From: Candidatus Methanomethylophilaceae archaeon | Lineage (GTDB): Archaea > Thermoplasmatota > Thermoplasmata > Methanomassiliicoccales > Methanomethylophilaceae | Reading direction: 5' to 3' | DNA length: 64,000 bases | NCBI GenBank assembly: GCA_050950505.1 | Contig: JBMNHS010000001.1 | Span: 1,108,824-1,172,823 of the forward strand | Shown here: positions 1-64,000 of the stretch, piece after piece | Layout of the letters: each line of letters starts with the position of its first letter | Position numbering within the stretch: position 1 is the stretch's first letter | Translations under genes and position numbers: made by a program | Notes under the pieces: model-generated | Seen by the model: only the letters and a program-made list of their open reading frames with translations | The model's database searches: none | What the model was told of the DNA's origin: nothing

Positions 1-283
1 CCCCCGCGTCTTCGGAATACTGCAGTTCGCCTCTTGACACGTACGCTTTCACAAAGGTGCCCGGATCCACGGATATGCCTTTTCTTTTCAAACTGTTGAT
101 TATATCGATGGCTTCGTCAAAATCGGTGAAGGCGGAAACGTAAGATTCCAGCATCGAAAGCACGGTGCCCCTCATTATGTACGCGTCCAACAACTGCTCT
201 TCGGTGCCGTTTTCTTCGCATTCCTGAACTTTGGCGTTATATTCTTTCAACGCCTCGGCAAGGTGTTTGTCGGATCTGCTCAT
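1..283 (-). CDS. TPR-like hypothetical protein (5' part only; runs off the window start)
   Basis: Translated by hand from ATG at 283: MSRSDKHLAEALKEYNAKVQEC...DAYIMRGTVLSMLESYVSAFTDFDEAI...KAYVSRGEL. Open to position 1, with a TPR-like AYxxRG...AxxDFxxAI pattern. Absent from the ORF track because it is truncated. Confidence 0.65.
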   Translation of the reverse strand, partial: MSRSDKHLAEALKEYNAKVQECEENGTEEQLLDAYIMRGTVLSMLESYVSAFTDFDEAIDIINSLKRKGISVDPGTFVKAYVSRGELQYSEDAG

Positions 284-372
284 GTCGGTTTGTATGACGC
301 ATTGTCAGATAAAAGGATTACAGTCTTTTTCGCATCGGAAGTTTTTATTAAAAGCGCCGTTATTGAGAAGTT

Positions 373-1719
373 ATGGTCCAAAAGAAAGTAGTGGCGATTC
401 ACGATATATCCTGTTACGGAAAGTGCTCGCTCACGGTCGCTTTGCCGGTGCTGTCCGCCGCGGGCATAAACACCCCAATCATACCCACCGCGGTGTTGTC
501 CACCTTCGTAGGGCCTTTTCCCGGTTTCACTTACCGGGACATGACCGAGGACATAATTCCCGTCGTCGAACACTGGAACGACATGGGATTCGAATTTGAC
601 GCCGTATACACCGGATTTCTGGGATCCAAAGAACAGGTGGAAGTCGTCAGAAAAGCGATAGGGATGATTCGGAACCCCGATACCAAAGTTTACGTGGACC
701 CGGTGATGGGGGACCACGGAGAACTTTACTCCACTTTTAATGAGGATTTCCCGTCGGAGATGAAAAAACTCTGCGGGGACGCGGATATCATCATACCCAA
801 CTTTACCGAAGCCACAAAAATGCTGGATGAACCCTTCGCCACAGGTCCGTACACCGAAGAATACGTTGAAGGACTGGTCAGAAGAACCGGAAAACTGAGT
901 GCCGGAAAGGTTGTCCTCACCGGTGTTTATTTTGATGAGAAAAAACTGGGCGCCGCCGCTTACGACAAAGAAACCGATGAAATCATGTACATAATGAAAG
1001 AACGGGTAAAGGGATTCTATCACGGCTCCGGAGACATCTTCGGATCGGGATTGGTGTCTTCCCTGGTTCACGGATGGGATCTTGCCGAAGCCGTCGACAT
1101 AGCCGAAGACCTGACGATTGCCAGCATCAGAAACTCTCTGGAAGGGGGTTACGATACGGATCACGGCCTTTGTTTCGAAGAAGGATTGACGGATTTCGGA
1201 CTCAGAGTCAAATCAATAAGGGGCCACAGAAAAATAATCTCCCGTGCCGATATGGATAAACTTTCAAACCTCGTGGAAGAAATATGGAAAGAGGCCTTTG
1301 CAGAAATGATTTCCGGGGAACAGATCGAATACATGCTGGAGAAATTCCATTCTCCCGTCGCGATTGAGAAGGCGATTTCCGAAGGGATGGTTTACGAATT
1401 CATCACGTTCAAAGGCGAAGACATCGGATTCCTGGCTTACAGAAAGGATGAGAACAGACTGTTTCTGAGCAAATTATACGTTCATGGAAAGTACAGAGGA
1501 CACGGTTTTGCGTCTGATTCCATTAATCATATTCTCAGGATCGCCTGCAGAATGAACGTCGATTCGATCTATCTCACGGTGAACAAAGGAAACAAAAAAG
1601 CAATTTCCACATACGAACACTGGGGTTTCAAAACCACCAAAGACGTCTGTGAAGACATCGGGAACGGATTCTTCATGGACGATCACATAATGGAACTTGA
1701 CGTCAGGCGCGTCTTCTGA
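373..1719 (+). CDS. pdxK: Pyridoxal/pyridoxamine kinase fused to a C-terminal GNAT N-acetyltransferase
   Basis: The N-terminus has DISCYGKCSL, YTGFLG, VDPVMGD, IIPNFTEA and HGSGDIF (ribokinase/PdxK family). The last ~160 aa have LSKLYV..YRGHG and NKKAISTYEHWGF (GNAT). Confidence 0.85.
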   Translation: MVQKKVVAIHDISCYGKCSLTVALPVLSAAGINTPIIPTAVLSTFVGPFPGFTYRDMTEDIIPVVEHWNDMGFEFDAVYTGFLGSKEQVEVVRKAIGMIRNPDTKVYVDPVMGDHGELYSTFNEDFPSEMKKLCGDADIIIPNFTEATKMLDEPFATGPYTEEYVEGLVRRTGKLSAGKVVLTGVYFDEKKLGAAAYDKETDEIMYIMKERVKGFYHGSGDIFGSGLVSSLVHGWDLAEAVDIAEDLTIASIRNSLEGGYDTDHGLCFEEGLTDFGLRVKSIRGHRKIISRADMDKLSNLVEEIWKEAFAEMISGEQIEYMLEKFHSPVAIEKAISEGMVYEFITFKGEDIGFLAYRKDENRLFLSKLYVHGKYRGHGFASDSINHILRIACRMNVDSIYLTVNKGNKKAISTYEHWGFKTTKDVCEDIGNGFFMDDHIMELDVRRVF

Positions 1720-1724
1720 ATGCC

Positions 1725-3476
1725 ATGTCCGCCGCCTCAGACAAAGACGATGTGAAATATTCCTCCGGACCGGAGAATCCCTTCAAAGGATTCATTCCGG
1801 CTTCGAAAAAAGAGATGAAAGAACGGGGATGGGATTCCCTGGACATCATTCTTGTTTCCGGCGATACGTATTATGATACGCCGTACAGCGGCAGCGCGAT
1901 GATCGGGAGATGGCTGATTCATAACGGATACAGGGTTGGCATAATTCCCCAACCGTCGGAGGAAGACATCGGAAAACTGGGCATTCCCGAACTTTTCTGG
2001 TCGGTTTCCGCCGGATGCGTCGATTCCATGGTTGCGAACCGTACCGCCAACAACAAAAAGCGGAGACATGACGACTTCACCCCCGGAGGGGTAAACGACA
2101 GACGTCCCGATCGGGCGACGATTGTGTATACAAACATGATCAAACGGTTCTGCAGGGACAAACCCATCGTGTTGGGGGGAATCGAAGCGTCGTTGAGACG
2201 CGTCGCCCATTACGACGGCTGGACGGACACGGTGAGACGGAGCGTGCTTTTCGACGCCAAAGCAGATTACATCACATACGGCATGGCCGAATTTTCAAAT
2301 CTTGAACTGGCCGATGCGCTGAAAGCTTCAAAAAACACAGAGAACATCAGAGGAATCTGTTACATTTCCAAGGAATGTCCGGAAAATCATATCCTGATTC
2401 CTTCTTACGAAGACTGTTCGGAGGACGATGGGAAGTTTGCCGAAGCTTATCGCGCGTTCGGTGAAAACTGCGACCCGGTCACGGCGAAGGGTTTGTGCCA
2501 GAGGCACGGCGACCGTTATCTGATACAAAATCCCCCTCAGAGAGATCCCACAACGGAAGAGCTGGATTTGTTTCACTCGTTGGGGTATATGAACGAAGTT
2601 CACCCGTCCTGCATCAAGGACGGGTACGTGAAAGCCGCGGACACCATCAAGAACTCCGTAACCACCCACCGGGGATGTTACGGAGGCTGCAGTTTCTGCG
2701 CCATAGCCGTCCATCAGGGGCGCAGAGTCGTTTCCCGCTCCGAAGATTCCATAATCGAAGAAATAAAAGGGTTCGCGAAGAATCCCGATTTCAACGGTAT
2801 CATTTACGATCTGGGAGGACCCACCGCAAACATGTACGGCATTGAATGCGAAAAGAAAATCACAGGGGGTGCGTGTGAAGACCGGGGGTGTCTGTTCCCT
2901 CATGTGTGCAAGTCTCTGAAAGTGAACCATGACCGTCAGCTGAAACTTCTAGAACGTGTTTTGGACGTCGAAGGCGTCAGAAAAGTTTTCGTCACTTCGG
3001 GAATACGTTACGATATGATATTGGCCGATGAAGAACACGGAAAGGAATATGTCGATGCGGTTGTGAAGAACCACGTATCCGGCCAATTGAAGATAGCGCC
3101 GGAACATGTTTCCGATGAGATTCTGGAACTTATGGGTAAGCCCGGCAGGAAAGAACTTCTGGAATTCAAAAAGATGTTCGATTCCTCCAACAGGGAGCAC
3201 GGCAAAAAACAGTTCCTTACGTACTATACGATGGCGGCGCATCCGGGATGCACGCAGAAACACATGGAAGATCTGGGAAAATTCTGCCGCAACGTGCTGA
3301 AAACCAATCCGGAACAGGTTCAGATATTCACCCCCACCCCGTCCACGGTTTCCACGCTGATGTATCACACCGGCAAAACCCCCGACGGAAGGGAACTTTT
3401 CGTGGAACGTCATCCCCAAGGAAAACAGAGGCAGAAAAACGCGGTGTTAGGAAGGCGGAGATATGCCAGAGAATGA
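1725..3476 (+). CDS. ygiQ: YgiQ-family radical SAM protein
   Basis: CxxxCxxC motif (GCYGGCSFC), VSGD, RRPDRA, GGIEASLRR, DLGGPTANMY, SGIRYD, QVQIFTPTP. Confidence 0.9.
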   Translation: MSAASDKDDVKYSSGPENPFKGFIPASKKEMKERGWDSLDIILVSGDTYYDTPYSGSAMIGRWLIHNGYRVGIIPQPSEEDIGKLGIPELFWSVSAGCVDSMVANRTANNKKRRHDDFTPGGVNDRRPDRATIVYTNMIKRFCRDKPIVLGGIEASLRRVAHYDGWTDTVRRSVLFDAKADYITYGMAEFSNLELADALKASKNTENIRGICYISKECPENHILIPSYEDCSEDDGKFAEAYRAFGENCDPVTAKGLCQRHGDRYLIQNPPQRDPTTEELDLFHSLGYMNEVHPSCIKDGYVKAADTIKNSVTTHRGCYGGCSFCAIAVHQGRRVVSRSEDSIIEEIKGFAKNPDFNGIIYDLGGPTANMYGIECEKKITGGACEDRGCLFPHVCKSLKVNHDRQLKLLERVLDVEGVRKVFVTSGIRYDMILADEEHGKEYVDAVVKNHVSGQLKIAPEHVSDEILELMGKPGRKELLEFKKMFDSSNREHGKKQFLTYYTMAAHPGCTQKHMEDLGKFCRNVLKTNPEQVQIFTPTPSTVSTLMYHTGKTPDGRELFVERHPQGKQRQKNAVLGRRRYARE

Positions 3477-4146
3477 ACGCCTCAACGGATTTGTGAATGA
3501 AATCGCCGCCGAGAAAGGAATCAAGACAGTCGGGGCGGAGTATTGCAAATTTGCAAAAATAACCTATCATGCCTATTCCGTCAGAAACGTTTACAGATTC
3601 AGAATCTCGGACTATCTTTCCACGGCTCCGGACGATGTTCTGAAAGATTATCTTGACACGATGATGTCCAACCTGAAGAAAAAGCAAAGAAAACCTTCCG
3701 GAAAATTCATGGATTGGATGCTCTCCGACGAGTTTGTCTCGCAGTGGCGGCCGGTCCGCATCCAAAGAAGCAAAAACATTTCCCGGGGCACCGTTGGCAA
3801 AGCAAGAGATTTGGGGGCTTCTTTGGACCGATTGATGGACATGGGTTTGGTGTACGATTCGGATATCAAAAATTCATATTATACCTGGACTTCCCGTCCG
3901 AATCACAGAAAGGTGGGGGAATGCGACCTGGTATTCCGCATCGTCACCATATCCAGCGTGCTGGATTCCGAAAACGTTCCTGAAAAGGTTTTGGATTATG
4001 TGGTGTATCATGAAACCGTTCATCTGAGAATCGGACACCGTCAGGGTGAATCGGCTCACGGAAAGAAATTCAAAGAATTGGAAAATCTGTATCCCGATAT
4101 CGAATGGTGTGAAAGATACCTGTCTGAAAACCTGAAGAAAAAATAA
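3463..4146 (+). CDS. Zinc metallopeptidase, M48/YgjP (DUF45)-like
   Basis: VLDYVVYHETVHL (HExxH) followed by H..F. Overlaps the ygiQ stop. Confidence 0.75.
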   Translation: MPENERLNGFVNEIAAEKGIKTVGAEYCKFAKITYHAYSVRNVYRFRISDYLSTAPDDVLKDYLDTMMSNLKKKQRKPSGKFMDWMLSDEFVSQWRPVRIQRSKNISRGTVGKARDLGASLDRLMDMGLVYDSDIKNSYYTWTSRPNHRKVGECDLVFRIVTISSVLDSENVPEKVLDYVVYHETVHLRIGHRQGESAHGKKFKELENLYPDIEWCERYLSENLKKK

Positions 4147-4320
4147 AGACCTCTGGCTCATGACATCCGTAAACATGATATTTTGTTTATTGCGGAGGCC
4201 CGCCTGCGCCAACTTTCTGATATGAGAGGTTGTTTTCTTCAATAAATTATACAAAATCCAACTATTTTTATAGAACAAGTCATATGTCGGTTTGCTGGAT
4301 GGGGCTTTTTAGCACGTAAT

Positions 4321-6279
4321 ATGGAACAGGTCACTATAGTCACGGTTTATTTCGCAGCGGTATTTTTACCTGCCTTATTCGGTACTTTATTGGGCGTGTT
4401 CCCCCGTTCTTCGAAAGTTTCCAAATTTGTCTCTGTTCTGTGCATTGTTTCCTGCGTCGCAGGGGCATCAACGTATCCCCTCTGGCATTTCGGTTATGAA
4501 TTGTCCCAGATCATACCGGTACATTCCGCGCTGGGAAAATATGTCCTAAGCATAGACCAACTGACCGCCGCCGTGATTTCCATGTCTTCGGTAATCTATA
4601 TTCTGGTGGTGGTCCATGAAATGAGATCCACCACGGGTTCCGATTCCAGATACGGAGGATTCCTGAACGTTCTGTTCCTGGCATGTTTTTCATGCATGGC
4701 CGCAGACAGCGTCATCACCCTGCTGCTTTCCTGGGAAACGGTCACCCTTGCGACATTCATGATGGCCAAAAGAGGCAACAACGAAAAAGCCAGATGGCTG
4801 TTTTTCGTCATCGCCCACATCGGCGGAATATTGCTGATTTCCGCATTCGTATACATGTCATTGGTTGCGGAGACTCAGATTCTTTCCGAATGGGGCAATC
4901 TCAGTGCCGTCATGGGTTCGGGCATTTCAATGGCGCTGATAATGATGCTCGTTCTCGGCTTCGGAGCCAAGCTGGGTCTGATTCCGTTCCACGCCTGGAT
5001 GCCGGGGATGTACGCATCCGCGCCGATACACACCACCGCTTTGCTTTCCACCGTCTGTTCGAACGTTGCCGTGCTGGTGTTGCTCAAGAGCATTTTCTCT
5101 TATATCGGAATCCTGCCTTCGATGTCCTGGATAGCTTTCGTCATAATGGCGATAGCCGCGATCACCGCCCTCTGGGGCGCCATGGAATCCTTGATTCAGG
5201 ACGAACCGAAGAAGATTCTGGCTTATTCAAGCATGGAAAACATGGCCCTTGTGGTTCTGTGCCTGGCATTGGGGATGATTTACGTAAACGAATCCCCGGC
5301 CTTCGCGAAACTGGTTCTGATTGCCGCCATGCTGCACACTTTGAACCATTCCGTATTCAAATCGCTTATGTTGATGACCATCGACACTGTTGAAGACTGT
5401 ACAAAGGAAAAGAAAATCTGGAGAATGGGCGGACTGTCCAAGGCTCTTCCCGCATTGTCCGTCGTGGCAATCATAGGCGTGCTTTCGATGGCCGCAATTC
5501 CTCCGACGAACGGCTTTGTCAGCGAATGGCTTATGATTCAGTCTCTTATGGGCGGTGACATCGAATCCAAGGGAATGAGTCTGTTGATCCCTTTGGCTTT
5601 GGCCGCCGTGGGAATCTGCGGCATGATGATGGCCGCATCCTACGCAAGACTGTACGCTTTCGTGTTCCTCGGAAGACCCCGTTCCGAAAAAATGGTGGAT
5701 CCGACGCCGATGAAAGGAGGAACCATCGTTCCTCTGGTGGTATTGGCCGTTTTGTGTCTTGTGATGGGGTTCCTCGCCACGCTGATAATGGACGTTCTGG
5801 GCTCCGGTATAGTGTCCCTGACCGGAATGCCCTCGGATCCGAATCACAGAGACGTCATGACCGTCGAACTTCTCCCGCTGATATTGGGCACTTCGATAGT
5901 GGCGGTGTTGGGAACCGTATTTTGGCTTACATACCGTAAAAAACGCAACGTCAGGGAAACCCGCACCTGGGGGTGCGGCGGCGAATTGGATGAAACCATG
6001 CAATATTCGTCCATAGGATTTTCACAGCCCTTGGTCAAGGTTTTCCATCCTCTTTACGGGGATGCGGTAATGACCGTGGAATCCGACGAAAAAGGTGACA
6101 GGTCGGTGTTCGCCGAAATGAAAGAACCATTCGTCAAATATCTGTACAAACCTCTCGCGGACGCCGTGACGGCGTTTTCGGAGAGAGTGGGAAAAATGCA
6201 AAACGGCAGCATACAATCATATTTCGCATACATACTCGTGACACTGGTCGCGGTGTTGTTGGCGACGAGGTTCCTATGA
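4321..6279 (+). CDS. hyfB: Ehr/hydrogenase-4 antiporter-like membrane subunit (HyfB/NuoL family)
   Basis: Multi-TM protein with SWE, KLGLIPFHAWMP, KKILAYSSMEN, HSVFKSL, PPTNGFVSEW and TWGCG. Confidence 0.85.
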   Translation: MEQVTIVTVYFAAVFLPALFGTLLGVFPRSSKVSKFVSVLCIVSCVAGASTYPLWHFGYELSQIIPVHSALGKYVLSIDQLTAAVISMSSVIYILVVVHEMRSTTGSDSRYGGFLNVLFLACFSCMAADSVITLLLSWETVTLATFMMAKRGNNEKARWLFFVIAHIGGILLISAFVYMSLVAETQILSEWGNLSAVMGSGISMALIMMLVLGFGAKLGLIPFHAWMPGMYASAPIHTTALLSTVCSNVAVLVLLKSIFSYIGILPSMSWIAFVIMAIAAITALWGAMESLIQDEPKKILAYSSMENMALVVLCLALGMIYVNESPAFAKLVLIAAMLHTLNHSVFKSLMLMTIDTVEDCTKEKKIWRMGGLSKALPALSVVAIIGVLSMAAIPPTNGFVSEWLMIQSLMGGDIESKGMSLLIPLALAAVGICGMMMAASYARLYAFVFLGRPRSEKMVDPTPMKGGTIVPLVVLAVLCLVMGFLATLIMDVLGSGIVSLTGMPSDPNHRDVMTVELLPLILGTSIVAVLGTVFWLTYRKKRNVRETRTWGCGGELDETMQYSSIGFSQPLVKVFHPLYGDAVMTVESDEKGDRSVFAEMKEPFVKYLYKPLADAVTAFSERVGKMQNGSIQSYFAYILVTLVAVLLATRFL

Positions 6280-7220
6280 ACATCCCTGAGATGGCCGTGA
6301 TGGTCGCCCAGGTTGCGATCCTGATTGCAATATCCCCGCTGATAACGGGAATCATCAGAAAGATGAAGGCGTTCATGCGTCACAAAAAAGGTGCCAGCGT
6401 GTTCCAGCCTTACAGAGATCTGAAAAAACTATTCAAAAAAGAATCCGTGGTATCCGAAGATTCGTCCTTCCTGTTCAGACTGATACCTTTGGTCTGTTTG
6501 ACTTCGATGTTGTTGCTTGCGGCGATGACTCCGTTCATCTATACCGGAGTCATTGCGCCGTATTCCGATGTAATCGCCATGGTTTACATATTCACCATGT
6601 TCAGATTCGCCATGGTCTTGGGGGGACTTGAGGGAGGTTCCGTGTTCGGAGGCATGGGAAGCAGCAGGGAAGTCATGATGTCGGTTCTGATAGAACCGGC
6701 TCTGCTTATCGCAATCATGTCCCTTTCCGCGATGACCGGGGCGGGGTTCGACATCACCGCCATATCCGAATCGATGATAGCCGCGGGAGCTGTGGCGATT
6801 TCCCCCGCTTTGCTGCTGGCCGGCACATCTTTCGTCATAACCATGGTGGCAGAGAACACCAGAGTTCCCTTCGACAACCCCGATACCCATCTGGAACTCA
6901 CCATGGTTCATGAAGGAATGGTCATAGAGTATTCCGGAAAGGACTTGGGAATGATGGAACTGTCATCCATGCTCAGACTCACAATATTCATGACATTGTT
7001 GGGAACTCTGTTTTTCCCCTGGGGAACCGCGGTGACTTTGTCCGCGGTCAGTCTGATCGCCGCCTTTGCCGTAATAATAGTGAAATTGCTTGTGATTGCC
7101 TTCGGAATAGCCTTGCTTGAGAGCACGGTTGCGAAAATGAGACTGTTCAGCGTACCGAACATGCTCACCGCGTCCTTTGCCCTGTCCCTCATGGCAATGA
7201 TTTCCCTGTACATACTGTGA
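6276..7220 (+). CDS. hyfC: Ehr/hydrogenase-4 subunit C (NuoH family)
   Basis: QPYRDLKKLFKKE, FGGMGSSRE, RVPFDNP.THLELTMVHEGMVIEYSG. ATGA overlap with the upstream gene. Confidence 0.88.
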   Translation: MNIPEMAVMVAQVAILIAISPLITGIIRKMKAFMRHKKGASVFQPYRDLKKLFKKESVVSEDSSFLFRLIPLVCLTSMLLLAAMTPFIYTGVIAPYSDVIAMVYIFTMFRFAMVLGGLEGGSVFGGMGSSREVMMSVLIEPALLIAIMSLSAMTGAGFDITAISESMIAAGAVAISPALLLAGTSFVITMVAENTRVPFDNPDTHLELTMVHEGMVIEYSGKDLGMMELSSMLRLTIFMTLLGTLFFPWGTAVTLSAVSLIAAFAVIIVKLLVIAFGIALLESTVAKMRLFSVPNMLTASFALSLMAMISLYIL

Positions 7221-7230
7221 GGAACCGAAA

Positions 7231-7893
7231 ATGTACAACGTACTTACCGGAAATCTCATAGACATCTTTGCTGTCGCGATGTTGCTGTCTTCGGTGATGG
7301 CAATGGCCAGCGTGAGGATGCGCCCTCTGATCCGTCTGTTCCTTGTGCAGTCGGTGTTTCTTGCCGCCTACGAATTTACCGTTGCATACACTCACAACGA
7401 ACCGAAAATTTACGTGATGGCAGTTCTGACTTTTGTGATCAAAGTCCTGATCGTGCCTAAATTGCTGAATTACATCATGGACCGCATCAAAGTCGGTGAC
7501 GAAATGTCGTTGAGCATCGGGATTCCCGGTTCGATGCTGCTGTCCGCATCGATGATTTTCCTGTCCTATTTCATTTCGGAACCTTTGATATCCATTCTGG
7601 ACACCGCCGAAAGGAACTCCCTGGTGCTGTCGTTCTCCATGATTCTCATAGGGATGCTGATGATGGCCACCCGTCACAAAGCCATCAGCGAAGTAGTCGG
7701 TCTGCTTATGGCGGAGAACGGTCTGTTCATGGGCGCCATCGCCCTGTCCAACGGAATGCCCTTCATTGTCGAACTCGGGGCGTTCATAGATGTGCTGATG
7801 GCAGTGATAATCATCGGTATATTCGCACTCAGGATCAACAAATCCTTTGACTCGTTGGATACGACACTGATGCGGAGGCTGAAAGAAGAATGA
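7231..7893 (+). CDS. hyfE: Ehr/hydrogenase-4 subunit E
   Basis: Hydrophobic; IKVLIVP, ENGLF, MPFIVELG..ID motifs; operon position. Confidence 0.82.
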   Translation: MYNVLTGNLIDIFAVAMLLSSVMAMASVRMRPLIRLFLVQSVFLAAYEFTVAYTHNEPKIYVMAVLTFVIKVLIVPKLLNYIMDRIKVGDEMSLSIGIPGSMLLSASMIFLSYFISEPLISILDTAERNSLVLSFSMILIGMLMMATRHKAISEVVGLLMAENGLFMGAIALSNGMPFIVELGAFIDVLMAVIIIGIFALRINKSFDSLDTTLMRRLKEE

Positions 7894-9347
7894 CGCCTCT
7901 CGCCATGGTTCTGATGCCTCTGATCTTCGGCGTGATGCTCCTGTTCATCAGGAATATGAAGTTCCTCCCGTACGTTTCGTTGACGGGGGCCGTCGCTTTC
8001 CTTGCTGTTACCGTTGCATGCTGTCTCCCTCATCTGAGGGGGGAAGCATACAACGATTCGATATGGTACATCGACAGTCTGTCCGCTTTCTTCCTGACCG
8101 TAACCGCGGTGATTTCCTTCGCCGCCGTTTTGTATTCGAAAAGTTACATGGAAATCGAACATGAGAACGAAGTGTTCAGCACCAAAGAAGTGAGCCATTA
8201 TTACTTCATAGTGTTCGCTTTCATTGCGATAATACTCTTCACTTTCTCCGTACGGTCCGCAGCGCTCACGTGGATAGGAATCGGCATGACCACTTTGGTT
8301 TCCGCTTTCCTTGTCGGATTGCGCAAGGATGCCGCGGCCACCGAAGCCGCCTGGAAATACATCATGCTGTGTTCCGTAGGGATAATGCTGGCATTGTTCG
8401 GAATCGCATTATTGTTCGCCGCGTCAACCGACGTCATACCGGACAGCGATTCTCTTGATTGGCCCGCGTTGGTTCTCAATGCTTTGGATCTCAATCCGGT
8501 TCTGATGAAGTTCGCCGCCGCTTTCTTTATAATAGGTCTCGGAACGAAAGCGGGATTGGCCCCGTTGCACAACTGGCTGCCGGATGCCCACAGTCAGGCT
8601 CCCGGTCCGGTGAGCGGAATGATGTCCGGAATTCTGCTTAACTGCGCAATGTACGGAATCATGAGGTTTTACACCGTATCGGAACTGGTCAACCCCGGGT
8701 TCGCAAAGAATATTTTGCTTCTGTTCGGAGTTCTTTCTTTGGTGATTGCCTCTTCGTTCATACTCATTTCAAAAGATTTCAAAAGGATGCTGGCTTATTC
8801 AAGCGTGGAGAACATGGGGTTGATTGCCATAGCCCTGGGAATCGGGACTCCCCTTGCATTGTTCGGAGCCGTATTCCAAATAATGGCACACTCCGTGTGC
8901 AAACCGTTGATATTCTTCTGTTCCGGAAACGTCGCACAGGCTTACGGAACAGGAAACATGTCAGAAATACGCAACGTTTCGAAGAAAATGAAATTTACCG
9001 GGTTCGCAACGGCGGCCGGGGGGTTGGCCGTGGCGGGGGCTCCGCCTTTCCCGTTGTTCATCGGCGAATTGCTGATAATTTTCGGTGCGATAAGCGCGGG
9101 AATGTACTGGTTGGCGGGATTCCTGGGCATCATACTCGTGTTCGTCTTCGCCGCCCTCATCAAGAACATATTCCCCATGCTTTCCGGTTCAACCGACAAA
9201 GAAGTCAGCGAAGGGAAATCTCCGTTCGGAAGTTTCGCAATCGTTTTACTCATAGGGATTGCTCTGTTCATCGGACTTTTCATGCCCGAATCCATGAGGG
9301 ACGTCTTTGAAAGCATGGTTTTGATTCTGTCGGGAGGCGGGGCATGA
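7890..9347 (+). CDS. hyfF: Ehr/hydrogenase-4 subunit F (NuoM/N-like antiporter subunit)
   Basis: EAAWKY, GTKAGLAPLHNWLPDAHSQAP, KRMLAYSSVENMG. Confidence 0.87.
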   Translation: MTPLAMVLMPLIFGVMLLFIRNMKFLPYVSLTGAVAFLAVTVACCLPHLRGEAYNDSIWYIDSLSAFFLTVTAVISFAAVLYSKSYMEIEHENEVFSTKEVSHYYFIVFAFIAIILFTFSVRSAALTWIGIGMTTLVSAFLVGLRKDAAATEAAWKYIMLCSVGIMLALFGIALLFAASTDVIPDSDSLDWPALVLNALDLNPVLMKFAAAFFIIGLGTKAGLAPLHNWLPDAHSQAPGPVSGMMSGILLNCAMYGIMRFYTVSELVNPGFAKNILLLFGVLSLVIASSFILISKDFKRMLAYSSVENMGLIAIALGIGTPLALFGAVFQIMAHSVCKPLIFFCSGNVAQAYGTGNMSEIRNVSKKMKFTGFATAAGGLAVAGAPPFPLFIGELLIIFGAISAGMYWLAGFLGIILVFVFAALIKNIFPMLSGSTDKEVSEGKSPFGSFAIVLLIGIALFIGLFMPESMRDVFESMVLILSGGGA

Positions 9348-10802
9348 TACTGAACAGATCCACATACTGCGACAGCGATGCGTTGACCCAGTTCATAGGT
9401 AACTATCACGCGGACGGATGGAGAGTGATGGATATTTTCGCTTACGATCTTTCGCCGGGATTCATGATGAACTTCCTTCTCAGACGGGGGAGCGACATAC
9501 TCAGGATCACCTCCGACGTTGACGAAACGTATCCCGCCGTCACTCCTGCGGTTCCTTCCGCTTCGCTGTTCGAAAGAAAGGTTTGGGAGATGAACGGCAT
9601 CGTCCCCGAAGGTCACGAAGATCTCTCGCCCGTGATTTACTGGAGGAAAGGTGACGGGTATCCCCTTCAGAAAGAACCTTACATGACATTTGACGAAACC
9701 AGAATACCCGTGCCGAAAAACCGTTTGGCGGGGCCGGGAGTGTTTGAAATACCCGTGGGGCCCGTACACGCCGGAGTCATAGAACCCGGCCATTTCAGAT
9801 TCAGCACCGCGGGGGAACCCATACTTGAACTGAAAGTGCATCTGGGATACACCCACAAAGGAATCGAGAAACTGATGGAGGGTTCCGTGGACCGCAACCT
9901 GTCGCATCTTGCCGAAAGGATCTCCGGCGACAATGCGGTCGCCCACAGTCTTGCTCACGCTCACGCCATGGAAGGCATCACGGAAATACCCGAAAGGGCC
10001 CGTATAATCCGTGTCATACTGTCCGAATTGGAAAGGATACACAATCATCTTGAAGTCATGTCCGGGCTTTGCACGGACACCGCGTTCAGCGTCGCCGCGG
10101 CTTTCGGTCAAGAAACGCGGGAAATACTGCTGAGAACCAATCAGGAAGTCTTCGGAAACAGACTTCTCATGGGAAACATCGTCCCCGGGGGAGTGAGGAG
10201 AGACCTTACCCCGGAAAAAATCAAGAAGCTCGAGAACGCGGTCATGAAAGCGAGTTTTGCAGCCTCCAAGTTGGACGGCTACATGACGAAATCCCCGTCG
10301 GAAACCGATAGATTGGAAACCACGGGAATCCTTACGGAGGAGTATGCCGAAAAACTCGGTACGGTGGGAGTCATCGCAAGAGCCAGCGGCATAGAATCCG
10401 ACGTCAGGAAAGAAGTTCCTTATGACAAATACGGCGATTTGTCGCTGAACGTCATTACCCGGAAGAAAGGGGATTGCTTGGCCCGGTCCTCCGTAAGGGC
10501 AGGAGAGATAAACGAATCCGTCAGTCTGATACTTCAGTGTCTCACAAAAATAGAAACCGGAGACATCATGACGGAACCGGAAATACCGAGAGGCATGGCC
10601 TGCGGCATAGTCGAATCTCCCCAGGGGCGAATTGCTGCACAGTGCGGAAATCATAGACAATGAAATTTGGAGATACAGCATAAGGGATCCGTCTTTCGTC
10701 AACTGGCCGGCGTTGGAGGTGTCTGTATTGAAGGACATCGTTCCCGATTTCCCGTTGATCAACAAAAGTTTTGGGCTGTCCTACAGCGGGAATGACGTGT
10801 GA
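9344..10802 (+). pseudogene. hyfG: Ehr large subunit (HyfG/NuoCD-like, no Ni-binding CxxC motifs) with a 1-bp frameshift at ~10619-10622; sequencing error or recent mutation
   Basis: GPVHAGVIEPGHFRF, HKGIEK, ERISGD, ELERIHNH. Removing one C from CCCC at 10619-10622 restores VESPRGELLH...IRDPSFVNWPAL...VPDFPLINKSFGLSYSGNDV* with TGA at 10800-10802. Confidence 0.85.
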
Positions 10803-10811
10803 GGTGAAAGA

Positions 10812-11555
10812 ATGATAAAAAGAAGCCTGCTGAATTTCTTTTCAAGGAATAAACCCGCCGAGTCGCCGAAGGATATGGACAAAACGCCGCTGATGATGCC
10901 TTTTGTCGATGAAGGCTGCGAAAGATGCGGGAGATGTGCCGATATATGTCCTTCTTACGCCATAGAAATAACTGAAGAATGGACCATCGATGCGGGAAAG
11001 TGCATATTCTGCCTGGATTGCCTCGATGTCTGTCCCATGGGTATCATGGGCACCGTAAAAGTGCCGTTGTACGCTCTGAAAAGAGAGGATTTGGTATTCT
11101 CCGAATCCGAACCTCCCAAGGATACCGCGGAAACTCTGAACAAAGAAATAACAGACGCCATCGGAAAATCGATTTCCATAAGAGAACTGGACACGGGTTC
11201 CTGCAATGCCTGCGAAGTCGAAATCAACAATTTGGGAAATCCGTTCTATGACATGAACAGATTCGGAATGAACATCGTGGCATCGCCGAGACATGCGGAT
11301 CTGTTGCTTGTTACGGGTCCAATGTCGAGAAACATGAGATGCGCCGCGTTGAACACTTATGACGCGGTTCCGTCGCCCAAAATCGTTGTGGCGCTGGGAA
11401 CCTGTGCCATATCCGGGGGAATATACGTAAAAGGGGATGTGCTCGGCACCGGCATCACGGACACGATGAAAGTCGACCTGTTCATCCCGGGCTGTCCCCC
11501 GTCGCCGGACAGAATCGTATCGGCATTGCTGAAGGCCTTCGGACGCAATCAGTGA
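10812..11555 (+). CDS. hyfI: Ehr small subunit (HyfI/NuoB-like) with an N-terminal 2x[4Fe-4S] ferredoxin domain
   Basis: CERCGRCADICP and CIFCLDCLDVCP, then GSCNACE, ASPRHAD, GTCAISGG, PGCPP. Confidence 0.87.
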   Translation: MIKRSLLNFFSRNKPAESPKDMDKTPLMMPFVDEGCERCGRCADICPSYAIEITEEWTIDAGKCIFCLDCLDVCPMGIMGTVKVPLYALKREDLVFSESEPPKDTAETLNKEITDAIGKSISIRELDTGSCNACEVEINNLGNPFYDMNRFGMNIVASPRHADLLLVTGPMSRNMRCAALNTYDAVPSPKIVVALGTCAISGGIYVKGDVLGTGITDTMKVDLFIPGCPPSPDRIVSALLKAFGRNQ

Positions 11556-11938
11556 ATGACCGTAACGTTGAGTTTGGCGTGATCAACCACATACTGGGAA
11601 ACACTTCCCAGCACCACTCTGTCGAGTATGGTTTTGTCCGATCTTCCTATCACGATGAGAGTTGATTCGAATCTCGAGGCGGCGGAAAGAATGTTTTCAC
11701 CCACAGGGCCGGGTTCTATCACGGTATGGACTTTGATGCCTTCGGCTTTGGCGATGTCTTCGGCTTCTTTCATGTGAGTCCTGATTTTCTCCATCTCTTC
11801 CTCGTTTTCCATAATTTTCTCCGAACAGATTGAAGTGTAGATGTAGAGGGATTTTCCTGACATCTTTGCATATTCCATCGCAAAATCCAAAGCCCTGCGC
11901 GAAGCGGGTCCGCCGTCGTAGGCCAATATTACAGACAT
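11549..11938 (-). CDS. Universal stress protein (UspA family)
   Basis: ILAYDG..S.RAL, LIVIG, LGSVSQYVV. Confidence 0.88.
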   Translation of the reverse strand: MSVILAYDGGPASRRALDFAMEYAKMSGKSLYIYTSICSEKIMENEEEMEKIRTHMKEAEDIAKAEGIKVHTVIEPGPVGENILSAASRFESTLIVIGRSDKTILDRVVLGSVSQYVVDHAKLNVTVIH

Positions 11939-11996
11939 GATTCCTAATCTGCTCCTGTCAATATATAGACGTGTTCTTCGACTATATCATACACGT

Positions 11997-12521
11997 TCAT
12001 TGACGGAAACAATTGTAACTTACCGTTTCCCTGATATCTTTTCTGTTGCCGTGGGAGTTGCTAGGTTCGGCATCTTCCGCGGGATATCCCATAGGCAACA
12101 GGGCAACGGGAACAAGATTTTCCGGAAGGTTGAATTCTTTGATCACTTCCTTGGGGTCGAAGTATGCCACAAAGGTGGTTCCCAGGTCGGATTCGGTCGC
12201 CTGCAGCATCATATGGGTAATTACGATGGCAGCATCCAAAACCCCGCCGTCATCCCCGCTGAAGGGGTTTTTCCAGCTTTCTTCGGAATCATAACAAACA
12301 ATCATTACAACGGGTGCGTCAAAGTGATACTTTGTGCACTTCTTGATTTTTGACAATGATTCCTTTTCGTTGAGAACGATAATCCTCTGAGGTTGTTTGT
12401 TCACGGCGGTCGGAGCCATCCTTCCGGCTTCCAGAACTTTGTTCAGAAGTTCCGCGTCGACGGGTTTGTCACTGAATTTTCTTACCGAGTAACGTTTCTT
12501 TGCCAAATCGATGAATTTCAT
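11997..12521 (-). CDS. Nitroreductase family protein
   Basis: RYSVRKF, APTAVNKQP, MMLQAT..LGT, LPMGYP. The start is taken at MKFIDL; the ORF track starts 18 nt upstream. Confidence 0.88.
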   Translation of the reverse strand: MKFIDLAKKRYSVRKFSDKPVDAELLNKVLEAGRMAPTAVNKQPQRIIVLNEKESLSKIKKCTKYHFDAPVVMIVCYDSEESWKNPFSGDDGGVLDAAIVITHMMLQATESDLGTTFVAYFDPKEVIKEFNLPENLVPVALLPMGYPAEDAEPSNSHGNRKDIRETVSYNCFRQ

Positions 12522-12574
12522 GAATGTACCTACATTCATTCGTCATTAAATCATTGACTGTTCCATGATTGAAA

Positions 12575-13189
12575 TCACAGCAATAATACTATCTTGAATT
12601 CGATTGTGGGTCGCAATATAAGACCCATGCCTCTGCCTGCTTCCACATGCAGTGCGACAGGCCCGTCATCGCACCTCATAAAATCCCCATCGCTCAATGT
12701 GGCGGTTTTCGGAATCGTTCTCAGTGTTTTATTCCCTTCTTCAAGGCCACTTGCGGTGTAGTAGAACACGCTTTCAAGAGTACCCACTATAATCTTGATA
12801 TCGGCAACGTAGTTGACACCGTTAATCAGGACATCTATCTTAAGTTCGGCAGACGGCCCTGAAAACTCTCTCTTAACAGTTCCCAATATAATGAAATTTA
12901 CTCCTGAGGGTATCTCCAAATCGAATTCGGCACTGTTAACGCCACCGTTAAGTAGGTTATCACTACCGCCGCTTTGAACGGAAACAGCAGGATAATCGCC
13001 TTCTGTCGTTGTTACTAAAGAATATTTCGGATCTGTATTTTCATCAATGCCGACACCGCCCGCAATCTCCGGTTTAAGTTCAACCTTATTTTCGCTGATG
13101 AACACTGTGGATAAGCCAAAGACTGGTGGGACCATAAGCGCTGCCACAACGGCAATCGTTGTAATCAGAATAATATTGCTTTTTTTCAT
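12575..13189 (-). CDS. Secreted or membrane-anchored hypothetical protein
   Basis: MKK plus a hydrophobic N-terminus (signal-like), then a beta-rich body. No recognisable family. Confidence 0.6.
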   Translation of the reverse strand: MKKSNIILITTIAVVAALMVPPVFGLSTVFISENKVELKPEIAGGVGIDENTDPKYSLVTTTEGDYPAVSVQSGGSDNLLNGGVNSAEFDLEIPSGVNFIILGTVKREFSGPSAELKIDVLINGVNYVADIKIIVGTLESVFYYTASGLEEGNKTLRTIPKTATLSDGDFMRCDDGPVALHVEAGRGMGLILRPTIEFKIVLLL

Positions 13190-13562
13190 TGGACACTCTC
13201 GTCATTGCACAGTCTTTACGGTGTTATTTATCATTTTTAAGTATTTATGTATTTACTTTTATTGGCTTACAAATACCGGATAATGGGATTCTATTAAGAA
13301 TTTTAAAGAGATTTCCACACTCAGCCAGTTGATTTAAACTCTGATCCGGTAGAATAAAATGTCCTGTTGCAACAAATTTTCGTTCAGCACGTTCTAATTT
13401 TTTCAAATTCCAATCAATGTACGGATTGAAATACCTTAAGAATACAATATCGGCAAAAACACCCCTTGCCCTGTTTTCGGTGAACCGCATCGAATACGTA
13501 TCGTTTAAAATTATGAAAAAACGAGTTAGTTTCAAGTAAAAACAACAGCTACGGAACAAAAC

Positions 13563-14429
13563 ATGAACGGCAACGGAAAAACATTCGTTTTCGAAACACC
13601 GGAAGGCACCGTGGAGATGGATCTCGGCGAAGTCCGTTCTTTGGCGGAATCCGGAAACATTGACGGAATGTACGCCTACGGAATGTCCCTTGTCCTTGGA
13701 ATCGACACTCCCGCAGACGAAAGGAAAGGATACGGTTTTCTTGAAACCGCCGCGGAAGAAGGTCACCCCGAAGCCATGCTGTTTCTCGTGAAGATGTTCT
13801 TTGCCGGAAATTACAACGGAATGGACATTGAGAAATCCGTCGAATATTCCGAAAAGGCTTCCGAAGCCGGCTGTCAGGAAGCAAAATTGTATCTGGGAAC
13901 GGCTTACATGGACGGAATTCACGTAAAACAGAATTATGAAAAAGCCGCATCGTTGTTCCGACAGGCCGCCAACGCGGGATTCCAGGAGGCAAGAAACAGT
14001 CTCGCACATCTGTACGAAGAGGGTCTCGGCGTTCCCAAAGACGAAAACAAAGCCTTCAGACTTTACAGAACCGCCGCCGGGGCCGGCAACATGAACGCCA
14101 TGTTCCGTCTGGCGGTATGTTACGAGTTCGGCATCGGAACTTCCGCCGATACGGAAAAAGCGATGGAATGGTATGGGAAATCTTCCGAACTGAACGATGT
14201 TTTCGCTTTGCACAGATTGGGAATCATACATTCCGAAGGAATCATCGTGAAGGAAGATCCGAAGAAAGCTTTCGATTATTTCATGAACGCCGCATTGCAG
14301 GGTTATCCCGAATCCATGGAAGCCGTATCCGAGTGCTACGGAAAAGGATACGGTACCGAACAAAACAGAGAAGAATCAATCAAATGGAAGAAGTTGACCG
14401 AATCTTCCATAAACGACCCGATTCATTGA
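13563..14429 (+). CDS. Sel1-like repeat protein
   Basis: Repeated LG..Y..G.GV..D..KA..W/LY..AA..G units. Confidence 0.88.
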   Translation: MNGNGKTFVFETPEGTVEMDLGEVRSLAESGNIDGMYAYGMSLVLGIDTPADERKGYGFLETAAEEGHPEAMLFLVKMFFAGNYNGMDIEKSVEYSEKASEAGCQEAKLYLGTAYMDGIHVKQNYEKAASLFRQAANAGFQEARNSLAHLYEEGLGVPKDENKAFRLYRTAAGAGNMNAMFRLAVCYEFGIGTSADTEKAMEWYGKSSELNDVFALHRLGIIHSEGIIVKEDPKKAFDYFMNAALQGYPESMEAVSECYGKGYGTEQNREESIKWKKLTESSINDPIH

Positions 14430-15124
14430 AAAAACGGAATGAAATTATAAAGAACGCGGACCATCCCGTAGATATGGAAATCAACGGTTTTTTGGCCGCC
14501 GCGGAAGACGGCGATCTCAAGGCACAGCACCAACTCGCATTGATCTACATTCAGGGCGAAGCCGTTCCCCAGAATTTTGCGGAAGCGGAGAAATGGCTGA
14601 GAAAGGCTTCCGAAGCGGATCATCTTCCCTCAAAGAGGGAACTTGGGATTCTGATAGCTTCCGGTTCGGTCAAAGGAAAATATGAAACCGAAGCTTATGA
14701 CTTGCTGATAGGGCCCCTCGACCGTCTCGATCCCCGTTCGGTGTATTATCTCGCTTTGATGTACGAGAACGGAAAGGGCGTCGAAAAAGACATCCTGAAT
14801 TCCATCAGACTGTACGGCATCGCCGCAAGTCTGGGATACCCGGGGGCGGAAGAGGATTATGCCAGAGTGGAAAAAGCATACACCGAAGAAAGGCACGCCA
14901 TACTCAGATCGATGCCTCTTCTGAACCTTGAGATATCCGAAGACGGCATCGAGGCCGCCTGCTGCAAAAAGATGTTTGACGTGATTGTCACGGGCGATAT
15001 CTTTTTCATTGATTCGTACAAAGGACCCGCCCTCGGGGGCATGGACGAAGACGGCAGGGACATCGTGCTCAACGCCTGTCCTTTCTGCAGCGCACCCGTC
15101 CGGGTCATCGAAAAGAAAAAATAA
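14426..15124 (+). CDS. Sel1-like repeat protein with a C-terminal Cys-rich (CC...CPFC) domain
   Basis: Sel1 units AQHQLALIY..G..V.QN..EAEKWL and LALMYENGKGVEKD; tail ACCKKM...CPFC. The start is probably TTG 14426 (TTGA overlap) or ATG 14474, not 14117. Confidence 0.75.
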   Translation: MKKRNEIIKNADHPVDMEINGFLAAAEDGDLKAQHQLALIYIQGEAVPQNFAEAEKWLRKASEADHLPSKRELGILIASGSVKGKYETEAYDLLIGPLDRLDPRSVYYLALMYENGKGVEKDILNSIRLYGIAASLGYPGAEEDYARVEKAYTEERHAILRSMPLLNLEISEDGIEAACCKKMFDVIVTGDIFFIDSYKGPALGGMDEDGRDIVLNACPFCSAPVRVIEKKK

Positions 15125-15174
15125 TTTTTTTCTTTCTGCATTCGTTGCGAAACAATTGACGAGGACATGATACG

Positions 15175-15681
15175 ATGACCGACGAAGAGTATTACGGTGA
15201 AGAAGAGATCGAAATTCTGTGTTCCGCCGTAGATAGGAAACTGATCGAAATCTCCAGTTTCGGGAAGAAACTGTCCGAATCCGACTCGACGGAATCGAAG
15301 AAAAAATACGAAAACATCATCGATTTGCTTTATTCCGACATCGTCGGATACAAAACGGCGATATCGGAAATCACCGGCGAAGCGTTCAGCATCGCAGATT
15401 TGGATTACGACACGGATATGACGCCGGAATACGACGCGGAAGAAGTTTACGACATGTACCTCGAAGAACTGGACGAGGCGTCCAGAATCGAAGATATGAA
15501 GCAAATGGGGCTGAAGGCGGAGTTCTTCAGAGACCTTATCGATCAATCGTATTATTCGGCCGGATTGAGGGTTCTTTCCGACGAATCGTTGCGCAGGGAA
15601 ATCATGGATTACGATGCGGTTCTGATAAACATCGGAAAAGCGGTGATGGAAGAAGATTCGCTGAGGAAACACTTTCTCTGA
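15175..15681 (+). CDS. Acidic hypothetical protein
   Basis: Clean ORF with a GAGG RBS upstream, very D/E-rich. No motif recognised. Confidence 0.6.
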   Translation: MTDEEYYGEEEIEILCSAVDRKLIEISSFGKKLSESDSTESKKKYENIIDLLYSDIVGYKTAISEITGEAFSIADLDYDTDMTPEYDAEEVYDMYLEELDEASRIEDMKQMGLKAEFFRDLIDQSYYSAGLRVLSDESLRREIMDYDAVLINIGKAVMEEDSLRKHFL

Positions 15682-15817
15682 AACCGTGACGGACAGAATA
15701 TGCAGACGAAACAACGTCCAACGGGATTGAATGAAACATCGGCATGCGGACAAACAATCATTATAACTTCAATCATACATGCGAAGTCGCTGAATAATCA
15801 AGGAGGGATTCAGAAAA

Positions 15818-16477
15818 ATGTCATTTTCAACATGCAAATACGACCGTGAGCTTAGATTCATCTGGTCCAGACTCAACTATTTGAAGAAGAATATGGACTC
15901 CGGCAAAATCATCGGAGACGAACTGAAAGAAGCAGAAAAAGAATACGACATGCTTCATGAACGGCAGAAGGATATTGAAACCACATACATAGACGGCGGA
16001 TTGGGCGATTACCTGGTTGAATTCAAAGCCCGCTGCTTGTCGCCGCCCCTCAATCCCGAAGATTTCGGATTGTTTCTTGAAGGGGATGATGACGAGGACG
16101 AGGCCGTCGAAGTTCAATGCCCCGCCTGCGAACACCCGTTGGCACAGATTACGTCCATAAACATGGAAATCGCCGAATTGGACAACGCATTGGTCAACGC
16201 TCAGCTGAACGGAAACGATGCCGAGTGCAAGAAATTGGAAATGTCCATCGAATCCCTGAAAGCCAGACGAGCCGATCTTATCGAACTGTCCAGAGCCATG
16301 GAGAGAGAAGCCGAAGAACAGGAAGAACCCGTTCAGGTCTCCGACGCCGAACTTGATGAAATCAAGAAGGATGTCGCCTCTCTCAGAACCCAGATGGGCA
16401 TACTCCGTTCAGACGTTCTGGAACTCAAGGGATTGGTGGCCCAACTGTCCGATTACATAGACGTGCGTCAACGGTGA
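15818..16477 (+). CDS. Hypothetical coiled-coil protein
   Basis: GGAGG RBS, heptad-rich C-terminal half, a single CPAC motif, and a hairpin after the stop. Confidence 0.6.
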   Translation: MSFSTCKYDRELRFIWSRLNYLKKNMDSGKIIGDELKEAEKEYDMLHERQKDIETTYIDGGLGDYLVEFKARCLSPPLNPEDFGLFLEGDDDEDEAVEVQCPACEHPLAQITSINMEIAELDNALVNAQLNGNDAECKKLEMSIESLKARRADLIELSRAMEREAEEQEEPVQVSDAELDEIKKDVASLRTQMGILRSDVLELKGLVAQLSDYIDVRQR

Positions 16478-16490
16478 TATCGGTACAAAC

Positions 16491-16522
16491 AACCTTTCCC
16501 GACCGAACCGCCGGGAAAGGTT
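16491..16522. terminator. Hairpin between convergent genes (likely terminator)
   Basis: AACCTTTCCCG...CGGGAAAGGTT, an 11-bp stem followed by T's. Confidence 0.6.
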
Positions 16523-16544
16523 TTTCAAAACAAATTTGCGAAAA

Positions 16545-16856
16545 TCAATCATCGGGTTCGTAAATGAACCCCCTGGTGTATCCGCCGCGGTCATTCTTGA
16601 TGATTTTCCTCATACGGACCATCTCTTCTTCCGGGTAGCCCATAAGAGCGCTCAGGGCATAAGCGACTTCGATCAAATCGATCATAACATCGGGATCGTC
16701 CTTCTCAAGGAATGTCTCGGCATTACGCAACAATCTTTTCTTCAGCATATCGAAACGTTCGTTCCGGTCGGATTTGCGGAAGATTCCTTCGTAACCTTCG
16801 CCGTCCATCAGGTCCGGTTCAAGGTCTCTCACAACTCTTACGTCCTCATCGCGCAT
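16545..16856 (-). CDS. MazG/HisE-like nucleoside-triphosphate pyrophosphohydrolase family (COG4997-like), degenerate
   Basis: VRD..PD N-terminus, DLIEV..AL, and R..K..RGGY..G C-terminus. The EExxE acidic motif is missing. Confidence 0.6.
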   Translation of the reverse strand: MRDEDVRVVRDLEPDLMDGEGYEGIFRKSDRNERFDMLKKRLLRNAETFLEKDDPDVMIDLIEVAYALSALMGYPEEEMVRMRKIIKNDRGGYTRGFIYEPDD

Positions 16857-16937
16857 GACTGAGTGAGCGACGAAGGGAATAAAAAATTAACCCAAGGTCA
16901 AGCAAATTCATTATACGGATAACCGCATTCTGAAACC

Positions 16938-17750
16938 ATGTTTGCGGATGCCTGCGAGAAAGCGGCCAAATTCGTACGTCCGGTAATCATATCCACCCGC
17001 CGAAGGGACGGCGTGGTGGAAGCATCCTGCGGTACGTTCTTCGTAATCAACGACAAGGGATGGATCATAACCGCAGGTCACCTTTACGACAAATACGTAA
17101 AATTCCGTTCCGATGCGAAAAGAAAAGACAACGACCCTACAATATTGACGAACCATTCTTTTTGGTGGGGTTGGGACGGGGTGCATTTGACAAACATTTA
17201 CGTCAACAGACAAATCGATCTCACCATAGGAAAACTGGAACCTTTCGATCCCAGTTGGATCAAAGAATATCCGGTGTTCAGAAATCCGGAAACACTCCGG
17301 CCGGGAACAAGTCTCTGCCGTTTGGGATTCCCTTTTGTGGAAGTCGCTTCTGATTTTGACGAGGACACGAAATCATTCAAGATTCGAAAAGGCGTTCTGC
17401 CGATGACGCTGTTCCCCAACGAAGGGATGCATACAAGAAACGTGTTCAAGGGCAAAAGCAAAGACGGGAACTACGACATGCTGTACGTGGAAACGTCCAC
17501 GCCGGGCCTGAGGGGGCAGTCAGGAGGGCCGATATACGACCGGAACTGCAGGATATGCGCCGTTCAGGTGCAGACCGCCCATTTTCCCCTTGGATTCCAT
17601 CCCGCCATCGAATACGAGGGGGAAACCATGGTTGAGAACCAATTCCTCAACGTAGGGCTGGGAATCCACGTAAAGACGTTGCTGAAGATACTGGAAGACC
17701 GGAACGTGAAGTTCCGGGTTGACGGTAAACCGGACAGCAATGAATTCTGA
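16938..17750 (+). CDS. Trypsin-like serine protease (no signal peptide)
   Basis: CGTFF, ITAGH (His), IDL (Asp), GQSGGP (Ser). Confidence 0.8.
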   Translation: MFADACEKAAKFVRPVIISTRRRDGVVEASCGTFFVINDKGWIITAGHLYDKYVKFRSDAKRKDNDPTILTNHSFWWGWDGVHLTNIYVNRQIDLTIGKLEPFDPSWIKEYPVFRNPETLRPGTSLCRLGFPFVEVASDFDEDTKSFKIRKGVLPMTLFPNEGMHTRNVFKGKSKDGNYDMLYVETSTPGLRGQSGGPIYDRNCRICAVQVQTAHFPLGFHPAIEYEGETMVENQFLNVGLGIHVKTLLKILEDRNVKFRVDGKPDSNEF

Positions 17751-17763
17751 ATGACCGATTGAT

Positions 17764-17949
17764 TCATTCCGTGGAAATTGCGGCAACGGGGCAGGCATCC
17801 ACCGCCGACTGAACGCATTCCTCTTCATTCTCTTCCGGTTGTCTTTTGACTCTGGACACGGATTCCATGTCGAGTTCGAAAATCACAGGGCATTCTTCTT
17901 CGCATCTTCCGCATCCGATGCATTCGTCTTCGTCGATTATGACTATCAT
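17764..17949 (-). CDS. Single-cluster ferredoxin
   Basis: CIGCGRC...CP..F...AVDACPVAAI, 61 aa. Confidence 0.88.
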   Translation of the reverse strand: MIVIIDEDECIGCGRCEEECPVIFELDMESVSRVKRQPEENEEECVQSAVDACPVAAISTE

Positions 17950-17972
17950 GATTTTAGGGGGATGAGCGTTTG

Positions 17973-18712
17973 TTATAATTGGTTTTTTCGTTTCTTCTCC
18001 TGTGCTTTATCGTAGTATTCCCGGAGTTCTTCGACGGACAGGGTGCTGTTTCTTCTGCGGTGAATCATGCGGTGACAGTTGGAACACAGGCAGGTAAGGT
18101 CTTGGACGGGATCGATGAGAAGCTCCCCTTTAAATGTCGAAACGGGTTTGTTGTGATGTACTTCGATGAATCCTTTGCCGGGATTTCCGTAGCTTTCTTC
18201 GAAGTTGAAGCCGCATATCATACAGCTGCGACCGTGAGCCCTGATGGCGTTTTCACGATTTCGGGGATCGCGTTCATAACGTGTTGAATATACCTTGGTT
18301 TCTTTGCCGTCTATATAGCTTTCAAAAACGTCTTTGCGATTAACGTCGTCAAAATATCCAATTTCAGAAGATATGGAAATTTCGTAGTTGTTATCCGAGG
18401 CGTGTTCAAATGCTAAATAAGGAAAGTCTTCGGGATTGAAGAGAGAATGATTTGGAAAATTTCTACAAAGCTCTTTACTTAATTTTGAATCCCAAAAAAC
18501 CTAATTTGACCTAATTAACCAGACTCCCTTGCAAAATAAGCGGGTATATGTTCCTCTTCTTCAATCAGAGTAATTATACGCTTTTTCCCATGTTCCATAT
18601 CATCTACGTTAAAAAATTGATATGATTTTCTAGAGGGTGTCAAACCCCGATGTTCAAAGCATGATTTATCTGTTCTTTTGGCGGTTATTTTATTACCGAA
18701 ACCGACCCAAGA
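17973..18712 (-). pseudogene. McrA-like HNH restriction endonuclease, disrupted
   Basis: The 3' part reads YERDPRNRENAIRAHGRSCMICGFNF...IEVHH.KP...LCSNCHRMIH. Upstream, SWVGFGNKITAKRTDKSCFEH... is broken by a TAA and a frameshift near 18495-18520. The 5' end is approximate. Confidence 0.75.
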
Positions 18713-18862
18713 TTTATTTTTAAAATCATATTCTTACCAAATTTTTCTTATTTGAAACCACATTTCAAATATATCATAGCTCACTGTCTTCCTTTTACTA
18801 AGTCCAACATTATAAATATTGTTTACGAAACCTATTTAACACGTTTAGATTCTTTATTATTA

Positions 18863-21058
18863 ATGTCTGACTCATCCTTCAAATTCCTCAATATTAAGAA
18901 AAAATATGATTCAGACGAACGTGAGAAACAAGATTATATTTTACAGAATTTTTATATTCCCTGCTTATCTAGAACTATTGAGTATTCAAGACTTACTGGG
19001 TTTTTTACTTCGACATCGCTTTCAGTTACCTCGCGTGGAATTGCTAATTTGATTACAAACGGAGGTCGAATGAGATTAGTGACATCCCCGAGATTATCTC
19101 AGTCGGATAAGCAGGCTATTGCAGATAATGTGTGTTCAGAATCAGAAGTTATCGAAAGATCTCTAATTAGGGAGATATTTGAGAATAATATTGTAGCAAA
19201 TAAACATGTTGAGGCATTAGGTTGGATGATAGCTAATAACATACTCGAAATAAGATTGGCTATAATTTTAGACGAGGAAAACAATTCATCTGATGTCGAA
19301 GGTACTAATGATTTTGCTATGTTCCATACCAAAATAGGAATTATGACGGATAATCATGGGAATAGAATATCGTTTTCAGGATCTATCAATGAAACTAAAA
19401 CAGGGTGGACTCGTAATATTGAATCATTCGACGTTTTTTGCGAATGGAAATCCTCAGATCAAGAAGAATATCTACAAGGTCATGTAAATGAATTTGAAAA
19501 ATATTGGAAGCTAGGTGACAATGGTCGGTGTAGAACTATTGCATTTCCAAAGAATGTTGAGAATCTTTGGACCGAGGGTGTTACATCTGATTTAAAATCA
19601 CTAAAAATATTCAAAAAATCACAAAATGAAGAAGAAAAAGAGAGAGGTTTTTCACTGCCATCCGGATTCAAATTGAGAGATTATCAAGAGAAGGCTGTGG
19701 AATCATGGGCAGGACAGGAATATAGAGGGTTATTCGACATGGCTACAGGTACCGGAAAAACTAGTACTGCCATTGCAGCCGCGCTCCGATTATATGAAGA
19801 TAAGAATCAGGAAATCTGTATTATCGTAGCATGTCCGTTCTTACACCTAGTTGAAATGTGGGTAGAGGAATTTAGATTATTCGGCGTAGATGGAGTCATC
19901 GAAACTCACTCTCAATCCAAGAATTGGAAGCGTGATCTTTCGAACAAAATACGCCTATACAATACGAAAGGTAAGTTTTTCGTCGTAGCGACAACAATCA
20001 ATACGTTTTCTACTAAATATTTTCAAAATGCTTTAGAATCTATCAAGGGCGATGTACTGTTAATCTCTGATGAAGTCCACAGAATGGGCACTGGTTCTTA
20101 CAGTAAGGGACTTTCTGATAAAATACGGTATAGGCTTGGCTTATCTGCGACTATAGACCGATGGAACGACCCCTCCGGAACAAATCGATTATTGAAATAT
20201 TTCGGAGAGAGGTGTATTGTCTATGACTTAAAAAAAGCAATGGATCAAGGCATGTTGACACCGTACATGTACTATCCAATTCCCTGCTACTACAGCGACG
20301 AAGAATATGAAAGAATTGTGAATGTCAATAGAACCATTGACGAATTAAGTAGTTATGGCGGTTATGCTAACCGCGCTCTAATTCAAAAGGAAAAGGTTAA
20401 CGGCGTGAGAATAATGGCACAAATGGAGGACAAAATGGTAATGCTGATTAAAGTTCTCCAAAATTACAAAGATAAACATCACATGTTGATTTATTGCGGC
20501 GACGCCCGTGTAAATTCTGATGATATCGATGAAGACACGGGTAACATCAATGGTGAAGAAAGAATGGTCGAGCATGTTTCTCGCAGGGTGTATTCCGAGT
20601 GTCAAATGGATCTTCGAAAATTTACTTATGAAAGAACGCTGGACGAACGAAAGGACATCATTGAGGATTTTACAAATAAAAACCTTCAAGCACTAATAGC
20701 CATAAGATGTTTGGACGAGGGAGTCAACATACCAAACATACGCACAGCTTTCATTCTCTCTAGTAGTGAAAATCCCAAAGAGTATATCCAGAGGAGAGGC
20801 CGTGTGTTAAGATTGGCGGAGGGCAAGAATTATGCAGAAATATACGATTTCTTAGCATTGCCTAAGTCCGCATCTTATCATTCATATATATCGGATAAAG
20901 ATGATATGGATTTGAGACTCGCTGCGCGGGAATTAAAACGTGTTTATGAATTTATGGAACTATCCACGAATAAAGAATATTCTACTAACTTAATTGAAAA
21001 AATTGCAAAAATATACAATGTGGGAGATATTGAATCATATGTCAGAAACTGTGAATAA
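18863..21058 (+). CDS. pbeA: PLD-like + SF2 DEAD/DEAH helicase, phosphorothioation-linked (PbeA-like)
   Basis: FYIP.L..Y.R.TGFF, FHTKIG...GSINET (HKD-like), LRDYQ, MATGTGKT, DEVH, LSAT, DEGVNIP, QRRGRVLR. Adjacent to dndCDE. Start taken at ATG 18863. Confidence 0.75.
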   Translation: MSDSSFKFLNIKKKYDSDEREKQDYILQNFYIPCLSRTIEYSRLTGFFTSTSLSVTSRGIANLITNGGRMRLVTSPRLSQSDKQAIADNVCSESEVIERSLIREIFENNIVANKHVEALGWMIANNILEIRLAIILDEENNSSDVEGTNDFAMFHTKIGIMTDNHGNRISFSGSINETKTGWTRNIESFDVFCEWKSSDQEEYLQGHVNEFEKYWKLGDNGRCRTIAFPKNVENLWTEGVTSDLKSLKIFKKSQNEEEKERGFSLPSGFKLRDYQEKAVESWAGQEYRGLFDMATGTGKTSTAIAAALRLYEDKNQEICIIVACPFLHLVEMWVEEFRLFGVDGVIETHSQSKNWKRDLSNKIRLYNTKGKFFVVATTINTFSTKYFQNALESIKGDVLLISDEVHRMGTGSYSKGLSDKIRYRLGLSATIDRWNDPSGTNRLLKYFGERCIVYDLKKAMDQGMLTPYMYYPIPCYYSDEEYERIVNVNRTIDELSSYGGYANRALIQKEKVNGVRIMAQMEDKMVMLIKVLQNYKDKHHMLIYCGDARVNSDDIDEDTGNINGEERMVEHVSRRVYSECQMDLRKFTYERTLDERKDIIEDFTNKNLQALIAIRCLDEGVNIPNIRTAFILSSSENPKEYIQRRGRVLRLAEGKNYAEIYDFLALPKSASYHSYISDKDDMDLRLAARELKRVYEFMELSTNKEYSTNLIEKIAKIYNVGDIESYVRNCE

Positions 21059-21206
21059 TGAGTTAGAGAAGAAACGTATATACAATATGAGGATAAAAAT
21101 TATTAGTCTAGAACGTGAAAATGTGGCTACTCAGTCACACTCTAATAAAGCTATGGTGAATAAAATAGCCGATATTATTAAAGAGGAGGCGTTAAAACGA
21201 TATTAA
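21039..21206 (+). CDS. Small helical protein between helicase and ATPase (PbeB-like by position)
   Basis: 55-aa ORF overlapping both neighbours (MSETVNNELE...IADIIKEEALKRY). Confidence 0.55.
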   Translation: MSETVNNELEKKRIYNMRIKIISLERENVATQSHSNKAMVNKIADIIKEEALKRY

Positions 21207-23167
21207 CCCGCATAGAATTGAATAACTTCCGACAATATAAAGGCAAAAGTGAAGTTCATTTCTCAAAGGATCCCGATAGAAATACGACAGTGTTCCTGGG
21301 CGATAACAGTGCCGGAAAGAGCACACTTGTCGAGGCGTTCAGATGGGCGCTTTATGGAAGAGATTTGAACTTGGATTATAAACAAGATGTTCTGAACAAA
21401 GAAGTCGTTAATGGGATGTATTCAGGCAAGGAAGAAAAAGTCAGCGTTGAAGTTGAACTTATCCATAGCGACATAAGGCATGTTTTTAGAAGAGAGGTCT
21501 TGTACGTATGTACGGATATAGGTAAAGTTAGGGTAAAGGATGAGCTTCCGGTTTTCGCGTGGGTATATGATGACGGAGACAAAGAACGTCGAGAAAATCC
21601 TCATGAACTTATACAGAAAATACTACCCGAGTCCCTGGCCGGATATTTCTTCTTTGATGGAGAACACATTGAGAAATTACATCAATCGAAAAACCTCAAG
21701 GATTCCATATCAATTTTAATGGGGCTTAAACCGTTGAAGGAAGCTGTAAACCATCTAAAAGAAGTAAATAAAGCTTTTTTGAATCAATGTGCATCCGGCA
21801 CCTCAGCCAAGGAACAGGATTTACAACGGAAATTGGAGCAAAACCAGGAGGCTTTGAAAGAGGCTGAAAAGGTTTTGAAACGTGAAGAAAAAAATGTTGA
21901 AATTTTACGTGAACTTTTTGAAGAGGCAGAACAGAATTTCAATGATAATAAGAAAACTATAGACTATTCCATTGAAATTAAAAAGATAGATGCCGAATTG
22001 AAGAAAAAATCTGAATATATAAATAATGTCTTGATAGAAATCTCTGAGATTTTCAATAAAACATATCTGAATATATTCTCATATGATATTGTCACTAAGT
22101 CTTTGGAACTTTTGAATGAATCCATGAATAATAAAATAATCAAGGAGAGTGTTCCGGGAGTAAATGCAGAATCTATTAATAGAATATTAGAACGAGGAAA
22201 ATGCATTTGCGGCTCTGAATTGAAATCTAATCCTGAGCTTATTGAAAATCTTAAACTGGAGTTGAACTTTATACCGCCTCGTTCGATTGGTACGGAGATA
22301 TTGCTCTTCAATAAAGGCGTTAAAGCAGAAAATAATGCAGTACCTATTTACAAAGATAATTTAGAAAAAAGATACATGACATTTATAGATCAGCTTGATG
22401 AGATAGATAATTTAGAGCGCAGACATAACGAATTGTTATCCAAATCTGCAGGTCTATCTGACGAGGAAGCTAGTAAAATTGCTAAGAAATACAATAGTTA
22501 TAAACAACAATATAACACAGCTACCTCTAAACTCCGCAGTTTGGATAGTCGAGTTATTGATGCCGAAAAGGAGTTAGGAAAGACCGAAGACGACATTAAG
22601 AGACTGGCCATAATCGATGAGAAAAACAAGGTCCCTATGCTTTGTTCAAGATATACTGAACAGTTAATCGCTGAAATTCAAAGTACTATCGATGTAAAAG
22701 AAAAAAACATCTACAACGAATTCAGTCATAAATTGGAAGAAATATTTGAAAAAATGTATCATGGGGAGCGTGTAATCGGCTTGACAGAAAAATACGAAAT
22801 AAAACAATATACGGCTGCCGGAGAGACTTCCCTGTCTACGGGTACAAAGGTTATGCTTGGATTTGCCTTTGTTGCTACACTGCTGTCCATGGCTCGCGAA
22901 GAGTTGAACAGAGGAGATTCAGATGTAGAGACGGAACCTTATCCGTTAGTCATGGATGCACCCACATCTGATTTAGACGCTACACATATTGGTAACGCTT
23001 TTGAATATATTTCTGATGTTGCGGAGCAGATTATACTCATGATGACTGATAAAGACTGGGAGCACGCAAAAAATGCATTGGGTCATCGCATTGATAAGGT
23101 ATATCGGCTAAGTAAAACAAGTGAGACTCATACGAAAATTATAGAGGAGGATCAAAATGTTCGATAA
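21197..23167 (+). CDS. pbeC: SMC/Rad50-like ATPase with a CxC hook (PbeC-like)
   Basis: NFRQYKG, Walker A GDNSAGKST, YFFFDGE, coiled coils around CICG, signature LSTG, Walker B MDAP..DLD..H. The start may be ACG 21197 rather than TTG 21218. Confidence 0.75.
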   Translation, partial: TILTRIELNNFRQYKGKSEVHFSKDPDRNTTVFLGDNSAGKSTLVEAFRWALYGRDLNLDYKQDVLNKEVVNGMYSGKEEKVSVEVELIHSDIRHVFRREVLYVCTDIGKVRVKDELPVFAWVYDDGDKERRENPHELIQKILPESLAGYFFFDGEHIEKLHQSKNLKDSISILMGLKPLKEAVNHLKEVNKAFLNQCASGTSAKEQDLQRKLEQNQEALKEAEKVLKREEKNVEILRELFEEAEQNFNDNKKTIDYSIEIKKIDAELKKKSEYINNVLIEISEIFNKTYLNIFSYDIVTKSLELLNESMNNKIIKESVPGVNAESINRILERGKCICGSELKSNPELIENLKLELNFIPPRSIGTEILLFNKGVKAENNAVPIYKDNLEKRYMTFIDQLDEIDNLERRHNELLSKSAGLSDEEASKIAKKYNSYKQQYNTATSKLRSLDSRVIDAEKELGKTEDDIKRLAIIDEKNKVPMLCSRYTEQLIAEIQSTIDVKEKNIYNEFSHKLEEIFEKMYHGERVIGLTEKYEIKQYTAAGETSLSTGTKVMLGFAFVATLLSMAREELNRGDSDVETEPYPLVMDAPTSDLDATHIGNAFEYISDVAEQIILMMTDKDWEHAKNALGHRIDKVYRLSKTSETHTKIIEEDQNVR

Positions 23168-23699
23168 AGCGATTTCAATTGACAGCGAATATAGAAATAA
23201 ATTTATGCATCTCAGGCAGCCAATTCAACCCGATAGATATCCCAAAAAATTCTACATCTTTACCCGCTACATAGACATATTGATGTGCGGCGCATTAGTC
23301 GGATTCAAATATAACAGAAAGAAAGGAGAAGGTGCTCCTGCCCCTGGCAGTGGTGATGAAGAATCAGAAAGGTCAATCGACGCAACAATTCCCATAAAAA
23401 CTGTATTGGATGAGAGAGAACGATTACTCAACATATACAGAATGATAATGCTTAACGAAGATGATCGCAAATTATCCGTTGAAGAACGTATAGACAACGC
23501 GTTTAGGTATACGGATGATAACGATGAAAGAGTCGCTGAGAATATAGAATTGATGATGTCCTACGCCTATGGCGGTGTAGACATTCTATATGAAAAATTT
23601 GGATCCATCAGCACACAAGAAGATGCCGTAGATATAATGAACCGGATTTACGACGGTTTGAAGATTGAGGATAAAAATAGTATAACCATAGATCAGTAA
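23157..23699 (+). CDS. Small phosphorothioation-associated protein (PbeD-like by position)
   Basis: Overlaps the ATPase stop, GGAGG RBS; F.RYIDI.M.GALVGF and YAYGG...L motifs. Confidence 0.55.
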   Translation: MFDKAISIDSEYRNKFMHLRQPIQPDRYPKKFYIFTRYIDILMCGALVGFKYNRKKGEGAPAPGSGDEESERSIDATIPIKTVLDERERLLNIYRMIMLNEDDRKLSVEERIDNAFRYTDDNDERVAENIELMMSYAYGGVDILYEKFGSISTQEDAVDIMNRIYDGLKIEDKNSITIDQ

Positions 23700-23701
23700 T
23701 T

Positions 23702-24109
23702 TTAACCAGAATTACTGTCTTCAGTATCGATATACATTTCAACCGAAGGGCTACAGAGTTCTTTGAAGAAATCCGTTGATGAATTGGTTTTAGTATAGAG
23801 ATCGGACAGTAATTTTAAACCGTTTTCTAAATGAAATTCCATAACTTTGTTAAAATCAGCCATTCCAAATTTTTCATCTAATTGTTGAGAAGCCATTGCG
23901 AAAAACACATCTTTATCAGATTCGAGAATTGGAGATAAATCGATATGGACAGCGTTTTGTTTGACCTGATTTAAATCAACACTGTTCTTAGACTGTAGAG
24001 ATACGGCAATGGACATCCTACAAACAATATTTTTAGCCAGTCTGAGGCTGGAAGATAGTGAATCTAACATTTTTACGGATGTATCAGATATGTTGACAAT
24101 GTCTGTCAT
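23702..24109 (-). CDS. dndE: DNA sulfur modification protein DndE
   Basis: 135 aa immediately after dndD; NIVCRMSIAVSL and HLENGL..L are typical of DndE. Confidence 0.75.
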   Translation of the reverse strand: MTDIVNISDTSVKMLDSLSSSLRLAKNIVCRMSIAVSLQSKNSVDLNQVKQNAVHIDLSPILESDKDVFFAMASQQLDEKFGMADFNKVMEFHLENGLKLLSDLYTKTNSSTDFFKELCSPSVEMYIDTEDSNSG

Positions 24110-26071
24110 TTAAACACCAAAATAGCCTGATTTTACTTTATTTATAACATCATTTGTCAAGGTGTATGACTTATTCAAAGATCCTTTCATGAAGTTATAG
24201 CTATCTGTATCGATTTCCCGATCATGGGATAAGATAATCGTTTGTTCGGCAACGATAGGGAAATAATATTTAATTAGATTTTTAACGTGATGGGAATCCA
24301 TTCTCCCCAAGGGAGAATCGACTATCAACGGCATTTTTACATTTGAAATCTGCACCAAACCATATACTATAGAGTACATAAGTATCCCTTTCTCGCCCTC
24401 GGATATATACTCCACTCGGACAACATTACCGTCATAACCCATTAGGATTAATTCATAATCTTCAGTGATATGAATTTCTTTTATCATATCGTCTTTATTA
24501 GCCAATATTGGATAAATCATGTTTATTTCGTTATTTAAATTTGAAAGAGTATGACGTTCAATCGTGAGAATCCGTTCATTTATCAGCCCCAGGACATCAT
24601 CTATAGTATCCACAGATTTTTTCTCTGATTCATTGATGATAGTTTTTCTCTCTTCAACCCGTATTTTACGATTTAAATCATAGACTATGGATTCGTGATT
24701 TTTGATTATATCTTCTAAACGTTTAATTTCGATATTTGCATCGTCAATACTTTTACTCAATCCTTCATTCTTTGAAGCTAAAATCAATGCATCGTTAGAA
24801 CTCTTCCTTCTCAAAAGGGTCTCCTGTTTCGATATCTCATAATGTAGTTGTTCTCGTCGTTCAACTGCTTTCAAAAAGTTGTGAATTTCAGAATCGCTTA
24901 CCACAAAAGACTCTAATCTTAGCATGTCTTCGAAGGATATGTTAGACGTGTTATCTAAATCCGATTTATCTTGTTCTAATTTTTCTATGAGCGTGGTTAG
25001 TACATCACCTATAACTTCAGCATCAATTTTATCTTCGAAACTCTGTAGAATGTTCGGCCAGATTGCCATTATCTTTTCCGAGGTATATTTTGATATAACC
25101 CCATCATTATTTTTCTTGGCCGAATCTAGAGTAATATCCAGTTGCTTTGCCGACAATAAGAAAGGGAGTTTATGATGACAGAATTTAACAAAATCCGAGT
25201 CAATCATATCATATTCATACTTCATCCGAGATATCTTCTCTCTAATACCCTCGATATCCGATTCAGAATTGCCGGTGATTCTTTTAATTTCATCATTATT
25301 GAAATTGAATTTATCCAGATATGAATTTCTTTTTGATAATACATTTATCCTTTTATTTTCAGATTTAGAAATTTCTCTTTTGATAAAAGCTATTTGCCCC
25401 TCAAGGGTGGAAATCTCTTTTTGAGAAGTTTTCTTTGTGGATTTGGAGATTATATTTCTGCGTACTACATACAAGTCTCTTTTCAAATCATCCAGCTCTT
25501 TAATTCCGGTAAGATCTCTAATTGCAGATTTTAAATAGTTTATTGATTCGTCAGAAGAGATGGTATTCCGAACCGTTTCACCATCAAATAGAAAGTACTG
25601 GGATACATTCGGAGGAATTAATCTTTCAACAAAATAAGACCAATAATTCTCACTAATTACTTCAAGTGAGAAATATTCTCTTCTAAGAGTTAAATTTTCC
25701 ACATAGCTTTCAGAAATTTTCTTAAATTCGCGCCTAATAATTATTGGATGATTATTCTGATTTATTGTGATTTTTAATGATATAAAAAAACTATCTGGTA
25801 TGGTTCCATTTCTAGCATGCACATTATCCAAATAGTTTTGATATGCTCTTTTGGACATCTGAGTTCCATTCATTTTGTTGCCATATAGGCATAATCGAAT
25901 TGCTTCAGAAAAGGATGTTTTTCCTGAACCGTTAAGTCCTCCGATTAATATTATATTTTTTGAAAGTTCGGTTAAATCATTGTTATATTCCTGAGTTTTT
26001 ATCGAGAGATCGAAGATATTGATTCCGGGATAGTTTTTAAAATTTGAAATGGTGAGTTCATCTATTATCAT
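24110..26071 (-). CDS. dndD: DNA sulfur modification protein DndD (SMC-like ATPase)
   Basis: ILIGGLNGSGKT, FLFDGE, SEGEK, DSPLGRMDSHH, QTIILSHDREI. Confidence 0.88.
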   Translation of the reverse strand: MIIDELTISNFKNYPGINIFDLSIKTQEYNNDLTELSKNIILIGGLNGSGKTSFSEAIRLCLYGNKMNGTQMSKRAYQNYLDNVHARNGTIPDSFFISLKITINQNNHPIIIRREFKKISESYVENLTLRREYFSLEVISENYWSYFVERLIPPNVSQYFLFDGETVRNTISSDESINYLKSAIRDLTGIKELDDLKRDLYVVRRNIISKSTKKTSQKEISTLEGQIAFIKREISKSENKRINVLSKRNSYLDKFNFNNDEIKRITGNSESDIEGIREKISRMKYEYDMIDSDFVKFCHHKLPFLLSAKQLDITLDSAKKNNDGVISKYTSEKIMAIWPNILQSFEDKIDAEVIGDVLTTLIEKLEQDKSDLDNTSNISFEDMLRLESFVVSDSEIHNFLKAVERREQLHYEISKQETLLRRKSSNDALILASKNEGLSKSIDDANIEIKRLEDIIKNHESIVYDLNRKIRVEERKTIINESEKKSVDTIDDVLGLINERILTIERHTLSNLNNEINMIYPILANKDDMIKEIHITEDYELILMGYDGNVVRVEYISEGEKGILMYSIVYGLVQISNVKMPLIVDSPLGRMDSHHVKNLIKYYFPIVAEQTIILSHDREIDTDSYNFMKGSLNKSYTLTNDVINKVKSGYFGV

Positions 26072-27359
26072 TTTTATCCTCCACCATTTTATTCATGGAA
26101 AATTCGGATATAACCTGTTCTAATTTCTTATAAACACCAACCCTTCTAGAGATGGTTGAAAAATCTTTTTCTACTGCCAGTAGATTGTCTAAAAGTCTTT
26201 CTTCTGGAGTGTTACCGTGTGTAAATCCATCACCTAAAGCGTACGCATCGGAAGTATCACCATCATATACCCAGGCCATTTTTATTAAAGTTATTTCATC
26301 ATCTGATATCAGTTCTATATCAGGCTCGGTCTCTCTTAAACCATCTTGAATTTCCAATAGTTTTTTCAATAAATAATGACGTGTTTTCAAAGTGAATGGT
26401 CCAAGTACCATAAATCCGTTTGAATCCAATTCCTGAGTTTTATTGTAATATTGATCATAGAACTTATCCAGACGTTGATTTCTTCTGTGCTTTTCTCTAC
26501 AATCTGGATTGTCTCTCATCATTTTGAGAGAATTCCTAAATTCTAACAACGGTAAATACTCTTCATGGCCTTCGTTGATAAGACTTTGAAGAGCCTTATC
26601 CACTTCAACGACAGTACATGTCCAACAGCCAAATCTACTATGTCCTGAAGAGGCGGAATCTCCATCTATCATAAAGTCAATTTCAGAATTTTCACCTTTG
26701 TAAAGATGATATAATTCTATATTAGACTCGTACCATCCAGTATTCTTCCGTAATAAAAAATTCCAAACTTCATCTTCAGTTAGATCTTCTATGGGCGCAT
26801 AGATAAAAGCGCCACTTATCGAATTGTGTTTTCGTAAATGAAAGCCACTTATCTCATGCTTAGTCATGCTTTCTGCACGTGCTTTGCTTTCAGACTTCCG
26901 CGTACCAAGTAATATGCAGACTTCTCCGTTAATTCTAACATTATTTAGGATATATTTGTTCATCGGATCTATTTTTAGCCTGCTTGTGCACCATCTAAAC
27001 CATCTGTTGGGGGCAGGATATCCTCGTCCAATGACATTTACCCAAAATGTGTCTGAAATATTAGGTCTCAATAGCTTTATCTCTACTGGATAGTTTTTAC
27101 TGGTGGCCATATTCTCAATGTCCAGACACATCTTCTTTAATCTCTTAATTACGGGGGGAGATTCCACCATTGTGTTTGTGGAAAGTATGAATATTTTTTT
27201 ATTTCGATGTTCGGGATTGAGTCTTGATAGCATTTCAAAAACTAACTGAACAATCATGGTGGAGTCTTTGCCACCGCTGAAGCCTACAATCCACGGTCTG
27301 TCGTTAGATATGTATTCTAACCTCATCTCTTCAAGAATTATATCAATATCTCGCGACAT
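26058..27359 (-). CDS. dndC: DNA phosphorothioation sulfurtransferase DndC (PAPS-reductase family)
   Basis: PWIVGFSGGKDS, FWVNVIGRGYPAP..FRWCT.RLKI.P, GTRKSES..R, SRFGCWTCTVV..D, GPFT..R. Confidence 0.93.
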   Translation of the reverse strand: MSRDIDIILEEMRLEYISNDRPWIVGFSGGKDSTMIVQLVFEMLSRLNPEHRNKKIFILSTNTMVESPPVIKRLKKMCLDIENMATSKNYPVEIKLLRPNISDTFWVNVIGRGYPAPNRWFRWCTSRLKIDPMNKYILNNVRINGEVCILLGTRKSESKARAESMTKHEISGFHLRKHNSISGAFIYAPIEDLTEDEVWNFLLRKNTGWYESNIELYHLYKGENSEIDFMIDGDSASSGHSRFGCWTCTVVEVDKALQSLINEGHEEYLPLLEFRNSLKMMRDNPDCREKHRRNQRLDKFYDQYYNKTQELDSNGFMVLGPFTLKTRHYLLKKLLEIQDGLRETEPDIELISDDEITLIKMAWVYDGDTSDAYALGDGFTHGNTPEERLLDNLLAVEKDFSTISRRVGVYKKLEQVISEFSMNKMVEDKNDNR

Positions 27360-27460
27360 CTTAACCTACGTACTTCACGTATAATCCCGGGTATAATAAG
27401 AATTGTGTAGTATATAGGTGATTAATAATACAAAATTATATTCCACGTTATTTTGTTTTG

Positions 27461-28982
27461 ACGTCTCTTCGACACCCTCGGCATAAAATCGAATAATTTT
27501 CAGATTCCGGACAGCGCCACAGCTGAAACATGAGCGGAAAAGCACTCAAAATCCAATTAACCGATTAAATCCGACGGATCCATGCCCAATATACGCAGAA
27601 AAACCTTCAACTGCTGTTTTTCCGCGACGGGACCGTCAAGATAAATCCGTTCCTCAATTCTGTTCAAACGAACGGACGTATTCCGAATCATACCGAACAT
27701 GCGATACGCGGTTATGTTCCTGGGAATACCGAATCCTTTGCCGTATTCTTTCCGCGTGAGCAACTGCATCATACGTCTGACGAGAACCGCTATCGCTATG
27801 GAGAAAAGCATTACCGCTTCCCGTTTGGGCGATTCGAAGAACACCTGATCCGCACCGAGTTTGGATTTCATCTCTCCGAAGACGTTTTCAATCTTCCACT
27901 GTTGTAGATAAATGCGCATAACATCTTCGCCGGCAGTTCCGTCGACTACGTCCTCGAACGTCACGTCGGAACGTGGAAGGGACGTCACGATTACTCTGAT
28001 ATCCCGTTCCTCGGCCATCTTTCTCGCACGGGTTTCGTTGATGACGTTTTACTTCCAGCATAGCATCTTTTTCGCAGACAAACGTCTTCTTTGCAATCTT
28101 CGTCAAACGTTCGTTCACATCCTTCCCGACTTTTTTGCGATAGAAGTTCAGAGAATGTTCTGTGTCGCTTTCTCGATAAGCGATGAAACGGAGTTTTTCC
28201 CCGTTGGCGATTGCGTCAAGATCGCAAATCTCGTACTCCCGGTTCGGATCTCTCACGATGGTTATGTTGCTGCCGTCGATATGGTAGTATTTTGAGACGA
28301 TGCCGTACTGTGCTTTGGCTCTCGAAGCGATGTTGTAGTACATCAGTTCAAGATCGCCGCCGAAAATCGTATCCATGGCTCTTCCCAGGGATACGTCGTT
28401 CAAAGATCGGTGATTGACCTTTGCGCCGAACAACGTGTCCACCGGCAATATCCGTAGAACGACGATATCGCCGTCAGCGAACGTTTCAGATTCTCCGTGA
28501 ACATTGTGCCGCATATTGCTTTCAATGCGTTTCCGGGACTCAGCACGCGTTGGAAACGGTCCCATTCCGTGTTCTCGTCGATGTATTCGGGAATGTCGAT
28601 TGTTTTCATCACTGCCATTCCGAGGGCGGAGCCTGCGCTGATGCTTTCGATCTCTTCCGAATCGTCATCGAAAGTGAACTTCTTTCCGAAATCCGCGCTC
28701 GGTTCTTCCCTCATTGGCTGTTCATCCGTTCTTTCCGCAAAAATAGCGCCCGATCAATCGATTTTCAGTGATTTCGCCATCTTTCTGAATGGTTACTTTA
28801 TCGATTAGCTTTGCTAATCGATAAAGTACCTCAATCTATATATAGCGCTCCGTCCATGCAATACACAGCGTCCGACATCAGCGAAAGCTATCGCTGACGC
28901 TTCATTTTTCCAACAAGATCACGCAGAAATCGCACGGAATCAGTAATTATTCACAAAAATACAGGGGGTGTCGAAGAGACGT
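27461..28982 (-). mobile_element. IS1634-family insertion sequence remnant (deleted and frameshifted transposase)
   Basis: Perfect 17-bp terminal inverted repeats ACGTCTCTTCGACACCC (27461-27477) and GGGTGTCGAAGAGACGT (28966-28982). Transposase fragments lie in several frames: WD..Q..LSPG, SLND..LGR, YHIDGS, F.CEKDA, Y.QQW.IE..F..MK. Confidence 0.82.
28794..28828. repeat. Perfect 16-bp-arm inverted repeat inside the IS, upstream of the transposase
   Basis: TACTTTATCGATTAGC-TTT-GCTAATCGATAAAGTA. Confidence 0.85.
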
Positions 28983-29236
28983 AGAATTAGCTTCAGTATC
29001 AAAATCCACTCATTGATCAATCTATTGACCTAATCTAATTATGAAAAAAATATATTGAAAGAAAAGCACATTTTTCAACAGATCTCAATGATCCTCTCCT
29101 AATTTACTTGACTGGGAGTCGAGTCAATTAAAGAATATTGGCATACTCAGCGATGTAAAAGAAGATTTTTTAAAATCAATTATATTTACCTCATAGAAAA
29201 AAAACTTCCAGGTTCGAGATTCAAAGAACGAATATT

Positions 29237-32080
29237 TTACGCCGTCAGATATTCGTAAATATCACTTCTCACCGGGCGTTCCAACTTTAAGTTGAACCTG
29301 ACGACATTGTATTCTTTGCCCGACTCATCAACATCCGTATCATCGACAGCGCTGGTGACATCAGCCTTTCCCAAATAGTAGAAATCGACATTGTCGTCAG
29401 AATCACTTCGCTTCACGAAGAGATAGTTCGATATTCCCAACTCCTTACTGTTGATAATTTTTTGAATTTCAGGACTCTCTATCGTCCTGGAATGTTTGGA
29501 CATCCACTGCATAGTGGAAGAATCAATGAACTTGTCATCATATTCCACAACAGAAGTGATGTTTTCATCTTTGTTGTAAGTTATGAAGATAGGCATCGAT
29601 TTTTCATTCATGACGTACCCTCCAATGTTTAAAGATGGCATATACTGTTTCCAATTCAACAATCGCATAACTTCCATTCTTTTGTATCGGCCATACATCT
29701 TGAATCCGTCATCTACCCTGTCTTTGTATTCATCAGAATAAATTTTCAAACCGCACTTAACGGCATCTTCAACATAATATCTGAATTCATGACTTTCAAG
29801 GATCTTGTCGAAGTACTCTGATCTGACTATGACTTCATTGACAACGTTGATGAATTCTTCACTTTTATTCCTGTAAGAGGAATCTAGAACGGAAATTGCA
29901 GAATCCAGCGAATCCGTATCGGTTACGTCGATTAGGAATTCTTCTTCAAGAATATCTTTCACCCGTCTTTTCTCAACAGATGTATGTTTGAGCAATTCTC
30001 TCAATATAACCAATTCCTGTGCCCTCAATCCTGTGGAGAATGTATTGGTTATTGTTTTTAATGCTTTAGATTCAGATTCCCCTAGCTTCTCAACACCGGA
30101 ACCCCTTAACGAAGCCTGAATGTCGTTAAGACTTCCGAATGCGGTTATCACAGCCCGAGGGTCCAATTCTTTACCGTCATATAATTCTGATAAGGAAATC
30201 AGTCGACCATACATATCGACAAGTTTGCTGTAACTTTCTTTGACATAGGCCTTTTTGCTAAGATTCGAACTCGATATAGATTCGAATATCTTCTCCTTGG
30301 CAATTTCATCAAAACTTACTGTAGACGTGCCGGGAATCAAGGCATTGCCTTTGAACATGAATTGTCTGAGATTGTCCTTTATGCAACTCTTGTCGCCCGA
30401 CAGCGCGACGGCTATCAGAAAATTGCTTTTGTAATTTCCTATGAAGTCCAGAACCACCAGGAAATCTTTCAGATCATCTCTTCTCCTGAGCCCTCTACCG
30501 AGTTGTTGTACGAATATGATTGCAGATTCAGTAGGCCTTAACAAAATCACTTGGTTTACGCTCGGAATGTCAATCCCTTCGTTGAAGATATCTCGCGTAA
30601 TGATGTAATCGAGCCCACCTTCATAATCACCTTCCAATCTGTTTATGGCATCCTCGCGTTCCTCATTGGAAGATCTGCCTGTCAGTGCAATGGTTCTCAA
30701 TCCTCTTTCGTTGAGTTTAACCGATAATTCCTCACATTCGTCCACATTGCTGCAGAAAATTAACCCTCTCAGCCTCGATCCTGAATATCCATAGTATTTC
30801 GCTTCATTGAGAATATGATCTGTCCTTTCGTCCGACGTCAACAAATTAAAATCGGCATCTTCACCCAGCAATTCTCCGTTTACCGTGATATCCCGTATTC
30901 CAAAATAATGAAACGGACTCACCATACCGAAATTCATTGCGTCTTTCAAACGAATTTCCTATGCGATGTTATAGTCGAATGTGCTGAATATTTCTTTGGC
31001 ATCGGTCCGTTCAGGGGTTGCGGTCATCCCCAACAAAAACTTAGGTTTGAAATAATCGATGATTTTCTTATAATGGGATGCGGCGGAACGATGTGCTTCG
31101 TCACATACGATATAATCAAAGTAAAACGGATCAAAACGCGATAGATTATGATCCAACGACATTGACTGAGTTGTGGAAAATAAATAATCCGAATCAAAAT
31201 CTTTACGTTCGCCCGTAAGTTTACCTGCTTTTATATCCTTGCCAAGTACTTTTTTGTAAGAATCAATGGCATCATTCAGAATCTTGTCCCGGTGAACCAA
31301 AAACAACAAACGTTTGGGGTTGAAATTTTTGACATCAAAGGCTGAAAGATAAGTTTTTCCGGTACCGGTGGCAGAAACAATCAACGCCCGATCCTTTCCT
31401 GAATCTCTGATGCTTTGCAGGTTCCTCAAAGCATCCATTTGCATCAGATTGGGTTTTGGTGCCTTGTCGGATTCCAATTCTATTTTTTCTTCTTCGTGAT
31501 GTCTCTTTGATTTTTTAAACCGCGGGATATAATCGATGATCCACTCTTCGGTTAGATATTCTGCATTCTCCCACATGGATTCAAATTCGTTTTGAATTTC
31601 GGTGAGGAGCGATACTTCATTGGAAGACACGAGCAGATTCCATTCTTTGTTCTGACACAATGCTCCCGCGGTGAGATTGGAACTTCCGACAAGAGCCGTC
31701 GTTTTACCGTCTTTGGTAAACATATACGCCTTGGTGTGGAAATTTTCCTTTGTATATATCCTGACGTCAATGTCATCGAACTCCAAAAGTTTTTCAAGTG
31801 CTTCCGGATCATTGAAATTAAGATAATCTGTAGTTAAAATTCGACCTCTTTTGTTTCCTGTGTTGAAACGGCGAAGTTCTTGCAGTAAAGCGGTCACTCC
31901 GCTCATTGAAATGAATGCTACGGAAAAATCAAAACTGTCACAGGTTTCAAGATTTTTTGATACGGTCGTTATGACTTTCTGCTCGTTCTCAGGGCTGTTG
32001 TATATGAAATTCAGATCTTCGGTGCATTCCATATACCGGTTGACGAGATTCGATACTGATTTTGAAGATTCGCCCTGCAT
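29237..32080 (-). CDS. PLD-like nuclease + SF2 helicase + DUF3427 protein with one in-frame TAG (codon 374, 30959-30961); Pyl read-through or nonsense mutation
   Basis: FHTKAY...GSSNLT, ATGTGKT, DEAH, MTATPER, NEGIDIP, QQLGRGLR, and a C-terminal F.W.S...FY.LG. The two track ORFs share a frame: ...FDYNIA-TAG-EIRLKDAM... Confidence 0.85.
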
Positions 32081-32214
32081 TGCTTTAAGAGCTACCGGAT
32101 TTTATATCAACTTGCCGGAGCCAGATCTAAAGCATTTCGATGCATTAATCGGTACTCTTTAATAAATCTCAACAATTCTTATGTTAATGTGTTTAAACAA
32201 CGGAGCCGGATTAA

Positions 32215-32732
32215 TTGATTAAAAATGAAACATATTCCGTATTGTACAACGGATACAGTCTTCCAAACAAACTTTCCGAGATTGAACATCTGTTAAAAAA
32301 CGGAATAAAGTATTCTGGTTCGGATCCTCAACAGACACAAAATATCTTTCTGATAAATTTAAAATTTTCTTCAAATACCGTTTGCTTCAATCCTATGAAA
32401 CAAAGATTCGGAACCAATTTACAATAATTGATGGAAATTTTCAACAGAGCCGTAGCCTCTTCGATGAATTGTCAAAATCCAATCCTGATTTCAACTCCGG
32501 ACAATACAGAGTTGAACACGGCCCCAACAAGAACATCGTTGTCAAACCAAGCGCAGGAACAGGAAAGACCACTGTGATGATTGACAGAATCATGTACCTT
32601 CTCCACGCGAAAGATGCGAATCTTTCTGAAATTGCCATGATCACATTCACCAATAATGCAACCAATCAGATGAGTCGTCGTGTTCAAAACCAAAAACGAT
32701 TGTTGATGAAGAACCTGAACAAAAAATTGTAA
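32215..32732 (+). pseudogene. UvrD/Rep-like SF1 helicase, N-terminal fragment
   Basis: FNSGQY, SAGTGKTTVMIDRI, ITFTNNATNQM, then premature termination. A frameshift separates the two pieces. Confidence 0.7.
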
Positions 32733-32998
32733 CGAGAGGGTCTCAAACTCATGAATATGATAGAAACATCTCCAGGAGCAAATTGATTTCCATGTTGAAG
32801 TCAGTAAATATTTATCATATTGATCTGGGGCCCAAAGCTCCCGTCTGGATTATAGACGGTCCCGGTGTAGCTGACTACATAGAAGACTTTGAAGAGCGGG
32901 GATATTCTTTCAAATATTCACCCAATGGTTCTAAAAGCACGCGCGGCAAAGCCGCTTATTTCACATAGCTGAAAGACTGATATCGAAGGTGAATTGAC

Positions 32999-33190
32999 AT
33001 GAGATACGCCATCGTAACCCCTCAAGGGTCAACATACGCACCGGACGGCAGTTGCATCGAGAACGTACAGGTTTTGGCCTTCATAGAGGCATCCGATTCA
33101 AATGAAGCCCTGTCTGTGTTCGAAAAAGAATTTCTGCCTGATTTACAGGAAAAGGGTTTCAACGAATACTCCTGCTTCCCGAAGGAATAA
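32999..33190 (+). CDS. Small hypothetical protein
   Basis: AGGTGA RBS, 63 aa, G.T.APDG...ENVQVLAF motif. Confidence 0.5.
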   Translation: MRYAIVTPQGSTYAPDGSCIENVQVLAFIEASDSNEALSVFEKEFLPDLQEKGFNEYSCFPKE

Positions 33191-33210
33191 CAAGAGTATT
33201 CGTAATAAAA

Positions 33211-33744
33211 TCAGAAATAACTTCTGCTGTACGAATTGAAACACTCAAGACAGACCTTTTTTCCTTCCTGAATACGAATTAAATCTTCGCGTGCCGATTC
33301 TTTGCATAATTCGCACTCGACGCTGTTGAAAATCTTGGCTTCCTTGGGGAGATCGAAAGGGGGCTCCTTTATTTCGCATATCTTGTCTTTGGGCGCATTG
33401 AGGATGTAATTCATCGCTTCATCACGTTCCATCTCCCTGTGGGCTCCTTTCATAACAATACGGACCTTTTTGCCTGAATTTCTGTCAAAGAAAGAGTAAG
33501 CCTGTTTTCCTCTTATTTTGAAAAGCAGATTTCCTTTGCCCGCGGTGCATGAGAACAACACCTGCACGGCGTCGACACTGCAGGCATCGTTTTCGGCAAC
33601 ACACACGATTTCTTCGTCTGAAGCTTTTTCTAAGGGAATACCCAGTTCCTCAGCGCCGATCTCGGCGGCTCTGAAACCCAAAGCCAATCCGGGACAGGAA
33701 TGTCCGTGAAATTCAATGCATTCATTCCAAAGTTTATCATTCAT
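33211..33744 (-). CDS. fmdE: FmdE-family protein with a C-terminal Zn finger
   Basis: FHGHSCPGLALG, CSVDAVQ...CTAGKGNL, CELCKE...CLEC. Confidence 0.88.
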   Translation of the reverse strand: MNDKLWNECIEFHGHSCPGLALGFRAAEIGAEELGIPLEKASDEEIVCVAENDACSVDAVQVLFSCTAGKGNLLFKIRGKQAYSFFDRNSGKKVRIVMKGAHREMERDEAMNYILNAPKDKICEIKEPPFDLPKEAKIFNSVECELCKESAREDLIRIQEGKKVCLECFNSYSRSYF

Positions 33745-33882
33745 GACAGAGGAAATTACGTGATACTATTCAATGATTTGTATCTTATTCGTGTTACCGA
33801 TTTATATTTAAATAATATTTTACTACGTCGGATTCACATACATTTTTTAATCCGGTGTCGGAAATCAAGCAATAATCAAAAA

Positions 33883-34698
33883 TCAGTCACTTCTTCCATC
33901 CGATTCATCGATTTCCCCGGAAAACAAGTTCTTTGTCGACTCCGTTTCACCGGTGGGGTCCTGAGATTGCAGTATATTGCCGACAATATCTTTCAGATCG
34001 TTCAGCTCTTTCCGGATGTCATCGAGAACTTCCACGGTCGGATCTTTGCTTCTGAAGTACTTGTTTCCCATCAGATGATTGGCTTCCAAAACCATGTAGC
34101 TGTTGTAAACGTGTCCCGATGAATCTTTGTAAGTGATGTTTACTTCATATTCTATCTCGGATTCCCGTTCTCCCATTCCGGCAACGGTTCCGAACAACGT
34201 TCGTCTACTGTCATTGGGTGGCAAAAATTGAATCGGATATTTTATTATGGATAGGTTATTAAAATTTGAAAATATGGCGCCGCTTTCCAAAAGTTCTTCT
34301 TCCCCCTCCAGAGGCAAAACGCTGATGTTTATATCGTGCGCCGGTGCGTTTCCGCTGTTTTGAACCACGACATAAACCAAATGTTCTTTTTCCTCGTATA
34401 AGGTGAAATTCACATGCACGTACGGTATTCGGTCGCGTTTCAGCTCTATTGTACTTATGTAACTGAAAACCATCCCCACCGCACCGAAACACGCTAAGGC
34501 AACGGTTCCTGCAGCCGTCCAATCCCTTGAGTGCCAGTATATCGCAGTTATTATTGTCAGCGATATTAGGACTGACGTGACGATGGCAAATCCCATCCTG
34601 TTCCGTTCAAACCACTTGTTGCGTTCCGACAATTGAATCAACACCCGATTATGTTCAATGATGACTGATTGATATTGCATTAACGTATAGATATACAA
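33883..34698 (-). CDS. Hypothetical membrane protein (two TM helices plus an Ig-like domain); true start probably further downstream
   Basis: Two hydrophobic segments followed by PYV.V, N.GN.PA.DI and ITYKD..G. Confidence 0.6.
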   Translation of the reverse strand: MYIYTLMQYQSVIIEHNRVLIQLSERNKWFERNRMGFAIVTSVLISLTIITAIYWHSRDWTAAGTVALACFGAVGMVFSYISTIELKRDRIPYVHVNFTLYEEKEHLVYVVVQNSGNAPAHDINISVLPLEGEEELLESGAIFSNFNNLSIIKYPIQFLPPNDSRRTLFGTVAGMGERESEIEYEVNITYKDSSGHVYNSYMVLEANHLMGNKYFRSKDPTVEVLDDIRKELNDLKDIVGNILQSQDPTGETESTKNLFSGEIDESDGRSD

Positions 34699-34760
34699 TA
34701 TCGGTCACAGGTTGCCATATAAATCTTTAAACGGATGTTTTTATCAAAACTCGTTAGAAA

Positions 34761-35369
34761 TCACATCTTTACCAAAATTTCTTTAAACTGTTCGGTGGGC
34801 ACTTCGGGATAATCGATGGTTTCGACACTCTCACGATTCCAATATCTTCCGGCAACCGGATGTTCATCCGTCACTTCCATGTGATAGAACGTCTTACCGT
34901 CATATTCATAAGATCTTCCGTGCCCTCCGTCAAAACACACCGCCGGAAACATATGGCCGTAAATGGTCACATTGACCACGTCCAATCCGAGATTATGGGC
35001 CAAAGAAACATACAGATTCGCCATGCAATCACAATCCCCGACGCCCAGATCGGCAACGGTTATCGGCACCCCCCAAACATCTTCTTCGCCGTAAATATCC
35101 TCATCGTGCTTGTATTTGATGTTCTGCTGAATCATCGCCAATACCACTGCGGCCTTTATTCTGTCGTCCCTTCCTTCCAACTGTGACGCCAGCTGCTCCG
35201 CGGCCTCAATTACAGCGGGATCGTCTATGGTGGAATAGTAAGGGAGGAAATCCAGAATTCTTAATGTGGGCACCATTCCGGCGTAGGGGCTCTTTGACTT
35301 GTCAAAGGTCATCTCGTACGTCCTTGCGCCGTAAATGCACTTGAACTTTATCAAATTCTTATTCAGCAT
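34761..35369 (-). CDS. Transglutaminase-like (papain-fold) protein
   Basis: Q.I.Y..D...W..P......GDCDC.A.L, GHM, YHMEVT. The ATG overlaps the helicase stop. Confidence 0.72.
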   Translation of the reverse strand: MLNKNLIKFKCIYGARTYEMTFDKSKSPYAGMVPTLRILDFLPYYSTIDDPAVIEAAEQLASQLEGRDDRIKAAVVLAMIQQNIKYKHDEDIYGEEDVWGVPITVADLGVGDCDCMANLYVSLAHNLGLDVVNVTIYGHMFPAVCFDGGHGRSYEYDGKTFYHMEVTDEHPVAGRYWNRESVETIDYPEVPTEQFKEILVKM

Positions 35370-37497
35370 AGGTAGCAAGCCTGCCTATCAGTTCGCCTTC
35401 CTTCGCGGACCAGAACTTTTTGTCGCAGACGACGATGAGGTTCTTCTTTGCCCGGGACACTGCCGTGTTTATCACTTTCCGTCCGATGGAAGACTCGTCC
35501 ATGGTGCTTGTGAATCTCAGCTGAACTTCCCTTTCGACGGTACCGCTGTCGGCGACGCTGAGAATCACGGTATCCCACTCCCTTCCCTGGGACCCGTGGA
35601 CCGTGAGCACGTTTTCTTTAACTTCCGGTAAGGAATTTTTCAAAAGGTTGACTTGGGCGGTGTACGGAGTCAATATGATGTATTCGCCGTCCTCCATAGG
35701 ATTGTCGATGAGGAATTCTCCGATAACCTTCACTTCTTCGTAATTCGCCCGGGTTTCTCTTTTGCCCGCAACGGCATCCAAACATTCAATGGCCAAAGGA
35801 TATTGGGAAACCCCGGTTATCCCGTTCATGTAAATACAATCGTTCAGTATTTCGGCAAAGTTGTTTCCGAATCTGTGGGACACCGTGAGATCGGCCCTCC
35901 GGGTCAGTTCAAACACCGGGTCCAAATCTTCCAGATATGCGTTCTGCAACCATTCTATTCCTTTTGTGAAAAAAGATTCCGCGAACAATGCGGGAATATC
36001 CCACATGAATCCGTATCTCATGGAGTTGTCATTTTTTATGCCGTCTTCAAGACTGGAACGTTCAACGGCGCACACCGGAGGGAGTTGCAAATGGTCCCCC
36101 AGCATCGTGATGGGGACGTTTTCGGCAAACAGAGGAAGGATGTTGATGAGGTTGCAGTATCCGACTTCATCGACGAAGATATGATCGGCGTTCAACAGCA
36201 TCTTATCTCCGATTTCCGGTATCGGGGCGAATCTTCCCATGAACACCTGCGGCGTCATGGCAAGAACTTTGGCATCCTCCGCTTTCTTGGACGAACTGAA
36301 CCTTTCGAGCTCCTCCACTTCCTTCCTCAGAGGTTCCATCAGCTCATCGAGTTCTTCGTTGGTCATATTTTTGTACATTTCGATGTCCAAAGCGGCACGG
36401 GGTCTGTTGTACAGCGTATCGGCGATGATTTTTGCTTTTGTTTTCACATTGTATTCGTCAAAATCATCCGTCAGGTTTTTGTAGGATTCACTTTCCGACA
36501 AAACGGCTTTTATTTCCCGGATGTACGTCCGGACCTGTTTCATTACCCTCTTTTTGCCCGAATAATCGGCATCGGCGTATTCTTCGCCCATCAACACTTC
36601 GATTTCATCGAAGTGGGCTTTGAGAACATCGCATTTTCTCTCGAAGATGACTTCTTCGAGCATTCTCATGGCATTTATCTTCGAATGGAGTTTCCCCTGA
36701 ATCTCTTTGTTTTCGCAAACGTCGGGATAATCCTTTATGAATTCCGACGTGGCCATCCCCAATCTGAGAATGTCCTTCTTCACGTTTATGAAAATACCGT
36801 GGGGATCCTCTATTTCTATTATCTTCAGCAAACCTCTGAGAACCTGCTCCACCGCGTTGTTTGTTGGGGCGAATATTGCCACACGTTTCCCTTTTCTGAT
36901 AAGCTCCATCATCGCGGTTGCAAGAACAAATTGTGTCTTCCCCGTTCCGGGAGCACCCCATATGTAGGATAAATCGGACGAAAGGATTGTTTTGACGGCT
37001 TCCTTCTGTTCTTCCGAAGGCTCCATGCCTTCGGGGAATTTGATGGATTCAATGTCAATTTCCTTTTTGTCGGTTGATTCGGGAAGTTCGATTAGGTCTC
37101 CAAAATTTTTATAGTAATCTTTGGTCCGGTCAATCAGCCACTTCAGATCGACTATGAGATGTATTTCGTTCCCGGTTCTGCTCAGGGCTTCTTTGTTGAG
37201 AAGAGGCATGACATTTTCGCTCGGGAACAGAACAACGGTTGAAGACAGTTCATCGAATCTGTCAAAAGTTACGTCCGGTTCGTAAAATAACTTGTTTCCT
37301 ATGGTCAGTCCGAGACTGGAGGTATCGCGGACCTTCTTTCCCAGAGTCAGTATAACGTGTTCGCCGCAGATGTCGAAATCCTCGACCTTTGTCATTACCC
37401 TTCCCATGGATTCGTCCGAAAACTGATGAGCTTCGATGTAATCGAAATTCGATTCGCAGGATTCCACGCATATTTCCTTCAGTGATTTGTTCCCCAT
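35359..37497 (-). CDS. SF1 helicase (DNA2/NAM7/Upf1-like, AAA_11/AAA_12)
   Basis: EQKEAV, GAPGTGKT, APTNNAVE, VDEVG, GDHLQLPP, TVHGSQGREWD, NTAVSRAK. Confidence 0.88.
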   Translation of the reverse strand: MGNKSLKEICVESCESNFDYIEAHQFSDESMGRVMTKVEDFDICGEHVILTLGKKVRDTSSLGLTIGNKLFYEPDVTFDRFDELSSTVVLFPSENVMPLLNKEALSRTGNEIHLIVDLKWLIDRTKDYYKNFGDLIELPESTDKKEIDIESIKFPEGMEPSEEQKEAVKTILSSDLSYIWGAPGTGKTQFVLATAMMELIRKGKRVAIFAPTNNAVEQVLRGLLKIIEIEDPHGIFINVKKDILRLGMATSEFIKDYPDVCENKEIQGKLHSKINAMRMLEEVIFERKCDVLKAHFDEIEVLMGEEYADADYSGKKRVMKQVRTYIREIKAVLSESESYKNLTDDFDEYNVKTKAKIIADTLYNRPRAALDIEMYKNMTNEELDELMEPLRKEVEELERFSSSKKAEDAKVLAMTPQVFMGRFAPIPEIGDKMLLNADHIFVDEVGYCNLINILPLFAENVPITMLGDHLQLPPVCAVERSSLEDGIKNDNSMRYGFMWDIPALFAESFFTKGIEWLQNAYLEDLDPVFELTRRADLTVSHRFGNNFAEILNDCIYMNGITGVSQYPLAIECLDAVAGKRETRANYEEVKVIGEFLIDNPMEDGEYIILTPYTAQVNLLKNSLPEVKENVLTVHGSQGREWDTVILSVADSGTVEREVQLRFTSTMDESSIGRKVINTAVSRAKKNLIVVCDKKFWSAKEGELIGRLATYAE

Positions 37498-37546
37498 TTT
37501 TGCTTCCCCGTTTTTTGAATGATATTCTGATTTTCCCCCGTCAGAA

Positions 37547-40207
37547 TCAAACGTACCATTTCAGATGCTGCAGCGTTGCGTCATCGGGATACAGAGTTTC
37601 CAATCTGTTCAGAACCGTTTTTGCGAAATCTTTTCTGACATTCACATACTTGTTGAACAAGCGGATTAAACTGTGTTTGCATTCCGTATCTGTCTGTATC
37701 TTTAATATCTGAGCCTCGACTTCACCGTAAAGCTTCCTGGCCATCACGTCAGGCATTCTTTCCCCGTAAGCATTTTTTAAGAATAAATCCTCAAGATTCT
37801 CCCCTCTGTAATCGTCCGAGTACCGTTCATCGGCAATCATGGACTCGAAATATTTGGGATTTAATTCTCCTTCATAGGTTCCGTAATGATATCCTATACT
37901 TTCGGGCAGAACATTCCGTCTTATAGCGGAAGAATCGATTTCAACATCAATCTCTTTCGGAACGAGAAGGATTTTTCTGACGTCCTCCATTCCGAAATCA
38001 TCAACGGTTATCTGGTTAACGGTTATTTCTTCAAACCCTTCTTCGTCAAATTCTGCCACGCCGTCTTCGAAGGAAACGGTTGCGGAGTCCCCGTTTTCAT
38101 AATCGATTACGAGCCTGTACGAAACATTGCCGGCAACATTGTTAACGACTCTGACCTGTCCGTCGGCGATGATATAACCTGCGTTTACCGAAATGGGAAA
38201 TATCATTTTGCTCATTCCTTGGCCGACTCCCCAGTTATAATATACTAAAAATCGGGGACTGTTCACATAGGGTGCAATCTTTGTAATTTCAGTCAGATTG
38301 AAGGTATTGACACCGTTTTCAAAAACTCCTTTCAAAGGGGAAGCTTCCGACACAGATATGGACAGATATCCTCCGTCTTTGTCCGGAGTTTTCACGTGAA
38401 GCAGATCCGATTTCAGATCTTTGTAGTAATATTTCTTGGAATTGAAGATGAGCCAATCCTTTCGGTTGAAACTGTATCTGAACGAGGGTATGTCGACGGT
38501 TATGTCATATACTCTTCCTCGGCTGGATTCAAAGGGAAATGTGACCTTATCATCCCTCGCAGAATTGAATTCAATCGAATCGTTGACATTCCAGTTAATT
38601 ACCAGGCGACCGTTTTCTCCGAAGTAAACTTCCTTGTCAAATGTGCAAGTAAACCCGGGAATGTAGAGATATTTCAGCGACTTGTAACTTCGGTTAAATT
38701 TGAATTTGTACACTCCTTCCCCATAACCTCTCAAAATAGTTTCCAGGTCTAATTCCACATGAACTTTGTCGCAGAAAGACACTTTGTATCCTGGCGGCAG
38801 GGATTCGCGGCATTTTTTAAAATCGAGCTCCCTTATCTTTGATTCGTCCTTCCATACGGTAAGGCGCAGAAGATCCAATCGATCCTCTTCTGATTCCAAA
38901 CTTATCGAAGGATGACTGGGATAGAGACTCCATTCATCCCCGTTGGAATCCGTACAGAGTAGATTCAATTCATTGTCCGATATATCGAAGAAGTCTCCGA
39001 AAGGTTTGTGGATTAGGTATTCAATGCCGTTGATTTTGACGGAATCCCCGCGTTCAAGATAGAGCATGTTGACAATCAGATTATCATTCTCATGTAGCAC
39101 GGAAGTCTCCGTATCGATTGTCACTTCAGGTTTCCTTGCAACGTAATTAACTCCTCTGGACAGATTTCTTGACGATTTTCCATCATAGGAGAATATCAAA
39201 TAATCCACGTTTGAGGATTCGAATTTCCTGTTTCCTGCAGTGATTGTGAAATTATCAAAGGGGTTTAGTCCGTATTCGCGGAGGTTGACCCATCTGTGTT
39301 CGGTGAGGGTATACCCTTGGAACGTTCTTTCCCTGAGGCGTATCTTTTCAAAAACCTTTCCCTTCCCATCCTTTATATATGCGTAAGGTTCACCCTGTCC
39401 GTGGAACAGAATTTCAGGAATGAATATCCTGAAAATCATGGTTTTTATGTCGAAGTGCATACGGATTTCGCCTCCGATCTTTCCTTTACTGAGATTTCCC
39501 GCAAGCTTCTCCGCAATCCACTTCTTGAAAGAACTCTCATGGATTCCCAATGATGTGCCCTCGTCTTCAGGGGAGTTGATTCTGATAAGAATCTTCTTTG
39601 CCACCGGACCGAAAATTTTGAAATCGGAAAAGGCGAGTTTCATGGGAACTATCAAAGCTGTGTCGAAAATGCTCCCTTTGTCCTCATTGTTCTCAACTGA
39701 TGTTTCATCGGCGAGATTGTTCAGCGCCTCATCCATTCCGTCAAGACTTCCGTTCAGAACAGAATCGTATAACATATACATGAAATCAAACAGTTTCGAA
39801 CTGTATTCGTCAGGAATGAAGGCGTGCATCAGAATCATGTTCACATAGGTTCTTCCGCCTCTTTCAACCCAGGCCAAACCGTGATCTTCGATTGTTGATT
39901 TGAACAGGTCTGACAGTTTGGACTGTTTGGAAGTTGTGCGTTTTTCTATGTCGGAAAGTCTCCAGAAGTTGTCCCAGTACATTCCGTCGTTGTACTCGCG
40001 CTGACCGACATCCATCATGTAGTAACAGGACGAGAGGTTGTATTCCGCAACTCCTTCGAGAGCCTTTTCCAATATCGTCGCTGAATTGTCTCGTATGAAC
40101 TGACGTTCGGATGGTTCCAAGTTCAGTTCCGAAAGCAGCATTATGTCGTTTTCAATGATTTGGGATTTCATTTTTTCGTTTATTTTCCTTATTGTTGAAG
40201 GAATCAT
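37547..40207 (-). CDS. Large (~886 aa) hypothetical partner of the DUF1998 helicase (DruH-like by context)
   Basis: ATG 40207 overlaps the helicase TGA (ATGA) with a GGAGGTGA RBS. Helical N-terminus with YVNMILMHAFIP, then a beta-rich body. Confidence 0.6.
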   Translation of the reverse strand: MIPSTIRKINEKMKSQIIENDIMLLSELNLEPSERQFIRDNSATILEKALEGVAEYNLSSCYYMMDVGQREYNDGMYWDNFWRLSDIEKRTTSKQSKLSDLFKSTIEDHGLAWVERGGRTYVNMILMHAFIPDEYSSKLFDFMYMLYDSVLNGSLDGMDEALNNLADETSVENNEDKGSIFDTALIVPMKLAFSDFKIFGPVAKKILIRINSPEDEGTSLGIHESSFKKWIAEKLAGNLSKGKIGGEIRMHFDIKTMIFRIFIPEILFHGQGEPYAYIKDGKGKVFEKIRLRERTFQGYTLTEHRWVNLREYGLNPFDNFTITAGNRKFESSNVDYLIFSYDGKSSRNLSRGVNYVARKPEVTIDTETSVLHENDNLIVNMLYLERGDSVKINGIEYLIHKPFGDFFDISDNELNLLCTDSNGDEWSLYPSHPSISLESEEDRLDLLRLTVWKDESKIRELDFKKCRESLPPGYKVSFCDKVHVELDLETILRGYGEGVYKFKFNRSYKSLKYLYIPGFTCTFDKEVYFGENGRLVINWNVNDSIEFNSARDDKVTFPFESSRGRVYDITVDIPSFRYSFNRKDWLIFNSKKYYYKDLKSDLLHVKTPDKDGGYLSISVSEASPLKGVFENGVNTFNLTEITKIAPYVNSPRFLVYYNWGVGQGMSKMIFPISVNAGYIIADGQVRVVNNVAGNVSYRLVIDYENGDSATVSFEDGVAEFDEEGFEEITVNQITVDDFGMEDVRKILLVPKEIDVEIDSSAIRRNVLPESIGYHYGTYEGELNPKYFESMIADERYSDDYRGENLEDLFLKNAYGERMPDVMARKLYGEVEAQILKIQTDTECKHSLIRLFNKYVNVRKDFAKTVLNRLETLYPDDATLQHLKWYV

Positions 40208-43200
40208 AGTTTCACCTCCAGGGATTTCAGGTAAGCGATTGCTTTCGATCTGTCGAGAATGTCGTGGTACCTCTGGTTGGCGTAAGTTCTGAGGCAGGAG
40301 TAACAGGAATGGTTTCCGTCGGCTCCTCCGCAGGTACACTGTTCCATCATGTTCAACGAGAAGGTCAGAACCTTTTTCAGACTCTCTTCGTTGTGAAGTG
40401 CTTTCACATAGCCGGAACCTCCGGGCGTGTTGTCAAAGATAATGAATGTGTACTCATTATCAGTATTATCCAGACATCCGGAAACCTCTTTGTTGTCTAT
40501 TCCGAAGGTTCTGCAGAATCCTTCCTGCAAAGCCTGTAAAACCGAAACGGCGGTTTCAAAATCGGTGCAGGGGGTAGTAATGAACCGTAACATCACTATG
40601 TCGGTTTTGAATATATGGCCGAGACTGAGGGGCCTCAGGAATTTGTTCTTGCATTCAACACCTCTTTCATTCTCGTGCTTTGTATCCCGCACGCCTTCGT
40701 TCTGAATTTTTCCGAATCCGCAAACTTCACAAATCATGAACTTGGTATCGTTGATTGCGGTCAAACGTCCGTTTTCACGGGAAATCAGTTGCAATGATTC
40801 ATTATCCACTGTGATTATGTCTGTTTCCCTGGAGTACTTTTCACTCAGCGATATGTCACTTGAATAGGACTTGACGGGTTTTTCAGACACGTTGGTTTTG
40901 TTGTCATTAGGATTGTACATAAACCCGAATTCAGGCTTGATGAATCTCTCCTCGCCATGTAGCTTCTCACCGCAAGAACAGACATCCAAATCCCCCTCGT
41001 CATCGATGAAATTGTCCAGTTTGACAGAAATCTTTCTGCAGTGTCCGCATTTTCTGAATTTGTAGATAGGCCAGCCCCTTCCGTACATTTTCTTCACAAA
41101 TTTACTGGTCAGTTTGTTACCGTCCACCATAACTTCGGAACCGGGGGCGTAATCCGATATTCCGATCAGCGCATTTCTTGACAGATTGTATTTTTTAGGA
41201 TACGAACTGACCGGAACCAATTCCACTGTATCTACAGGGAAACCGTATTTCGGAATTATATTGTGTGAGGATAAGAAATCGAGAGTTTCGGTATGTTCAA
41301 AAGTTGAAAGCACTCTGTCTGCTTTGCTTGCCGATCTCAGCAGTTTTCTTCTATCTCCGGAGGATATCTTTGAATCGCTCTGTTGTATGCGCGTGAAGGA
41401 TTCTTCCATATGTTCGCAATCTTCCTTAAATTCCTCCACTGCCATTCTCATCCGTCCGTATTTTTCATTGAACAGATGTTCCGTCCATGCGAAGTTGTTC
41501 GGATCCAATTTGGTATCGTCTTCAGCCAGAGGTGAATCCAAAGGGTTCGGCAATACTTTACAGAGGTATTTTTTCAAGGTTTCCGGTTCCGATTCCATAT
41601 ATCTTTGGAATTCTCCGTAAGAATCGATGAATTCAGGTGTTTTTTTAGGGTAGGAACTGTAACCATTCTCAACCCAGAAATAACGCAGAGCGGAAGCAAA
41701 CATGTGCCTGATTGCAATGTTGGGGTTGTCCGCTTTTATTTTCGGTACAGGAATCTGTCCGTTTATCATGTCCAAGGGATTATTGAAGAATGACACATCG
41801 TGAGACATTTCCCTGCAGAACGTAACCGCGAAAGCAGATGAGTCCGGACCTCTTCCGGCTCTTCCCGCCCTCTGAATATAGTTGGCCGAAGAAGGAGGAA
41901 CATTCCTCATAAGAACCGTGTTGAGATCCCCTATATCCACACCCATCTCGAAAGTGGTCGAACAGCTCAAAGCGTTCAGTCTGCCTTCTTTGAAAGAGTT
42001 CTGTGTCTCCCTTGCTGCGTCTATGTTCAACTGCGCGGTGTGTTCCGCGATTCTGAGATGTTTCAACGGGGATTTGATTACCTGTCTAGTGTAGTGGTCC
42101 AATCCGCTTATATCCAAGGTGCCGTTCTTTTCCTCGCGAATAATTCTCATTACGTCTGTTTCGAATCTCTCAAGTGTCGATGTGACGCATCTGGGACAGA
42201 TGCCTTTGACCGAGAACGGGAAATTCTTTTTACAGGAACTGCACCTGTAATAATGTTCGGGAATTATTACGTTCAGACTGTCCAGATTCAAGAAACTGCA
42301 GGATTCTGAATTGTCGTATTCCAAAAAGTGATTGAAAGTCGAGAGTACGAATCTTTCAACTAAATCCTCATTGCCATCAAAAACACTGAGAAGGTAAGAG
42401 TTCATTCTTTTGTTCAGCAAGGGTTTTATGCGATTTGTATTCTTAGTGTCCGTGGTGTACCCGTAACGGTATTCGTACTTCTTCAGAGATCCGTCGGTAT
42501 TACACACAGCCCTGTTATCTCGTATGTGTTTCAACACCGAATTTACAAGATTGTAGAACGTGTCTGTATCCAATCCGAAAGCATTCTTTTCGAACGGAAC
42601 GAAGTCGTTGCCATTAGTTATTCTTCCGGCTTCAAAACGTAAAAATCCCATATATTCCATTGAACGGTACGAGTTGTTGCAGGAACATTCCCTTCTCAAT
42701 CCTTCGACCAGATCGTTCTTTGGAAAGTGCAGACCGTTGGTGTTGGAAATGTTACCCAACAAAGTCACAGCTTCTTCGTAAGGAATGCCTTTCATGAACA
42801 AGTCCGTATAGTTCTTCATCGCTTCGAAAATCACACGTTTCATGAGTATTCCGCGATAGGTGTCCGAAAGATAAGCGGAAAAGAAGGCGGCAGACTGCCT
42901 GCTGTCCGAGAACGAAAGGAATCTGTCGTCCTTTCCTTTGATCAGATCCTCATAAAGAGAAGACGCAATAACAGAGGTGGAAGCATCCTGTCCCAAATAC
43001 AGCTGTCTGAGAAGACCCCGTTTTGTGTTGGAGTTCTTGCATACCGGACATACAGACACTTTCTCTTTGTCACTTATTTTTATGATTTTATTCAGATAAA
43101 TTTCACCGCAATCACAGGAACGGTCACCTTCAACATAGGAAATCATTCCGCATTTGCTGCAGAGAAGTCTCGACTCTTCTTCATCAAAATTCGTCGGTTC

Positions 43201-44781
43201 GCCCTCGAATTCCCCCTCGGCCAACACGTAAGATTTGTATCCTCTGTAATCTTCAGAATTCCTTGCGACCTGTGTGAATTTTCCATTTTTCTCATCACCC
43301 AAAAGATAAGTCGCCTTACAGTTGTAACATGTGGAAATCTGGAATACTTTGTAGCTGTCGGAACCTACAAAATGTTCTTTTTTCGGTTTTATGAACAGAC
43401 TGTAGTCCGGCGCCAATGTCACGTAAGCTCCGTCAAGTCCCTTGACAAATAGATGATACTTCGAATCGAAAAGTTTCATCCCATTTTTCATGGCGGAAGT
43501 GGACGCGGAAATTATGGAGATGAGATCGTCGGAACTCAGGGAAAGTTCTTCCGAAAGCTCCTCAACCGTCTTTGGTCTTTCATCCAGACTGTCGGTGATT
43601 CTGTAAATAACCGGATCGTGACTTATTATGTCATACAAACGTTCTCTGACATTGAGCGTTTTGTTGTCATCCGCTTCGTCAAGAATCCCTTTTAACGAAG
43701 ATTCAACATCTTTGACATCCGGATTATTGACTATATCAGAAACTGACCTGTAGAAGTCCATATCCCGGAATGTTAGTTCGGCGGGCCTTTCGAAAGGTAT
43801 TCTGTTGGATCGTATTACGTCGCTTTCTTCAAAGGAAGAACTGCATAGTTCAGAAGCGAAGGCCGCAACTTCTTTATTTTGTTCTTCAGAACCCAATGTC
43901 GCACTTGTGAGAATGAACCTTATGCAGTCATTGTCCAACGCAGTCGTCAATCTTCTCAGCAACATGGCCACTTCAGAGCCTTTTGCTCCGTTGTATGTGT
44001 GAGCCTCATCGAGTACGATGTATTTCCATCCGTTATCCCCCTGAACTCCGAACAAGGAGTTGTTTTCGGGCTTTATCAGAAGGTGTTCCAACATGGCATA
44101 GTTGGTAATCAGAATGTCAGGCGGACTTTTCCTGAAACGTTCACGGGATATTACTTCGTTTCGAGGAATCTTCTCCGGCTCATTTAGGCTTTCTCTTGCC
44201 TGGGCTTCGGTGTCCTTGGTTTCCCCTGTGAAAGAACCAAAAGTGATGTCATTGTCGGATTCCCCTTTTTCAAAAACACCAATCATTTCCCTCAGTGTGT
44301 TAATTTGATCGTTTGCAAGAGCGTTCAATGGGTAAAGCAGCATAGCTTTCACACCGGATGATTTTCCGTTTTTGGATTCCAGCTTCTTTACTTTCATTAT
44401 ATGATTGAGAATCGGAATAAGAAAACTGAAGGTCTTTCCGGAACCGGTTCCCGTTGAGACGACTATATTCCTGTCTTCAACGACGGTTTTTCTTATCGCA
44501 GATTCCTGGTGATCGAAAAGCTTGTTGTTAAACTTGGGGTAATCCAAATCATTGAACCCTTGTTCCAACAGACCTTCATCCACAAATTCCTTCACGGTTT
44601 TTGACTTCGGATAGTTGTGAGTTATCTGCAGGTACGGCCCTTTGGATATTGCGTCATTCGAGAAGATTGCTTTCTCCAAATCTTTGTTATAATTCTGATT
44701 ATTGGTTCCGAAAGTGGCAAGAATATACTTTCTAAACGTTTCGGTTATGTTTTCTGATGCTATTAACGGATTGAATGTCAT
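40204..44781 (-). CDS. Large DEAD/DEAH helicase with Zn motifs and C-terminal DUF1998 (DruE-like)
   Basis: KGPY, HQ, TGTGSGKT, YPLNALANDQ, PPDILITNY.MLE, LDEAH, SATL, FSDSRQ.AA, EMGVDIG, QRAGRAGR, PKYGFP, D..PGGSG and C.C...CY.CL. Start MTFNP with a GGAGG RBS. Confidence 0.88.
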   Translation of the reverse strand: MTFNPLIASENITETFRKYILATFGTNNQNYNKDLEKAIFSNDAISKGPYLQITHNYPKSKTVKEFVDEGLLEQGFNDLDYPKFNNKLFDHQESAIRKTVVEDRNIVVSTGTGSGKTFSFLIPILNHIMKVKKLESKNGKSSGVKAMLLYPLNALANDQINTLREMIGVFEKGESDNDITFGSFTGETKDTEAQARESLNEPEKIPRNEVISRERFRKSPPDILITNYAMLEHLLIKPENNSLFGVQGDNGWKYIVLDEAHTYNGAKGSEVAMLLRRLTTALDNDCIRFILTSATLGSEEQNKEVAAFASELCSSSFEESDVIRSNRIPFERPAELTFRDMDFYRSVSDIVNNPDVKDVESSLKGILDEADDNKTLNVRERLYDIISHDPVIYRITDSLDERPKTVEELSEELSLSSDDLISIISASTSAMKNGMKLFDSKYHLFVKGLDGAYVTLAPDYSLFIKPKKEHFVGSDSYKVFQISTCYNCKATYLLGDEKNGKFTQVARNSEDYRGYKSYVLAEGEFEGEPTNFDEEESRLLCSKCGMISYVEGDRSCDCGEIYLNKIIKISDKEKVSVCPVCKNSNTKRGLLRQLYLGQDASTSVIASSLYEDLIKGKDDRFLSFSDSRQSAAFFSAYLSDTYRGILMKRVIFEAMKNYTDLFMKGIPYEEAVTLLGNISNTNGLHFPKNDLVEGLRRECSCNNSYRSMEYMGFLRFEAGRITNGNDFVPFEKNAFGLDTDTFYNLVNSVLKHIRDNRAVCNTDGSLKKYEYRYGYTTDTKNTNRIKPLLNKRMNSYLLSVFDGNEDLVERFVLSTFNHFLEYDNSESCSFLNLDSLNVIIPEHYYRCSSCKKNFPFSVKGICPRCVTSTLERFETDVMRIIREEKNGTLDISGLDHYTRQVIKSPLKHLRIAEHTAQLNIDAARETQNSFKEGRLNALSCSTTFEMGVDIGDLNTVLMRNVPPSSANYIQRAGRAGRGPDSSAFAVTFCREMSHDVSFFNNPLDMINGQIPVPKIKADNPNIAIRHMFASALRYFWVENGYSSYPKKTPEFIDSYGEFQRYMESEPETLKKYLCKVLPNPLDSPLAEDDTKLDPNNFAWTEHLFNEKYGRMRMAVEEFKEDCEHMEESFTRIQQSDSKISSGDRRKLLRSASKADRVLSTFEHTETLDFLSSHNIIPKYGFPVDTVELVPVSSYPKKYNLSRNALIGISDYAPGSEVMVDGNKLTSKFVKKMYGRGWPIYKFRKCGHCRKISVKLDNFIDDEGDLDVCSCGEKLHGEERFIKPEFGFMYNPNDNKTNVSEKPVKSYSSDISLSEKYSRETDIITVDNESLQLISRENGRLTAINDTKFMICEVCGFGKIQNEGVRDTKHENERGVECKNKFLRPLSLGHIFKTDIVMLRFITTPCTDFETAVSVLQALQEGFCRTFGIDNKEVSGCLDNTDNEYTFIIFDNTPGGSGYVKALHNEESLKKVLTFSLNMMEQCTCGGADGNHSCYSCLRTYANQRYHDILDRSKAIAYLKSLEVKL

Positions 44782-44932
44782 ATTTTTCTCCTCCTTTTTT
44801 ATGATTTTTTTGATAGTGTTCACTGCTTCTCTCATAATTTTAACGAAAAACCGGATTTCCCGTTCCGATCGGATGCTTCAATCCGATTGTCCGGGCATAC
44901 ACTTCCTGTTGTGTACGAACGGTTTCAACGAC

Positions 44933-45688
44933 TCATGGTTTGAACGCCCTGAGGTACTTCAGAACCTCGGCGTCATCATCCGTCCACTCCGGCGTAAAGC
45001 CCTGTTTGAGATATTCGTCATACCATTCGGAGCAGTATTTCATCGGCTCCGCCATATCCCGTTTCTTTTTCAGAATGAAGTGGGTGTTTTCTTCGTTGGG
45101 AACCCACTGTTTGGGTCTGGCATAGTCCTTTTCTTCAAGGAATCCGACAACGAACACGATCTCGTCCACTCCGGAAAGTTCGGCATACAGCGAAGCCTGA
45201 TACATGTACTGGTCGGACAGATTGGAGTAACCTCCTTCCTCATCCTCCCAGGACTCTTTGGAACCGGAAGTTTTGATTTCCAGAATCGCCCTTCTGGCCC
45301 CGTCTGCGTGTATGTACCCGTCAACCATCCCTCCGAAGAGCCTGTCCTGATGGAAATGATCGTATCCGCATTCTTTGCCTTCAACGGGTTCTTCGATCAC
45401 CACGGAACCGTCCAACCCCAGAAGATCGGAAATTTTATCGATGTTCTCCGTCACGTATTTGCGAATAACGGGTTCGATTATGTTTCCGGCTTCCATGTAC
45501 TTGTTGCTGCGGTCCCCGGGGTACAGCCCGGCCATCTCACAGGCTACTTTGAAGGGAGTCGCAAACTCGCCGACCCCCATTATGGATGCCACCCGGGTTC
45601 CCGTGATTTTCTTCAGCTTGTACGTATCGAAATAGACGGTTTTGTATTCGTCGTCTATGTCTATTATTGCGCGTCTTCCGTCAAACAT
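44933..45688 (-). CDS. YqaJ/lambda-exonuclease family nuclease
   Basis: ITGT...IMG...F.TP, G..IEP.I, GMVDG, LEIKT, Y.YQ..LY. Confidence 0.85.
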   Translation of the reverse strand: MFDGRRAIIDIDDEYKTVYFDTYKLKKITGTRVASIMGVGEFATPFKVACEMAGLYPGDRSNKYMEAGNIIEPVIRKYVTENIDKISDLLGLDGSVVIEEPVEGKECGYDHFHQDRLFGGMVDGYIHADGARRAILEIKTSGSKESWEDEEGGYSNLSDQYMYQASLYAELSGVDEIVFVVGFLEEKDYARPKQWVPNEENTHFILKKKRDMAEPMKYCSEWYDEYLKQGFTPEWTDDDAEVLKYLRAFKP

Positions 45689-45698
45689 GGTTGTTACC

Positions 45699-47300
45699 TC
45701 AGATACTTACTTCCAGCGTGTTTCCGTTCACCATTCTCCAGTTGAATTTTCCGAACCTGTTCCCCAGAACTTCGATTCTGTTCAGATGGGGGACGTGGAT
45801 GATGCCGTTGCGGCATTCGGCAACGCCGTATGCGTCAGGGACGAATCTCATCACTGTTCCGTCGGCGTTTATCTTGACGGTGTATGTCCCTTCATCAATA
45901 AGAGAGCATTTGAACTCGTCAGCGGATATGCGTATCACCGATCCGGACAGGGGCTCGAGTCTTGATTGGATTGTCGATTTTCTGGTTTCACAGAGAAGAT
46001 TGTTGATTTCGACGCGAGCCTCCGTCAACTTGCTGAGAGCTATCCTATGCTCGGATTTCACGGAATCCAATTCCCTGCGAAGGTCGTTTACCGTTTCATC
46101 ATCGTGTTCCGGAATGTCAGATATTTCCGATATCCTGTTTGAGTTCATCTTCACACGGAGCATCTCGGCTTCATTCCTGTACCTGTTCAATTCGACTTCG
46201 AGCTCGTCGATTTTGGCTTCGTAATGATCGTGTCCGGTTCTGTTTGCCGTCCTGAGTTCTTCGACTCTCCGTTCCATCTCGCTGTTCTTTGCTTTTACGA
46301 GATCCTCCAGAGATTCGTTTTTCTCCGTGAGCCGATTTATCTCGTCAGTGAGATGTTTGCATCTCTCGGCTTGGAATTCGGAATCATTTTTGTACCCGTT
46401 GAGATCCTTATTCAGATTTTCTATTACACCTTCGTAGTAACTGGAATCGGTCATGTTTTTGGTTGTGAGCTCTTCCGTTTTCTGTTCCATCTCGGCCTTC
46501 TCCCTTTTGATTTGTTCTTCCAGTAACCCGTTCCTCTCCGTGAGTCTGGTTATTTTATCTTTGAGAATTTGGACTTCTTTTCCGTCACTTCCGTTCTCAA
46601 TCTCATGAATTCTGTCGGTCAAATCTTCTATTTCGGCAAGATTTTGCTTTTCCTTCCTGCTGTATTCGGCGGTGAGTTCGGAAAGAACCGTCTTGTGTTC
46701 GTCGACAAGTTTCTTTTCCGATTTCCTGAATTCTTTTTCAAGTTCCTTGCGAAGGGTTTTCTCTCCGTCGATTTTGTTTCCGATTTGGGATTTGAGTCTT
46801 TCGCATTCTCTCTTGAGATTTTTGAAATCAGCATTAATTTCATCAAACCTTGCGACATCTTCGCTGAGATCCAGATGCTTCAGAATTTCTTCAGGACGGT
46901 TTTTCCACATGAATTCCGCGAGGGTTTCCGTTTTCCCGTTCAGGCCCACGATGTCTTCGGAATTTATCCTGTACAGAGGCTGTGCGATTACGCTGTTGTT
47001 TGCTTCCGTATCCGCGACACAGACCCAAAGCTCGTTTTCATTGACGGGAGTTTCCGTCACCCGGTTGGATCCTATTCGGATTCCGTCGAAACGGCTCACA
47101 AGTTCTCCGTTCTCATCCTTTGAAACCAACAGTACTTTCATCATTCCCAGAGGCGCTCCGTTTTTCGGATTGATGCCGTTCGAACCGAGGAACATTTTAT
47201 GATCCTTGGTTAGATTGCCGTCCGATGCCGCCTTGTTGAGTGCTCCTTTGTTGCGGGTTACGGTTCTTCCCCTGTTGTTGGGAATTCGGGTTTTTCTCAT
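45699..47300 (-). CDS. Long coiled-coil protein with small globular N- and C-terminal domains
   Basis: About 300 aa of E/K-rich heptads flanked by beta-rich domains. The start overlaps the NYN gene stop (ATGA). Confidence 0.75.
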   Translation of the reverse strand: MRKTRIPNNRGRTVTRNKGALNKAASDGNLTKDHKMFLGSNGINPKNGAPLGMMKVLLVSKDENGELVSRFDGIRIGSNRVTETPVNENELWVCVADTEANNSVIAQPLYRINSEDIVGLNGKTETLAEFMWKNRPEEILKHLDLSEDVARFDEINADFKNLKRECERLKSQIGNKIDGEKTLRKELEKEFRKSEKKLVDEHKTVLSELTAEYSRKEKQNLAEIEDLTDRIHEIENGSDGKEVQILKDKITRLTERNGLLEEQIKREKAEMEQKTEELTTKNMTDSSYYEGVIENLNKDLNGYKNDSEFQAERCKHLTDEINRLTEKNESLEDLVKAKNSEMERRVEELRTANRTGHDHYEAKIDELEVELNRYRNEAEMLRVKMNSNRISEISDIPEHDDETVNDLRRELDSVKSEHRIALSKLTEARVEINNLLCETRKSTIQSRLEPLSGSVIRISADEFKCSLIDEGTYTVKINADGTVMRFVPDAYGVAECRNGIIHVPHLNRIEVLGNRFGKFNWRMVNGNTLEVSI

Positions 47301-47932
47301 TCTGCGGCCCCCCTGTTGTTTTCTGTTTCAGCAAGAATATTGTCCAAAGATCTGAACCCGTCATCGTTGCCGAATTCTATCATTGATTCGGGATATACGA
47401 ATTCGCGGGCGTTATAGTCGTTGGGCGGGTAGTAATCGATCATAGGTATTCCGGACAGATTTGTGAATATGTTCGCTATATCGATCATCTCATCGGAGAT
47501 GTCATCTTTGAAAGCTGCGACCTCAACTTTCTTTCCGAGATTCTGTACTGCCCGTATGGCCGGGATAAAGTCCCGGTCTCCGCTAATCAGAATAGCTACG
47601 TCATAATGATCGTTCACGGCATGCATCAACATTTCAACAGCTATGGAAACGTCGACTTCCTTCTGTTTATCGTTGGCGAAATGCCCCTTGATCACTCTGT
47701 ACCCCATATCGGAAAAATGATCTCTTTCTTCCTTATTATTATTGAAATAAAGTTTGGTGTCGAAAACCATCGCACCGGCTACAGTCCTGTCATCGACAAG
47801 TGTGTTTGCCAGTTCCAAATGGTCGATCTTACAGTTTTCCAGACCCTTATGACCTTCCAATCCGTACTTTACGTTGGCGAGATCCAAGAAGATCATCACC
47901 CGGTCATCCTTGTTTGTTTTTATTATACGCAT
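47297..47932 (-). CDS. NYN-domain (LabA/DUF88, PIN-like) nuclease
   Basis: IFLDLAN, QKEVDVSIAVEM, ILISGDRDFIP, GKKVEV. Confidence 0.88.
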   Translation of the reverse strand: MRIIKTNKDDRVMIFLDLANVKYGLEGHKGLENCKIDHLELANTLVDDRTVAGAMVFDTKLYFNNNKEERDHFSDMGYRVIKGHFANDKQKEVDVSIAVEMLMHAVNDHYDVAILISGDRDFIPAIRAVQNLGKKVEVAAFKDDISDEMIDIANIFTNLSGIPMIDYYPPNDYNAREFVYPESMIEFGNDDGFRSLDNILAETENNRGAAE

Positions 47933-47992
47933 ATTATCCCCATTCTGCCCTTTCGGGCAATTATTTCATTGCATTATATCTATAAATATACA

Positions 47993-48057
47993 TATAACGT
48001 TATAGTTGTTATCAAAGTTATAAATGTTATATGATTTTCTTTTGTTACAAAAGTTAT
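47993..48057. promoter_or_regulatory. Divergent promoter region with a 9-bp-phased GTTAT direct-repeat array and a 12-bp palindrome
   Basis: GTTAT at 47999, 48008, 48017, 48026 and 48053, GTTAC at 48044, and TATAACGTTATA at 47993-48004. Confidence 0.7.
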
Positions 48058-48084
48058 TAAAAATCACAATGACTACCATTGAAC

Positions 48085-49059
48085 ATGGGGGAGAGTAAAA
48101 CCGACGGAAAATCCGTGAAACCTATCGAGAGAATAATCATTTCCTGCGTTACTTTCGATACCGTGAAAATAACCGATCCCATAGAATTCTACGATGCCAC
48201 AAAGGCATATTTGGTACACTACTTCAAAAAAGAGAACCGTTACGAATTGGTTTACCAAAGAGTCCTCGAAATGTTGGATGAAAAATTTGATTTGACTCTG
48301 ATGGATTACGATTTGGAAAAGGGAAGATGCGAGAACAAAGTTCACGAAGACAATGAAAAGACTCCCGTTACTGTTTCGAAAGACGGTAAAATCAATAAAA
48401 TTGTCAAGGAACTGTCCATTGTGGACGTTAACCAGGTTGTTTACGACTTCCAGGAAATGCTCAAAACAATGTTCTCGATCATGGAGTGTGAAAGAAAGGA
48501 CGAAGACGATCTCAAGAATCCCATTTACGTCAACATTTCCGCCGGAACCTCAGAGTTTTCCGCGGCTGCTTTGATTGCATCCATGATGTTTGAAAACGTC
48601 GAGGTTTTTTCCGTGAACGCGTCGGAATACACTGTGAGCGACAACTCTCTTTACAGCGATGAAAACGGTAAATTCATAGGATTGGCGAAATCCGTCAAAG
48701 AACCTTATTCCATCAAAAGTTTCTCCATTCCGCGGCCTGACAGGAGACTTGTTCTTTCACTGAGAGTTTATCACGAAAACGGGTATCCGACCGCCGCAAA
48801 GGCCATAGAAGCGTTGAAAGCGGCCACCTATTCCGTTGATGGCAAGACATTCAATCTTTGGGACTGGGAAGACACCCCGCAAGAAGAAAAATTCAAAGTG
48901 CAGGATGAAAAACTGACCGCAAAAGACAAAATGAAATTCCAAAGACAGTTCATCGACAAGTGGATGGCCGAAGACTTCCTCATAAGAGTCGGGAGAGGCT
49001 CCTACAAACTGTCTTCCCACGGTGAATTTACCGTTGAAACATACTACACCACGGAATGA
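48085..49059 (+). CDS. CARF-like (DUF6293/Csa3-like) domain + C-terminal winged-helix regulator
   Basis: Rossmann-like start IIISCVTFD, DFQEML, IYVNISAGT (CARF N.S/TGG-type loop), and a wHTH-like end GRGSYKLSSHG. Confidence 0.65.
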   Translation: MGESKTDGKSVKPIERIIISCVTFDTVKITDPIEFYDATKAYLVHYFKKENRYELVYQRVLEMLDEKFDLTLMDYDLEKGRCENKVHEDNEKTPVTVSKDGKINKIVKELSIVDVNQVVYDFQEMLKTMFSIMECERKDEDDLKNPIYVNISAGTSEFSAAALIASMMFENVEVFSVNASEYTVSDNSLYSDENGKFIGLAKSVKEPYSIKSFSIPRPDRRLVLSLRVYHENGYPTAAKAIEALKAATYSVDGKTFNLWDWEDTPQEEKFKVQDEKLTAKDKMKFQRQFIDKWMAEDFLIRVGRGSYKLSSHGEFTVETYYTTE

Positions 49060-49107
49060 AGACAGTGTGACGTGTTCCGGAAGCAACCGCGGTAAAATAT
49101 CAAAAGC

Positions 49108-49132
49108 CGCAACGATATCGCAGACCGTTGCG
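49108..49132. terminator. Hairpin between convergent genes
   Basis: CGCAACG...CGTTGCG followed by a T-rich tract. Confidence 0.45.
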
Positions 49133-49157
49133 ATTTTTATAGTTTTGATTTGTGTTC

Positions 49158-49721
49158 TCAGGTATTCCTGAACTTCAGACCTGCGGTCTTTGCCCTGGCC
49201 ATCAGATCCGCGTCATCCCTGGCATGTTTTGTATGACCTTCATCGGAAAACAGCAACCTGTCCGTGACCTCGAACCCTAGGTTCTCAAGGGTGGTGCTCA
49301 TACGATCCGCAACCTTTTCCGCTATGTCCATGGTCCGGGAGCAGGTTACCACGACGACGGCTTTCTTCCCTTTGGCAATGTTATGACTGAAATCTTCGTT
49401 GTAGAACGAATACATACGGTCTTCCAACACTTTGTATTGGGATGCCACTTCGTTGAAATAAACCGGAGTGGAGACAATCACCGCGTCGGAATCCCTGATG
49501 GCATCAAGGGTTTCCTGAATCTCGTCGTTGTGAATGCACCTGCCGGTTTTCTTGCATTCATCGCATGCTGAACAGCCGCGCAATGCACGGAATTTGTCCA
49601 ATCTGAAAAATTCAATGAGGTTTGTGGACAAACCCATTGCGCCGTCCGTCACAGCACTCACGATGGTATCCGAATTTCCACCGATCACAGGACTCGCCAC
49701 GACAGCAACGATTTTGCTCAT
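49158..49721 (-). CDS. Iron-sulfur flavoprotein / flavodoxin family
   Basis: SP..GNS, GCSACDECKKTGRC, STPVYF, K...DR. Confidence 0.85.
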   Translation of the reverse strand: MSKIVAVVASPVIGGNSDTIVSAVTDGAMGLSTNLIEFFRLDKFRALRGCSACDECKKTGRCIHNDEIQETLDAIRDSDAVIVSTPVYFNEVASQYKVLEDRMYSFYNEDFSHNIAKGKKAVVVVTCSRTMDIAEKVADRMSTTLENLGFEVTDRLLFSDEGHTKHARDDADLMARAKTAGLKFRNT

Positions 49722-49784
49722 GGCTATTTCGTAGCACCCCGTAATATATCATATTTTTTGTTCGCCCTATTATTTTATTGGAGA

Positions 49785-50339
49785 TTATTCTTTTTTCCCC
49801 GTCGCCCTGCGAGGCACGGTTTCATATCCGTCATCCAAAGGCGTTATCTGCAGGTGGGTGTAGAAGGGATCTTCGTATTTCGATCCCATGTAATCGTCGA
49901 TGTCCAGATTCATGTTTCTTAAAATCCTTATCAGAGTGTTCCTCATATGCAGCACGTCTTCCCTGGGAATTCCCACAAAGTAACTGTTGTTCAGTTCCGT
50001 CGTGTTCTCCATTATCATGGAAGCAAGCTCTCTCCCGGATTCCGTGAGGAAAATAGAATATTTTCTGCTCTTCGGAGTTTCCCGGTCGTCATAAACGAAT
50101 CCCTTGTCCCTGAGGACTTTGATGACTCTGTTGGTGTTGGCGGCATCGAGATCCAAAAACTTGGACAGGCTTATCAGAGTCTGCCCGTCCTGCAGCTTAA
50201 GAGCGATGAGATAAACCGCGTGAGCGCTTGTCAAATCGTAATCCACAAGCATCTCATTCATATTTTTTCTCATCTGGAAGCTCATCCTGTCGAAGAAAGC
50301 CGGTAAGAACGAGTTCCAATACACATCCTCTCTGTCCAT
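49785..50339 (-). CDS. MarR-family transcriptional regulator
   Basis: LT......L, LS..L.LD.AN..R.I..L..KGFV, LTESG. Confidence 0.85.
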   Translation of the reverse strand: MDREDVYWNSFLPAFFDRMSFQMRKNMNEMLVDYDLTSAHAVYLIALKLQDGQTLISLSKFLDLDAANTNRVIKVLRDKGFVYDDRETPKSRKYSIFLTESGRELASMIMENTTELNNSYFVGIPREDVLHMRNTLIRILRNMNLDIDDYMGSKYEDPFYTHLQITPLDDGYETVPRRATGKKE

Positions 50340-50487
50340 ATTGCAGTGTTATCGTATGCCGTTAATAAAAACTTGATTGATGATAGGACCGAACGGGACG
50401 GTGTGAAAGGAGGAAAAGACACCCGGGAGCCGCCGATATGTGGCAGCGGTGTCGTATCCGCCCCGTTCAACCCCTTAAAATGTTTGT

Positions 50488-50517
50488 TCCGTCCGGACGG
50501 ACGACCATCCGGACGGA
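50488..50517 (-). terminator. Hairpin after mttC
   Basis: TCCGTCCGGA...TCCGGACGGA, a 10-bp stem just downstream of the mttC stop. Confidence 0.6.
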
Positions 50518-50543
50518 GAGGTGATGTTTTGAGTTCAACGGGC

Positions 50544-51209
50544 TTACGCCTTGTCGCTGAATGCGGCAACAAACTTGTTGGATGCGTCGGTGGCGTTCTC
50601 GGAGTAGATGTCCGCTCCGATATCATCAGCCCACTTCTGGGTGATGGGTGCGCCTCCCACGTTGGTCAGACATTTGCCTTTGAGGCCTTCCTTGACCATA
50701 AGTTCCTCGAAAGTCTTCTGACCGACCATGGTGGAGGTCATAAGGGCGGAGGTTCCGACGGCTATTGCGTTGTGTTTCTTGACGGCTTCGATGATATCCA
50801 TCAAGGGAACGTCCCTTCCGATGTTCTGGACGTTGAATCCCGCAACCTTCAGCATGATGGCCACGATGTCCTTTCCGATGGAATGGATGTCGCCTTCGAT
50901 GGAGCATATTACCACGTTACCGTACCTTTCGCTGGCACCGCCGCCGCGCTTTTCGAGTTCGGGAGCGATGATGTCCATTCCCGCCGTGAGGGCGTTGGCC
51001 GCGGCCATGATGTGGGGCAGGAAGACTTTCTTCTGTTCGAAGAGGTCTCCGACTTCGGAGATTCCTGCGTTGAATCCGTTTTCAATCAATTTGACCAGAT
51101 CGACTTCCGCGTCGGCGATTGCTTCGTTGGCAACGGTTTTGGCGTCGTCGATTTTGTATCCGGTCACGGCCGCTTTGGCCCTGTTTATAAGTTCTTCAAT
51201 GTTTGCCAT
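50544..51209 (-). CDS. mttC: Trimethylamine corrinoid protein
   Basis: B12-binding EGDIHSIGK, GRDVP, SALMTST, VGGAP. Directly downstream of mttB. Confidence 0.88.
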   Translation of the reverse strand: MANIEELINRAKAAVTGYKIDDAKTVANEAIADAEVDLVKLIENGFNAGISEVGDLFEQKKVFLPHIMAAANALTAGMDIIAPELEKRGGGASERYGNVVICSIEGDIHSIGKDIVAIMLKVAGFNVQNIGRDVPLMDIIEAVKKHNAIAVGTSALMTSTMVGQKTFEELMVKEGLKGKCLTNVGGAPITQKWADDIGADIYSENATDASNKFVAAFSDKA

Positions 51210-51213
51210 GTTA

Positions 51214-52707
51214 TCACTGGTTGTTTTGCTTGAATGCCTCATCGGCCTTCCTGACGACTTCTTCCATCGCCTTCAGTTTGTCTTCTTCAATGGGTTTCAC
51301 TACGTGGTTGGCCATGACGTCCTCGACGATTTCGTGAGCGACTTCGATGGCGTTCTTGGAACCGTTGTCAATCCACTCGTTGAGCATCATGCGGTTGAGA
51401 ATTGTGGGGTTGGATGCACTTTCGAAGTGTTCCATGGTGGTGGGGTGTCCGAGGAAATCCCTTCCGACTCCCACTTCTTTGATTGAATCGACAGCAAGGG
51501 TCTCGTCGGTGACGGGAAGTCCCTGGAGAACCTTCATGTTCATTTTGATGATTTCATTGTCCATTACCAACTGTTCCATGGAGAACGTCTGTCCGAGCTC
51601 AAGCATACCGGATCCGTAGATGGAGTTCGCACCGGCCATAGCGGGGAGAATGGATGTGATTGTCTTCTCATGCGCAGCCTGTGCGTCAGGTACTTTGGCA
51701 TCGGTCTACATACCGGCAACGAAGACGGGCAGACCGTAGTACTGACCGAGCTTTGCGACTGCCGCGCTGATTATGGCGAGTTCGGGGGATCCGACGGGAG
51801 CGGTACCATTTCTGAGGTCGAAAGTGGTGGTGGAGCTTCCGTAAAGGACAGGGGCTCCGGGGTTCGCAATCTGACTGAGCACGATACCCGAAAGAACTTC
51901 CGCGTTGTGAGTAACGAGGGTTCCGGTCAGGTGAATGGGGGATGAACCTCCGGCCATTGCCATGCTCAGAACGTTGACGGGGATGCCGTATCTTGCACCC
52001 TTGACGATAACCTGAACTGCGTTGTGGCTGAGTTCCAGGGGGCTTGTGGGGCAGACAAGCATGGACATGATCGGCCTGTTGCGGGCCATTTCTTCATCGC
52101 CGCCGTAGTAGGCTTTGAGCATTTCCCAATAGAAGTCCACATTTTCCGCAACGGGGTCGATGTGGTGGAAGTGCTTTGAAGTGTTCTTCAGCGAAACAAG
52201 CATTTCATGCACGTCGCCGGCACCGATGCCCGCCCAGTCCCTGGCAGAAACCGCCAGGGAGAAGTAGCTGATGTTTTCCGCCCAGTCAACGAGCTTTGCA
52301 CAGTTTGCAAGGTCGGCTTCGGTGGAGTCCCTGGTGTTGAATTTGCCGTCACCGAGGTAATCGCACATCTGAATGCCGGTACCGAAACAGGTAAAGTGAA
52401 CACGTCCCTTGTGCATCTGTTCAACGGTGTGTCTGTCTTCCCTTCCGTACAAGTAGAATTTCTTGGGAACGGTGGCAAGAGCCTGATTGATCACCTTGAC
52501 GGGAATCTTTACCATTTTTGTTTCATAGTTTACGTCACAGCCGGCTTCCTCGAAGATTTTAAGTCCTTCATCGTCGGAAACCTGAACGCCGTAAGTGGAC
52601 AGAACGTCCTTGGTTGCGTAATCGATCTCACGGAGATCGTCTTCAGTGAACAGGTCCAATTTGACTCCGTTCATCTTTACCCTTCCGGGGTATTCGTTGG
52701 TTCTCAT
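51214..52707 (-). CDS. mttB: Trimethylamine:corrinoid methyltransferase, pyrrolysine-containing (in-frame TAG at 51706-51708, codon 334)
   Basis: The two track ORFs join in frame: ...[27 protein letters not shown]...[12 protein letters not shown], 497 aa in total. CPTSPL and GSPE are MttB motifs. Confidence 0.95.
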
Positions 52708-52836
52708 ATCCTTCCTCCAATCAGCATCCATCATGGATGGAGCCTGTTTTCGAACGAGTTGTATCCCCCAGAGATGAATCGGTGACATTCAGCGGGAGAT
52801 ACGCGTCGGTCGCTGAGTCCGTTCAATTCAATGTAT

Positions 52837-52900
52837 ATATTTAAATTTGATGATGACTCATCATATTGATTGAACAAACATCTTAATAAATGACAACTCT
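52837..52900 (-). promoter_or_regulatory. mttB promoter: TATA box plus TGA-N4-TCA-type boxes at a 20-bp period
   Basis: TTAAATAT on the minus strand (52837-52844); boxes TGATGACTCA at 52851, TGAACAAACA at 52871 and TGACAACTCT at 52891. Confidence 0.6.
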
Positions 52901-52996
52901 TCAAGATAAACAATCAGAATAACAGACCCGGTGTCCCTCCGCCGAGACCGAACCAGGCCGCGACGGAACGGCGGGAAGGTCGGACAGTGATATTGC

Positions 52997-54022
52997 ATGA
53001 AACAAAAAAATATATTCCCGTTTGTAAGAATCATCGGACAGGAAGAGATGAAAAAGGCCTTGCTTTTGAACGTACTGGACCCGAAAATCGGCGGGGTTCT
53101 GATCCGCGGTGAAAAGGGTACTGCGAAATCAACCACCGTAAGATCCATGGTACACATTCTTCCCGAAGTCAAATCTTCCGAAGGATGTGTTTTCCACTGC
53201 GATCCTTCTTCTCCGAAGGACATGTGCGAAGAATGCGCCGAGAAACACAAAAGAGGAGAACTCAAAGAATCTTTCAGAAACATGGAAGTCGTCGAACTCC
53301 CCCTCAACGCCACCGAAGACCGGGTTTCCGGAAGCATGGACATCGAACATATACTCACAACGGGGAAAAGAGCTTTCGAAGGCGGCGTTCTCGCCCAGGC
53401 AAACGGGAACGTGCTTTATGTCGACGAAGTGAATCTTCTTGACGACCACATTGTCGATTTGTTGTTGGATTCCGCGGCAATGGGAAGAAATTACGTTGAA
53501 AGGGAAGGTATCTCTTTCTCACACCCGTCAAGATTCATTTTGATAGGCACCATGAACCCCGAAGAAGGAAACCTGAGACCTCAGCTGCTGGACAGATTCG
53601 GAATGTGCGTGGACATCAAAGGCGAAAGAGATCCGAAGATAAGACTGAAAGTGATCAAAAACAGACTTGAGTTCGACGAAGATCCGGAAGCCTACGTTGA
53701 AAAATACAAAAACGAAACGGAAGAGCTGAAACAGAAACTCACAAACGCCAGGGACATTCTCGAAGACGTGGTGATCAAGGACGAGATAATCAACGTAATC
53801 ACCATGGTGGCCATCAAATTCGACATGGAGGGGCACAGAGCCGACCTTGCCATGGTGAGAGCCGCCAAAGCGAACGCCGCTTTGGACGGCCGCACCGAAG
53901 TTACCAGGAACGACATTGTCGATACCGCGGCATTGGTACTGAAACACCGTATCAAGAGCGGTCCCTTCGAAGAGGCGTCGTTCAGGCAGGAGGATCTCCG
54001 CAGATGGATAGCGAGTTACTGA
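52997..54022 (+). CDS. chlI: Mg/Co-chelatase AAA+ subunit (ChlI/BchI-like)
   Basis: FPF..I.GQEEMK, GEKGTAKST, ELPLNATEDR, YVDEVNLL, GTMNPEEG.LRPQLLDRFG. Confidence 0.9.
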   Translation: MKQKNIFPFVRIIGQEEMKKALLLNVLDPKIGGVLIRGEKGTAKSTTVRSMVHILPEVKSSEGCVFHCDPSSPKDMCEECAEKHKRGELKESFRNMEVVELPLNATEDRVSGSMDIEHILTTGKRAFEGGVLAQANGNVLYVDEVNLLDDHIVDLLLDSAAMGRNYVEREGISFSHPSRFILIGTMNPEEGNLRPQLLDRFGMCVDIKGERDPKIRLKVIKNRLEFDEDPEAYVEKYKNETEELKQKLTNARDILEDVVIKDEIINVITMVAIKFDMEGHRADLAMVRAAKANAALDGRTEVTRNDIVDTAALVLKHRIKSGPFEEASFRQEDLRRWIASY

Positions 54023-55863
54023 GCCTTCCTCCCTGCGACAGAATCCACGGTCTCGACGATGCCAAAATCGCCATGGTCTGCATGGCGGTGGATGACAACA
54101 TAAAAAGTCTGCTGATAAAGGGTCCCGCCGGTGTCGGAAAAACCGCGGTGGTGCGGACTCTCGCAGGCCCGGTGATGGGAAGGACCGTTCTCAACCTTCC
54201 GATCAACACCACCGACGAACACCTTTTCGGTACCTTGGATATCGACGCGGCGGTCGCCGAAGGGAAAATAGGATTCAAAAAAGGATTGTTGGGCGAAGCC
54301 GACGACCGGGTACTGTATATAGATGACGTGAACAGATTCGACAGAAGACTTTTCCGCATTCTCATGGAATCCGTCGTCGAAGGTCAGGTCATAGTCGAAA
54401 GGGACGGCATGTCCGCCGAATACGGATGCAAAACCGTCGTCATAGCCACATCCAACACGAACGAACCCCCTCTCAGCAAAAATCTTTCCGACCGTTTCGA
54501 TTTATCCGTGACCATAAGAGGTTCCGGTGACAGCGAATTCAGAAACGAAGTCATCAAAAGCAACATTTTTTCAGATAATTCAGAAGATTCGGACGACGGC
54601 AGACTTAAAAGTAAAATAAACGAGGCCAGAGACCTTCTGCCTTCGGTTTCGATTTCGGACGAACTTATGGAGTCCGTGGTTTTAATCTGTTCGGAATGGG
54701 GCGTCAAAAGTTACCGCGGGGAACTGTCCACGATAAGAGTCTCCAAAGTCCTGGCCGCCCTCGGAGGCAGAACCTCGGTAACAAAGGAAGACGTCACCGG
54801 TGCCGCATTGCTGTGTTTGGATCACCGCAGAGAAAGAGTTTACATACCTACCCGCAGCGAAAAAGCGATAGTGAATTTCCACTCCGAATCCCATATGCAG
54901 AGGTTCATACACGACGACAGAATCGTGCCTGAGGATGTTGCTGTTTCCAAAAGCGTTTCCGCCGCTGCGGATGTTTCCGTCGCTTCGGAAGGCGATGCCG
55001 AGATCGAAGAAGATATTGACGACGTTTACACAGACATCGGCGATATGTTCAAATCCATAGATTTCAAAGAAGCCGCCAAAAAGGAACTCGATATCGGAAT
55101 TAAGAAGAAATTCGTCAGGGAAAACGGCAGAGAAGGAAAATTCGTTTCCACCGAACCTCTGAAAACATCCTCCGACGACATCGCGTTTTACGCTACCGTG
55201 AGAGAGGCAGCCCCTTTCCAGGAAACAAGACACAGAGATAACGGAAGCGGAATGAAATTCGTCATCGAAAAGGATGATTTGATGAGGAAAGTCTACGAAA
55301 GAAAAGTTTCCTCCATGTTCCTGTTCATGATTGACAACAGCGGTTCCCTGATAATCAGAGGCAGAATGAGGGCCGTCAAAGCCGCCATCCTCTCCATGTT
55401 GGCAGATCATTACAACAGAAAAGACACCATTGCGGTCATGACCTTCAACGAGGAAAGCGTCGGATTGATTATGCCCCCCACCCGTTCCGTCGGAGGCATG
55501 AAGAAAACCCTTGACGATTTGACCGTGGGAAGAAAAACTCCGTTGAGCGAGGGATTGACCTTCGCCGGAACGTTCATGTCGCAGTATGCAAGGAAACATC
55601 CCTCGGAAGAATGTTATGTCATACTGATGACCGATGCCAAAGCGAATCTCGCCATGTCCGAGGGCGAAGATCCCTTCGAAGAAGCCATGGCCGTCGCCGA
55701 AAAGATAGATATTCCGAACACAAAATGGATTCTGGTCGATACATCCGCCACTCCCGATGAAAAAGAAAGAGCGAAAAAACTCTCTTTGACGCTGGGTTCA
55801 CTGTATTACCGATTGGATGATTTGCACACCTCGGAGGATTTTATCGCCGGGCCATCGGAATGA
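54004..55863 (+). CDS. chlD: Chelatase subunit ChlD/BchD-like (AAA + vWA)
   Basis: GPAGVGKT, LYIDDVN, an acidic linker, and a vWA domain with DNSGS, TPL, TDAKAN. Confidence 0.85.
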   Translation: MDSELLSLPPCDRIHGLDDAKIAMVCMAVDDNIKSLLIKGPAGVGKTAVVRTLAGPVMGRTVLNLPINTTDEHLFGTLDIDAAVAEGKIGFKKGLLGEADDRVLYIDDVNRFDRRLFRILMESVVEGQVIVERDGMSAEYGCKTVVIATSNTNEPPLSKNLSDRFDLSVTIRGSGDSEFRNEVIKSNIFSDNSEDSDDGRLKSKINEARDLLPSVSISDELMESVVLICSEWGVKSYRGELSTIRVSKVLAALGGRTSVTKEDVTGAALLCLDHRRERVYIPTRSEKAIVNFHSESHMQRFIHDDRIVPEDVAVSKSVSAAADVSVASEGDAEIEEDIDDVYTDIGDMFKSIDFKEAAKKELDIGIKKKFVRENGREGKFVSTEPLKTSSDDIAFYATVREAAPFQETRHRDNGSGMKFVIEKDDLMRKVYERKVSSMFLFMIDNSGSLIIRGRMRAVKAAILSMLADHYNRKDTIAVMTFNEESVGLIMPPTRSVGGMKKTLDDLTVGRKTPLSEGLTFAGTFMSQYARKHPSEECYVILMTDAKANLAMSEGEDPFEEAMAVAEKIDIPNTKWILVDTSATPDEKERAKKLSLTLGSLYYRLDDLHTSEDFIAGPSE

Positions 55864-55940
55864 TGGCCACACCGTCTGAAAAAACCGTCAAAGATATTTT
55901 TATAAATACTTTTCCATAAAAATACACTTTACATATTCAA

Positions 55941-55984
55941 TGATTAATCATTCTATTGGATGATTGGTCAATATAATTAAATAT
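55941..55984 (+). promoter_or_regulatory. Transporter promoter: two TGA-N4-TCA boxes 20 bp apart plus a TATA box
   Basis: TGATTAATCA at 55941, TGATTGGTCA at 55961, TTAAATAT at 55977. Confidence 0.6.
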
Positions 55985-56039
55985 CTGAGAAATCAGTTTC
56001 AACGAGCATAAGAAATTGTGCACGTAAGGAGGAGTAAAT

Positions 56040-57272
56040 ATCTCTGACGTAACAAACGTTGAAACGAAAAACAAACTCTCCGGAAAATTGATGTTTGCGA
56101 TAATCTTCATTGTCGGGGCGGCATTCGCAGTGATGTTGCTCTCATCTCACGTGTCCCCCGCATACGGACTCGTCGGGGAAGATACCGTGCAATCGTCACA
56201 GTTCGGAAAACATCTGGATATCTGGTTCATGACTTTCATGATCGCGATTCTGATGATGTTCATCAAAAAATTTGAATGGGGCATTGCCGTCGCGGTTCTG
56301 CTTTCCGCCGCCGCAACCTACGTGACATACTTCGGTATTTTGCATTTCCTCGAACCCGAGTTCGCCTGGACTCAGGTGGATCTCATAAGGGGGGCGGTTG
56401 CATCCATTACCGTGGTCATCGCCATAGGATGCTTTGTGGGTACCGTGAAAAACTGGCAATACATTCTCGTGGGCGTACTGTTCGCTCCCGTGTATTACGT
56501 GGTTGAATGGCTTTGCGGCTACTTCGGCGACATACTGTTCCTCAACACCGGATCCGTCATGGATCCCGGCGGAGCGATTCTCGTTCACATGTGCGCCGCG
56601 TACTTCGGTCTCGGAGTCATCATGGCCATCCGGGACAAGAGAGTCTTTGACGAACCCATGTATTCCACGAAACACAGCTTTACCTTCGCCTGGCTGGCAA
56701 GCATGATGCTGTTCATGCTCTGGCCGTCTTTCGTCACCGCGTTGCTCGATCCCGCCGATATGGCAAGCTCCGTCGCCGTGTGTTACATGGCGGGTATGGG
56801 TTCGATTCTGAGCGCTTACGTGACGGGTACGTTAATCGAGGGAAAGGTTAACCCCGGAATCTACGCCTTTGCGTTGTTGGCGGGTCCGGTGTCCATGAGC
56901 GCCATAATGCTTGAGATAAGTCCGTTCTTCGCCTTCCTCTGGGGTGCGATTGGCGGTGTCATCGTTACATTGAGCTTCCTGTACCTCCAACCTTGGTTGT
57001 GCGAGAAACTCGGCGTCGTCGACATCATGGGGGTTCACAACCTTCACGGAGTCGCCGGATGGTTCGGTGTGATAGCGTTGTTGTTCATCACCATGGACCT
57101 TAACGTTCTCTGGTACCCTCTGGCCATGATGGCGGTCACCATATCCACAGGATTCCTTGTCGGACTCGTTCTCAGGTACACCCGCGGTCCCATGGAACAC
57201 ATTATGGATGACAGGATTGAATTCATCTTCAACGAAGATCCGGACAATCCTGAAACCCCTCCGTTGATCTGA
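56040..57272 (+). CDS. Amt/Rh-family transporter, Rh50-like; start at ATC 56040 or TTG/ATG 56088/56091
   Basis: DIWFM...LMMFIKKF, DPGG..LVH..AAYFGL, LWPSF and GVHNLHG (Rh-type twin-His signature). Confidence 0.85.
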   Translation: MSDVTNVETKNKLSGKLMFAIIFIVGAAFAVMLLSSHVSPAYGLVGEDTVQSSQFGKHLDIWFMTFMIAILMMFIKKFEWGIAVAVLLSAAATYVTYFGILHFLEPEFAWTQVDLIRGAVASITVVIAIGCFVGTVKNWQYILVGVLFAPVYYVVEWLCGYFGDILFLNTGSVMDPGGAILVHMCAAYFGLGVIMAIRDKRVFDEPMYSTKHSFTFAWLASMMLFMLWPSFVTALLDPADMASSVAVCYMAGMGSILSAYVTGTLIEGKVNPGIYAFALLAGPVSMSAIMLEISPFFAFLWGAIGGVIVTLSFLYLQPWLCEKLGVVDIMGVHNLHGVAGWFGVIALLFITMDLNVLWYPLAMMAVTISTGFLVGLVLRYTRGPMEHIMDDRIEFIFNEDPDNPETPPLI

Positions 57273-57292
57273 ACGGAAAAATCAAACCTTTC

Positions 57293-57320
57293 AATCCGGA
57301 CGTCCGCGTCCGGATTTTCT
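57293..57320 (+). terminator. Intrinsic-type terminator after the transporter
   Basis: AATCCGGACG-TCCG-CGTCCGGATT followed by a T-rich tract. Confidence 0.7.
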
Positions 57321-57562
57321 TATTTTCAATTGTTTTCATTTCGTAAGAAAATTGTTGTTGCGCAGGAATTTTCCTAACATACCGACAAACTGACAAATGA
57401 TTCCCAAAGACCCATAAAGAATTCATGTGCCGGCAGGGGTCGGATTATTAACCGATTCAGACCAAATCTTCAGATTTTATACCCTCGGAAGGAATTACTT
57501 TTTAAATAAGTCCAACATAACCGCAAAAGCATCTGTGGCTCGACCATCAGGGAGGCAGTACC

Positions 57563-58288
57563 ATGATAAAGAACGAATGTCTGTCTTTCAACGGTTTCAA
57601 CAACCTGGCGAAGTCTCTCGACCTCAACCTGTACACTGTTAAGCGTACGGTCAACGATAAGGAGAGGGGGGATTTCATAACTTATATCGACGAGCGCTTT
57701 AACTCATCCAGCCTGAGAGAGCTGATGGAGGAAATATGTCGGGACATCGACGCTACCATATTGGGCGTCTCCACCTACGATTACGATCCTCACGGAGCAT
57801 CGGCTTTGATCTTGCTTGCGGAAGAAGAAATAAACCTTCATCAAAAGACCGCCGCACATCTGGACAAGAGTCACATATCGTTACATACGTATCCCGAACA
57901 CCATCATTCCATAGGAATATCCACTTTCAGACTGGACATAACCATGTCCACCTGCGGAAACATTTCCCCGTTGAAAGTGATGGACAAGATATTCGGATTC
58001 TTTGAACCTCACATCGCGATTATGGATTACAGGGTAAGAGGGTACACCAGGGATATACACGGTAAAAAAGTCTTCGTGGACACGAAGGTCGATTCCCTCC
58101 AGGAATGTTTCAGCAAAGACGTTCTGGACAACTACACGGCCGAAGATTTCAACCGCCCCGAACTGAGATCGTACACCACGAGACTGATTCACAAAGATAT
58201 GATGTCTTACAAAGAAGAAGAGAATCTTTGGAACGAAATCGAAGAGATTTATCTCGAACAGCCATTCGGAGGTGCGGGGATTGTCTGA
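57563..58288 (+). CDS. speD: S-adenosylmethionine decarboxylase proenzyme (E. coli/long prokaryotic type)
   Basis: GFNNLAKSL, YDPHGAS, HLDKSHISLHTYPE, STCG.ISPL, DYRVRG.TRD..G.K. Confidence 0.9.
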   Translation: MIKNECLSFNGFNNLAKSLDLNLYTVKRTVNDKERGDFITYIDERFNSSSLRELMEEICRDIDATILGVSTYDYDPHGASALILLAEEEINLHQKTAAHLDKSHISLHTYPEHHHSIGISTFRLDITMSTCGNISPLKVMDKIFGFFEPHIAIMDYRVRGYTRDIHGKKVFVDTKVDSLQECFSKDVLDNYTAEDFNRPELRSYTTRLIHKDMMSYKEEENLWNEIEEIYLEQPFGGAGIV

Positions 58289-59120
58289 TTGGCATCTCGA
58301 AAAACAATCAGAGGATGTGGATCTCAGAATCAGAAAGGAAAAAATCATCTATTCCGGGAAAAGTGAATTTCAGAACATCGAAGTGTTCGAATCGAAGACT
58401 TTCGGCAGAGTCATGGTGATTGACGGTTATCTCATGCTCACCGAAAAGGACGAGTTCATCTACCACGAAATGATGGTTCACGTTCCAATGTCCATGATTG
58501 CCGATCCGAAGAACGTTCTGGTAATCGGCGGAGGGGACGGAGGTACCGTCAGAGAACTTGCAAGGCACGCCTGTATAGAAAAAATCGATTTCGTCGAGAT
58601 TGACGGGGATGTCATCGAAACTTCGAAAAAATATTTCCCGTCCGTGTCCTGTTCAATCGACGATCCGAGAGTTGACACCCTCATTGAAAACGGAATAGAA
58701 TTCGTTGCGGAAACCAATGAAAAATATGATTTGATAATCGTTGATTCCACCGACCCTCACGTCGGACCCGGGGAAGGGTTGTTTACTTCCGAGTTCTACG
58801 GAAACTGTCATAAAATTCTGAACGACGGCGGTATTTTGGTCAATCAGCATGAAAGTCCGTATTACGAAAAGGATGCCAAAGTCGCCGAAAGAATGCATAA
58901 AACCATGAGGGAGATATTCTCGATATGCACTGTGTATCAGGCCTTTATACCAACGTATCCTTCCGGACACTGGCTCTTTGGGTTTGCGTCCAAAACGGTG
59001 AACCCCGAATCCCCTGCGGTCAAGGGAAGAATGGACGGAATCGAAACAAAATATTTCAACGAAGAAGTCCGCAAAGCATCCTTTGCGTTACCGAATTACG
59101 TGAAGAAGCTTCTGGAATGA
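58281..59120 (+). CDS. speE: Spermidine synthase (polyamine aminopropyltransferase)
   Basis: SEFQ, DEFIYHEM.VH, LVIGGGDGG, IIVDSTDP, PTYPSG.W. TTG 58281 follows GGAGGTG. Confidence 0.92.
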   Translation: MSDWHLEKQSEDVDLRIRKEKIIYSGKSEFQNIEVFESKTFGRVMVIDGYLMLTEKDEFIYHEMMVHVPMSMIADPKNVLVIGGGDGGTVRELARHACIEKIDFVEIDGDVIETSKKYFPSVSCSIDDPRVDTLIENGIEFVAETNEKYDLIIVDSTDPHVGPGEGLFTSEFYGNCHKILNDGGILVNQHESPYYEKDAKVAERMHKTMREIFSICTVYQAFIPTYPSGHWLFGFASKTVNPESPAVKGRMDGIETKYFNEEVRKASFALPNYVKKLLE

Positions 59121-59143
59121 ACATCGGCTGAAAAAATTTAAAA

Positions 59144-59179
59144 GATTCGGTGTCCGTAAAATCCTAAGGGCACCGAATC
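59144..59179. terminator. Hairpin between convergent speE and DUF5320 genes
   Basis: GATTCGGTGTCC...GGGCACCGAATC. Confidence 0.6.
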
Positions 59180-59207
59180 CTGTATTGTCCCTCCGCGGAC
59201 CCCGCCG

Positions 59208-59534
59208 TCACTCTTCCGTTTCTTCGGATTCTTTCAGTTCCCTGATGCGTTCCTCGATGCTTTCGAGATCCGCTTTCAGTTGTTCTGCGAATTCTTCCAG
59301 GTGACGTTGTTCGTTTTCAGGTTCCGGAACGTAGGTTTGCATCGGCGCATGACCCATTTGACAAGAACGGTGTCTGCCCATGCACCGGCCCGTTCCGCGC
59401 CTCATTCCCTTTCCTGCACGTCCCTGTCCCATTCCGCGTCCTCTGCTGAATTCGGTCGCGGTAGCGCAGCGTCCCATTTTTCTTCCTGTTTCCGGCCCTC
59501 TTCCTCCGGGGCCGATTCCATCATACCTTGGCAT
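59208..59534 (-). CDS. DUF5320-like Gly/Arg-rich protein
   Basis: MPRYDG.GP.G.GP.TGR.MG.C, a GR-rich middle and a coiled-coil end. Confidence 0.8.
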   Translation of the reverse strand: MPRYDGIGPGGRGPETGRKMGRCATATEFSRGRGMGQGRAGKGMRRGTGRCMGRHRSCQMGHAPMQTYVPEPENEQRHLEEFAEQLKADLESIEERIRELKESEETEE

Positions 59535-59547
59535 TTTTATCACTCCT

Positions 59548-59883
59548 TTATTCCTTTGACGACTTCCGATTGCCGGTGTTGTATTCTCCGGATTCGATTC
59601 TTATGGCCTGCCCGTTCACAAGTGCCGTAGCCACTTTCACGCGGGCGGAACGCAGATCGCCCCAGAATGTTCTTCTGGATATTCCCATGCGGACCGAAGC
59701 CTCTTCCTGACAAAGACCTTCCAAATCCACCAGTCTTATGGCCTCCAGTTCGGCGTAAGTCAATACCACGGAATCCGCGGGACTTGCCGCCTCGCCCGGA
59801 GGTCCGAAATATGTGGCGGAAGGAATGTTCTCCACACATCTTGGTCCTCTGCGTCTTCCTCTGCCTCGTCCGGGTGTCATCAT
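59548..59883 (-). CDS. DUF134 family DNA-binding protein
   Basis: ELEAIRLVDLEGL.QEEA..MGISR.TFW..L.SAR.KVA.AL..G. Confidence 0.88.
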   Translation of the reverse strand: MMTPGRGRGRRRGPRCVENIPSATYFGPPGEAASPADSVVLTYAELEAIRLVDLEGLCQEEASVRMGISRRTFWGDLRSARVKVATALVNGQAIRIESGEYNTGNRKSSKE

Positions 59884-60018
59884 ATTGCACAATTGAGCAG
59901 TAATTATATAAATATATTGCACAACTGAGCAACATATTGTAAAAATGCAGAATTTGATTTATTCAAGTAAGCAACCTGAAAAATATCGACTGAGACGCGA
60001 AGGATCGATCGTAAAACC

Positions 60019-60438
60019 TTATTCTTTTGATGCGGAACAGTCTTCTATGGCTTTCCTGAGGGCGGTGGCGGCCAACAGACAACAATGTTCCTTTTCCTCA
60101 GGCATACCCCCGAGGGCGTTGATTACATCCCATTGACCTATCCTCAGAGCGTCTTCAAGCGTTTTGCCTTTGGCCAACACGGTAACCATGCTTGCCGAAG
60201 CGATGCTCGGACCGCAACCGTCGGTGATGAACGAAATATCCGATATGACATCGTCTGCGACTTTGATCCATATGGTCATTGAATCTCCGCAGGGGCCGGT
60301 GGCACCGGCGGAACCGTCAAAATCTTCCAATTTACCGATATTCCGGGGATTCATGAAGTAATCAACGGCTGTTTCAGAATATTTTTCCAGATCTTCTTTC
60401 AATAAATCTTCTTGAATATCATCAAACCATGACTCCAT
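60019..60438 (-). CDS. iscU: IscU/NifU N-terminal-type Fe-S scaffold protein
   Basis: YS....D.F.NPRN.G, GPCGD, DGCG..IAS.S, HC. Confidence 0.85.
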   Translation of the reverse strand: MESWFDDIQEDLLKEDLEKYSETAVDYFMNPRNIGKLEDFDGSAGATGPCGDSMTIWIKVADDVISDISFITDGCGPSIASASMVTVLAKGKTLEDALRIGQWDVINALGGMPEEKEHCCLLAATALRKAIEDCSASKE

Positions 60439-60726
60439 TTCGTTGCCTCCGGACTCGGAACAGATGACGCCTGATGGTCATCATGATAATTAAAAATGTC
60501 TGATTGGTGTTCTGAAAGATTATCCGTAATGTCGGAAAGGATATTCAATCCCCGTGGATTGTTGATATGTTCTATGAAACCATAATATATTCTTCAAAAA
60601 AATATAATATATACTTAATAAAAAACCGGAGGAAAAGAAAATGCACAAAGAAAGAAAAATGCCTGAAAAACAAAAATCAAAAACTGTAATTACCAAAAAT
60701 ATTACCGACTTCCCGGAGGCATGATT

Positions 60727-61770
60727 ATGAGTAATGTTTCTTCCGAAGACCGTGTAAGGGCCATCATCAAAGGCGATCCCACAGACAGAGTCGCCGTATT
60801 CGATTTCTCAGAAATGGTTTCAACCAAATTGGCCGGATATCTGTGGGAAGACGTCAGATATGATGCCGAAAAATCTGCGGATGCCGCAATCGAATTGAAC
60901 AAAAAAGTCAAAACGGATTTTGTTATCGCTCCCGTGGATGCAAATTCTTCGTTCATCGATTTAGGCCTTGATGTGCCTCTTCCGGAGGACGATTACGGAA
61001 TCGTCAAATCAACTTATTTCACCACTCGTGAAGAAATTGACTCGAAGGATTTGCCCGATCCGGGCGACAGAGACTCCTACCCTTGCCTTTACAAAGGAAT
61101 CATTGACAAGTTCCACGCATTGTACCGCAAGTACGATGACAGCGGTGTCGTGACCATCGGAGAAGCTTGGGGACCGCTCACGACTGCAGGCTTCCTGAGA
61201 GGCGTTGAAAGACTTCTGATGGACATGTATCTCGAACCCGATGATGCGGACAAGGTTTTGAAAAAGACCGCTCCCTTCGTTGACGGAATATTCGACGCCA
61301 TGCTGTCTGAAGGCGGAAAATGTTTGTTGGCTTCCGATCCGACGGCTTCGGGTGATTTGATTGGCCCCGAACATTTTGAAAAATACAGTCAACCCCATCT
61401 TGCCAAAACGATAAAGAAATGGAAAAATAAAGGAAAAATCACAATGTGCCACATATGCGGCAACACCAACCATCTTGCCGCCGAGATTGCGGAGACCGGA
61501 GTGGATATATTCAGTGTGGATTGGCAGGTCGATCTTGCTCAGGCAAAGAAGGATCTGGGAGGCGTCACCCTCTTGGGGAATCTTCACCCCACCGATGTTG
61601 TTTGGAAAGGAACGCCGGAACTTATCATGAAAGAATCCAAAAGGTGCATAGACGCGGCCGGCGAAGGGGGAAAATTCATTCTGGGTTGCGGTTGCGATAC
61701 TCCCAGGGATACGCCTTTGGAAAACATTGCCGCCATGACGGAGGCTGCCGAAAAATACGGAAAATATTGA
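60727..61770 (+). CDS. MtaA/MtbA-family methylcobamide:CoM methyltransferase (URO-D family)
   Basis: DRV.V, GP.T.A..LRG, DPTASG, Zn motif HICG, LGNL.P, GC..P..TP.EN. Confidence 0.8.
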   Translation: MSNVSSEDRVRAIIKGDPTDRVAVFDFSEMVSTKLAGYLWEDVRYDAEKSADAAIELNKKVKTDFVIAPVDANSSFIDLGLDVPLPEDDYGIVKSTYFTTREEIDSKDLPDPGDRDSYPCLYKGIIDKFHALYRKYDDSGVVTIGEAWGPLTTAGFLRGVERLLMDMYLEPDDADKVLKKTAPFVDGIFDAMLSEGGKCLLASDPTASGDLIGPEHFEKYSQPHLAKTIKKWKNKGKITMCHICGNTNHLAAEIAETGVDIFSVDWQVDLAQAKKDLGGVTLLGNLHPTDVVWKGTPELIMKESKRCIDAAGEGGKFILGCGCDTPRDTPLENIAAMTEAAEKYGKY

Positions 61771-61799
61771 TAATTTCAGAGAAGGGGTGAGTTTGATTC

Positions 61800-61827
61800 G
61801 AAGGCGGGAATATGACATCCCGCCTTC
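61800..61827. terminator. Bidirectional hairpin terminator
   Basis: GAAGGCGGGA...TCCCGCCTTC, a 10-bp stem between convergent genes. Confidence 0.65.
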
Positions 61828-61855
61828 TTGATTTTAATAAATTTATTTGTCGTAA

Positions 61856-62656
61856 TCAGTTCAATACATCAGACATTCCGTATACGACGCCTTTTTTCTG
61901 AGAAGGTATCCACATGGCCGCCATGACCGCACCGCCTACGAAAATTTCTCTCGAATGAGCCTGATGGCGCAATTCGATACGTTCGGAATTGCCTACGAAC
62001 ATCACGGTGTGATCTCCGACGATGTCTCCGCCTCTGACCGCGTGAATCCCTATCTCTTTGCCGCGGGGGCAGATTCCTTCACGGCCGAACACGAATTCTT
62101 TGCCGCCCATTTCTTTGCTGATTATTTCGGCGGCGGTTATCGCAGTGCCGCTGGGGGCGTCTTTCTTCTGATTGTGATGTGCTTCTATGATTTCCACATC
62201 GTATTCGTCACCGAGATATCCCGCGGCTTCTTTGAGAAGCTTGAAGAACACGTTGACTCCGATGGAATAGTTGGAAGAAATCACCGCAGACACGTTGTTT
62301 TTTGCAACGGATTGTGTGATGTTTGTTTTTTCCTCGGCGGTCAGACCGGTGGTTCCTATTATAAGGTTCACTCCCGCTTCGGCGGCTATCGGAGCGTTTA
62401 CAACAGTGGCAGGGGCTATTGTGAAATCAATCAACACATCAGTTTTGGATTCTTTCAGAATCTCGGAAAGATTTTTAGGATCGGAAACCGGAACGTCCAA
62501 TTTGCCGACTCCGATGACTTCGCCTATATCCTTGCCCACGTTCACAAGATCAAATGCGGCAGAAATTTCTGCTCCCTCGGTGGCCAGCACACGACGGATA
62601 ATCAAACTGCCCATCTTTCCACAGGCACCCACAAGTGCAATTCTGGTATTACTCAT
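61856..62656 (-). CDS. dapB: 4-hydroxy-tetrahydrodipicolinate reductase
   Basis: GACGKMG, IDFT, IGTTG, EAHHNQKKDAPSGTA, RGGDIVGDH. Confidence 0.95.
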   Translation of the reverse strand: MSNTRIALVGACGKMGSLIIRRVLATEGAEISAAFDLVNVGKDIGEVIGVGKLDVPVSDPKNLSEILKESKTDVLIDFTIAPATVVNAPIAAEAGVNLIIGTTGLTAEEKTNITQSVAKNNVSAVISSNYSIGVNVFFKLLKEAAGYLGDEYDVEIIEAHHNQKKDAPSGTAITAAEIISKEMGGKEFVFGREGICPRGKEIGIHAVRGGDIVGDHTVMFVGNSERIELRHQAHSREIFVGGAVMAAMWIPSQKKGVVYGMSDVLN

Positions 62657-62796
62657 TGAAACACTCCATAGTTGAAATTTATATTAAATTTATATCGGAC
62701 TTTTATCGAAGACGCAATCTGAACAAGAATATTTAACGGATGGTGTCAACAAAATAAAAAAATCAAGAAGAGGTTTGAATAATATGAATTTTGAAT

Positions 62797-63291
62797 TTAC
62801 CAAGGCGGATTGCCCATTTTCCGGGCATATTCGTTATACCGATTGATGATATTTCTTGTGTCGAACAAAGCCCATAGCCATATTGCAAATGCTATGATAA
62901 TCGTGAAAATTGATAACAAGGTAAACGCAAGAGACTCGGGTGTGAGAATCTCGGCAAGCGTAAGAATCTGGGTAAGTGTGAGAAGCACGATATATGCAAT
63001 CGCCAGGCCCAATCCTTTCCCCATCTGTTCTGCATACAGGTGCCCCAATCCTGCCAATAAAAAGGAAAGTACGATTCCTGTGCCCGCATTTTTCTGAGGA
63101 ATCAGATACACTAAAGCAGCACTTTTCTGAGGCGTGTCCACAGGCGTAGCATCTTGGTAAGATGTATCCACAGGCGTAAAACCTTGCGGAGATGTATTTA
63201 CGGGCGTAGCATCTAAATCGAGATTGTCACCACAGGAACTACAAAAAACTTCGTCGTCTAAAATTGGTTTGCCGCAGTTGGGACAGTACAA
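62797..63291 (-). CDS. Zinc-ribbon + TM2-like membrane protein (paralog 2)
   Basis: CPNCG...FCSSCG, LSFLLAGLGHLY, ending GNPPW. Confidence 0.78.
   Translation of the reverse strand: MYCPNCGKPILDDEVFCSSCGDNLDLDATPVNTSPQGFTPVDTSYQDATPVDTPQKSAALVYLIPQKNAGTGIVLSFLLAGLGHLYAEQMGKGLGLAIAYIVLLTLTQILTLAEILTPESLAFTLLSIFTIIIAFAIWLWALFDTRNIINRYNEYARKMGNPPW
63134..63214. repeat. Three imperfect 30-bp tandem repeats within the CDS
   Basis: Encodes DATPVNTSPQ / GFTPVDTSYQ / DATPVDTPQ. Confidence 0.75.
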
Positions 63292-63463
63292 ACAACCACT
63301 CCGAACGCACAGATGCTTATTGATGTATATACTGATTTACGAACATGTATTGATCAGTCTGGCTACGTTTAAAACAAAAAAATAAGAATCACGGATTTTA
63401 ACAGTGAATCAGTTCAATTGTTACATTATGAGATTGTCCGGCAAAGGCATCCAAGTTATCAAA

Positions 63464-63901
63464 TTACCAAGGAGGACGTCCGGTACGGGCCTTGTAATCG
63501 TTGTATTCCTTGATGATTCCGTATACGTCAACCATGGCCCAAATCCATAAAATGAACGCAACGAACAATGGAATGATGAAATACGATGCTGCCCACATAA
63601 TGACATATACGATCAAAATGACCAGGCCTTTGTTTATCTTGCCTGCATACAGATGTCCCAAACCGGGTAAAAGGAAAGAAAGTAGTATTCCCAGTCCTGT
63701 ACTTTTTATTTCGACGTCACGCGGCCGCGAGTCGTACCGGTAATTGTTTGAGTAATTCAAATCACTGTCATATCTTGCTTGTTGATTTTGATATTGTGTT
63801 GAATAACGATCTGAGTTAGGAATCGGATTGAGTTCAGAACCGCATGAATTGCAAAATAATGCGTCATTCGGATTTTCTTTACCGCATCTGTGACAGAACA
63901 A
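63464..63901 (-). CDS. Zinc-ribbon + TM2-like membrane protein (paralog 1)
   Basis: CHRCG...FCNSCG, LSFLLPGLGHLY, ending GRPPW. Confidence 0.8.
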   Translation of the reverse strand: MFCHRCGKENPNDALFCNSCGSELNPIPNSDRYSTQYQNQQARYDSDLNYSNNYRYDSRPRDVEIKSTGLGILLSFLLPGLGHLYAGKINKGLVILIVYVIMWAASYFIIPLFVAFILWIWAMVDVYGIIKEYNDYKARTGRPPW

Positions 63902-64000
63902 AATTTCACCGATGCAGGATTGAAGTGTTCATATTAAGAATTAAGCGTTCTGCCGATTGGAATTCAGGAAAATCAGTTTTTCCGGTGTAGATTCGAGAAA

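Follow-up and report, generated by a model that had tools for sequence, protein, structure and literature searches.

The 64,000-nucleotide stretch of archaeal DNA analysed here (the window) contains four genes arranged around a divergent promoter/operator spacer. On the minus strand, the NYN gene (47297..47932; 211 aa) is followed by the coiled-coil partner gene (45699..47300; 533 aa), whose start overlaps the NYN stop, and by the YqaJ gene (44933..45688; 251 aa). The gene of the CARF3/wHTH regulator (48079..49059; 326 aa, with an alternative ATG start at 48085) lies on the plus strand. The ORF check placed all four ORFs exactly at the coordinates of the original prediction. The ATGA overlap between the NYN stop and the coiled-coil start, as well as the 10-bp gap between the coiled-coil stop and the YqaJ start, are also present as it described.

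The spacer (47933..48078) is 146 bp long and has a G+C content of 25%. As had been noted earlier, it is AT-rich and holds a phased array, which consists of GTTAT repeats (ATAAC on the NYN strand) with a 9-bp period at about 47996-48060. The pattern ATAACNNNNATAAC gave three overlapping matches in the spacer and one more in the rest of the window, while the expectation was 0.02 matches per shuffle and four or more matches were seen in 0 of the 100 shuffles. The phased TATAAC array was present in all five same-genus spacers examined, the L103 and L122 spacers carry phased GTTAC/TTAC, and similar phased TTAC(A) runs are found upstream of several paralogous CARF genes. The 9-bp-phased repeats between the regulator and NYN are non-random and conserved. 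A short G+C hairpin, GCCC-GAAA-GGGC (47946..47959, minus strand), lies immediately before the ribosome-binding site and start codon of NYN. Hairpins of other sequence occupy the same position in other CARF-linked cassettes (g1, L103, L122), and none is evident upstream of NYN in the loci without CARF.

The regulator had been proposed to be CARF-like, and profile searches agree. It matches the PADLOC CARF3 model PDLC01878 at 4e-54, 15 further CARF/Csx1/CasR models, and Pfam HFX_2341_N (8.8e-10; 39.5 bits against a cut-off of 30). Judged from these profiles, its N-terminal part is a CARF3-type sensor domain. The C-terminal part, which weakly matches the winged-helix protein Sso10a (E 0.57), is probably a winged-helix DNA-binding domain. 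The CARF3/wHTH gene is associated with a single NYN clade, as the NYN proteins of the CARF-linked cassettes (g1 and L103) group together with an SH-like support of 98. The regulator family itself is found in 83 of the 120 genomes, with up to six matches per genome. At 4 of 20 other loci, a paralogue is divergent from a cluster of which the scanned member is Cas12a followed by Cas4. Further paralogue loci adjoin Schlafen-type helicases, an AAA_21 ATPase and a 905-aa PD-(D/E)xK protein, and some adjoin non-defence genes (FAD oxidoreductase, P-type ATPase, Sel1 protein).

With its CARF-class N-terminal sensor, its C-terminal DNA-binding part and its position divergent from the presumed target genes, the predicted regulator resembles the Csa3-type CARF and winged-helix factors. 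Its paralogues in sister genomes also adjoin Cas12a-Cas4, which recalls the Csa3 factors of CRISPR-Cas loci. However, it matches PADLOC 'CARF3' and Pfam HFX_2341_N, it has no PDB match to a solved Csa3, and its cargo is the NYN pair and not cas genes. Csa3 is described as binding cyclic tetra-adenylate (PMC8699464, PMC8844856). Cas10 was not found in the window's own genome, so the ligand of the regulator cannot be a type III product.

The NYN protein is LabA-like and PIN-like, with a Pfam NYN match of 9.3e-21 and a profile match of 1.1e-15 to the solved structure 2qip. Residues D17, N20, D94, S117, G118, D119 and D121 are invariant in 16 NYN sequences, and D123, E137 and K139 of YqaJ are invariant in 23 sequences. 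Both predicted nucleases thus have intact catalytic residues. NYN occurs in 57 of the 120 family genomes and in 12 of the 19 genera (the window's own genome counted), often in two to three copies. The protein matches PADLOC HEC-09 at 2.5e-17 over residues 85-140 only. As presented in the preprint 10.1101/2024.01.29.577857, HEC-09 shares with it, as does the PADLOC 'NYN' model of candidate NYN-domain defence genes, the LabA/MARF1-like NYN core, the conserved aspartates and the setting among defence genes. HEC-09 consists of one gene only and has a helix-turn-helix-like domain at its N-terminus, whereas the NYN described here always has a coiled-coil partner. That preprint reports no protection by HEC-09, the only tested relative by profile, against any phage tried (10.1101/2024.01.29.577857).

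The whole 533-aa partner gave weak matches to coiled-coil-type families only. In a set of 1.84 billion representatives, its own family accounts for 400 clusters at E<=1e-3, of which 313 remain at E<=1e-10. No viral link was found for the protein (PHROGs) or for its family (viral contigs), so these searches provide no lead to a trigger. The N-terminal domain (residues 30-150; 46851..47213, minus strand) was modelled by AlphaFold2 as an OB-fold barrel with helices at a pLDDT of 78. In VIA-align, the model matched the RNase R cold-shock domain (Z 6.9, rmsd 2.3, 59 aligned), the Rho RNA-binding domain (Z 6.2) and the RumA TRAM domain (Z 6.0). Foldseek returned eIF1A/TRAM at E values of 1.5e-3 to 1e-2. 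This similarity is modest and indicates the fold only, since the Z scores are below 8. The coiled-coil segment (45948..46850, minus strand) is variable in length, and the large insertions and deletions of alignment A1 are confined to it; among relatives, the length of the whole protein varies between 199 and 539 aa. The most conserved part is the C-terminal all-beta domain (residues 452-533; 45702..45947, minus strand), modelled at a pLDDT of 95. Its best VIA-align match was MraZ (1n0e_A; Z 5.0, rmsd 3.0, 77 of 82 residues aligned), with the next match at Z 3.2, and Foldseek gave none below E 0.28. The modelled likeness to MraZ is therefore weak.

The NYN and coiled-coil genes abut or overlap in all seven same-genus loci. 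In other genomes, an adjoining ORF with the N-domain, the C-domain or both was present at 18 of the 20 NYN loci, and at the remaining two (G370:C2:30020-30904 and G022:C2:46556-47191, the latter in two pieces) coiled-coil profile matches lie directly beside NYN. A 4-bp overlap of the two genes was seen in four of four loci from three other Thermoplasmatota families. In the loci surveyed, the coiled-coil gene always stands beside NYN; its profile was found in 28 of the 47 family genomes versus 4 of the 353 others. The conserved unit is the NYN gene with the coiled-coil gene, and it is smaller than the earlier proposed one.

A tightly coupled pair of this kind could also be read as a type II toxin-antitoxin-like addiction module, with NYN as the toxin and the coiled-coil protein as a large neutralising antitoxin. 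The AbrB/MraZ-like C-domain may then also repress the promoter, and the role would be the stabilisation of genomic islands and not defence as such. A PIN toxin with an AbrB-type antitoxin is the VapBC pattern, and the present pair likewise joins a PIN-like nuclease to a partner with a perhaps related barrel domain, both systems being multicopy and patchy. The tight translational coupling, the several copies per small genome and the fact that the best structural match of the C-domain is MraZ, a double SpoVT/AbrB-type protein, speak for this explanation. So does a second type of module, in which a coil protein with the same C-domain is transcribed divergently, from the regulator position. However, the gene order is reversed in comparison with VapBC, as the partner (199-539 aa) is encoded downstream of the putative toxin and is larger than it. 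The partner also has a long coiled coil and a predicted OB domain, for which we know of no precedent in an antitoxin, and we count this against addiction. The AbrB/MraZ likeness is a weak one (just Z 5.0, without a Foldseek match of the C-domain), and a self-regulating antitoxin would leave no need for a CARF regulator of its own gene. We therefore consider addiction possible but unlikely.

YqaJ behaves differently from the pair. The protein matches Pfam YqaJ (3e-8; 34.5 bits against a cut-off of 22), PHROG RecE-like (2.9e-24) and NCBIfam MAGa7180-like (7e-40, below its cut-off). Among named families, the Mycoplasma families MAGa7180/MPN551 are its best relatives, both below their cut-offs. 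The YqaJ and RecE-like matches and the conserved D...ExK motif connect it with the lambda exonuclease/RecE/YqaJ nucleases. Unlike lambda exonuclease and RecE, it has no annealase nearby and is a standalone chromosomal gene with vertical inheritance throughout the family. The absence of an annealase, already remarked in the original prediction, holds for RecT, ERF and Bet-type Pfam families among the 26 window proteins scanned. YqaJ was found in 43 of the 47 family genomes and in none of the 353 other genomes of the phylum.

Within the window's genus, YqaJ was not found without the module. All four genes were present in eight genomes, and none of them was found in G014 (98% complete) or G008 (95% complete). 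YqaJ always accompanies the module there, on the same strand as the coiled-coil gene and with a gap of 0-12 bp or an overlap, in the window and all seven other same-genus cassettes, which sit in two different chromosomal contexts. A consensus scan found a terminator-like hairpin with a T-run after YqaJ (44849..44870, minus strand) and no such site at the coiled-coil/YqaJ junction. These observations favour a genus-limited system in which YqaJ, originally a core gene, would have been recruited to act with NYN and the coiled-coil protein as one RNase-plus-DNase unit under CARF control. Against this, YqaJ lies among housekeeping genes outside the genus and near NYN, the coiled-coil gene or CARF in none of 20 loci, while NYN pairs without YqaJ occur in at least 24 loci. 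In the YqaJ tree, the sequences group by genus (g1 monophyletic at 99/97). It also evolves slowly: between the window and the syntenic genome G015, identity is 85% for YqaJ and 78% for the flanking helicase, compared with 55% for NYN, 53% for CARF and 35% for the coiled-coil protein. Such a three-gene system is thus improbable. The predicted co-occurrence of the four genes stands, in the same order, for seven of seven same-genus genomes holding the coiled-coil gene but fails for the other genera, and the claim of NYN, coiled-coil and YqaJ as one conserved unit is not upheld. The exonuclease gene YqaJ belongs to the archaeal family as a whole, in which it is inherited vertically; it stands outside the conserved module and is probably co-transcribed with it in the window's genus.

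Downstream of YqaJ, at a distance of 97 bp and in the same orientation, lies a clear DruE helicase (40204-44835, minus strand; 1543 aa; DEAD/Helicase_C/MZB, DUF1998-type; PADLOC DruE1 3.7e-169). It is followed by the gene of a 930-aa protein (37547-40339, minus strand) with no match in Pfam or PADLOC, and the two form a block at 37547..44835. The original prediction had placed its genes directly upstream of this helicase and in the same orientation; the helicase does adjoin YqaJ but is unlinked, and the block is missing from seven of seven same-genus cassettes. In the syntenic genome G015, the genes flanking the window's helicase pair come directly after YqaJ. DruE followed by a 930-aa-like protein recurs elsewhere without NYN. 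The closest syntenic genome lacks the block, which is a Druantia-like insertion separate from the module.

One locus invites another reading, in which DruE and the 930-aa protein are the basis of a Druantia-like system and the NYN and coiled-coil genes are accessory to it. In G443, which belongs to another genus and lacks YqaJ at the locus, the order is CARF, NYN, coiled-coil, DruE and 930-aa-like protein, and the NYN proteins of G443 and the window fall in the same clade. The G443 coiled-coil protein has 199 aa without the OB domain, and its DruE shows 39-42% identity (39% by tblastn). The window DruE is, however, closer to a non-adjacent DruE of G009 (49%). DruE is also missing from at least 22 further NYN pairs, it was found in only 7 of the 120 other family genomes, and NYN adjoins one of the five other DruE loci examined. 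There was no match to DruA-D, DruH or DruM/F/G, and NYN, coiled-coil, YqaJ and the 930-aa protein gave no match (E<=0.1) to PADLOC Dru models other than DruE. The terminator-like site lies in the YqaJ-DruE gap, although it is weak by itself, as six such sites were found in the region versus 4.9 expected. The NYN, coiled-coil, CARF and YqaJ genes do not travel with DruE, and we hold an accessory role in Druantia to be most improbable.

According to PADLOC, the locus ends an island of PbeA/PbeC/DndC/DndD/mREase_IV/DruE. The predicted defence setting is borne out by this position at the margin of an island of Pbe, Dnd, type IV restriction and DruE genes and by the regulator paralogues that head defence genes elsewhere. 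The 113 neighbours of NYN pairs matched 99 PADLOC families at E<=1e-15, including mREase_IV, DruE, RT_UG26, PDC-S01 and HEC-01A, versus 13 families (two of them strong, PDC-S37 and Hhe) for 108 YqaJ neighbours in other genera called in the same way; these are counts of families and not of proteins, inflated by several sub-models per protein, on crudely called ORFs.

Several NYN pairs adjoin housekeeping genes, among them isoleucyl/valyl-type tRNA synthetase, CN hydrolase, metallophosphoesterase, SbcCD-like genes and housekeeping Mre11-Rad50 orthologues. Together with the similarity of the modelled OB domain to those of RNase R, Rho and exosome subunits, this would suit a housekeeping pair for RNA processing or DNA-end processing that lies near defence genes by accident. 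Yet NYN was not found in half of the family genomes, near-complete ones included, and in others it is multicopy at different chromosomal sites. The fast divergence and the rarity outside the family (4/353 genomes) also argue against such a role, which we regard as very unlikely. Among described systems, the coiled-coil nuclease tandems called CoCoNuT (eLife 2024, PMC11090510) are similar in that they combine long coiled coils with RNA-binding domains of the OB (cold-shock) type and with nucleases whose predicted target is RNA, and they are presented as linked to Druantia-type helicases (PMC11090510, PMC12458937). In contrast to CoCoNuT, no McrB GTPase or McrC homologue was found by Pfam among the four genes, and NYN has 0 occurrences in the main text of that paper (PMC11090510).

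We therefore favour, with a probability of about one half, an accessory RNase module that is controlled by CARF and probably serves defence or abortive infection. Of the earlier idea of a ligand-controlled RNase and DNase module on a coiled coil, the CARF-regulated NYN/coiled-coil pair is retained, but YqaJ as a conserved member is not. The functional unit would consist of two genes encoding an NYN-family RNase and its translationally coupled partner, in which an OB-fold N-domain would serve for nucleic-acid binding, a coil of variable length presumably for dimerisation, and which ends in a compact beta C-domain. In the window's lineage, where the module is divergent from the CARF3/winged-helix gene, we infer that the 9-bp-phased TATAAC array of the 146-bp spacer is the binding site of the regulator, which would switch the operon, and probably also its own expression, in response to a small nucleotide-type ligand that does not come from a type III CRISPR system. 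NYN would be the effector that cuts RNA. The coiled-coil protein would bind NYN and then either restrain it or, via the OB domain, direct it to RNA or a single-stranded nucleic acid whose presence signals invasion. The NYN/coiled-coil gene pair in this methanogen defence island is conserved and undescribed, and the module it forms may be an accessory system of the defence type, abortive-infection or toxin-like in its action.

Three of the four genes lie on the minus strand and encode a YqaJ-family PD-(D/E)xK nuclease (44933-45688; Pfam YqaJ), a coiled-coil protein of 533 aa (45699-47300; matched only by models of the coiled-coil type) and an NYN-domain protein (47297-47932; Pfam NYN). The fourth gene, on the plus strand (48079-49059), encodes a CARF3-type regulator. 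The stop codon of NYN overlaps the start codon of the coiled-coil gene in ATGA, a gap of 10 bp separates the coiled-coil gene from YqaJ, and the divergent CARF-NYN spacer of 146 bp (25% G+C) contains ATAAC/GTTAT repeats with a 9-bp period. ATAACNNNNATAAC has three overlapping matches in this spacer, compared with 0.02 expected across the whole window. The original prediction had placed the four ORFs, the overlap, the gap and the AT-rich spacer with its phased repeats correctly, as well as a co-oriented helicase gene (DEAD/Helicase_C/MZB) downstream of the trio. Its assignment of the NYN-type nuclease and the CARF-like regulator, and its remark that YqaJ lacks an annealase partner, also agreed with the profile searches described below.

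The NYN protein scored 75.3 bits against Pfam NYN (PF01936, LabA-like; cut-off 24.2), and its profile matched the solved LabA-like protein 2qip at 1.1e-15. Residues D17, N20, D94, S117, G118, D119 and D121 were invariant in 16 sequences, so that both the score above the gathering threshold and the conserved acidic active-site residues point to an NYN-type nuclease. The PADLOC model HEC-09 matched at 2.5e-17, the likeness being limited to the NYN core (residues 85-140 on profile positions 98-155 of 203). HEC-09 itself also has an HTH-like domain at its N-terminus, and according to the naming preprint (10.1101/2024.01.29.577857) it gave no protection against any phage tested. The regulator matched the PADLOC CARF3 profile (PDLC01878) at 4e-54, with residues 104-324 on profile positions 57-268 of 268, as well as 15 further CARF/Csx1/CasR models, and scored 39.5 bits against Pfam HFX_2341_N (cut-off 30); these matches argue for a CARF-like protein. 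At its C-terminus, over which the CARF3 model extends, there was only a weak profile match to the winged-helix protein Sso10a (E 0.57, positions 256-287). PDB sequence searches with the regulator returned nothing significant, and PHROGs contained no family for either the regulator or the coiled-coil protein.

In all seven same-genus genomes with relatives of the coiled-coil protein, the order was CARF (divergent), NYN, coiled-coil, YqaJ. Of 120 Methanomethylophilaceae genomes, 57 had NYN relatives (38-47% identical), often in two or three copies. An adjacent ORF with the N-terminal (residues 30-150) and/or C-terminal domain (residues 452-533) of the partner was found at 18 of 20 NYN loci from other genomes, and at the remaining two the partner profile matched directly beside NYN. 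This profile, made from 25 family members, detected the partner in 28 of 47 family genomes and, among 353 genomes from outside the family, in 4; at all four of these extra-family loci (three families) the NYN gene precedes the partner gene with a 4-bp overlap. The NYN proteins of the genus and of locus L103 in genome G443 form a clade with a support of 98 (FastTree). A second type of module, with three genes, was observed at three loci (L114, L117 and L120; genomes G020, G321 and G195), where the place of the CARF gene is taken by a divergent protein of ~300 aa that has a coil and shares the C-terminal domain but lacks the OB domain; the NYN proteins of these loci form a separate clade.

YqaJ behaves in another way. 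It scored 34.5 bits against Pfam YqaJ (cut-off 22), and the PD-(D/E)xK triad D123, E137 and K139 was invariant in 23 sequences. The best NCBIfam scores, both below cut-off, were to the MAGa7180 (7e-40) and MPN551 (1.1e-35) nuclease families, named after Mycoplasma proteins; the PDB sequence search gave nothing significant. YqaJ was present in 43 of 47 sampled family genomes and in none of 353 genomes of other families in the phylum, and a longer paralogue (~330 aa, 43-46% identical) was seen in two genera. At 20 YqaJ loci of other genera (18 main copies and two paralogues), no NYN, coiled-coil or CARF relative was found within about 10 kb. The neighbours scanned there included a pseudouridine synthase, an ACT-domain protein, transporters, a methyltransferase, a DbpA-type RNA helicase, a dehydrogenase and MsrAB. 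The maximum-likelihood tree of 23 YqaJ sequences groups by genus (11 labels with 10 changes, which is the minimum; shuffled mean 16.5), and the window's genus is monophyletic in it (99/97). The distribution, neighbours and genus-wise tree together indicate a vertically inherited family gene that abuts the module only in this genus.

The original prediction had joined NYN, the coiled-coil protein and YqaJ into one nuclease system. Within the genus the four genes do co-occur, but outside it YqaJ lies apart and NYN and the coiled-coil protein stay paired. A narrower form of the idea, in which YqaJ has been recruited to the system in this genus only, agrees with the joint presence of all four genes in eight genomes of the genus and with the finding of none of them in genomes G014 (98% complete) and G008 (95% complete), a pattern that fits block gain or loss. 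However, YqaJ is inherited vertically and lies apart from the module elsewhere, and we consider such a genus-restricted system quite unlikely. Between the window and the closest syntenic genome (G015), identity is 35% for the partner and 85% for YqaJ. The phage exonuclease-annealase module shares the YqaJ family, but no single-strand annealing protein (RecT, ERF or Rad52-like) was found among the YqaJ neighbours with Pfam and PHROG. With the annealase absent nearby and the inheritance vertical, YqaJ was rejected as the mark of a prophage recombination module.

The helicase gene (40204-44835; PADLOC DruE1 at 3.7e-169) proved separable from the trio. DruE and the 930-aa gene that follows it were absent near the cassette in all seven same-genus genomes. 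In G015, which has the same context as the window, YqaJ is directly followed by an SF1 helicase and a transglutaminase-like gene, whereas the window has DruE and the 930-aa gene between YqaJ and these two. It follows that the Druantia-like pair was either inserted in the window's genome or lost from G015, and that it does not belong to the cassette. YqaJ and DruE are 97 bp apart, with a terminator-like hairpin between them (consensus scan; weak alone). DruE was found in 7 of 120 other family genomes; three of the five other DruE loci examined had a downstream protein similar by tblastn to the 930-aa protein, and one, in G443, had NYN upstream. This second NYN/coiled-coil/DruE arrangement would favour an accessory role of the pair in a Druantia-like system. 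The match to Druantia is confined to DruE, the neighbouring gene: no PADLOC Dru model other than DruE (DruA-D, DruM/F/G, DruH) matched NYN, the coiled-coil protein, YqaJ or the 930-aa protein at E<=0.1, and the linkage is lacking in related genomes. We regard such an accessory role as highly improbable.

The two genes were also considered for themselves. In the window they span 37547-44835 on the minus strand, the gene of DruE (1543 aa) overlapping that of the 930-aa protein, which had no Pfam, PADLOC, PHROG or NCBIfam match. A large protein (795-844 aa) follows DruE at four of five other family loci, and the two may form a Druantia-like variant of two genes in which an unnamed partner comes after DruE.

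Alignments of the partner gave a conserved N-terminal domain, a coil with insertions and deletions, and a highly conserved C-terminal domain. The N-terminal domain was modelled (pLDDT 78) as a five-stranded barrel with helices. VIA-align matched it to the RNase R cold-shock domain (Z 6.9), the Rho RNA-binding domain (Z 6.2), RumA TRAM (Z 6.0), NusA S1 (Z 5.9) and exosome Rrp4, and Foldseek to eIF1A and TRAM (E about 1e-3). The scores show an OB fold of the RNA-binding kind and support the fold only. The C-terminal domain was modelled as all-beta (pLDDT 95), and its best VIA-align match was MraZ (1n0e_A; Z 5.0, rmsd 3.0, 77 of 82 residues aligned; next Z 3.2). Foldseek gave no clear match with this model. 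The putative likeness to MraZ is taken as a lead and not as a finding. A relationship to SMC, LmuB or ZorA was rejected, because such matches reflected coiled-coil composition only. The predicted complex of the N-terminal domain, the C-terminal domain and NYN scored 0.69, compared with 0.64 in the control with chain 1 replaced, and was counted neither for nor against binding.

The wider spread of the partner family emerged only with profile searches. A scan of genome contigs with the alignment of the coiled-coil protein found five records, all of the same genus, and the single-protein homologue search gave six matches. The same alignment detected no relative among viral contigs, and the ESM Atlas search returned no match >=0.9 and a structure TM of <=0.22. 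The partner-family profile matched 400 clusters at E<=1e-3 (313 at E<=1e-10) among 1.84 billion representative proteins. Most family clusters are 270-340 aa and were matched end to end; the 533-aa protein of the window is a long-coil variant. The precomputed label PF27241.1 is attached to it, and a Pfam entry for this family may therefore already exist. In G015, the coiled-coil gene (L011; G015:C3, about 9250-10695) has one in-frame TAG, which could mark a pseudogene, read-through or, in a methylotrophic methanogen, a pyrrolysine codon.

The regulator appears to be a clade-specific addition to the pair. CARF-linked NYN pairs were found in the window's genus, in G443 (L103) and in G337 (L122). 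The CARF-NYN spacers of all five other same-genus loci examined carry TATAAC repeats with the 9-bp period, and those of L103 and L122 carry GTTAC/TTAC repeats, again with a 9-bp period. Judged by this arrangement, the conserved phased array in the spacer shared by the regulator and the divergent cassette is a candidate operator. A G+C hairpin was observed at 47946-47959, just 5' of the NYN ribosome-binding site, and at the same position in L011-L017, L103 and L122. Its pairing is kept while its sequence varies by lineage (GCCC/GGGC, GTGCG/CGCAC, TGCGCA repeats), and it occurs in CARF-linked cassettes only.

Regulator-type genes were present in 83 of 120 family genomes, with up to six matches per genome and a single one in the window's genome. 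Of 20 further regulator loci in other genomes (one member scanned per neighbour cluster), four (L127, L129, L130 and L134; genomes G337, G457, G017 and G021) are divergent from a cluster whose scanned member is Cas12a (with all Cpf1 Pfam domains), Cas4 being the next gene. This arrangement points to CARF-type control of the type V-A CRISPR-Cas loci in the Methanomethylophilaceae. Other paralogues adjoin Schlafen-group-3 helicases, an AAA_21 ATPase or a 905-aa PD-(D/E)xK protein, and still others an FAD oxidoreductase, a P-type ATPase or a Sel1-repeat protein. TTAC(A) repeats ~9 bp apart lie upstream of several paralogous regulator genes. The resemblance to Csa3-like regulators, as far as gene order and repeats can tell, extends to the regulator gene beside defence-type genes, the repeats in the shared spacer and the paralogues beside Cas12a-Cas4. 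Cas10 (Csm1/Cmr2 models) was absent from the window's 99.6%-complete genome of 1.33 Mb, although the same searches were positive in control genomes, and a type III CRISPR signal source for the sensor is therefore unlikely; a Cas1 gene exists elsewhere in this genome.

In the window, the four-gene locus forms the edge of a low-G+C defence island (18.7-49 kb), which also holds PbeA, PbeC, DndC, a DndD/PbeC-type protein, a type IV restriction enzyme, an MkoA-like SF1 helicase and DruE with the 930-aa protein. PbeA (3.6e-211) and PbeC adjoin DndC and the DndD/PbeC-type protein at 18752-32080, and two neighbouring ORFs (30959-32080 and 29237-30949) together make up the split type IV methyl-directed restriction enzyme (PADLOC mREase_IV). 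Past 49.1 kb the genes are ordinary: FMN reductase, MarR, a corrinoid protein, MttB, a Mg-chelatase-like pair and an ammonium transporter. The ORF of MttB, a trimethylamine methyltransferase (51706-52788, minus strand), covers profile positions 24-337 of 500 only and, by analogy with pyrrolysine-containing methyltransferases, may run on past an in-frame stop.

The window's stretch 34000-50500, DruE insertion included, recurs as near-identical DNA (mostly >=99%) in metagenome contigs that ~15 studies obtained from digesters, landfills, bioreactors, wastewater and manure, so that engineered anaerobic systems widely harbour this strain type. In one run filed as RNA, contigs cover the YqaJ/DruE junction (44791-45180) and parts of the coiled-coil gene, of DruE and of the SF1 helicase, while the regulator is not covered; as these are contigs from a library possibly with DNA, they say nothing about expression or operon structure. 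A contig joint skipping 37352-47649 was distrusted because its short side has only 22 letters.

The neighbours of 20 NYN pairs (three genes on each side, 113 proteins) matched 99 PADLOC families at E<=1e-15, including mREase_IV, DruE, RT_UG26, Hhe, PDC-S01, PDC-S37, HEC-01A and methyltransferases. In the control, 108 neighbours of YqaJ at 18 other-genus loci, sampled in the same way, matched 13 families. Since families and not proteins were counted, and the ORF calls were crude, the difference between 99 and 13 is an indication and not a statistic. Some NYN pairs adjoin housekeeping genes, including orthologues of the genome's own Mre11-Rad50. Such a pair lies directly upstream of these orthologues in one genus (L117 = G321:C1; G000 C2:86399-89868), and L122, in another genus, lies upstream of an SbcCD-like pair; these placements may be due to chance. 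A housekeeping role in RNA or DNA processing would suit such neighbours and would not suit a fast-evolving module that is often gained or lost, and it seems very unlikely to us.

The best-supported picture is that of a two-gene accessory module, composed of the NYN RNase and its OB/coiled-coil partner, which is located in or near defence islands, is often gained and lost and evolves fast, and which came under Csa3-like CARF3 control in one clade including the window's genome. We propose, with a probability of about one half, that this module has an RNA-targeting defence or abortive-infection function. The predicted RNase NYN would act as the RNA-targeting effector, and the OB/coiled-coil partner would serve as a sensor or would restrain NYN. 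A toxin-antitoxin-like addiction pair would likewise consist of two adjacent genes. The antitoxin of VapBC has a DNA-binding domain of the AbrB/SpoVT type, to which MraZ, the best match of the partner's C-terminal domain (Z 5.0), is related. A VapBC antitoxin is small and encoded upstream, whereas the partner here is encoded downstream and has 199-539 aa. We hold the addiction pair to be unlikely.

Several ingredients of the proposed defence module are of known kinds, namely CARF/wHTH regulators, NYN candidates in defence islands and nuclease-plus-sensor pairs. CoCoNuT and other McrBC-derived systems combine an McrB-type GTPase with an McrC nuclease, neither of which was found among the four genes with Pfam and PADLOC. 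No description of the NYN + OB/coiled-coil pair was found in the literature searched, although supplementary tables (PMC12458937, the HEC preprint) might list such neighbourhoods; the main text of PMC12458937 contains neither 'NYN' nor 'YqaJ'. Nor did that literature yield any account of NYN paired with an OB/coiled-coil/beta-domain partner and controlled by a CARF family whose paralogues head Cas12a loci in genomes lacking Cas10.

The vertically inherited exonuclease and the inserted Druantia-like pair had seemed to be parts of one system because of their tight spacing and shared strand with the module, and this reading of the neighbourhood is now corrected. A bolder and, as a whole, doubtful extension is that an alarm regulon based on CARF proteins operates in the Methanomethylophilaceae in the absence of a cyclic-oligoadenylate synthase. 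An expanded CARF3/winged-helix family on 9-bp-phased TTAC-type operators would switch on the NYN pair as well as type V-A CRISPR-Cas, Schlafen-type helicases and Abi-type ATPases. In this view the NYN pair would represent a novel immune or abortive-infection system of two genes directed at RNA, in which the partner detects foreign nucleic acid and then sets the NYN RNase free. If the reading of the module holds, the short list of archaeal defence and toxin systems would gain a module of two genes, an RNase and an unusual OB/coiled-coil partner, from a family of at least 400 sequence clusters, and CARF regulators would operate without a type III CRISPR signal source. It would also provide a pointer to the regulation of immunity in gut and digester methanogens, the Cas12a-bearing ones included.
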